NCBI RefSeq assembly: GCF_001194135.2
Contig: NC_068985.1
Location: forward strand, 78,529,798 to 78,569,317
Length of the DNA: 39,520 nucleotides
Reading direction: 5' to 3'
From: Octopus bimaculoides
Taxonomy: Eukaryota
Shown here: in pieces, positions 1 through 39,520 of the stretch
Layout: the number at the start of each line of letters is the position of its first letter
Position numbering within the stretch: the first letter of the stretch is position 1
Program-made: the position numbers and the translations under genes
The notes under the pieces: generated by a model
Database searches by the model: none
Told to the model about the DNA's origin: nothing
What the model saw: only the letters and a program-made list of their open reading frames with translations

Positions 1-850
1 CTCACAACAACAATAGCACTACCTGAATATTTACCTGAATCTCATAATCATTGAGACAGAAAGCCTGTCTGTTCAAACCTGCAACTCTGTTGGGAAACAA
101 CCTGAAAAATCCAGCAGAAGAAGATTTGATTTGGTTTTTCTCAAACAAGAAAAACTTTGACCAAGATCAAAAAGTTAACAGAAGAAATGACAGACGGTTA
201 TGTGCAAATTCTTCTGAAGTTCCAAGTGTTCTGTATACAAAATTTCCTGCAACTGTCATGATTTCAGGGGTTTATCAGCAATGAAAAACATGTAATACCT
301 CCTTAATTCTTTCCACAAGGCCTTAGAATTAACTCTGCCACCTACATTGAGGTCCTGGAAACAATTGTTAAGCCCTGGATAGACAGTGTATGCAATGGAA
401 GGCCATATGTGTTTCAGTAAGACTCTGCACTATTACACATGGTTCTAGTAACACAGGAATGGATGGTTGAAAATTTTCATGATCACATAACCCCTAACAT
501 TTGGCCTCCTAATTACCCACATCTCAATCCATTGAACTATTATATGTGGAGCATTGTTGAGGGAGAGGTCAATGAACACACCCATAATACCAAAGATTCT
601 TTGAAAGCTGCCATAGTCAGAGTAATCTTCAAAATGAACCAGGACTACTTGATTCCAGCATGTAGATGATTTAGATCTCATATAGAAGCAGTTGTTGAAG
701 CTGAAGGTGGCTTTATTGAATAACATTATAGAATAGAAGGTTTATTTTTATCCTCATAGCATTTTTTGATAAATAAAGTTATTATCTGTTATTATATATC
801 GTCTTTTTTATAAACATAAATCTGTCTTCAAATATTTTACACACCCTGTA
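1..850 (+). mobile_element. Degenerate Tc1/mariner transposon, maT (DD37D)-like, 3' half with right TIR
   Basis: Broken frames read TKFPATVM..., NEKHVIPP*FFPQGLRINSATYIEVLETIVKPWIDSVCNGRPYVFQ*DSALLH...WPPNYPHLNPLNYYMWS. There are 37 residues between the second catalytic D and the third position (mutated to N). The element ends ACACCCTG followed by TA at 849-850. Confidence 0.85.
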
Positions 851-939
851 TGTGTATGTGTGTGTGTGTGTGTGTGTATGCACACACACATTCATACATA
901 CATACATGCACTCATAAATTCGTATATGCATGCATGTAT

Positions 940-1170
940 AGTTGCATCTGGTGACTCACATACTACTGGTGCCATGATAATACCATTTACTCTGTAAAGT
1001 GACTGGTATTAGGAAGGGCATCTAGCCATACAAACTACACCAAAGTTGAGACATGAAAGCATGATGTAGTCCTTTGACCAATCTAGAAAAGAAGTAACTC
1101 TAAATAAAAAATGGCCTGGACTGCCTGTTCAACCAATGCCATCATGGAAAGATAGGTGTAAATATGATGA
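940..1170 (+). mobile_element. Decayed RTE-tailed SINE or RTE 3'UTR remnant
   Basis: Contains the motifs actctgtaaagtg..attaggaagggcatc.agcc and catggaaag..gtaaatatgatga. These resemble the better-preserved copies at 8985-9217 and 12480-12722. Confidence 0.4.
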
Positions 1171-1650
1171 CTGGTGATTGCTGGTGAGTGACGATGATTG
1201 CAGTGGTGGTAACAAAAAGGATGAGAATAATGACGAAGGCTAACAGTGATTGTGATTTTCCTAAAATCCATCCACCATTGCAGCTGGGAAGTTAACACAA
1301 TAAAGCAAGATTAAAATACTCACCACTGGATATAGCCATGATGACGTTCCAGCTTCTGGTAATCACCAAACCATTTTTCTAGAATGTTTTCTATATAATC
1401 ACCTTTGAAAAGAAAGAAAAAAATAATAAGTCATAAAAAATATAATAAAATGAAAAATAAATAAAATAAAAATTTTTGAATCTAAAACATTTTNNNNNNN
1501 NNNNNNNNNNNNNNNNNNNNNNNNNNNNNNNNNNNNNNNNNNNNNNNNNNNNNNNNNNNNNNNNNNNNNNNNNNNNNNNNNNNNNNNNNNNNNNNNNNNN
1601 NNNNNNNNNNNNNNNNNNNNNNNNNNNNTATATATATATATATATATATT

Positions 1651-1835
1651 ACTCTTACTTGTTTCAGTCATTTAACTGCGGCCATGCTGGAGCACCGCCT
1701 TTATAGTCGAGTAAATCGACCCCAGAGCTTATTCTTTGTAAGCCTAGTACTTATTCTATCGGTGTCTTTTTGCCGAACCGCTAAGTTGCGGGGACGTAAA
1801 CACACCAGCATCGGTTGTCAAGCAATGCTGGGGGG
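1651..1835 (-). mobile_element. 3' half of abundant tRNA-derived SINE (same family as 19355-19765)
   Basis: Near-identical to 19360-19535: gtttcagtcattt.actgcgg.catgctggagca.cgcctt...ttttgccgaacc..taagtt.cggggacgtaaacacaccagcatc. Confidence 0.75.
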
Positions 1836-1854
1836 ACCTTATATTGGAAGTCTG

Positions 1855-1970
1855 TCCGTGGGTGTAATTTACCATGGTGGAATATACCATGGTGGAATTT
1901 ACCTATGGTGAAATTTATCTGGTGGAATTTTCCGTGGCGGAATTAACAGCAGTAGAATTTACCTAGAATC
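1855..1970. repeat. Degenerate ~15-bp minisatellite (consensus ~ACCATGGTGGAATTT)
   Basis: About 7 units: gtaatttaccatggtggaatataccatggtggaatttacctatggtgaaatttatctggtggaattttccgtggcggaattaacagcagtagaatttacctagaatc. Confidence 0.7.
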
Positions 1971-2199
1971 AAATAAAGATGACATGTAAGATGACAGAAA
2001 CCAACTTACCATCTGGTTCAGACTTTCTTTCATTTCTGTAGAAGTCCAGATTTGGATTATGATCTTGACTGGTGTCATGGAATTCCGGTTTAGATTTTTG
2101 CTTCACAAATTATTTATTGAAAATAGAAAAGAATGCAATATTTCTTACATCAAACAACCATATCTATAACTGTAAAAGAGAGTTTGTGTGTGTGTGTGT

Positions 2200-2300
2200 G
2201 TGTATGTTCCTTATGCATTCCAAAACTGAGTTGCCGATTTTCATGTAAGGAGTATCAAAAGATTCAGTAAGCTTTTGGCTACCAACTAAACTATATTTTC
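2200..2300 (+). repeat. Dispersed repeat fragment with an inverted counterpart at ~11140-11205
   Basis: aaaactgagttgccgatttt at ~2222 is the reverse complement of aaaatcggcaactcagtttt at ~11181. The flanks also match (gtatcaaaaga.tcagtaa). Confidence 0.55.
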
Positions 2301-2732
2301 ATTCATATATTTGTATTACAAAAATTTAACATTATCATTTTTCTTTTAGTTACCTATCAACATTTTATATCAGCACCACAATGACGATGACATCACATTT
2401 TCTATATGTGTGTGTTCGCACATTCGTTACCTAAATTAGGCCGATGACTGACAAGTATATGTGAGTGACTGTGTATATGTCTGTCAGTATACATACATTT
2501 TTGTGACGACTGACACACACACAGGGACAGAGATAGGCTTCATCTGTGCGTTAATGTACATGTGTGTGTGTCTCTTAGTTTATGTATGCAACTTCCTCTC
2601 CTCCCAACAGTGAAACGTGCGGATATTGAAAGCTTACTTGCGGCTTAGACTTCAAACAAACAACAATGTTCGCTTTCAAGTACTACCAACAAGAAGACTT
2701 GCCTGATTTAACACCACTCACAATACTCGCGG

Positions 2733-3110
2733 GTGCCCAGAATTAGACAGGCTTGGAGGAGAAGGGTGTGGAAGCTTAAAGACCCTGCAAACGGACAGAG
2801 ACTTAGAGACAAGTTACTTGAAGCATTTAACGAAATAGAAGGGGATATAGCATCATACAACGTGGAAGACAATTGGAGATTTCTGCGGGACAACCTGTTG
2901 AAAGCCACCGACCAGATTTGTGGGTGGTGTAAGGTCCCCTCCCGACCCAGAGTAACGTGGTGGTGGAACAAGGAGGTAGACAGGGCTATTAGACAAAAGA
3001 AACAGGCTTGGAAGGACTGGAAGAACGGTGGTAGCAGGGAATTGTACCAATGTGCCAGAAGGGAGGCTAGGCGACAGGTTTATTTAGCCAGAGGGGAAGC
3101 AGATAAGGAA
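2733..3110 (+). pseudogene. RTE-clade LINE fragment (endonuclease-RT linker)
   Basis: RRVWKLKDP...VEDNWRFLRDNLLKATDQICGWCK...TWWWNKEVDRAIRQKKQAWKDWKNGGSRELYQCARREARRQV is the typical RTE linker with a WWN motif. Confidence 0.85.
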
Positions 3111-3590
3111 AGATTAATTACAGAAATGTAATTCCACTCCTTCTAACCAGTTTCAAAATAATGTTTTTTTAACAGTCTTTGTATTCTTCAGTATGAGCAT
3201 CAACATCGCCCAACCTTTTTACTGCGTTATTCAGTATCTATTCTACAGCCTATAATATTACACAGTTCAAAAACAGCATCCTCCTTTTTATTCACTTTGT
3301 TCAGTATTCGTTTCAAAATTGTAAAATAAATCATTTTTGTATGTAAAACTGAATTATGCCTTTTGAATTTTCTTGGACTTTCACTTTCTTCACCATGACA
3401 TTCATTCAATCGTGGATCTTATAACATTTAGTACACGTTCCAAATAAATGTTGCACTCACATTAACTACATTTTGTTTCACATGAACTTCGTATGTGTAC
3501 GTTTTGCTGTTTTCAATATGATTAATTCTATGAGTGTATGTGTTTCTGCATTTGTTACATCTATAGCAAACTATAGTAAAGAACATTTTA

Positions 3591-3876
3591 CACTGTTTTA
3601 ATGAGCCCACATCTAATGAAGTAGCCATCCTTATGGTTGGTGATCCCCATGAAAATCATAATATTCTCATTCATGTTCAAGATAACAACCTTAAACGTGT
3701 TTCACAGACTCATCCCTCTTATGATGCTCTCCAATATAATCTCATTCTGTGGAATGGACAAGATGGGTATTATTTCTATATTCCTTGGATTGAACCTGCA
3801 ACAGGATAGCCACTTACAAACAAAAAGGTGTTGTCAAATGACTTCTATTCTTACCAACTGATGTTAAGACCAGAAT
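3591..3876 (+). pseudogene. Helitron RepHel fragment (Helitron-like N-terminal/Rep region); missed by the ORF track
   Basis: The frame with AAT at 3600 reads HCFNEPTSNEVAILMVGDPHENHNILIHVQDNNLKRVSQTHPSYDALQYNLILWNGQDGYYFYIPWIEPATG*PLTNKKVLSNDFYSYQLMLRPE*. This matches the Helitron motifs NxPTxxEVA, HxSYDALQYPL and FYxYxLMxR. Confidence 0.85.
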
Positions 3877-3877
3877 A

Positions 3878-4076
3878 ATCAAATCCTTTCTATTATAGGT
3901 ACAAGGCCTGAAATTTCAGGGGAGGGGACCAGTCAATTACATCAACCCCAGTGCCTCACTGGTACTTAATTTATCAACTGCAAAAGGATGAAAGGCAAAG
4001 TTGATCCCAGCGGCATTTGAACAGGTGAAATATCACTCAAGCATTTTGCCCAGCATGCTAACGATTCTGCCAGCCT
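3878..4076 (-). mobile_element. tRNA-derived SINE with Nin/Deu-like central domain
   Basis: The reverse complement has the head gctggcagaatcgttagcatgctgggcaaaatgctt, a B-box-like gttcaaatgcc, and ctttgcctttcatcc...gataaattaagtaccagt...cactggggttgatgtaattgact. Confidence 0.8.
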
Positions 4077-4570
4077 TCCAGAACAATCAAATCAATTACA
4101 CATGTCAAATAAACTTAATTTTCATTTACATATTTTCTACATTATCTCAATAACCAGCTATAGTTATTTCAAATACACTTCTCTACAATGACCAAGCTTC
4201 ATTAGAAAATGAAAATAATTTCACACTTTCAATTTGAACCAAAATTACAAAGTGTTGCATTACAAGAGTGACAATGTGTGAATAATGAAAGTAATGTTTC
4301 TCCAAATTAGTCATTCAGGCAATATTTTGGCTTGCTTCTAATGTATAACTTTTGTATGATGTTTCACACATGCATAGAATTCTACTCAGACAAACATTTG
4401 TGAAAATGTACACATAAATATTGTATTAAGATAAGGCACAACCCAAAAAATTGCATTGAAAAACATCAATTTTTTTATATGTTATAAGGAAATACAGCCT
4501 CTCTCTCTGCCTCTGTCTCTCTCTCTCTCTCTCTCTCACGCACAAAAAAGATGTATGCATATGTATTTAT

Positions 4571-4655
4571 GGGCGAAGGTTAAGAATATGCACTCCCAGT
4601 ATTTAGGGTTAGGGTTACGCTGAAAACGGGTGGTGTGCGTATTCTTTACCTCCAC
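4571..4655. mobile_element. Tiny (~85 bp) MITE with internal TTAGGGTTAGGG, possibly Merlin-like
   Basis: Inverted repeat aggttaagaatatgcac (4577-4593) / gtgcgtattctttacct (4635-4651), 15/17 matching. Flanks gtatttat (4563-70) and ttatttat (4656-63) resemble an 8-bp TSD. Confidence 0.6.
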
Positions 4656-4683
4656 TTATTTATGTACATGTATATGAAAGATA

Positions 4684-4684
4684 A

Positions 4685-4728
<44 letters not shown>

Positions 4729-6134
4729 TGGGTGCCACTTGCACATATATGCAAAGAATTTCATACGTCACAACACACACCTTCACTCACTCTCTCTTTA
4801 TCTCTCTCTCATACACACATCCTTTTCATATACACGTACATCTTACACTTTCTCCTCTCTTCTACTTACTCCTCTCACTTCAAAGCAAATATTGCCCTTT
4901 TACTTTATCCTCTCCCTCAATTTCTGTTAGGGAAATTAACAAACAATCATATGATCCCATATATTTTGAGTTGACAACTTTGCTTCTTATGCCATAAAAT
5001 AATTTCCTTTCACACATACACATGCATGCACACATTCTAGGTAAAATTTGTGTGTGAATTATGTTAATTTTTGCAGTGTGCACGTGCAAATTTACAGCTC
5101 AAACCCAATTGAAATTCTCTTTTTCTATTGGGTAATTTGTGTTGGTGATGAGCATACTTAAAAACCTGATCTTTGATATAAACTTAAAAGGAAGTTTTCC
5201 CCAAAATCTTGTCCTTTACCTCTTCTTTCTAGCATGTCCTAGGTGACATTTCTGCCCCCTTTATTTTTTTTCCCTAAATTTCTTCTGATTCCTATGTTTG
5301 CAATACAGGAGATTAGGATTTCACCCACAAAACACGTTCTCAATATTTTAATTTTCTCCCACTCCACACCAAATTAATTTTTTACTTTTTTTAAATTTTT
5401 ATTCTTGGTAATCCATGGAGAAAAAACAGACTACAAATTTTTAAAATTTTTACCCATCACCTCACCAATGTGCACTTTTAGCTTTTTGGAAAGTAGGGAA
5501 GTTTCTTCAGAAATAATGTCGTTTACCTGTTGTTTCTTGCATGTCAGGTTTTCTGCTGGTGGTCTGGTATTTTTTAAGTCTACTATTTCAGTAGAATTCT
5601 ACGCATGCGGGGAAACAACAGACAAAAGTGAAAGATTGGGAGATTTTAGCTTTTTGAAAGCTGGTAGGTGTGATGGGTGGACCAGGTGGGGGAAGGGGCT
5701 GTGAGTGTTTTTTTTTTTAAAGAAAAATTAAACTATAAAAAAAATATTTATATATATTTCTCACATTCGTAATCTCTGTATTTTCCTATGTAGATAACAA
5801 AAAAAAAAAATTGAAAAAAGTTACAAATTAAGAAATTGCAGTGGGGATAGAGGGAAATTGAAATTTTGAAAATGTGATTTCTGGACAAAATCGTATTAAC
5901 CTGCTTTTATACGATGAAACAAAACATAGTTTCTGATCCTTCTTAAGAACAGAAAGCACTTTCATGCAAACCCATGAAAATTGTACCCTGGCCCTTCACT
6001 ATTAAACAAAAAGTAACTTCCATTATTCCATTAACTATATATCAGCTGTGCCAATTCTGCTCATAAGAAAGGAGCAAATAATACAATGTGCTTCTATGTC
6101 ATAACACCCAGGCAACGCCGGGAGACATTGCTAG
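4684..6134 (+). mobile_element. Non-autonomous Helitron-like element, copy 1
   Basis: 3' hairpin cccaggcaacgccggg (6107-6122), then CTAG (6131-6134) followed by T. Colinear with the inverted copy at 9256-10960. The 5' boundary is approximate. Confidence 0.65.
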
Positions 6135-7137
6135 TATTTGTTAAATAGAAACATTTATTTATTATAACTATTTCTATGTCACTGAAAACAGAGCCTTTAG
6201 ATTCATTTGCACCACATTCATAGCTTTAGTATTTCATTATACCTCCCCCAGGGATAACATTAATTGAAGTTAGGCATTGTGGGATAAAAGGGGTTTTTTT
6301 TTTTTTGTCATGCCATAATATGAAGGAGAGAATGCAAGTGAGAGGTGTAATCTGTTCAGCCAATAAAATGATTTATTTAAACATCTTAAAATTAGAAGTT
6401 GTTGATTTCTCAACAGAACAGAAAGAAGGGCTAATAGATTATATTCCTTGGCAGAGAAATATAATCTACTAGAAATATAATCTTCCCTAATGTATAACTG
6501 GTACTATTTTATTTACTCCCATTGAGATGAAAATTAAAACAACTTGCATTGAAGACCAAACATTTGAAAGGGAGGTCTGCAGTTATTTGAATTTACCCAA
6601 GTGTATGACAGCTACATGATGACATGTGGATTGGAATAAAATCATTGAGAAATGCTGCCTTAGACTATCAGATGAAGAATTTTAAAAAATTATTCAGAGA
6701 GGTGTTTAAAAAATGATAAGGCATCCTAGTACCCTGTTAATATCCTTATTTGAATTGAACTCAGTACCTATTTATTCACCAGTACTTTCTCAATAATTTG
6801 GTCACTGATTTACTATGCCTGTTCTATATCTCTTCTGTTTCTGCAATAACAGTCACTGCTTCTTTGAACTTTATTTCCTCTGTAGTGCTCCCACATAAAC
6901 CTACACATGCCACTTTTTTGTAAACCTCTCACCACACCTGCTTGGTTTCACCAGAACCTTCTACTAAATACTTCTCCAATCCTTCCTACCTAAAACTTAA
7001 CCTTTTTGCATTTAAGTTTATGCTAATCAAAAAACCATTCTCATTCATCAGCCATATTGTATAATTACCCCCAATAAATAAGCTCAGAAAAGCTTTTGGG
7101 CACTTCTCTTTTTTATTCTTAAACCAAATAATCTTAC

Positions 7138-7830
7138 CTTGGAAAGTTCTTCTTTGGAACCCGTCTCAGTTTGGGCTTCTTGGTTGTAAATCTCAGTTTG
7201 ATGCACTTGTTCGCGTCTCTTCTTCTTCTTTTTACTCTTGCGGATTTTCTCAGTTTTAGGTTTTTTTTGGTCGTCAGTCTTAGATTCATGTTTTTGGAGG
7301 TATGTCTTAATTTGATCTTCTTGGTGGCATATTTTTGGGGCATGTTTTTGCGGGTGTATCACAGTTTGACTTTCTTGGAGGTCTGTCTCAGTTTGGTATT
7401 CTCCTTGGTGGTCTCCTTTTGTTGCATTTTCTTCGGAGTATATCTTTGTTTGGTCTTCTTGGTAGTCTATCTGACTTTGGTATTTTCGGTGGTCTGTTTC
7501 AACCTGGTGTTCTTCTTGCTGGCATTTATTAGTTTTATCTTTTTCTTGGTAGTCAGTCACAAATTCTTGTCCTTGGTGATAGCTCTTACTTTGGTCTTGG
7601 CATCTGAGCTCAGTTACGCCTTCTACATATTTTATCTTAGTTTTGTCCTCTTCAGTTTGATGGTTTTGTTCCTGTGTTATATCAATTTGATCTTTCAAAT
7701 GTCTTATCTCAGTTTGGTCTTCTACATGTGGTCTTATCTCACTTTGGGCTTTTTTTACCCCTAGGAGCTCTACTGTAGTTTGGTCTTCTGGATTATCTGT
7801 TACAGTTGAAAATTTTGATGGCCAAAAGAC
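7138..7830 (-). CDS. Probable internal host-gene exon (693 nt, phase 0/0) encoding a Q/E/D/T/K-rich 9-aa-repeat region
   Basis: The frame is open from 7830 (VFWPSKFSTVTDNPEDQTT...) to 7138 (...GSKEELSK). The acceptor is ttttttattatag and the donor is AAG|gtaagat; the length is divisible by 3. Units resemble DYQEDQTKI, and there is a basic KKPKTEKIRKSKKKKKRR stretch. Confidence 0.7.
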
Positions 7831-7992
7831 CTATAATAAAAAATTATAATATTACATGCATAAATTTCTCATTATTTAATTTGATATTCATCATCATTAT
7901 TTAGATTGTACAGGCATCTCCTGCATTACAGAAGTATTACGATACTGAAAATCTTACTATAATGTAGAATTCTGTAATATTACATTGTTGTC

Positions 7993-8130
7993 GCCGTCAT
8001 CATTATTTAATGTCCATGTTCCATGCTGGCATGGAAGGAGCAGTTTGACAAGATCTGAGGAACCACAGGGCTGTGCCAAGTCCCACTGTCAGCTTTGGCA
8101 TGGTTTCCAAAGCCAACTACTCTACGGAGT
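7993..8130 (-). mobile_element. RTE-type 3' tail remnant
   Basis: catcattatttaatgtccatgttccatgctggcatgg is the reverse complement of the family tail catgctagcatggaaagcggacgttaaacgatgatg. Confidence 0.6.
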
Positions 8131-8735
8131 GTGCTTGGTACTTTTTTCATGAATTTTGGCATGAATATAGCACAGGCATCTCTGATGCAGTGGTGTTGCT
8201 AAATAATTTGCATGACAGAAAAATAACAAGGAATAGGAAAAGGAGAAAGCTCTAGCTACAAAGTGAGGGTGGTGGAGTATTTGAGATTGGGAGGTAGCCT
8301 TAAACCAGGTGTTGAAAGGCTAACATATGAAAGAGGGACAAGAGCAGGTGTCTTGGTATAGAGGAACTACATGGCTATCTCACATTATATAGGTGCGGGA
8401 ATAATTGAGAAGGAGACAAAAGAAGGTAATGATGGAGTGCCAGAGAAAATACTCAAGGGACAAGAAAGGTGAGCATAAAAGAGGAGACAGGCTGTGGGTC
8501 ATAGGATGGAAGGTAAGAGAGAGTAAATACTTCATAAGAGTGTGTAGGGAAACTAAGAGATGGTTAGAGACGAAGGTAGAGGTGAATGTAGAGAGTGATG
8601 AACAAGGGTAGAAATGCGGTTGATGGAAAATATATGTATAAAGAAATGTAAGGGTGGGGAGAGGGTGTAGAAGAGGCTCAGGAAGGACAGATAAGGTAGG
8701 GGGATGATATGCAAGGAGTAGGAGTGGTGAGAATA

Positions 8736-8768
8736 TACAAGGGGGTGCTGAAAAGTTCCTGGCTTTAA
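8736..8768 (+). mobile_element. Solo mariner-type TIR
   Basis: TA followed by caagggggtgctgaaaagttcctggctt, a mariner-style terminus. No partner TIR was seen. Confidence 0.5.
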
Positions 8769-8984
8769 GGGCATCACAAAGGGCCTGGTTAGAGTTCTTA
8801 GAGAAACTAAAGGACCACTGCAATAAGTGTGTGAATCTAAGAGAGGAATATGTTGAATAAAATCATAATTAACTGATTCTCCTGTATCTTCATTTACCCA
8901 AGGCTAGAAACTTTTCAGCATTTCCTCGTGTATCTATTTGTCTCTCGGTCTATATACATATATATATATATATATGTGCAGGTG

Positions 8985-9217
8985 GCACATAAAATACACC
9001 ATTTGAGCATGGCCGTTGCCAGTGTTGCCTGACTGGCCTCATGCGGGTGGCACGTAAAAGCACCCACTACACTCTCAGAGTGGTTGGCGTTAGAAAGGGC
9101 ATCCAGCTGTAGAAACTCTGCCAAATCAGATTGGAGCCTGGTGTAGCCATCCGGTTTCACCAGTCCTCAGTCAAACCCATGCTAGCATGGAAAGCGGACG
9201 TTAAACGATGATGATGA
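8985..9217 (+). mobile_element. 5'-truncated RTE 3'UTR copy ending in (GAT)n
   Basis: Highly similar to 12450-12722; ends ttaaacgatgatgatgat. Confidence 0.8.
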
Positions 9218-9255
9218 TATATATATATGTGTGTGTGTGTGTGTGTATATATGTA

Positions 9256-10960
9256 CTAGCAATGCATCCCAGCATTGCCCGTATTATTTGTTCCTTTCTT
9301 ATGGGCAGAATCAGTATAGCTAATATATAGTGAACTGGATTACTGGTGTAATGAAAGTTATTGTTTGTTTAAAAGTGAAGAAGGGAAGGGTACAATTTGC
9401 ATGGGTTTGCATGAAAGTGCTTTCTGTTCTTAAGAAGGATCACCAACTATGTATTGTTTCATTGTATAAAAGGAGGTTAATATGATTTTGCCCAGAAATC
9501 ACGTTTTTAAAATTGCAGTTTCCCCCATACCCGTCACAATTGTAACTTCTTTACAAACTTTTTTTTATCCATGGAGAAAAATACAGAGATTGCAAATCTA
9601 GGAAATATATTTTTTCTTAAAGTTCAATTTTTTTAAAGAAACACTCAATGCACCTTCCCCCACCCTGCCTACCTATCACCTACCTGCTTTCAAAAAGCAA
9701 AATACACACTATGTTTCACGCATGTGTAGAATTGTGCTAAAATAGCAGATGTAAAAAATATTAGAGCACCACCAGAAAACCTGACATGCTAGAAACAACA
9801 TTATTTTTGATAAACAACATTATTTCTGAAGAAACTACCCCACTTTTCGAAAAGCTAAAATGAAACATTAGGAGTTTGTAACTTTTTGAAAGTGGTAAGG
9901 TAATGGGTAGATGATTGGGAAGAAGATTTTAGTGTTTCTTTAAGAAAAAAGAAAATTCTTAAAGATTTGTNNNNNNNNNNNNNNNNNNNNNNNNNNNNNN
10001 NNNNNNNNNNNNNNNNNNNNNNNNNNNNNNNNNNNNNNNNNNNNNNNNNNNNNNNNNNNNNNNNNNNNNNNNNNNNNNNNNNNNNNNNNNNNNNNNNNNN
10101 NNNNNNNNNNNNNNNNNNNNNNNNNNNNNNNNNNNNNNNNNNNNNNNNNNNNNNNNNNNNNNNNNNNNNNNNNNNNNNNNNNNNNNNNNNNNNNNNNNNN
10201 NNNNNNNNNNNNNNNNNNNNNNNNNNNNNNNNNNNNNNNNNNNNNNNNNNNNNNNNNNNNNNNNNNNNNNNNNNNNNNNNNNNNNNNNNNNNNNNNNNNN
10301 NNNNNNNNNNNNNNNNNNNNNNNNNNNNNNNNNNNNNNNNNNNNNNNNNNNNNNNNNNNNNNNNNNNNNNNNNNNNNNNNNNNNNNNNNNNNNNNNNNNN
10401 NNNNNNNNNNNNNNNNNNNNNNAGCAAGAAATAATTCATACAGAAGTTTTACCAAGAGTGTGTGTGTGGGTGTACATGCATGCGTGCATACATGTATGTG
10501 TGTATTCCAAAGGAAATTATTTTATGGCATTCTTTCGTTGGAATTAAAGAAAGCTGTCAACTCAATCATATAGGATCACATGATTGTTCGTTAATTTCCA
10601 TAAACATTTTTAATTTCTTTATGCTTTGAAGAAAGCAGAAATTGAAAGAGAGGAGAAAGTGTAAAGGTAACATTTGCTTTAAAGTGAGAGCAGAAAGTGA
10701 AAGAGAAGCTGAAAGATGTATGTATGTGTATATGAAATGGATATGTGTGTGCATGTGTGTGTGTGTGTGTGCATGTGTATGTGTGTGAGAAAGAGACTGA
10801 GTGAAGGTGTGTGTTGTATGTATTTTTTGCATATACATGGAAGTGGGACTCACTCTCTCTCTCTCTCTCTCACACACATTATCGCTCATATACACATACA
10901 TAAATACATATGCATACATCTGTTTTCTATATGTGTGTGCATTTGAGAGAGCAAATGAGT
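9256..10960 (-). mobile_element. Non-autonomous Helitron-like element, copy 2 (spans an N-gap)
   Basis: CTAG at 9256-9259 with a degenerate hairpin. 9260-9960 is the reverse complement of ~5400-6130, and 10440-10900 is the reverse complement of ~4690-5070. Confidence 0.65.
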
Positions 10961-11344
10961 GACTGTATTTCCTCATAACACATAGAGAAATGGATGTCTT
11001 TTAATGTACACACTGATATAGAAAATGTGACTTTACCATTATTGTGGTATAAGTGTCATTTAGAATAGTTGAATTATAGAAAGATTATAATTTTTAATTT
11101 TTGTAATACAAATGTGTAAATGAAAATAAAGTTTATTTCTTAACTGAAAGATTACTGATTCTTTTGATACCCCATGCGCCAAAATCGGCAACTCAGTTTT
11201 CGAATGTATTTATTAATTTCCGTAAAAATATTTTATTTGTTTTTGCATTGAAGAAAGCAGAAATTGAAAGAGAAGAGAAAGTGAAACTGTGATATTTGCT
11301 TTGAAGTGAGAGCAGAAGGTGAACAATGTATGTGCGTGTATATG

Positions 11345-12722
11345 TACAGGAATTCAAGACAGGTTGCCCCTGGGAGCTCCTCTATGCTGATGACCTTGCA
11401 CTAATTGCTGAGTCACTATCAGAACTAGAGAAGTTTCAGGTGTGGAAGCAGGGACTAGAATCGAAGGGCCTTAGAGTCAACCTAGCTAAAACCAAAGTCC
11501 TAATAAGTAGGAAGGTAGATAAAACACAAACCCCTTCAGGTAGATGGCCCTGCTCAATCTGTAGAAAAAGTGTAGGTAGAAACTCTATAAGATGTACCCA
11601 GTGCAAGCTATGGACACATAAGAGGTGCAGCAACATCAAAGGCAGGTTAACTAGGAAGTTAGTTTTTGTATGTGGCAGATGTTCAGGTGCAATAAACACT
11701 GTANNNNNNNNNNNNNNNNNNNNNNNNNNNNNNNNNNNNNNNNNNNNNNNNNTGGCGACAAAGAGCCTCTCACTCAGAGTAAAAGGCAGACTGTATGACA
11801 CATGTGTACGAACAGCCATGCTACATGGCAGTGAAACATGGGCTGTGACTGCTGAAGACATGTGTAAGCTCGCAAGGAATGAAGCCAGTATGCTCCGATG
11901 GATGAGTAATGTCAGTGTGCATACTCGACAGAGTGTAAATACCTTGAGAGAAAAATTGGACCTAAGAAGCATCAGTTGTAGTGTGCAAGAGAGACGATTG
12001 CGCTGGTATGGTCATATGGCAAGAATGGATGAGGATAGCTGTATGAAAAAGTACCACACCCTAGCAGTTGAGGGAACCTGTGGAAGAGGTAGACCCAGGA
12101 AGACCTGGGATGAGGTGGTGAAGCACGACATTTGAACATTAGGCCTCACTGAGGCAATGACTAGTGACCGAGACCTTTGGAATATACAGTGCATGAGAAG
12201 ACCCGGCAAGCCAAGTGAGACCATAATCCATGGCCTCTGCCAGGGATGTAGCCAGCCCACTTACGTGTACCTTTCCTTCATTGCACACTAAACTCGGCTT
12301 GCGAAGACCTGTTGGGGCAAGTGAAATCAAAATCGTGATTGAACCAAATTCAATGACTGGCACCTGTGCCAGTGGAGCACTAAGAGCACCATCCAAACGT
12401 GATCATTGCCAGAGAAGCTGTCTGGATTCCTTGCCAGTGGAACATAAATAGCACCATTTGAGCGTGATCGTTACCAGCGTCGCCTTACTGGCACATGAAA
12501 AAACATTCGAGCGAGGTCATTGTCAGTGCCGCTGGACTGGTTCCTGTGAAGGTGGCACGTAAAAGCACCCACTACACTCTCAGAGTGGTTGGCATTAGGA
12601 AGGGCATCCAGCTGTAGAAACTCTGCCAGATCAGATTGGAGCCTGATGCAGCATTCTGGTTCGCCAGTCCTCTGTGAAATGGTCCAACCCATGCTAGCAT
12701 GGAAGGCGGATGTTAAACGATG
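11345..12722 (+). mobile_element. 5'-truncated RTE-clade LINE: RT C-terminus with PHD-like insert, 3'UTR and (GAT)n tail
   Basis: Contains GCPWELLYADDLALIAES, GLRVNLAKTKVL, KGRLYDTCVRTAMLHGSETW, RRLRWYGHMARMDE and GRGRPRKTW. The 3'UTR is shared with other copies in the window. Confidence 0.92.
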
Positions 12723-13711
12723 NNNNNNNNNNNNNNNNNNNNNNNNNNNNNNNNNNNNNNNNNNNNNNNNNNNNNNNNNNNNNNNNNNNNNNNNNNNNNN
12801 NNNNNNNNNNNNNNNNNNNNNNNNNNNNNNNNNNNNNNNNNNNNNNNNNNNNNNNNNNNNNNNNNNNNNNNNNNNNNNNNNNNNNNNNNNNNNNNNNNNN
12901 NNNNNNNNNNNNNNNNNNNNNNNNNNNNNNNNNNNNNNNNNNNNNNNNNNNNNNNNNNNNNNNNNNNNNNNNNNNNNNNNNNNNNNNNNNNNNNNNNNNN
13001 NNNNNNNNNNNNNNNNNNNNNNNNNNNNNNNNNNNNNNNNNNNNNNNNNNNNNNNNNNNNNNNNNNNNNNNNNNNNNNNNNNNNNNNNNNNNNNNNNNNN
13101 NNNNNNNNNNNNNNNNNNNNNNNNNNNNNNNNNNNNNNNNNNNNNNNNNNNNNNNNNNNNNNNNNNNNNNNNNNNNNNNNNNNNNNNNNNNNNNNNNNNN
13201 NNNNNNNNNNNNNNNNNNNNNNNNNNNNNNNNNNNNNNNNNNNNNNNNNNNNNNNNNNNNNNNNNNNNNNNNNNNNNNNNNNNNNNNNNNNNNNNNNNNN
13301 NNNNNNNNNNNNNNNNNNNNNNNNNNNNNNNNNNNNNNNNNNNNNNNNNNNNNNNNNNNNNNNNNNNNNNNNNNNNNNNNNNNNNNNNNNNNNNNNNNNN
13401 NNNNNNNNNNNNNNNNNNNNNNNNNNNNNNNNNNNNNNNNNNNNNNNNNNNNNNNNNNNNNNNNNNNNNNNNNNNNNNNNNNNNNNNNNNNNNNNNNNNN
13501 NNNNNNNNNNNNNNNNNNNNNNNNNNNNNNNNNNNNNNNNNNNNNNNNNNNNNNNNNNNNNNNNNNNNNNNNNNNNNNNNNNNNNNNNNNNNNNNNNNNN
13601 NNNNNNNNNNNNNNNNNNNNNNNNNNNNNNNNNNNNNNNNNNNNNNNNNNNNNNNNNNNNNNNNNNNNNNNNNNNNNNNNNNNNNNNNNNNNNNNNNNNN
13701 NNNNNNNNNNN

Positions 13712-14033
13712 CTGCTCATGAAATTAATGTGCAAGTGGCTGAGCACTCCACAGACACATGTACCCTTAACGTAGTTCTCGGGGGTATTCAGCGTGACACA
13801 GTGTGACAAGGCTGGCCCTTTGAAATACAGGTACAACAGAAACAAGAAGAAAGAGTGAGAGAAAGTTGTGGTGAAAGAGTACAGCAGGGTTTGCCACCAC
13901 CCCCTGCCGGAGCCTCGTGGAGCTTTAGGTGTTTTCACTCAATAAACACTCACAACGCCCGGTCTAGGAATCGAAACCGCGATCCTATGACTGCGAGTCC
14001 GCTGCCCTAACCACTGGGCCATTGCGCCTCCAC
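13712..14033 (-). mobile_element. tRNA-derived SINE (same family as 26032-26410 and 29926-30295)
   Basis: Head gtggaggcgcaatggcccagtggttagggcagcggactcgcagtcataggatcgcggtttcgattc has an A box (TGGcccAGTGG) and a B box (GTTTCGATTC). The body matches the other two copies. Confidence 0.85.
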
Positions 14034-14048
14034 TCACACACACATATA

Positions 14049-14872
14049 CATGGTGATTCAAAAAGAATGAACTGATTTCATTATCCAATATTTTAATAAG
14101 GAAAAGCAATAGAAAACTCCACAATCAACTTTTATTTCCTGTCTAACAAGTGTTCAATGTGGCCACTACCTGCAGCATGGGCAACATCAATGTGATAAGA
14201 GAATTCCTCCTAGACATGTATTTGGAGAACAGAGCACCCACATGAAACAGTTGAGCATGAAAGAGATTCCCCTAAAGTGAAAATCTTCTGCACTGTCTCA
14301 GGACATGGTTTATGGTCCCTTTTTCTTTACAGGACAAACCTATCTTGATATGTTCCAAAACTGGCTCTTCACTTTTCTGCAAGCTGATTTGCACGACTTC
14401 ATTATACAACAAGATGGAGCACTTCCCCATTAGCACCTCTATGGTTTGAGCATTTTTAAATGAAAAAGTGCTCCAGCGATGGATTGGTCAGAAAGGGGCC
14501 CCAAGGCCTTGCTCTTTGTGCTTGGCCTGCAAGATCCCCAGACCTCACTGTATGTGATTTTTTTCTTGTGGGGGTATGTAAAACATTGTGTTTATGTTCC
14601 ACCACCACTCACTAACTTTGATGACCTTAAACATCGAATAAAAACAGCGATCAACTCAGTGGATTGTGATATGCTAATACGTGTCTAGGAGGAATTATCT
14701 CATCGCATTGATGTTGCCCATGCTGCAGATGGTGAACACACTGAACTCTTGTAAGACAGGAAATAAAAGTTGACATTGCGTAAATACTCGAGACTTAGCT
14801 GGAGTTTTCTATTGTTTTTCCTTATTAAAATATTGCATAATGAAATTGGTCCAATCTTTTAAAATAATCTTG
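14049..14872 (+). mobile_element. Tc1/mariner (rosa/DD41D-like) internally rearranged element with ~170-190-bp inverted arms
   Basis: Motifs HERDSPKV, VYGPFFF, QQDGA, WIG and WPARSPDLTVCDFFLWGYVK are present. TA flanks both ends. 14049-14220 is an inverted copy of ~14682-14872. Confidence 0.8.
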
Positions 14873-15059
14873 TATATATATATATACACACACATATATA
14901 TATATATATATATATNNNNNNNNNNNNNNNNNNNNNNNNNNNNNNNNNNNNNNNNNNNNNNNNNNNNNNNNNNNNNNNNNNNNNNNNNNNNNNNNNNNNN
15001 NNNNNNNNNNNNNNNTCCAAATTTTATTTAATTTGCTTTGCGGGAAGGACTGTTACAAC

Positions 15060-15270
15060 GAAGTCTCGTATTGTCCTTTCCTTCGAAATGCGGAGTAGAT
15101 GAAACAGGAACAACTGACGAAGGGGTATACTCTTTATGTTGCATGTCTCGTTTCTCTGTTTGTTTTTTTCGTTGTTCACAAAAAAGTTTGTTTCCTATGT
15201 TTTGTTTTTATGTTTTCGTTTTTCATTGTGTTGAACGTTTTTTTTTTTATGCCCTGTACCTATATATGCA
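15060..15270 (+). repeat. Possible Penelope-like terminal repeat; a related decayed copy at ~15760-16450 is split by the MITE
   Basis: aacaactgacgaagggg...tatgttgcatgtctcgtttctctgtttg...atgccctgtacc resembles acaacagatgttacttgtcctgtttttc...gacgtcatgtacc. The family assignment is only a resemblance. Confidence 0.3.
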
Positions 15271-15794
15271 TGTGTATATACATATATGTGTAGGTATGTA
15301 CATATATGTATGGATATATGCATATATTTATATATTATTTATATCATTATATAAATATATATATATATGTATGTATCCCCATATCATTTTCCCTCTCATC
15401 CTTTCTCTAATTCTTTTTTCTCTCTCTCCTCTTCTTTCTCCTTTACTCTCTCATTACTCACATGTGACCATCATCCGTCTTTCTGTTCCTCACATGATCA
15501 TCTTCCTTTTCTTTCAGGGCTGTCCTAAAGACTGTACGTATCCTAGATCTCTCTCTTCTATCTTCTCTCTTGTTTGCTATTTTACCCACATTCTGGTCTA
15601 ATGACCCTCCATGATAGTTTTTGTTCAGTTTCCTTGTATGTCTCCACTGTTCTGTTTTTGTTCCCAACATTGACCCTCCATAAATATCAAATGTTATTTT
15701 GGTACTTATGGGAGTAACTGTCTTCGAACACTCATATTGTCGTTCAATGCCTGAAATGAGGAATAGATAGACAGCCAACAACAGATGTTACTTG

Positions 15795-16359
15795 GGATCT
15801 TTTTTAAAACGGGGGCCACATTTTTCATTAATGAAACACTTTGAAACTTGGAACACTGGTAGAATGTGTCATATAAAACATCTTTTTCTCTTAGTCTTCT
15901 TAAAAAAAAAAAAAGAAATCCATAAGTTATTCCATGTTAAAGTTGTCGTATTTCTGTAATTTCAACCAATCACTGACGCCCATTCAGCCGATATACATTA
16001 AGTGCCAACTACATAAACAAACGATTCTGAAAAAATTAACCCTAACCCTAGGGTTAGGGTTAGGGTTAAAGCAAATTTAAAATGAAAAAAGCAAATAAAA
16101 CGAAGGTATGGAGATTAAATACGCTTTACATCGCTTAATCAGCCAAAGGAGTAAATATAAACAACTGAATACTTGTCAGTGATTGGTTGAAATTATCGAA
16201 ATAAGACAATTTTTTACATGAAATAAATTCGAATACAAAAATATTTTTCTGTTTTATAACACAAAATAGATAAGTATACGAAGTTTGAAAGTCTTTCCGT
16301 ACCAAAAACACTACGTAAAACATTAATGAAAAATGTGGCCCCCGTTTTAAAATAGATCC
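15795..16359. mobile_element. 565-bp MITE, Merlin-like (GG termini, 8-bp TSD)
   Basis: 39-bp TIRs, 38/39 matching (15795-15833 and 16321-16359). Perfect TSD GTTACTTG at 15787-94 and 16360-67. Internal inverted repeat aatttcaaccaatcactgac / gtcagtgattggttgaaatt. Central telomere-like palindrome. Confidence 0.85.
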
Positions 16360-16844
16360 GTTACTTGTCCTGTTTTTCATTTTGTTTCTCTCGTTTGCGT
16401 ATTGAACTCTTGTTTTCGTATTTCATGTTTACTGTTGGTGACGTCATGTACCCATATATGCACACACACACATATATATATATATATCAGTTCAAAAGAG
16501 AACAATTCAAACTTTTTGAGAGGTCCAAAAAGAAGAGTTCTTAGGCTTTGAGTGAAGACTCTACCCATTAGGGTCAGTCCTTTTTAGGACCACACACTTT
16601 CAAGAAAGAATATAAAGATCACAATATGAATAAATCATATAAACACACATAATAAAAAGACGTTCTCTTATTATCTCTTGCATTTAAAACTTGGACTTTA
16701 TCTTCTTCCATTAATAATTATGAATATCAATGATTGCAGTCGGAAATGTTTGTTAGGTACAAAATCATCATGAAATTGAAGTTTGTATTCATCCTGCATT
16801 TCTCCCTTTTCATTAGCCCCAGTTATTTCCTGGTTTCCCTCGCG

Positions 16845-16903
16845 TTTTTCCCCCATCAGTGACCAAAAATCGGGGGTGCTGCTTATACCAGCAAATATGG
16901 TAA
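16845..16903 (-). mobile_element. Possible Tc2/pogo-like TIR remnant
   Basis: The reverse complement taccatatttgctggtataagcagcacccc resembles TACCGTATTT...TATAAG..GCACC termini. Confidence 0.35.
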
Positions 16904-17139
16904 TCTACTTATGCCCTCCCTCAAAAGTGTTGACCTTGTATCAAAATTTGAAATCAATATCTAATGTTACAAGGTGATAAATATCATGTAAGAAATAAAT
17001 TCTTTTGATCATTTCACTACTGCTCATTACAGTCCATATAATTGTAACACGTTTGACCATTACTTCAATATATAAACAATGGAAAGATGTACGATTTTCT
17101 TCGATGTATGAAAACCTATGGAGATTTGAATTGCCAGTG

Positions 17140-17346
17140 CCACATAAAAAGAATTCCCTGCTGGTGCCACATAAAAGTATTTGTGTCGGTGGCATGCTAA
17201 AAGCACCTAGCACAAACTGTAAAGTGGTTGTAGAAACCAGGTTACAACAGACTGGAACAGAGTGTAGCTTCCCAGCACTAGTCAAACAGTCCAACATGTG
17301 CCGGCATGGGAAATGGACGTTAAATGATGAAGGTGATGATGATGAT
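17140..17346 (+). mobile_element. RTE-tailed SINE or RTE 3'UTR remnant with (GAT)n
   Basis: ggtggca.gctaaaagcacc...tgtaaagtggtt...catggga.atggacgttaaatgatga..gatgatgat. Confidence 0.65.
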
Positions 17347-17917
17347 GATAAAGAATACAGACTTATTATCTAGACATGCAGTTTAATATCCTAAAAAAAG
17401 TGAACGTAAAATGGATTATATAACACAAAAACTATGCATACAACAAGCATATTGTTTGTTTGTTTTTTTCAATCTCTTTAACTATTTCACCACACATAAA
17501 TACGAAGTAGATAAAGCATCAGTTCATTCCGCATTGTCAGCCGAGTTTCTTGTTGAGCATTCATCACTCCTCCATAGTCTCCTCTCACGTTGGATCAACA
17601 AAATTTATATATGGTTTACAACTTCTTAACTATATATGTGGCCTAAACTAACATAAGAAACCTACCCATCGGATATCAAACAGGTCCTTGTGACTTTTCA
17701 CTGGTGTTTGTTGTTGGGCATAATACAATACTACTACCCTGCAACTACTTCAAAATGTTCATGCTGTCACAAGAAGATAGTATATAACTGGGTGTCTGTG
17801 TTTCATCTATCTATGCTAACACGTAATCTTCACCTTCATGTCATTGACGATTATTGCTAACTAGCTTTACTGTTACTCTGTGAACTTCAAGTGAAAGTGT
17901 GTCATATCACAACGATG

Positions 17918-17964
<47 letters not shown>

Positions 17965-19354
17965 CAGTTTATGAAGTTCAATGGTTACTGAAAGGTATTT
18001 GTAGAACATTTCATTATAAAATATCCACTTTTCAGAAAGTTACAAAGAAACAAACTTCAGTGGAGTACAATTATGTAAGTGCGCCTAGATTGGCAGGCAG
18101 ACAGATAGACAGGCAGATAGACAGACAAAAAGAGAGAGAGAGATTATTCAACCTGTTGACGGTGGAGGTCTAGGACGGCTAGTTAGCCATGAAATCTGAG
18201 AGAGAATGAAGTTTACAGAATGTAAAAGAGGTGGAATAGTTTAAAACTAGTGATTAAAAAATTGACCGTTCCTACCTCATAAATATGTACGAATAAATAA
18301 TACAAGTTAACCGTTATGGATAACATAATCACTAAGATTGTCCGCAATATAACCAAATGCACGATCTCTTTTTTCTTTACTGCTCTGTCGAATAGTTCAA
18401 ACCAGGAAGTAAACTGGTATGGAGAATTAATGAAAACTAACAAGCGGTGTCTAACTGAAACTAAATTTTCAACATTTTCTTTCAGTTTATACTGGAAATG
18501 ACGTAGAGATAACAGATACTTTCATTTATTTCATATGTATATCACTGCTCTCTCTATATATATATATATACACACACACACACATAGATAAAAATTGTCA
18601 CTTAGTGATAATCATAGCAGGAGCCAGCGACTGTTAAACTGTTTTCAATACTCTTTTCTATTCAAGTGCATGTACATAACGCGCGCACACATATATTCAA
18701 ACATTAACACACACGCTTAATCGAACATATGCACCCCCTACACCTCGTGTTCTCGAGATGAAATTCGTCTACCCTGCAGGCTATCCACCTTCTCCCTTTC
18801 TCTCTCTCTCCCTCACACATACACACACACACAACACACCCTTTCTATCTCGCACCCCACCATCAACATATACACTCGTCCGTCATTTTCTCTCTCTCTT
18901 TCACTTTATGCTGACATCAAATGAAATGTACATTTCCACTCTTGTACCCACTAAACTTTTGGAAGGATTGCCAAAATATGATTCTTTACCGCACAAACAC
19001 CAAAGACTTCCAAAGTAGAGGTTAAGGGATTATGTGGTCATCTGCATTCTTTTCTCTGGGCTTGTTACTCCGTAGGTTGGTACCGATTGATGACTGCTAT
19101 TTCTAGCATCGGAGGTCAACAGTTTTATATAGAAGAAAACTAAATCTGTTGTGATTTTTGACAACAAACTTTTATTCTTTTCGCATACACGCAGACATCA
19201 ATCGTTTTGAGTCTCACAGTTATCATTATCTTCGTTACTTTCCGTGAAAATTTTTTTATCTCATCAGAAAACTTGAAAGCACATGCTATCAACTATAAAC
19301 ACTTTTGTCGAAGGGGAAGAAGCAGATGGATCACAAGTTCTGACTCATATCTTT

Positions 19355-19765
19355 ATTCTTCTATTTGTTTCAGTCATTTGACTGCGGTCATGCTGGAGCA
19401 TCGCCTTTAGTCGAACAAACTGATCCCAGGAATTATTTTTTGTGAGCCTAGTGCTTATTCTATCGGTTGCTTTTTGCCGAACCGGTAAGTTACGGGGACG
19501 TAAACACACCAGCATCGCTTGTCAAGCGAAGTGGGGGAGGGGTACAAACACAGACACACACACACACACATACATATATATATATACCGGATTAAGCACA
19601 TAAATGTGAAACAAGGTGGAAAAAAGAGTATATAATATATACGACGAGCTTCTTTCGGTTTCCGTCTCTCAAAATCCACTCACAAGGCTTTAGTCAGCCC
19701 GTGACTATAGTAGAAGACACTTGCTCAAGGTGCCACGCAGTGAGACAGGTTGGTAAGCAAGCTTA
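19355..19765 (-). mobile_element. tRNA/CORE-like SINE with internal microsatellite; head truncated by a Helitron
   Basis: The reverse complement reads gcttgcttaccaacc...ctgcgtggcaccttgagcaagtgtcttctactatag...gacggaaaccgaaagaagctcgtcg, then a microsatellite, then a 3' half matching 1651-1835. Confidence 0.8.
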
Positions 19766-19769
19766 TTAA

Positions 19770-19900
19770 CTAGCTGACCCCGTGTCGTCAAAAATGACGA
19801 TTAATTGTAGTATTTTATTTATAAATATGGATGGTAAATCAAATTAATACACTTGTCAACGTTATCTAGTGGCTGTTTTTTGAGATGTGACATCTATCAT
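19770..19900 (-). mobile_element. Helitron-like 3' terminus
   Basis: On the minus strand, the hairpin tcgtcatttttgacga (19785-19800) lies ~11 nt before CTAG (19770-73), which is followed by T. The full extent is unknown. Confidence 0.55.
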
Positions 19901-20396
19901 CGTTTGTTACTGAAAGAACGCTAGTTCACTCATACAAACATTTACATACTTCCCTTATACAAGCACACATATATTAAGAGTTGAAACGCTGTTTGACTTC
20001 TTTTCAGCGTTGAATGTTCACCATCCCACTTCTATTGCAAACACACACACACACACACACAACCATTCACATAACTCCCTTTTACATACACATACATATA
20101 CTCACACAGAGATGAAACGTTCACACTGCCTGTTTGCCATCGCCCCTTCCTTTCTCATTCATATGTTGTGACAGAAAAAAACACAAGAGTATTATTATAG
20201 TAGATAAAGTTTAACATTAAATTAACGCGTGACATCTGTAAAGGACCGTGTGATGCGAGATAACCAGAGTTGATGTTGGACACCACACTGTACTTACAAT
20301 ATATGTAAGCTGGAATGCGACAGGTGTGCGGGAAGAAAAGAGAGAGGCATAAAGCCTTAAACATAGATGGGGACACCAGAGGGACAGACAAGACTA

Positions 20397-20657
20397 CTTG
20401 CAAAAACACGAAGATTAAGAATAAACAGAAAAAGTACACAAATATATTGTACATACCTGTCGTATACGTCGGTTTTGTTTAAACAAACATTTTTTAACTA
20501 ATACAAGATTTCACATAAGATCAATGAAGAACACAAACACGTACTGAAACAGTGACTAAACTTATGTTATTATAAACAAAACCGACGTATACGACAACTA
20601 TGCAAAATATATTTGTGTACTTTTTCTGTTTATTCTTAATCTTCGTGTTTTTGCAAG
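20397..20657. repeat. 85-bp inverted repeat (81/85) with 91-bp spacer
   Basis: 20397-20481 matches the reverse complement of 20573-20657. The outer 52 bp are identical. Confidence 0.9.
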
Positions 20658-21484
20658 ATTGAAAAAAAGTTTCGGAAAGCTAACATTTTAAAATTCTTCG
20701 GGAAGCGACACTGTGATAGTTTCTATATTTAACCGTGCGTGTATATTCNNNNNNNNNNNNNNNNNNNNNNNNNNNNNNNNNNNNNNNNNNNNNNNNNNNN
20801 NNNNNNNNNNNNNNNNNNNNNNNNNNNNNNNNNNNNNNNNNNNNNNNNNNNNNNNNNNNNNNNNNNNNNNNNNNNNNNNNNNNNNNNNNNNNNNNNNNNN
20901 NNNNNNNNNNNNNNNNNNNNNNNNNNNNNNNNNNNNNNNNNNNNNNNNNNNNNNNNNNNNNNNNNNNNNNNNNNNNNNNNNNNNNNNNNNNNNNNNNNNN
21001 NNNNNNNNNNNNNNNNNNNNNNNNNNNNNNNNNNNNNNNNNNNNNNNNNNNNNNNNNNNNNNNNNNNNNNNNNNNNNNNNNNNNNNNNNNNNNNNNNNNN
21101 NNNNNNNNNNNNNNNNNNNNNNNNNNNNNNNNNNNNNNNNNNNNNNNNNNNNNNNNNNNNNNNNNNNNNNNNNNNNNNNNNNNNNNNNNNNNNNNNNNNN
21201 NNNNNNNNNNNNNNNNNNNNNNNNNNNNNNNNNNNNNNNNNNNNNNNNNNNNNNNNNNNNNNNNNNNNNNNNNNNNNNNNNNNNNNNNNNNNNNNNNNNN
21301 NNNNNNNNNNNNNNNNNNNNNNNNNNNNNNNNNNNNNNNNNNNNNNNNNNNNNNNNNNNNNNNNNNNNNNNNNNNNNNNNNNNNNNNNNNNNNNNNNNNN
21401 NNNNNNNNNNNNNNNNNNNNNNNNNNNNNNNNNNNNNNNNNNNNNNNNNNNNNNNNNNNNNNNNNNNNNNNNNNNNNNNNNNNN

Positions 21485-21675
21485 AGTGAAAAACTGGATA
21501 AATGTAACCACCCGACTTCGGGGATCGAATGGACATTGCGCCTCATTTTTTTCATTCTTGCATATTCTCATTTTATTTTAATTACTCCGATTTTATGTTA
21601 GCGTTTTGTACTGTCTTTATGTTTTGTGATATCTTAAAAATTCTTTGTATAGCGCTTTATGGGTAATAAAGAAAT
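21485..21675 (+). mobile_element. 3' end of an unidentified retroelement carrying the family tail (body lies in the gap)
   Basis: An AT-rich 3'UTR-like tract ends ...tatgggtaataaagaaat and is immediately followed by SINE sequence starting cggtattttgtct. It has no Nin domain of its own. Confidence 0.5.
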
Positions 21676-21850
21676 CGGTATTTTGTCTGCCGTTACGTTC
21701 TGAATTCAAATTCCGCCGGGGTCGACTTTGCCTTTCATCCTTTCGGGGTCGATAAATTCAGTACCAGTTACGCACTGGGTCGATGTAATCGACTTAATCC
21801 CTTTGTCTGTCCCCTCTATGTTTATCCCCCTTGTGGGTAATAAAGAAACA
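21676..21850 (+). mobile_element. Headless Nin/Deu-domain SINE (B box, central domain, tail)
   Basis: cggtattttgtctgccgttacgttctgaattcaaattccgccggggtcgactttgcctttcatcctttcggggtcgataaattcagtaccagttacgcactgggtcgatgtaatcgact...ccccttgtgggtaataaagaaac. Confidence 0.85.
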
Positions 21851-22053
21851 AGTATTGAGTGAAGAGGAAAACTACAGAAAGTCGAAAGAGGTGTGGAGAT
21901 AGCATTGTAATTCTTCATTACCCACGAGGGGCCGACAAAGAGGGACATACAATTACATTGGGAACACATAAAAAAATGTACAATTAAAATAATATATCAA
22001 ATAAATAAAAACGTATGATATAATGAAAGATGGATAAAACGTAAAGATGAAAA

Positions 22054-22083
22054 TGGTGTTGCCCGCCCCATCAGGCAACACCA
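22054..22083. other. Perfect 10-bp stem-loop in the 3'UTR of element A
   Basis: tggtgttgcc-cgccccatca-ggcaacacca. On the element (minus) strand it is followed by ttttcatctttt. Confidence 0.7.
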
Positions 22084-22321
22084 CTTGCTTCCTTTTCTCT
22101 ATACTCCATTATGTCCAACTCAAATCTCTATCAAGAGGTAGCATTGACCCGCCAGGAGTGGAGGTGGAATTTAAAGAGTTGCCACCAGTGGTGGATTTAA
22201 GAGATATCGAACTCTAAAAGTATGAAATTAAAGAGAAAAAAAAAAGAACAATTGTAAATAATACATATAACGGTTCAAATGGTACTGCATGGGAATGGGG
22301 CCCATGTGTCCATTTTCATTT

Positions 22322-23596
22322 TTATATAACTTTCATTTCATTTACATTCGTTTTATGTTTTTTGTTCCCAAAGTCTGGGGGGTAAAACCCTGTAGTTATG
22401 CCATAATCAGTTCTAGGGGGTGATGTCTCCACCAACCATACCCGTTTCGTTATTAAATTTTCACCAAGTTCTTTTATGCACTCGAAGCATCTTTCCTCAC
22501 GTATCAAAATGCATTTTTCAGCACATTTCTCTGGCATTTTCACTCTTATTATTTCTTTTAACCTCTCGATTTTTCTCTCCATCTGCTCGCAATTCTCGTA
22601 CTTTATCAAAAGCCCCTTGTATTCCACATCTTTCTCCGTTCTCTCCTCCTCTTCTTGTACATTATTAGTTTCTGGCTTTTCTATCTCTTTTATGTTTTCT
22701 GTTAACCGTTCCTTTGACTTAATTTTTCTTTCGTTTTTTAGGGTTAGTAGCTCCATTTTCGTTGTTCTTTGTTTTCTCTGTTTCACACTTCTGTCTCTTT
22801 TATTTCCTCCGTGTGGTCTACAGTTTTTCCTCCTCTACTTGTGCTTTCTCTTGCTGTGGCTGTGTGAACTCATATAAGGGGCATTTGGTCTTCATATGAC
22901 CTCATTCCCCGCATATGTAGCAATTTGGTTTCCTTCCCTCGACTACAACATTTAGCGTTCTCTCATCCTCTACTTCTATCTGATAGGGAATTCTTTCTAT
23001 GACCTCGAAAGTGGCAAAAAGCCACATTTCGAGTCCAAATCCCCACCATTTGCACACTTTTGTTTTCGCCACTGATCCCAATTCCGGCTCCTCCTTGGTT
23101 GCAGCCAGCATTGTTGCAACCAACCACACTGGTTTAATATCTGGTGTAACTCTGGGAATTCGTATTTTTACACTTCTTCCTCTATAGCTTGGTAGCAATG
23201 CTATTTTCTCACGTCTTAATATGTTGGTTGCATGCTTGGTTTCCTCTTCTATAGTGGCGAACCTCACCTCAACCGTACCGAACTTTCCTCTGTTGATGTA
23301 CGTGGCTTCATTGATAATTTCACCCAGGTACTCCTCGATTTCTTCTTCGTCACCATTTCAATTTTACCGGTTTCGACAGCCTGTGTACGATACACTACTG
23401 TCCTCAGGATTTTATTTTCTTTAGTCTCTTTTGGGGGACACAATTTGTACGAGTCTCCCTCAACTTCTATCAAATTCCTGCTTCTGGTCACCTCCTCCAT
23501 ATCCAACTTGATTAACTTGGTTTCCAGCGGCACTGGCTTCCTCACCGCAGTGGCCTTGGTGTAGCTTTCCATGCTGGAGACACTACCACTTGCCAT
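22322..23596 (-). pseudogene. Gag-like ORF1 with CCHC zinc knuckle (element A), about 420 codons when reassembled
   Basis: Joining three frames gives MASGSVSSMESY...NLIEVEGDSYKLCPP...RTVVYRT / EEIEEYLGEIINEATYINRGKFGTVEVRFATIEE...LLPSYRG...WWGFGLE...VVVEGRKPNCYICGE*GHMKTKC. The CX2CX4HX4C knuckle carries a likely CGA>TGA change. An E/K-rich C-terminus follows. Confidence 0.8.
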
Positions 23597-23705
23597 AGTT
23601 GGGGGAAATGCAGCAGCTCACGTGAAATACAATCGTAATAATTCCACAAAAATCACAATTATTCACCGAGATAGTTTTCACAAAGTAACACAACATAATT
23701 CACAG

Positions 23706-23764
23706 AGCCGTTATACCGCAAAGCAGTTCAACCGGCGTACTAACGATTCTGCCAGCTCGCCGCC
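23706..23764 (-). mobile_element. 5' head (~59 nt) of Nin-type SINE joined to element A
   Basis: ggcggcgagctggcagaatcgttagtacgccggttgaactgctttgcggtataacggct matches the SINE head at ~4030-4076. The B box is absent. Confidence 0.85.
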
Positions 23765-23779
23765 TGTTCAATCAATACT

Positions 23780-24924
23780 GCCTTCATATCCTCTGCGTAG
23801 ACGTATGAATTCACGTTCACTCTTGCTATTGAATGAAACTTGATTTGTGGTAAGTCACATAATACCACACTCCATCTCCTCCACGTATCTTTTTTCCTTT
23901 CTCTTGGATTTTTGGTTCTCTTTTTTCTTCCTCCATAAATAGTATCTCCATCTCACCTTCATACAGTTGGGTTTCCGACGCTTTCTCCACTGGTAACTCC
24001 ACTTTCTTTTTCCCTTCCTACTGCCCTCCTTCACAGTTTCTTTTCTCACCTCTTCTCTCTTCTTTTTGCGCTTCTCTGGCGGAGAACTCATTCCTCCGCT
24101 CCTCCTTTTCTTTTTAACCATAGTGAATCCCTTCTCCGTTTCTTTTTCCGTTGCCTTGTCCTGTACTACCTGGTCCACACTCTCATGACTCTCCTCCTGT
24201 TCTGTTAGTATCTTTCTTTGGGTGCACCATGCCTTCATGTGGCCCCTTTCTCCACATGGGAAACACACTGACGGCCTACCCTCCACAGTAACTCTCAGTC
24301 TCACATCTTCTGGCAGCACAATCTCTTCCACCACACTATTCAAGTCCTCCGTTGTTGCCTGAAACGTTAATTCGATACCATATCCCCAGTAACCTACCTT
24401 CTGGGTCCTTGTAGCCTTCAGAATCTTCCCGTCTTTCACATGATATATTATGGCTGTCATCAGCCATTCTTCTTTCAGTTTGGGTGGCACCTTACTCACT
24501 CGCACTTTGGCCACACGTTTGCCGCAGTACGAAGGCAAGAGCACCCATTCCTCTGTGGAGTGCTTTATTGTTTCCTCCTCCGTTGAGAAGCGCACCTCCA
24601 TAATGGCATATCTTCTTTCTCTCGTAATGTATGTTGAGAATCTTTTTATATTCTTAACACATTCCTCTATGGTCTCTATTTGTGCAATTTCTATCTTTCT
24701 CGTAGCTGCCTTCATGGTTTTAAACATGACCGTTCTTTTCGTCACGTTGGCCGATAGCTTTTCGGGCGGTGTTAGCTTCAAAGTGTCTCCTTCCTTTGTT
24801 ATTAATTTCTCACTTCTATCTTTCTAGGCTCCACTTTTATCTCGTGGACCTCCAACTCTCGCGTGTGTACCCCTTTGCTCGTTGCGGCCGCATAACTTGG
24901 GCCTGCCTCCGGCGCCTTCTCCAT
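23780..24924 (-). pseudogene. Gag-like ORF1 with CCHC zinc knuckle (element B), 3'-interrupted
   Basis: ATG at 24924 (MEKAPEAGPSYAAAT...), then a frameshift to KLITKEGDTLKLTPP...RTVMFKT...MEVRFSTEEE...LLPSYCGK...YWGYGIE...VTVEGRPSVCFPCGERGHMKAWC...GFTMVKKKRR. It aligns motif by motif with element A. Confidence 0.85.
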
Positions 24925-25052
24925 TTTCCCGCAATGGGAAACAAAACAACAATTAACGAATCAACAACGGCAATAATTCAAACAACAATTCAATCAATAA
25001 TGGCAACAAGTCGATAAATAGTTCAACATAGACTCACGCAATAACTTCATAG

Positions 25053-25111
25053 AGACGGGATACCGCTAAGCAGTTCGCCCGGCGTGCTATCGTTTCTGCC
25101 GGCTCACTGCC
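25053..25111 (-). mobile_element. 5' head (~59 nt) of Nin-type SINE joined to element B
   Basis: ggcagtgagccggcagaaacgatagcacgccgggcgaactgcttagcggtatcccgtct. The SINE similarity ends at the same position as in element A. Confidence 0.85.
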
Positions 25112-25469
25112 TTTAATGAGAAGTTAGATGTGCGTGGACACAAGAACGAGAATACTAGTTCGTGATCAACTGTACACGGGTTGTTGCGATGCTGTATCGA
25201 GATGTTGTGACTGTAATGCGGAGCCGGTTGTGGATGTGATACTGAACCGGTCACTTGACACAGGAGTCTCGCAGGTTATATATTCACCGTTAATCCGTGG
25301 AGCTAACACACAAACAGTGAATCGAAGCGTTGAAACCTGGGCGAGTTATTTGTTATGCTGTGTACGTAGAGAGATGACGTTGGTGAGAAATTTGATGGTG
25401 GCAACGAAGACGGAGGTCGCTGGAACTGGCTATCTTGTGTGGTCAGAGGCTACACTTTAAAAGGTCTGA

Positions 25470-25580
25470 ACCAAAAACTCTTATGACGAGAAGTTGAGTT
25501 TTTATAGGGAGCAGTCGGTTCAAACTGCGTTTGAAAACAGACTGTCTCACGTGATTTATTTGGAGGCTGCGATTGGTTAT
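25470..25580 (-). promoter_or_regulatory. Pol II promoter-like motif cluster (CCAAT, CACGTG, TATAAAA)
   Basis: On the minus strand: CCAAT at 25576-72, CACGTG at 25553-48 and TATAAAA at 25506-25500, within a CpG-containing segment. Based on motifs only. Confidence 0.35.
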
Positions 25581-26031
25581 ATCCTGCAATTGGCGCGACA
25601 AATTGCGCCAATACCGAGCAGAGTGGTGGACACAATGGGATCCAAATGGTGGTTCCATTACGTTCGAATATATATATAATAAATGGGAGAGAGAGATTAC
25701 ACTACACGTCTTTTCTCCATGCATGTTGCAATATTTCGGGTCATTGATTGTTAAAAAAAATTTTATTGATATAGGTTTGATCATTTTAACCCAGGGTTTT
25801 CTGCATGACAATACGTGTTTGTCAACTGTAACACGTAGACTTCGAAGTTTTTGGATTTTACATATACAAATGAAGTAGGTAAGAACGAATCCTAACTTCA
25901 TACGCATACATGCACAAAAATGCATGCATGCATACATACAACTCGTACATTATAAATATTTCTCAAATTTAAAATGCGACACTTTTGTTATCGTGCGTGT
26001 ATGTGAGTGAATACATGTATCTATGCATGTA

Positions 26032-26410
26032 GTGGAGGTGCAATGGCCTAGTGGTTAGGGCAGCGGACTCGCGGTCATAGGATCGCGGTTTCGATTCTCA
26101 GACCGGGGCGTTGTGAGTGTTTATTGAGCAAAAACACCTAAAAGCTCCACGAGGCTCCTGCAGGGGATGGTGACAAACCCTGCTGTACTCTTTCACCACA
26201 ACTTTCTCTCACTCTTACTTCCTGTTTCTGTTGTACCTGTAATTCAAAGGGCCAGCCTTGTCACACTGTGTCACGCTGAATATCCCCGAGAACTACGTTA
26301 TGGGTACACGTGTCTGTGGAGTGCTCAGCCACTTGCACGTTAATTTCACGAACAGGCTGTTGCGTTGATCGGATCGACTGGAACCCTCGACGGAGTGCCA
26401 ACAACAACAA
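26032..26410 (+). mobile_element. tRNA-derived SINE, full length, (CAA)n tail
   Basis: A and B boxes in gtggaggtgcaatggcctagtggttagggcagcggactcgcggtcataggatcgcggtttcgattc. Ends gaaccctcgacggagtgccaacaacaacaa. Confidence 0.85.
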
Positions 26411-26840
26411 ATACATGAAACAGAACACGCTTGCACACACACACACACTCACACATTAGCTTCCTCTTCCACTTCGACACATCAAAAGTAAATAAATAAA
26501 AACTTTTCAAGGAAACTAACGAACGGATGACAAGTCGCAAATGGAATTTCTGAGACTCAAAACGATTGATTGCCCACAAGCAAAAGGCAAATACTGTTGT
26601 TACCACAAATCACAAATGTGAAAGCGTTTGGATGTTATTGTTTTTGATGTAATTGTCATAATATTCAAAAAGTCAACAGCTAGTTGTCGTGTTGCTGTCG
26701 CCGGTAGTTCATTATGTTGATGTCAGCTCGGTTAAGCAGCTGCCTGCGTCATTTCACTGTCCGTCTGCCACTTCGTCTCTACTGTCTCTTGGGCTGTTTC
26801 TCATGCTCTCTCTGCTACATCCCAAACTTCGGTCAATATA

Positions 26841-27520
26841 CAGTTTGAGACCCGTTAACGAAAACAAAAAAAAAAACCCTACTAGGTGTAAAAAACGTGT
26901 AGAAAACCAATATGAAAAAAAGAATTGTCCAAACTAACGGGGGCTGCCGAGAGGACTTTCGAAAAATTCACAAGATCCGATTTTTCCCTTATAACTTTCA
27001 GGAAAATGGATATATATTAATGAAATTTTATAGAAATACCGTTCAAATGGCACAAATTACAATTATAAAAAAAATTTCTAGGGAAAAATTTTTCCGAAGG
27101 GGTGAGGAGAGGACGGAAAATTCACAAGATCCGATTTCTTCCCTCATAACTTTCAGGAAAATTGATATCTTTTAATGAAATTTTGCAGAAACACTTTCCA
27201 AACGACATAGATTATGATTAATAAGAAATTTGTGAGGAAAATGTTTTTCCTGAAAGTTATGAGGGAAAAAATCGGATCGTGTGAATTTTCCGAAAGTCCT
27301 CTCCCCACCCGCCCCCATTCGTTTGCACAAATTTTTGTTTCCATATTCGTTTTCTACACGTTCTTTTACACGTATTGGACTGGCTTTTTTTTCGTTTCGG
27401 TGACCGGACGCTAAACTAGATCCTGAAAGTTATGAGGGGAAAACAAAACGGATCACATGAACTTCGCGACAGTCCTCTCTCTACCGCTTCGGAAAACATT
27501 TTCCCCGCAAATTTCTTCAT
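26841..27520. repeat. Foldback-like element with four copies (2 forward, 2 reverse) of a ~60-bp unit
   Basis: The unit gagaggactttcggaaaattcacaagatccgattttttccctcataactttcagga occurs at ~26950 (+), ~27108 (+), ~27248 (-) and ~27421 (-). 26841-27010 is inverted relative to 27245-27418. Confidence 0.7.
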
Positions 27521-27619
27521 AATCGTAGTCAAGGCGGCGCTGGCATCGGCCATGTTCGGATGGTGCTTTTTACGTGTAGCGATAAGTACCATTTATTAGT
27601 TTTAAAAATGATATTCTCC

Positions 27620-27810
27620 AAATCTTTGAATCTGTCTCTTTAATGACCACCAGTATGGCTTCTGCAGTGCCATATTCACTAAACACTTACCACCCTATGT
27701 CACACACCAATGAGCTCATATTGTTAAGAAATCCGCTGAAAGTAATGTTGTTGTCCTTAATGTCCACAAAGCTTTCAATCATATATGGCATTTGAATTTC
27801 TAATTCTAAG
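27620..27810 (+). pseudogene. Highly decayed non-LTR RT fragment (Jockey/I/CR1-like)
   Basis: From 27645: DHQYGFCSAIFTKHLPPYVTHQ*AHIVKKSAESNVVVLNVHKAFNHIWH, compared with the RT motifs QYGFR and LDxxKAFDxVWH. Confidence 0.6.
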
Positions 27811-28239
27811 TGTCTGCACCTTAAGGTAGCCCATGTTTTCTTCACAATACCATTCCTTCTTCTAAAATCTCACAGCCACCCATCATTTACCTTAACATTA
27901 AGTCTCATGTGATTTTTCAAGGTTTCACATATAGATTTTAGCTCAAGACTTTGTATATTAACATCTTTGTTGAACGCATCACTTGTAAACTGCTTCTTCA
28001 ATCTTAGTTTGTATCTTGTCCAAGTTTCAAGTGCTTTCTACTCTCCACTATAGAATTATACATACTATCATTTTGTATACATACTTAAGTAGATACGTGT
28101 TGAGAGCCTTCTAAACTGCAATATCTATCATAAGAAAGCATTTCTTATAGACATGTGGCATTAAAAATTCAGAAAAATACCAGGAACAGGTAAAGATCAC
28201 CCAGTATTGGTGGTGAAATTCCTGGAACTAGATTTCTGC

Positions 28240-28290
28240 GTCCAACCCATGCTAGCATGGAAAGCGAACATTAAACGATGATGATGATGA
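28240..28290 (+). mobile_element. RTE-type tail only
   Basis: gtccaacccatgctagcatggaaagcgaacattaaacgatgatgatgatgat. Confidence 0.7.
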
Positions 28291-29029
28291 TATTCATCAG
28301 CAGCAAATATCTACATCATCTCATGTCAAGCAAACACCAGCTGCTAGCTTAATATTTAAACTAACTGAAAATAAATTGATGTTGCATTTAGGCAGAGTCA
28401 TTAGCAAATTTGTATACAGATTGCTAATTTTCAATTATTGTTGCATTCATCACCAATAAGGAACTGAAGAAAACTGTTGTAATATAGCCTTTGATTCCAT
28501 CAAACTTATATCGAAACAATTTGTTTTTCAAGACCATAAATTCCTCAAGTGCAAGTGGAATGCCTTGTTCTAATTCATTAATTGGCTCTAATTTCTATAT
28601 GACATTTAAAGTCACATTCTTTTGATTTCTCAATAACTTGATGCTTTTTTAAATTGTAAGGACAGCAAAATTTTGAAAACATACAGTAATGATTTCAAAA
28701 CCACCAAATCTCTGTATACAACACTGCATTAATTATAATCAAACTTTCAGGCCAAACAATACACAAAAAAAAAAAAAAACAATCTCCTCCCACCACCATC
28801 CCATTTTAGTACTTCAGTTTTTCTTTTCTCGATCAGCAGCTTTATACATGCATGTATATAGATATGTATGTTAGTGTGTATGTGTATATATTTATGAAGA
28901 CACATAAACGAATGTGTGTGGACATGTATATACTCTTTACTGATCTCTAGATGAAACATGTTACAAGGTGTAAGTAAACTTTATATTTATTTGTACAAAG
29001 CTTCTTTCAGGCTTTCATTAGTCTGGGGC

Positions 29030-29130
29030 TATTGCAAAAGCCACTTGCCCAAGGTGCTACCCTGTAGAACTGTGCCCCAAATTATATGTTGGGAAGTGAA
29101 CTTCTCAACCACACAGCCATACATGTAGCT
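29030..29130 (-). mobile_element. Decayed head of the tRNA/CORE-like SINE
   Basis: The reverse complement reads ggctgtgtggttgagaagttcac...gcaccttgggcaagtggcttttgc. Confidence 0.5.
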
Positions 29131-29925
29131 ATCTATACTATTAAAAGTGAGGTTCAATTTGCTTGCTTGCAATGTTACACAGCCAAACTGGTGCCTAATG
29201 GGAAAATACTTTGAAAGTAAAGTGTCCCTGAAATGTGAATGCGGAATAAAACAAGTTTTGCGTAAATCAGACTGGTAGTTATTGTGATATTCAGGATTTG
29301 GGGGTATAGATACCCAAAACAGTGCATAATGGGAAAATACTTCGAAAATAACTTCACCTTGAAAGGGAAGAAACTCTAACCTTTCCATTTGACACATTAA
29401 GATAGGCAAAATATTTTCAAGTAATAGCAGAGTGTGCAAGAAGTAGCAGCTAAATCTTTCCTTTTCTGGGGAAAAGAGCCATTTATGTGTGATTTCGATG
29501 TTACATTTGTTGAATATGATGGGCAAAATATTTTAAATTGAAAATGACTTCAAAAATACAGTAAATATTTTGTAAAAGACCCGTTGGTAACCTCAGTATG
29601 AAAGGAACCATTTACACGTAATTTCGATTTCCCATTCGTTGAAAACATATGAAATAACATGGAAAAGAGAAAAAAAAACAAGAAACAAAACTCCGTTGCT
29701 GGGAAACTCAGACTTCCTTGGTGAGCCAATGGGTCACGGGTAGTCTAGTATTATACATATTCCTGAATACTATTTTGTATACTCATTTAGAATAAAATGC
29801 CTCATACAGTCATCTGAAGTTTTGAAGGCTAACACACATACTTTTCCCTCCTCTGTGTGTGTGTGAATGTGTGTGTGTGCATGTATGTATGCATACATGT
29901 ATGTATGTATGTATCTATGCATGTA

Positions 29926-30295
29926 GTGGAGGTGCAATGGCCCAGTGGTTAGGGCAGCAAACTCGCAGTCATAGTATCGCGGTTTTTTTGATTCCCAGAC
30001 CAGGCGTTGTGAGTGTTTATTGAGCAAAAACACCTAAAGCTCCATGAGGCTCCGAGAGGGGATGGTGGCAAACCCTGCTGTACTCTTTCACCACAACTTT
30101 CTCTCACTCTTACTTCCTGTTTCTGTTGTGCCTGTAATTCAAAAGGTAAGCCTTGTCATACTGTGTCAGGCTGAATATCCCTGAGAACTACGTTAAGGGT
30201 AAACATGTCTGTGGAGTGCTCAGCCACTTGCACGTTAATTTCAAGAGCAGGCTGTTCCGTTGATTGGATCAACTGCAACCCTCGACGGAGTGCCA
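29926..30295 (+). mobile_element. tRNA-derived SINE
   Basis: Colinear with 26032-26400 along its whole length. Confidence 0.85.
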
Positions 30296-30934
30296 GCATG
30301 CATGTAAGTTCACTTCTGTTTTTAATTATATGAATTTTTCCTCTGAGAACAGAGTTGGTTTCTAACAAAGGATACAAAGAGCTATCAAAGTTCTAGATGA
30401 CAAAAATAAAGTTACATTTGAAACTTGAGAAAAGTCTTGCATATTTTTACAGTCCCACTTACAGATTGTTTATAACATATGAATTAGCTAGCGGACTTCT
30501 TTTCCTGAAACCCCACCTTATTCAGACTGTCACTTGGTATTTACTTACAAAACTAGGAGCACCAATTATTATTGATACAAATGTGAATTTATAATCTGGA
30601 TATAGGAACTGGAGGTTTCAAAGCAGTTACGTGTGTGTGTGTGTGTAGGTAGGTAGGTAGATAGGTAAGTATGTTGTTATTCAGTTTCATTTCAAGATTT
30701 CTTGCCAATAGAGAAACAACTAGTTTCTAACCAAGTTCCAAGGCTTTTTAGAGTGTCGGGTGTGTGTAAGAAGATGAAGACTGTTTATCATAATATAAAA
30801 TTTATTTAGAATAGATGGTACAAACACAGTTTTTACATGATGTAAGAAATAAGATATCCATGTGTCTTGGATCCTTTTGAATGACAAGTAAGAGCTAATT
30901 AACTGCGAGAAAAATTGTGAAGGTAACAGAAACG

Positions 30935-31378
30935 TGTAGTGTCATGTGTGAGGTTTAGTCAGAAAATATATTCAGTTCGTGGCTTGGACTAACTGTAAAA
31001 AATTATAGCAGGTGCCAGCAAAGTTGGTAACATGACAGTTAATTTCCTTGTAGGCAGTGGCAATAGAATTAGTTGCTGAACAAGTGATAAAGCAGGAGAA
31101 TGACGGTTGTCTGAAATCTATTAAGCAGGAATCATTGTAGCAATGATGATAAGAGGTCGGCTTAGGCAGATGTCATTAGAACGATGATAACCGCATGTGA
31201 TCTGTGGCCTTAGGGAGAAGAGAGATTCATGCTCCTTGGTGTCCAAAATGGAAAGAGAGAAAGAAACAGAGAGAGAGAGCGCCAAAAAAACCTTGGAATA
31301 TATAGGAGTCGGCTACCATGCCACCTGTTGGTGTTTTCCATCAAAGGGACATAATTCATCTATTTTCACTATGCTACA
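30935..31378 (-). repeat. 3' LTR (~444 bp)
   Basis: TG...CA with 5-bp inverted ends; similar to 34904-35287. Confidence 0.8.
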
Positions 31379-32249
31379 TCATCATCCTCTGAGACCATTG
31401 TTGGTAACTTTGTAGAATTTGTAGGAGAGCAGAGCAGAGCAATGGCACAAAGGCAGAGGAAAGGGAAAAAAATGTAAAAACCTAATTTCTGTTCTCACTG
31501 GGAAGAAAAATACCTGTCCCATCTTGTTGAGCAGAGAGAGTGGTCTCTCTGTGGCAGAAAATGAAAGCCAGCAGTCAAAAGTACAAATCCAGAAATGCAT
31601 GGATGTACCAGCACCAATTGTAATAAAAAATGCAGGAACTGAAAATGGAAAGTGCAAATATATGCAGCATCTCTGTCAAAGGTAACACCATTTGCAGAGT
31701 CTGATGCAAAAAAAACCTTGAGCTAAAAGCTGTGCACCACAGACTAAGCATTCAAAAAGAGGTATTGGATAGGAGATCACAGCATTAGAAAGCATGCTGG
31801 TGAATTAATGTGCATGCGAATACGAACATACAAGCAGGAGGAAAATAGAAAGTGTACAAAAAGCAATTGAAAATGCAACTAGAAAACATAGAAGCAATGT
31901 ACAATTTAAATTCAGTCCATGTAGAAGTTGAAAATAAAGCATGCAAGAGAATGTGCAGAAAAACGGTGCAGTTTGTTGCATAAGGAAAACAATAGTTCAA
32001 AATTCAATATGCAAATGACAGGGTGCGTAGTAAAAGGAATATGCAATAAAAAAAGAAGGCATATAAATCAGTACAAATGCACATAGAAACATAGTGAGGT
32101 GGGAATGCACACTCGAATAAGAAAATCAAACAAATTACATGCAACAGAAAATACAGCAATTAAAAGTATACAAGAGTCGGGCACTAAGAAGATAGTTCAA
32201 ATGAAAGCAGCTTTGCATAATTTTTTAGGCCAATGAACTCGTCTTCCAG

Positions 32250-34900
32250 AACATGTGGAAGTGACATAAGTCATTGAAGAGATAGGTGACTGAGGTTTCG
32301 GAGGTGTTGGTGAAGTTGTGGTGTTTGTTGTTTGAAGAGGTGTGTGATGAAGGGGAATATTTGGCTCTGTAGTGAGGGCTTCAGAGAAAGCACGCTTCAC
32401 TCTGTCAATCGAAACTGTGTGTTTTTTTCCACTAATGTTTATGGTAAAAAGCTCGTCCGTACATACACACAGTAAGGTCCAGTGTAAGGTTGTGTGAGAG
32501 GACCTTTCACAGAGTCTTTACGTAAAAACACATGCATCCAGGAAGCAATATCAGAAAAAACAGCAGAAGATACAGTTTGTCACCGAGAGGACATTGGTGG
32601 AAGGTCAGACAAATAAGCCTGTGAACGATGTACATATGTTGTTGGGTCGTGGGTGGATAAATCCTCAGGTGCCAACATCTGACCAAGAAGAGACAATGGA
32701 ACACCAAAGAGTAGCTTGGCTGGTGAATATCCCAAATCCTCTTTCACCAAAAGGCAACAACCCAAAAGAACAGGTAGGTTCTTTTGGATGTTTCACACCT
32801 AAAATCTGTGAAAGTTTTTTAAAGAATTGTCTCCTACGGTCAGTCATGATGCTTAACGGGACACCAAACCACGACATCCAACTTGAGACTAGAGCTTGGG
32901 CTGCCGACTCTGTAGAGATATCACATAATGGAACAGTCTCAGGCCAACGCGAAAGACGGTTGACACATGTAAGAATGTAGCTGAAACCACAGCTAAAGGG
33001 CCAAGGACCAACCAGGTCTATATGGAAATGTTGAAAATGAGCATCTGGAGGTTCAAAAGTGCCAAGGGGGGCGCAAATGTGCTTGTGTACCTTAGATTGC
33101 TGGCATTGTAAATAAGAGTAAGACCATGCAGTAATATGCCAATGCATATTCGGCCAGAAAAAAATGAGCTGCAATAAGCTTTACAGAGGTCATGATGCCA
33201 GGGTGTGATAGCATATACAAGGTGTTAAAAACAAGTCTTCGGTGTCACTCGGGAACTAAATGACACAGAAAATCGGTTGAAACATCACATAATATAGGTC
33301 GGTCAGCAGTTGGCAATGAAAGGTATTCAAATTTACGGTGTGCAAATTCATCAGATGAGGTATCCAGCGAACTCAAAGCGGGTTGGTCAGCAGCTAAAGT
33401 AGACAAATTAATCTCAGCAGCAGATGACAAGAAACGTATGAGAAGCTGCAATAGGGTATCAGCCACTATATTACTGGAACCAGAAGTATACCGGATATCA
33501 CTAGTAAACTGTGATATGAAATCCAATTGCCGGGTTTCTCTTGGTGAGTACTTGTCCACTTTTGATAATAAAGCGAATGTGAGAGGATTATCATCAGTGA
33601 AAATTGTGAATTCTTAACCCTTGAAAAAATGACAGAAATATTACACAGCTAGGAAAATGACCAACAGTTCTCTGCCAAACATGCTATAATGAGATTCAAT
33701 GAGTTTGAGCTGGCAAGAGAAGAAAGCCAAAGGTTGCATCCTATCATGGTAAGACTGTTGAAGAACAGCACCAACTGCAGTATCAAATGCATCAATAGAG
33801 AGAGAGAAGCAAGTACTCTCAGACAAGTTTTCCAGTTCATCTTTCATTGTTTGAAAAGCTTGCAGGTGCAATGGTGTAAGAGAAATAACCTCGTTCTTTT
33901 TTTGTTTTTTTTCCTATTTTGTAACACCTGAGTTAAAGGGGCCAGTTTCACAGTATACTGCAAGATGAACCGGCAGTAAAAGTTTACCAATTCCAAAAAG
34001 CAGCAAAGCTGCCGAAGAAATGTAGGAGAAGCAAGACTTTGTATAGTCTGAATTTTCTCAGGAACAGGTCGAATTCTGGTGCTGTCTGTCAGATGCCCCA
34101 AAAATTCCAAAGAGGAGGAACCAAAAACACATTTGGCAGGGTTTAATTTCACTTGGTACGTATTTAAACGCTGGAAGAGCAGTGTTAAGTGTTTCTCAGG
34201 AGTAGAACCAGCGATTAGTAGGTCATCTATGTATGCAAACACAAAATGCAACCCACAAGGGACCTCATCCATGAATCTCTGGAACATATTATCTGCATTT
34301 TTAAGTCCGAAAAGCATGGAAAGGGATTCGAAGGACTCGGATGAAGTGACGATAGCAGTCTTCGGTATATCATCCAGGTTAACAAAAATCTGGTGATATG
34401 CCCTTACTAGGTCTATCTTTGAAAATACTGTGCAACCGTGCAACCATGCCGTCAAAGCATAATGGTCATGATACCAACAATATGGCGAAGCAGTGGGAGA
34501 AAACGAATGCCGTCCAGAAGATGAACGGCTAGAGGACCTGTAGTGGTGAAAATTTTAAACAGAACACAATTTCCTGACTTCCTTAGTCAATTCCAAAATA
34601 GCTTGAAGAGCTACTGCTTGTGTGGAACTGCTGTCGACTGCAGAAGGAGGAACAGAAGAAGTTGCAGCAACTACTTTATTGTCCACTGGTACATTGACAG
34701 AGAATTCTATAATTTTGTCAGAAGAAAAAGCTAGTTGGTCCGCTGAACTGACCTCAACCATGGGTGCCAAAATCAACTGAATGTTACATGGCAACTAGGA
34801 GAAGAAAAGTTAGAACTGCCCTCAGGAGAAATGTCAGTCAAGTTGACACATCCTTGAAAATTTTCAGACAGTCGCCTATCTCCCAAACGTTCATCATCAA
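32250..34900 (-). pseudogene. pol: Disrupted Gypsy gag-pol
   Basis: Gag: LLDDERLGDRR. RT: FSKIDLVRAYHQI, MLFGLKNA, FQRFMDEV, YIDDLLIAG. RNase H: IDAFDTAVGAVLQQ, YSMFGRELL, SNIVADTL. Integrase: HIDLVGPWP, RLSRWPETVPL, FGVPLSIMTDRRRQF. Confidence 0.92.
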
Positions 34901-34903
34901 GCA

Positions 34904-35287
34904 GCTTGGACCTACTGTAACAAATTATAGCAGATGCCAGCGAAGTTGGTAACATGACAGTTAATTTCCTTGTAGGCTGTGGCAATAGAATTAGTTGCCG
35001 AACAAGTCGCCATGATAAAGCAGGAGAACGATGATGGTCTGAAATCTTTTAAGCAGGCATCATTGTAGCAATGGTGATAGAAGTCAGCTTAGGCAGACGT
35101 CGTTAGAACTATGGTAACCACATGCGGTCTGTGGCCTTAGGGAGAAGAGAGATTCATGTTCCTTGGTACCCAAAATGGAAAGAGAGAGAGCCAAAAAAAC
35201 CTCGGAATATATAGGAGTCAGCTGCCATGCCACCTGTTGGCGTTTTCTAGCAAATGAACGTAATTCAGCTAGCTTCGCTCTGCTACA
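34904..35287 (-). repeat. 5' LTR, truncated at its inner end (PBS and gag N-terminus deleted)
   Basis: LTR similarity stops at ccaagc and runs directly into mid-gag (SKLLDDERLGD). Confidence 0.75.
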
Positions 35288-35289
35288 AC

Positions 35290-37420
35290 TTCTTCACAGG
35301 AATTTCGACAATACCAACAGGGTATTTTTACATGTATGTGTGTATATGTGCACTATTTGGAGTCAGAGCATACACAGATTTGTATGTTTTGTTTTATGTA
35401 TGTATTCTCATGCATATAGTTGCATTAGACATTTGCAGATATTTAAATGATAAAATTCTGGGAAGTTTTACAGATTTTTACTGTTCCAGTGATGGCTTGG
35501 ATCTGTAGTCTTCAAATCAGCTTTCTCCTTTCTGGTTTTGAGAAGCTTAATTTCTCTAGACTGGTATTTAGACAGTGTGTTACATATCCCAGTGCCCCAT
35601 TAATTACAAGTATAAACCTGAACTTGTAATCTGGATAAAGTAATTGCAGATTTCTCAATAGTTCAGCGTAGGTATTCTCTTTTTCAATGATCTTCAGCTT
35701 TATGTCAACATCTACTGAGCAGCTGATTTCCACAACTGTACACAGTTTCTCTTCTCTGTCCCAAATCATTATATCAGGTCTATTGTGTTTACATTTTATT
35801 GAGGTTTTCACTTGGACATTCTACCAGTACTCCTTTTTATTATGGGTAGCTATGGCTTCACCATTCTGTAGGTTCTTATTTCATTGTCCTCGGGGTTATA
35901 CTTTCAATGGATCTCGTTATACAGTGTCCAGCTAAAACATCATGTCTCATCGGTAGATAATACCATGATGACATTTTTGGACAACTGCTTATGATGTAGA
36001 TGATATCTTTGATGTTAACTCCACAAAGTCTACATTGGTTGTCACATTTTATTACTTTTCCTGCATCTCTGTCCCTTTTGTGCATCAGGTATTTAGTTGA
36101 TATTTCCTGTTCCTGGATTGCAAACAAATACCCTTCAAAGTGGCGGGTAGTAGTCCGGTTGTTGGTTCATGGTAGACTGCTTTGATGATCAATGTTACTA
36201 TCATCTCTGAGCTTTCTATTAATATATCCACACATGGTCTTCTGCTCATATACACTCATCCTTTCATCTGATGATATATTGCAGTAGAGCCGTGTGAATT
36301 TGGGCATGTATTTAAAGTTATCAGACAAGGAATGCTATTCAAAGAGCTACCTTCCAAGTTTTATGATGTTATCAGCCTCATGTATGCAAACTTGGTCAAG
36401 GGATATACTTCAACACTTGGTGGTTAATAGATGTTGCAGAAGGGATATGATATAACATTCGAAGGCATTTTGGATCAATGTTAAGCCTCTGCCACCTTGT
36501 TTTCTTTTTAGTCAGAGTTGGTCTACATCACTGTTGATGTGGAAATTATGTGTCCTTGTTAGTATCTTCTAGGTTTTCACATCAATGGTTTGGATCCCAT
36601 CAAGCATGCAATCAAGCGACCCAAATGTTGGTATGAGAACTGGCACTGCAAACACATTGTGGACCACTGTTTTATTGAATGCAGAGAATTTTGTGGTCCA
36701 AATTTTCTTTATTCAGCTGTAATATTCTTTTGTTACAGATACCATTGTAAGATATCTTTTCATCCACCCCCAGATACCTGTAACATTCCTCATCAGATAG
36801 AGGGGAAACAGTCAAGTCATTGATGGAGATGTTGCTAGTCTGCTTTACAGATTTCCCTATTTTCATAACCATATCCTGACCAAACTCCAGCCCTATATCC
36901 TTTGAGAATGTAGTAACCAGGTCAAGGCTCTTTTTTCATCTTGTACATATTCTTTATATATAGACTCAAGTCATCCACAAAGAAATAGCACATAATTTTG
37001 GTATTTCTCTTTCCTTGTGAACCAGTGAGATATCCTTCAGACTTCAACATTAATGAGAAGGGGTTTACAGAAAGTATAAACAATATCACAGAGAGGCTGT
37101 CTCCTTGGAATATGCCTCTGTGATACTGCATTCTATCAGTGATAATAAAGTCACTCCTTGTGTTTAAATTCGAGATGGTGGCCCATGATGAAGTCAGGTC
37201 AGCTCTGGCTTTGACTGTGCTCACTGGAACTTTAGCAAGTTGTAGGGCTTCTAGCATCCATGAGTTGGGAACAGAGTCAAACACTTTCTTGTAGTCTAGC
37301 CACATTGAAACTAGGTTCTTTCTATGCCCCCACACCTCTGATACCACAGTTTTGTTGATTAACAATTGCTTAGCACATCTCCAGACTCTCTTCTTCCCAG
37401 CTGCTAGTTCTGCTGTGATG
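35290..37420 (-). mobile_element. R4/Dong-like non-LTR retrotransposon with restriction-like endonuclease, 5'-truncated and decayed
   Basis: RT: WLDYKKVFDSVP, RGIFQGDSLS, FFVDDL. Knuckle region: FAIQEQEISTKY...CRLCG...IISSCP...RHD. RLE: HNRPDIMIWDREEKLCTVVEISC...EKENTY. Confidence 0.85.
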
Positions 37421-37499
37421 ATGTTATTGCCTTCATGTGTTTGTGCGTGTGTGTGTACTATGGTATTATTATCACAAACCACAAAAATGTGACAAAGAC

Positions 37500-37855
37500 T
37501 GCATAGAAGGCAACCTGAAGGAACAGCATATCAATGTAAGGCACTGAGAAGATTTAGCTTTCAAAAGAGCTGAGTGGAGGAAGTGTACAAAGGGAGGCTG
37601 TGAAACTTTTGAAGAGTGTCACTTTGAGCAGGAAACCCTAAGGCATTGGCTTTGGAGGGGCTGTCATCAGAACCATAATGAGAACATAAAGTGAGGTGGG
37701 TGTGAAACATGTGGCCATGCACTCCTTTCTAAGGTTGGATATGTCAACCATTTGAAGTTCCATGAAAGATCAACAGCATGCAACACACTTTCTCCAAGAC
37801 CAGGCGAATTTGGTATGTATAGTGTGTGAAAGGACCTGCAAATTAATTTCGTGAG
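37500..37855 (+). pseudogene. RTE-BovB-like LINE C-terminal fragment
   Basis: GNLKEQHINVRH*EDLAFKRAEWRKCTKGGCETFEE...CETCGHALLSKVGYVNHLKFHE, including the C-terminal C2H2-like motif. Confidence 0.65.
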
Positions 37856-37859
37856 TGAA

Positions 37860-38200
37860 TTCACAGAGACTATATTTCACAGTAATCAGATCAATCCAGT
37901 GGAAGTTACAACTTTTGTCTGTCATCTATGCTTCAAACCATGTGAATCTGCAGCAGGCCTGAGTAGTCAGAATAGCTAGAATATATACTTCAGCTTCAAG
38001 TTGCTGACTCTCAAACAAAGCTTGACTAAGATCCACAATAGAATATTGCTTCCATTTCTGGGAAGGTGCTGCTACTTAACACAGAAATCAACTAGACTCC
38101 ATCATGAGGAGGATCACCTTCTGACAGACATGAAATCATTCACCGACCTCTAGAACACAAACATGTTGTCTTTACAATCTTCCTTTTCTAACACTTCCAT
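37860..38200 (-). pseudogene. Very decayed RTE RT C-terminal fragment
   Basis: AEVYILAILTTQACCRFTW and CNFHWIDLITVKYS resemble KVYxAxVLxxLLYGxETW and ERFHxRCLRxIL. Confidence 0.4.
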
Positions 38201-38829
38201 ACCATGTTTGTTTATAACACATGTAATTCATTGATGTAAGGGGTCTTTGAGATACCACAGAGTTTTGGCCTTATTGTGTGTCTCAGTCAACAAATCTAAA
38301 GACAAGCAAGTTATATCAACTTGCCTAACTTGCTTGTCTTTACATTTACTCATATATATATATATATATATATNNNNNNNNNNNNNNNNNNNNNNNNNNN
38401 NNNNNNNNNNNNNNNNNNNNNNNNNNNNNNNNNNNNNNNNNNNNNNNNNNNNNNNNNNNNNNNNNNNNNNNNNNNNNNNNNNNNNNNNNNNNNNNNNNNN
38501 NNNNNNNNNNNNNNNNNNNNNNNNNNNNNNNNNNNNNNNNNNNNNNNNNNNNNNNNNNNNNNNNNNNNNNNNNNNNNNNNNNNNNNNNNNNNNNNNNNNN
38601 NNNNNNNNNNNNNNNNNNNNNNNNNNNNNNNNNNNNNNNNNNNNNNNNNNNNNNNNNNNNNNNNNNNNNNNNNNNNNNNNNNNNNNNNNNNNNNNNNNNN
38701 NNNNNNNNNNNNNNNNNNNNNNNNNNNNNNNNNNNNNNNNNNNNNNNNNNNNNNNNNNNNNNNNNNNNNNNNNNNNNNNNNNNNNNNNNNNNNNNNNNNN
38801 NNNNNNNNNNNNNNNNNNNNNNNNNNNNN

Positions 38830-38873
<44 letters not shown>

Positions 38874-38901
38874 GATATAGATATATATATATATATATAT
38901 A

Positions 38902-39520
38902 TCATCATCATCATTGTTTAATGTCCGCCTTCCATGCTAGCACGGGTTGGATGATTTGACTGAGGACTGGCGAACCAGATAGCTGCACCAAGCTCCAATC
39001 TGATCTGGCAAAGTTTCTACAGCTGGATGCCCTTCCTAACGCCAACCACTCTGAGAGTGTAGTGGGTGCTTTTACGTGCCACCAGCATGAGGTCCAGTCT
39101 GGCAGTACTGGCAACAGTCATGCTCAAATGGTGTCTTTTACATTTCACCTGCACAGGAGTCAGTCCAGCGGCGCTGGCAATGACCTCGCTCGAATGTTTT
39201 GTTCACATGCCACCGGCACAAGTGCCAGTGAGTCAATGCTGGTAATGATCATGCTCAAATGGTGCTTTTTACATGCCATCGACATGGAAGCCAGACCACT
39301 GCTCTGGCAGTGATCTCACTTAGATGGTGCTGTTAGCACTCCACTGGCACGGGTGCCAGTCATCAAATTTGGTTCAGTTTTGATTTCACTTGCCCCAACA
39401 AGACTTCGCAAGCAGTGTTTAGTGTCCAATGAGGGAAGGTTGGCATGGGTGCCAGTCATCGAATTTGGCTCAATTTTGATTTCACTTGCCTCAACAGGTC
39501 TTCGCAAGCAGGGTTATATA
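38902..39520 (-). mobile_element. RTE 3'UTR copy with (ATC)n on the plus strand and an internal tandem duplication; runs off the window
   Basis: Reverse complement of ~12290-12722. The block gggtgccagtcatc.aatttgg.tca.ttttgatttcacttgcc.caaca.g.cttcgcaagcag occurs twice (~39351 and ~39447). Confidence 0.85.

What the first reader, a model, noticed from the sequence alone, without database searches (positions are those of the whole stretch)
21911..23764. ORF1-only retroelement bracketed by a SINE head and a SINE tail
Seen: SINE head (59 nt), 5'UTR, a ~420-codon CCHC gag-like ORF1, a ~410-nt 3'UTR, and a tail matching the neighbouring Nin-SINE. There is no room or motif for an EN/RT ORF2. Known: ORF1-only non-autonomous L1 derivatives (HAL1) exist, and Tx1/L1 ORF1s have the V-x-EG-x-P-CCHC layout. 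Inference: this is a HAL1-like, protein-coding non-autonomous family that uses the same RT-recognition tail as a tRNA-SINE. I do not recall such a family being described in cephalopods.
Basis: partly seen in the sequence, partly recalled or inferred. Interest (0 to 1): 0.85.

Follow-up and report, generated by a model that had tools for sequence, protein, structure and literature searches.

The report
Gag-only retroelement copy in octopus
This is a broken copy of an octopus family of short retroelements that encode only an RNA-binding (gag-like) protein and borrow the copying enzyme of a related full-length LINE through a shared 45-base tail; the kind is known from mammals (HAL1), but I found no description of it in cephalopods.

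Summary
They are a 59-73 nt match to a SINE 5' end, about 105 nt of leader, a CCHC gag-like ORF1, about 410 nt of 3' sequence, and a 45-nt tail shared with the neighbouring SINE. The ORF1 is not intact: it has three in-frame stops and at least three frameshifts. Its last 27 codons and 3'UTR do not match the family's usual 3' end.

The main inference holds. ORF1-only units of 1.7-1.9 kb recur in O. vulgaris, O. bimaculoides and a third, unidentified sample. One unit has an intact 467-codon ORF. One solo copy has a 9-bp target-site duplication. dN/dS between ORF1-only subfamilies is about 0.1. A 5-kb L1/Tx1-type LINE carries a homologous ORF1, an endonuclease/RT ORF2 and the same tail. The tail holds a small covarying hairpin.

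The SINE head is probably not part of the element. Most family members lack it. Where related copies carry head pieces, those pieces behave as duplicated target DNA from insertion into SINE heads at two recurrent positions. Units usually sit in head-to-tail arrays. Verdict: a real, HAL1-like family in octopods, and this copy is a decayed chimera. I could not check Repbase or Dfam.

The parts
23693..23765 (-). SINE-head match (SINE nt 1 to about 59-73). It starts exactly at SINE nt 1 (GGCGGCGAGCTGGCAG...). It contains an A-box-like TGGCAGAATCG but no B box.
   Evidence: Local alignment to the SINE consensus gives z = 24.7. Alignment with five SINE copies. Pattern search gives 3 matches against 0 expected.
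23597..23692 (-). The element's own 5' leader. It resembles the leader of the neighbouring element and of the L012 copy, and contains a T5 run.
   Evidence: Read directly. blastn to L012 starts at about window 23669.
23350..23596 (-). ORF1 piece 1 (MASGSVSSMESYTKATAV...), about 82 codons, ending at a frameshift.
   Evidence: tblastn with P0002 and P0005 gives 84-96% identity.
22803..23348 (-). ORF1 piece 2: RRM-like core and CCHC knuckle (VVVEGRKPNCYICGE*GHMKTKC). In-frame stops at 22902-22904, 22818-22820 and 22800-22802.
   Evidence: Pfam zf-CCHC at 20.7-22.6 bits. An AlphaFold model of a homologous core matches tandem-RRM proteins.
22322..22786 (-). ORF1 piece 3 (third frame): K/E-rich linker and C-terminal domain (..CILIREERCFECIKELGENL..). 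Homology to the family ends at about 22403. The stop is at 22322-22324.
   Evidence: P0002 matches 22801-22514 at 68%. The break against L012 is seen.
21956..22402 (-). Non-family 3' module (last 27 codons plus 3'UTR). It includes the inverted repeat GGTGTTGCC/GGCAACACC at 22055-22082.
   Evidence: blastn finds no match to the conserved family 3'UTR. Only the last 40-65 nt match other tails, the best being L003 unit 1 at 83% over 65 nt.
21911..21955 (-). 3' tail TTGTATGTCCCTCTTTGTCGGCCCCTCGTGGGTAATGAAGAA, shared with SINE-a, other ORF1-only units and the LINE. It contains the mini-hairpin CCC-CTCGT-GGG.
   Evidence: Covariation of the hairpin.
23770..25112 (-). Neighbouring second ORF1-only element in the same orientation. 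It has a SINE-head match (nt 1-59) at 25054-25112 and a 308-aa ORF at 23855-24781 that is 35% identical to this ORF1. Its C-terminal domain, 3'UTR and tail are missing.
21485..21678 (+). 3'UTR and tail of a third family member (same subfamily as L012, 94% identity). It is cut by the N gap at 20749-21484.
21679..21850 (+). SINE-a copy that starts at SINE nt 48, directly after the previous tail, and carries tail type (a). This is the 'neighbouring SINE' of the finding.
   Evidence: The same junction occurs in L012 at 10833.

Best explanation
Window 21911-23765 (minus strand) is a dead, rearranged copy of an octopod family of 1.7-1.9-kb non-autonomous non-LTR retrotransposons. These elements keep only an ORF1.

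The ORF1 protein has tandem RRM-like domains, one CCHC zinc knuckle, a K/E-rich linker and a small C-terminal domain. The family has no endonuclease or reverse transcriptase.

Inferred mechanism: the element RNA is reverse-transcribed at a nicked target by the ORF2 protein of a related L1/Tx1-type LINE. That protein recognises the shared ~45-nt 3' tail, which holds a 3-4-bp hairpin with the loop CTYGT just before TAATAAAGAAA. The same tail mobilises one subfamily of the abundant tRNA-type SINE. A second, related tail type (b) links another ORF1-only lineage with another SINE subfamily.

ORF1 has been kept under purifying selection along the ORF1-only lineages. This suggests that the element's own ORF1 protein matters for its propagation (inferred).

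The SINE 'head' at the 5' end is most likely the upstream part of a SINE into which the element inserted. Insertions driven by this tail recur at SINE nt 13/14 and nt 47/48 and regenerate the site as a target duplication. That would also explain why units pile up in head-to-tail arrays. I rate the family reading at about 0.8 and the head-as-target reading at about 0.55.

Shown: the anatomy, the family, the partner LINE, the shared tail, target-site duplications elsewhere, and the selection signal. Inferred: trans-mobilisation, the role of the hairpin, and the target preference.
For: Family:
- The homologues that carry source names are all from octopods: O. bimaculoides, O. vulgaris, O. sinensis and Argonauta hians.
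- Hits lie on at least seven O. vulgaris chromosomes.
- ORF1-only units ending in the tail are L001 (at least 7.5 units of 1780 bp), L004 (4), L002 (2), L003 (2), L015 (solo), L012, L013 and the window (3).
- L001 7523-8926 is an intact 467-codon ORF.
- L015 6916-8649 is flanked by the 9-bp duplication CTGGGTTCG.

Selection: dN/dS is 0.07-0.14 between the L001, L002 and L003u2 subfamilies.

Partner LINE:
- L002 9201-14219 has ORF1, Exo_endo_phos (2e-13), RVT_1 (3e-29) and zf-RVT (4e-9), and a 19-bp target duplication.
- Its RT piece matches human L1 ORF2p best (4e-21).
- Its last 45 nt are 89-98% identical to the tails of the L001, L002 and L004 units, 73-84% to the other Octopus ORF1-only tails including this copy, and 76-82% to SINE-a tails.
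- The Argonauta LINE has a related tail.

Hairpin: 87.5% of cells are paired against 68.7% in shuffles (0/500). Slid controls give 20-53%. The stem is CCC/GGG, GGC/GCC or GCC/GGC in three lineages.

Fold: the model has pLDDT 78 and matches tandem-RRM proteins.

Head as target:
- There is no head in the L001, L002, L004 and L015 units or in the LINEs.
- The L003 units begin with SINE nt 1-28 and nt 14-32, and each tail is followed by SINE nt 14 onward.
- A SINE-in-SINE case in L004 has a 16-nt duplication of nt 14-31.
- Window X and L012 tails are both followed by SINE nt 48 onward.
Against: - In the window itself no SINE remainder follows the element's tail, and no target duplication flanks it. 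So the target-site reading of the head is not shown for this copy.
- Both this element and its neighbour start exactly at SINE nt 1, which would also fit a chimeric transcript.
- Only about 45 nt are shared with the LINE, so descent from that LINE is not shown.
- Trans-mobilisation is inferred, not tested.
- The hairpin is tiny, and I derived it from the same sequences on which I scored it.
- Arrays could also grow by unequal crossing-over (adjacent L001 units are 99-100% identical) or by RT template jumping.
- The window comes from a gapped draft assembly, so the chimeric 3' end may be an assembly artefact.
- Cataloguing in Repbase or Dfam was not checked.
Confidence: 0.8

Rival explanations
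1. One reading: a composite element whose own 5' module is a SINE head. The head would act as a promoter or 5' end that is transcribed and retrotransposed together with ORF1 and the tail.
For: Both this element and its neighbour (35% protein identity) begin exactly at SINE nt 1 and share 59-73 nt with the SINE. No SINE remainder follows this element's tail. LINE-derived and SINE-derived heads are known to be swapped between mollusc retroposons (PMC4758252).
Against: - The head is absent from the 13 units in L001, L002 and L004, from solo L015 and from both LINE copies.
- The head extent differs between copies (nt 1-28, 14-32, 1-59, about 1-62/73). In L003 and L004 it equals the sequence that follows the tail, which is what a target duplication looks like.
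- The head has no B box, and the leader contains a T5 run that would stop RNA polymerase III.
- No target duplication flanks head plus element.
- Both heads are close to the young SINE consensus, although the two ORF1s are saturated at synonymous sites.
Confidence: 0.2
2. The head-to-tail arrays and 5' SINE pieces arise in single integration events. The reverse transcriptase would jump from one RNA template (at stall points near SINE nt 14 and nt 48) to the 3' tail of another tailed RNA, building concatemers.
For: The whole L003 composite (unit 1, unit 2, SINE) is flanked by one 13-bp duplication, ATATATTTAACCT. Junctions recur at the same two SINE positions in independent loci and with different SINE subfamilies.
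Against: The same duplication is expected if a SINE inserted first and the units then nested into its head. The L004 SINE-in-SINE case would need two jumps, but only one nested insertion with a 16-nt duplication. Variant bases shared between successive head pieces in L003 fit serial nesting.
Confidence: 0.25
3. A domesticated host gene family: tandemly duplicated gag-like genes, not mobile elements.
For: Arrays of near-identical units exist (94-100% identity). dN/dS is low. NCBI annotates several as 'uncharacterized protein LOC...'. Arrays L001, L002 and L004 share a ~250-bp upstream flank.
Against: Fourteen of 15 array units have broken ORFs. Every unit ends in the LINE/SINE tail. A solo copy has a target duplication. 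Copies lie on at least seven chromosomes, and deeply diverged subfamilies sit side by side in one array.
Confidence: 0.05
4. A one-off internal deletion of a full-length LINE copy.
For: ORF1 is homologous to the LINE ORF1, and the tail is the same.
Against: Many copies in at least two Octopus species share the same ORF1-to-C-terminal-domain-to-3'UTR architecture without ORF2. Outside the ORF1 core and the 45-nt tail there is no similarity to the LINE.
Confidence: 0.02

Closest known systems
HAL1 (half-L1) of mammals
   Same: A non-autonomous LINE derivative that keeps only ORF1 and depends on the ORF2 protein of an autonomous relative (PMC5753468, citing Smit 1999 and Bao & Jurka 2010).
   Different: HAL1 arose repeatedly from contemporary mammalian L1 and keeps L1 ends with a poly(A) tail. 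Here only a 45-nt structured tail is shared with the LINE. The lineage is old: several subfamilies are saturated at synonymous sites. It has its own conserved 3'UTR and C-terminal domain. The ORF1 is of the RRM-plus-CCHC type, not coiled-coil/RRM/CTD, and the same tail also serves a SINE.
L1/Tx1-group LINEs, including the sequence-specific Tx1 relatives (Keno, Mutsu, Dewa; Kojima & Fujiwara 2004, from my own knowledge)
   Same: The partner LINE has an APE-type endonuclease, an RT and a zf-RVT C-terminal domain, and its RT matches L1 ORF2p best. L1-Tx1 families are reported as recently active in O. vulgaris (PMC13282606). Recurrent insertion into tRNA-like SINE heads recalls the small-RNA-gene targets of Tx1 relatives.
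   Different: I did not place the RT in a tree against Tx1 references. I found no common target motif. Some copies (L015, two SINE-a copies) lie in unrelated DNA.
Stringent-type LINE/SINE pairs with a common 3' tail (for example eel UnaL2/UnaSINE1; Ohshima & Okada 2005, cited in PMC9115989)
   Same: A short conserved 3' tail with a small stem-loop is shared by a LINE and a tRNA-type SINE.
   Different: Here a third, protein-coding partner (ORF1-only) uses the same tail. Stringent tail recognition is typical of L2/CR1/RTE-type LINEs and, from my own knowledge, is not usual for L1-superfamily elements.
Drosophila HeT-A
   Same: A gag-only non-LTR element that relies on another element's RT and forms head-to-tail arrays (my own knowledge).
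   Different: HeT-A arrays are telomeric, and HeT-A belongs to the Jockey clade. The L001 array lies at 64 Mb of a 226-Mb chromosome.
LP-SINEs and modular mollusc SINEs (PMC4758252)
   Same: Heads, bodies and tails are exchanged between LINEs and SINEs in molluscs.
   Different: Those elements are short and non-coding. Here the possible module exchange involves a 1.8-kb coding element, and the head is probably only flanking DNA.

Membership tests
ORF1-only non-autonomous LINE derivative (HAL1-like kind) | Encodes a protein homologous to the ORF1 of an autonomous LINE | tested here: met
   The core aligns with the ORF1 of the L002/L004 LINE and of the Argonauta LINE. The profile search recovers them.
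ORF1-only non-autonomous LINE derivative (HAL1-like kind) | No endonuclease or reverse transcriptase ORF, as a family trait | tested here: met
   Pfam finds only zf-CCHC in the sense frames of this copy, in the intact L001 ORF and in L015. Units are 1.68-2.02 kb.
ORF1-only non-autonomous LINE derivative (HAL1-like kind) | Shares its 3' end with an autonomous LINE that could supply ORF2p | tested here: met
   The last 45 nt are 73-98% identical to the L002 LINE tail across the Octopus ORF1-only units (62% for the degenerate tails of window X and L012). The shared stretch is only the tail.
ORF1-only non-autonomous LINE derivative (HAL1-like kind) | Dispersed copies flanked by target-site duplications | tested here: met
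   L015 has a 9-bp duplication. The L003 composite has a 13-bp duplication and the L002 LINE a 19-bp duplication. This feature is NOT met for the window copy itself.
HAL1 sensu stricto | Derived from mammalian L1 by loss of ORF2, keeping L1 UTRs and a poly(A) tail | tested here: not met
   The host is an octopod. There is no poly(A). Outside the ORF1 core and the 45-nt tail there is no similarity to the LINE.
L1/Tx1 clade (partner LINE) | APE endonuclease, RT and a C-terminal zinc-binding domain in ORF2 | tested here: met
   Exo_endo_phos 2e-13, RVT_1 3e-29, zf-RVT 4e-9. The best PDB match is human L1 ORF2p.
L1/Tx1 clade (partner LINE) | RT groups with Tx1 references in a phylogeny | not tested
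Sequence-specific Tx1-type insertion | Insertions at one defined position of a repeated target | tested here: inconclusive
   Five of about 12 independent tail junctions fall at SINE nt 13/14 or 47/48. Three arrays sit at the same point of a shared 250-bp flank. Other copies lie elsewhere, and I found no common motif.
tRNA-derived SINE (for the 5' head) | A box and B box of an internal pol III promoter, tRNA-like fold | tested here: not met
   The head stops before the SINE's B-box region. ARAGORN and Rfam find nothing in the window. A T5 run lies in the leader.
RRM-plus-CCHC type ORF1p (Khazina & Weichenrieder type I; my own knowledge) | RRM fold(s) followed by a CCHC zinc knuckle | tested here: met
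   The AlphaFold model (pLDDT 78) matches tandem-RRM proteins with Foldseek probability about 1 but low global TM of 0.25-0.35. zf-CCHC scores 20.7-22.9 bits against a cut-off of 20.8.
HeT-A-like telomeric gag-only elements | Arrays at chromosome ends | tested here: not met
   The array loci lie at 64, 39, 157 and 86 Mb of chromosomes of 129-226 Mb.

The most novel reading that the evidence does not exclude
Octopods may harbour a three-way retroelement guild. It would consist of an L1/Tx1-type LINE, long-lived protein-coding ORF1-only parasites kept under purifying selection, and the hugely expanded tRNA-type SINEs. All three would be recognised through one small structured 3' tail, which exists in at least two co-evolving tail types. 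The machinery would preferentially nick the tRNA-like SINE head at two fixed positions, so that each insertion regenerates its own target and builds head-to-tail arrays. That would link the octopus SINE expansion to a tail-specific and partly site-specific L1-superfamily enzyme.
Probability: 0.35. Interest if true: 0.7.

Novelty: new member of a known kind. Interest (0 to 1): 0.55.

Why it matters
SINEs and LINEs make up about a quarter of octopus genomes (PMC13282606), and their expansion is a defining feature of the octopus lineage (PMC8967140). The LINE that drives the SINEs has not, to my knowledge, been pinned down.

This finding names a concrete candidate partner: an L1/Tx1-type LINE that shares a 45-nt tail, with a covarying hairpin, with one SINE subfamily. 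It also shows that the same tail supports a protein-coding ORF1-only family that has kept its reading frame under selection.

That offers a natural system for asking what ORF1 protein contributes when the reverse transcriptase comes from another element. It also explains many 'uncharacterized CCHC protein' gene models in octopus annotations as retroelement ORF1s.

Tried and rejected
- ARAGORN and Rfam on the window found nothing. They do not help with the SINE head.
- I first thought that the 5' ends of the L001 and L004 units were degenerate SINE heads. A shuffle-controlled alignment rejects this (z from -1.2 to -0.2).
- I looked for a target duplication around the window copy and found none of 6 nt or more.
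- I looked for the rest of the neighbouring element, or a SINE remainder, downstream of the tail. Neither is there.
- I tried to see the 5' end of a second copy of the same subfamily. In L012 it lies in an N gap. P0001 and P0163 have no DNA on record.
- I tested whether the C-terminal domain or 3'UTR derive from the LINE ORF2 or 3'UTR. No similarity was found.
- Logan contigs L005-L011 turned out to be distant relatives or LINE fragments from an unknown species. They carry no head or tail information.
- Literature searches for a described cephalopod ORF1-only family found none. This is not proof of absence.
Full report
WHAT IS IN THE WINDOW

The window is eukaryotic DNA of about 36% GC with seven N gaps, so it comes from a draft assembly. 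The feature lies on the minus strand.

Reading from 23765 downward, the first 59-73 nt match the 5' end of the abundant tRNA-type SINE. The match starts exactly at SINE nt 1 (GGCGGCGAGCTGGCAGAATCGTTAG...). The local alignment score is 88 against 17 +/- 3 for shuffles.

About 105 nt of leader follow, then an ATG at 23596. The reading frame is broken:
- a frameshift near 23350;
- in-frame stops at 22902-22904 (inside the zinc knuckle, CYICGE*GHMKTKC), 22818-22820 and 22800-22802;
- further frameshifts between about 22830 and 22720;
- a last open piece at 22786-22322.

Read through, the ORF gives about 428 codons. These are 74-78% identical to the Octopus bimaculoides proteins A0A0L8FKL1 and A0A0L8ICM9.

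The element ends at 21911 with TTGTATGTCCCTCTTTGTCGGCCCCTCGTGGGTAATGAAGAA. This matches the tail of the SINE at 21679-21850 on the other strand.

Pfam finds only a zinc knuckle in the three sense frames. However, the ORF is a pseudogene.

Compared with the one other copy of the same subfamily that I could fetch (L012, O. bimaculoides CM046624.1, 82% identity), homology stops at about 22403. The last 27 codons and the '3'UTR' are therefore a foreign module that merely ends in the same kind of tail.

THE SURROUNDINGS

Directly upstream, in the same orientation (23770-25112), lies a second element of the same kind. It has a SINE-head match of 59 nt and a 308-aa ORF that is 35% identical to this ORF1. 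Its 3' part is missing.

On the plus strand, 21485-21678 is the 3'UTR and tail of a third member, 94% identical to the 3'UTR of L012. It is followed at once by a SINE that begins at SINE nt 48. So three family members and a SINE sit within 4 kb.

IT IS A FAMILY, AND ORF1-ONLY IS ITS NORMAL STATE

Word-based searches found relatives only in O. bimaculoides and O. vulgaris. The O. vulgaris hits lie on at least seven chromosomes. An exhaustive profile search found 1,422 representative proteins at E <= 0.001. The ones that carry names are from O. vulgaris, O. sinensis, O. bimaculoides and Argonauta hians.

I fetched the DNA around several of them.
- In O. vulgaris, L001 holds at least 7.5 units of 1,780 bp, L004 holds four, and L002 and L003 hold two each.
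- Each unit has a leader, an ORF1, a conserved C-terminal domain, a conserved 3'UTR and the tail. The next unit starts immediately after the tail.
- One unit (L001 7382-9163) has a fully open 467-codon ORF. The other fourteen array units are broken.
- L015 is a solo copy of 1,734 nt with an intact 379-codon ORF and a 9-bp target-site duplication.
- A Logan contig from an unidentified sample (L013) again shows a ~1.65-kb ORF1-only unit preceded directly by another unit's tail.

Between three ORF1-only subfamilies that are 70-73% identical in DNA, dN/dS is 0.07-0.14. The reading frame was therefore maintained while these ORF2-less lineages diverged.

The predicted fold of the conserved core (pLDDT 78) matches tandem-RRM proteins such as SFPQ/NONO, raver1 and HuC. 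The protein is therefore RRM-RRM-CCHC, followed by a K/E-rich linker and a C-terminal domain.

THE AUTONOMOUS PARTNER

In L002 the array is followed by a 5-kb element (9201-14219). It carries:
- a homologous but divergent ORF1;
- an ORF2, in three pieces, with Exo_endo_phos (2e-13), RVT_1 (3e-29) and zf-RVT (4e-9);
- a 19-bp target duplication;
- the same tail.

Its RT piece matches human LINE-1 ORF2p best among solved structures. The same LINE follows the L004 array.

In Argonauta the homologous ORF1 is followed by a full ORF2 and a related tail, CCCTTGTGGCGAATAAAGAA.

The ORF1-only units share only two things with the LINE: patches of the ORF1 core, and the last ~45 nt. Those 45 nt are 89-98% identical between the L002 LINE and the L001, L002 and L004 units, and 62-84% identical for the other ORF1-only copies. 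This is therefore not a recent deletion product. It is an old side lineage that keeps the LINE's tail. L1-Tx1 LINEs are independently reported as recently active in O. vulgaris (PMC13282606).

THE TAIL

Sixteen tails were aligned: LINE, ORF1-only and SINE, of tail type (a), tail type (b) and the Argonauta type. They share an invariant CTYGT flanked by a 3-4-bp stem. The stem is CCC/GGG in type (a), GGC/GCC in type (b) and GCC/GGC in Argonauta.

In this alignment 87.5% of cells pair, against 68.7% in shuffles (0 of 500 reach the observed value) and 20-53% when the partner column is slid. The helix is tiny, and I derived it from these same sequences. I treat it as a good candidate for the RT recognition element, not as proof.

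Type (b) is shared by the solo ORF1-only copy L015 and by the SINE at window 3884-4075. So there are at least two parallel tail 'guilds'.

THE HEAD

A shuffle-controlled alignment finds a SINE head in only four elements:
- this element (nt 1-73);
- its neighbour (nt 1-59);
- L003 unit 1 (nt 2-28);
- L003 unit 2 (nt 14-32).

It finds none in the L001, L002 and L004 units or in either LINE copy.

In L003 each tail is followed by SINE nt 14 onward, and each unit begins with the same stretch. The whole composite (unit 1, unit 2, SINE) is flanked by one 13-bp duplication. In L004 a 5'-truncated SINE sits inside another SINE's head, with nt 14-31 duplicated on both sides. These are the signatures of nested insertion into a SINE head, with the 'head' piece being target DNA.

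A second recurrent site is SINE nt 47/48. It is used by window X and by L012, which join SINEs of different subfamilies. With a 12-25-nt duplication, an insertion at that site would leave SINE nt 1-59..73 upstream. That is exactly what this element and its neighbour show.

Against this reading, no SINE remainder follows this element's tail and no duplication flanks it. Given the foreign 3' module and the gapped assembly, the 3' side may be rearranged.

I therefore rate 'head = target DNA' at about 0.55. It is further weakened by the lack of a B box and by a T5 run in the leader.

Template jumping by the RT could also produce the arrays and cannot be excluded. Unequal crossing-over clearly contributes too, since adjacent L001 units are 99-100% identical.

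COMPARISON WITH WHAT IS KNOWN

The closest known kind is HAL1, the ORF1-only derivative of mammalian L1 (PMC5753468). This family works like HAL1 but is not HAL1:
- it has no poly(A);
- only a structured 45-nt tail is shared with the LINE;
- the ORF1 is of the RRM-plus-CCHC type;
- the lineage is old and diversified;
- the tail is also used by a SINE.

The shared-tail logic is that of stringent LINE/SINE pairs. The arrays recall HeT-A but are not telomeric. The recurrent hits in tRNA-like heads recall the sequence-specific Tx1 relatives (my own knowledge), though I found no common target motif.

I found no description of such a family in cephalopods in the searchable literature. Repbase and Dfam could not be consulted.

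VERDICT

The feature is real and is a new member of a known kind. The family-level inference is supported. The 'SINE head' bracket is probably flanking DNA. This particular copy is dead and chimeric. Interest is moderate. It rises if the tail-specific, partly site-specific LINE proves to be the driver of the octopus SINE expansion.

Noticed in passing
window 23770-25112 (-): A second ORF1-only element lies directly upstream in the same orientation. It has a SINE-head match (nt 1-59) and a 308-aa ORF that is 35% identical to this ORF1. It lacks its C-terminal domain, 3'UTR and tail. Its closest relatives are P0031 and P0027 (63% identity).
   Followed up: partly
window 21485-21850 (+): The 3'UTR and tail of a third family member are followed at once by a SINE starting at nt 48. 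The same junction occurs in O. bimaculoides L012 at 10833, with a SINE of the other tail type.
   Followed up: yes
L003 8261 and 10285; L004 ~3443-3600: There are three independent junctions of the form 'tail + AGAAACGTTAGCAC', where the SINE head starts at nt 14. The duplicated nt 14-31/32 suggest an insertion hot spot in the A-box region of the SINE head.
   Followed up: partly
L001 23-270, L002 5106-5332, L004 5515-5765: Arrays on three different O. vulgaris chromosomes start at the same point of a shared ~250-bp AT-rich flank (88-93% identity). This could be a repeated preferred target or a relic of segmental duplication.
   Followed up: partly
L002 9201-14219 vs L004 12847-16780: The two LINE copies are 93-96% identical in ORF2 but only about 70% identical in the 5'UTR and ORF1, where synonymous sites are saturated. 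This indicates a mosaic LINE with a swapped 5' module.
   Followed up: partly
L015 6916-8649: A solo ORF1-only element of another lineage has an intact 379-aa ORF, a 9-bp target duplication and tail type (b). That tail is shared with the SINE subfamily seen at window 3884-4075. This is a second ORF1-only/SINE pairing.
   Followed up: partly
window 22055-22082: A 9-bp inverted repeat, GGTGTTGCC ... GGCAACACC with a 10-nt loop, lies inside the foreign 3' module of the element.
   Followed up: no
window 21510-21530; L001 ~8990-9020; L012 ~10625-10650: The conserved family 3'UTR contains the small hairpin motif CCGACTTCGGGGATCGAG. It resembles part of the SINE core (TTTCGGGGTCGATAAA), which hints that the SINE body and the ORF1-only 3'UTR may share a module.
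   Followed up: no
window 2733-3131 (+), 11326-12135 (+), 36922-37482 (-), 32665-34455 (-): Fragments of other retroelements are present. ORFs at 11326-12135 (+) and 36922-37482 (-) carry RT-like motifs (..YADDLALIA.. in the first), and 2733-3131 (+) resembles the region upstream of a LINE RT. An LTR-type pol with RT and integrase-like ORFs lies at 32665-34455 (-). None carries the tail studied here. These identifications are by eye only.
   Followed up: no
window 3884-4075 (-): A full-length SINE has the same head and core as SINE-a but a different tail, type (b): ...CAGGCCTTGTACCTATAATAGAAAGG.
   Followed up: partly
window N gaps 1494-1628, 9971-10422, 11704-11752, 12723-13711, 14916-15015, 20749-21484, 38374-38829: The assembly is a gapped draft. 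Repeats with shared tails could have been misjoined, which may explain the chimeric 3' end of the element.
   Followed up: no
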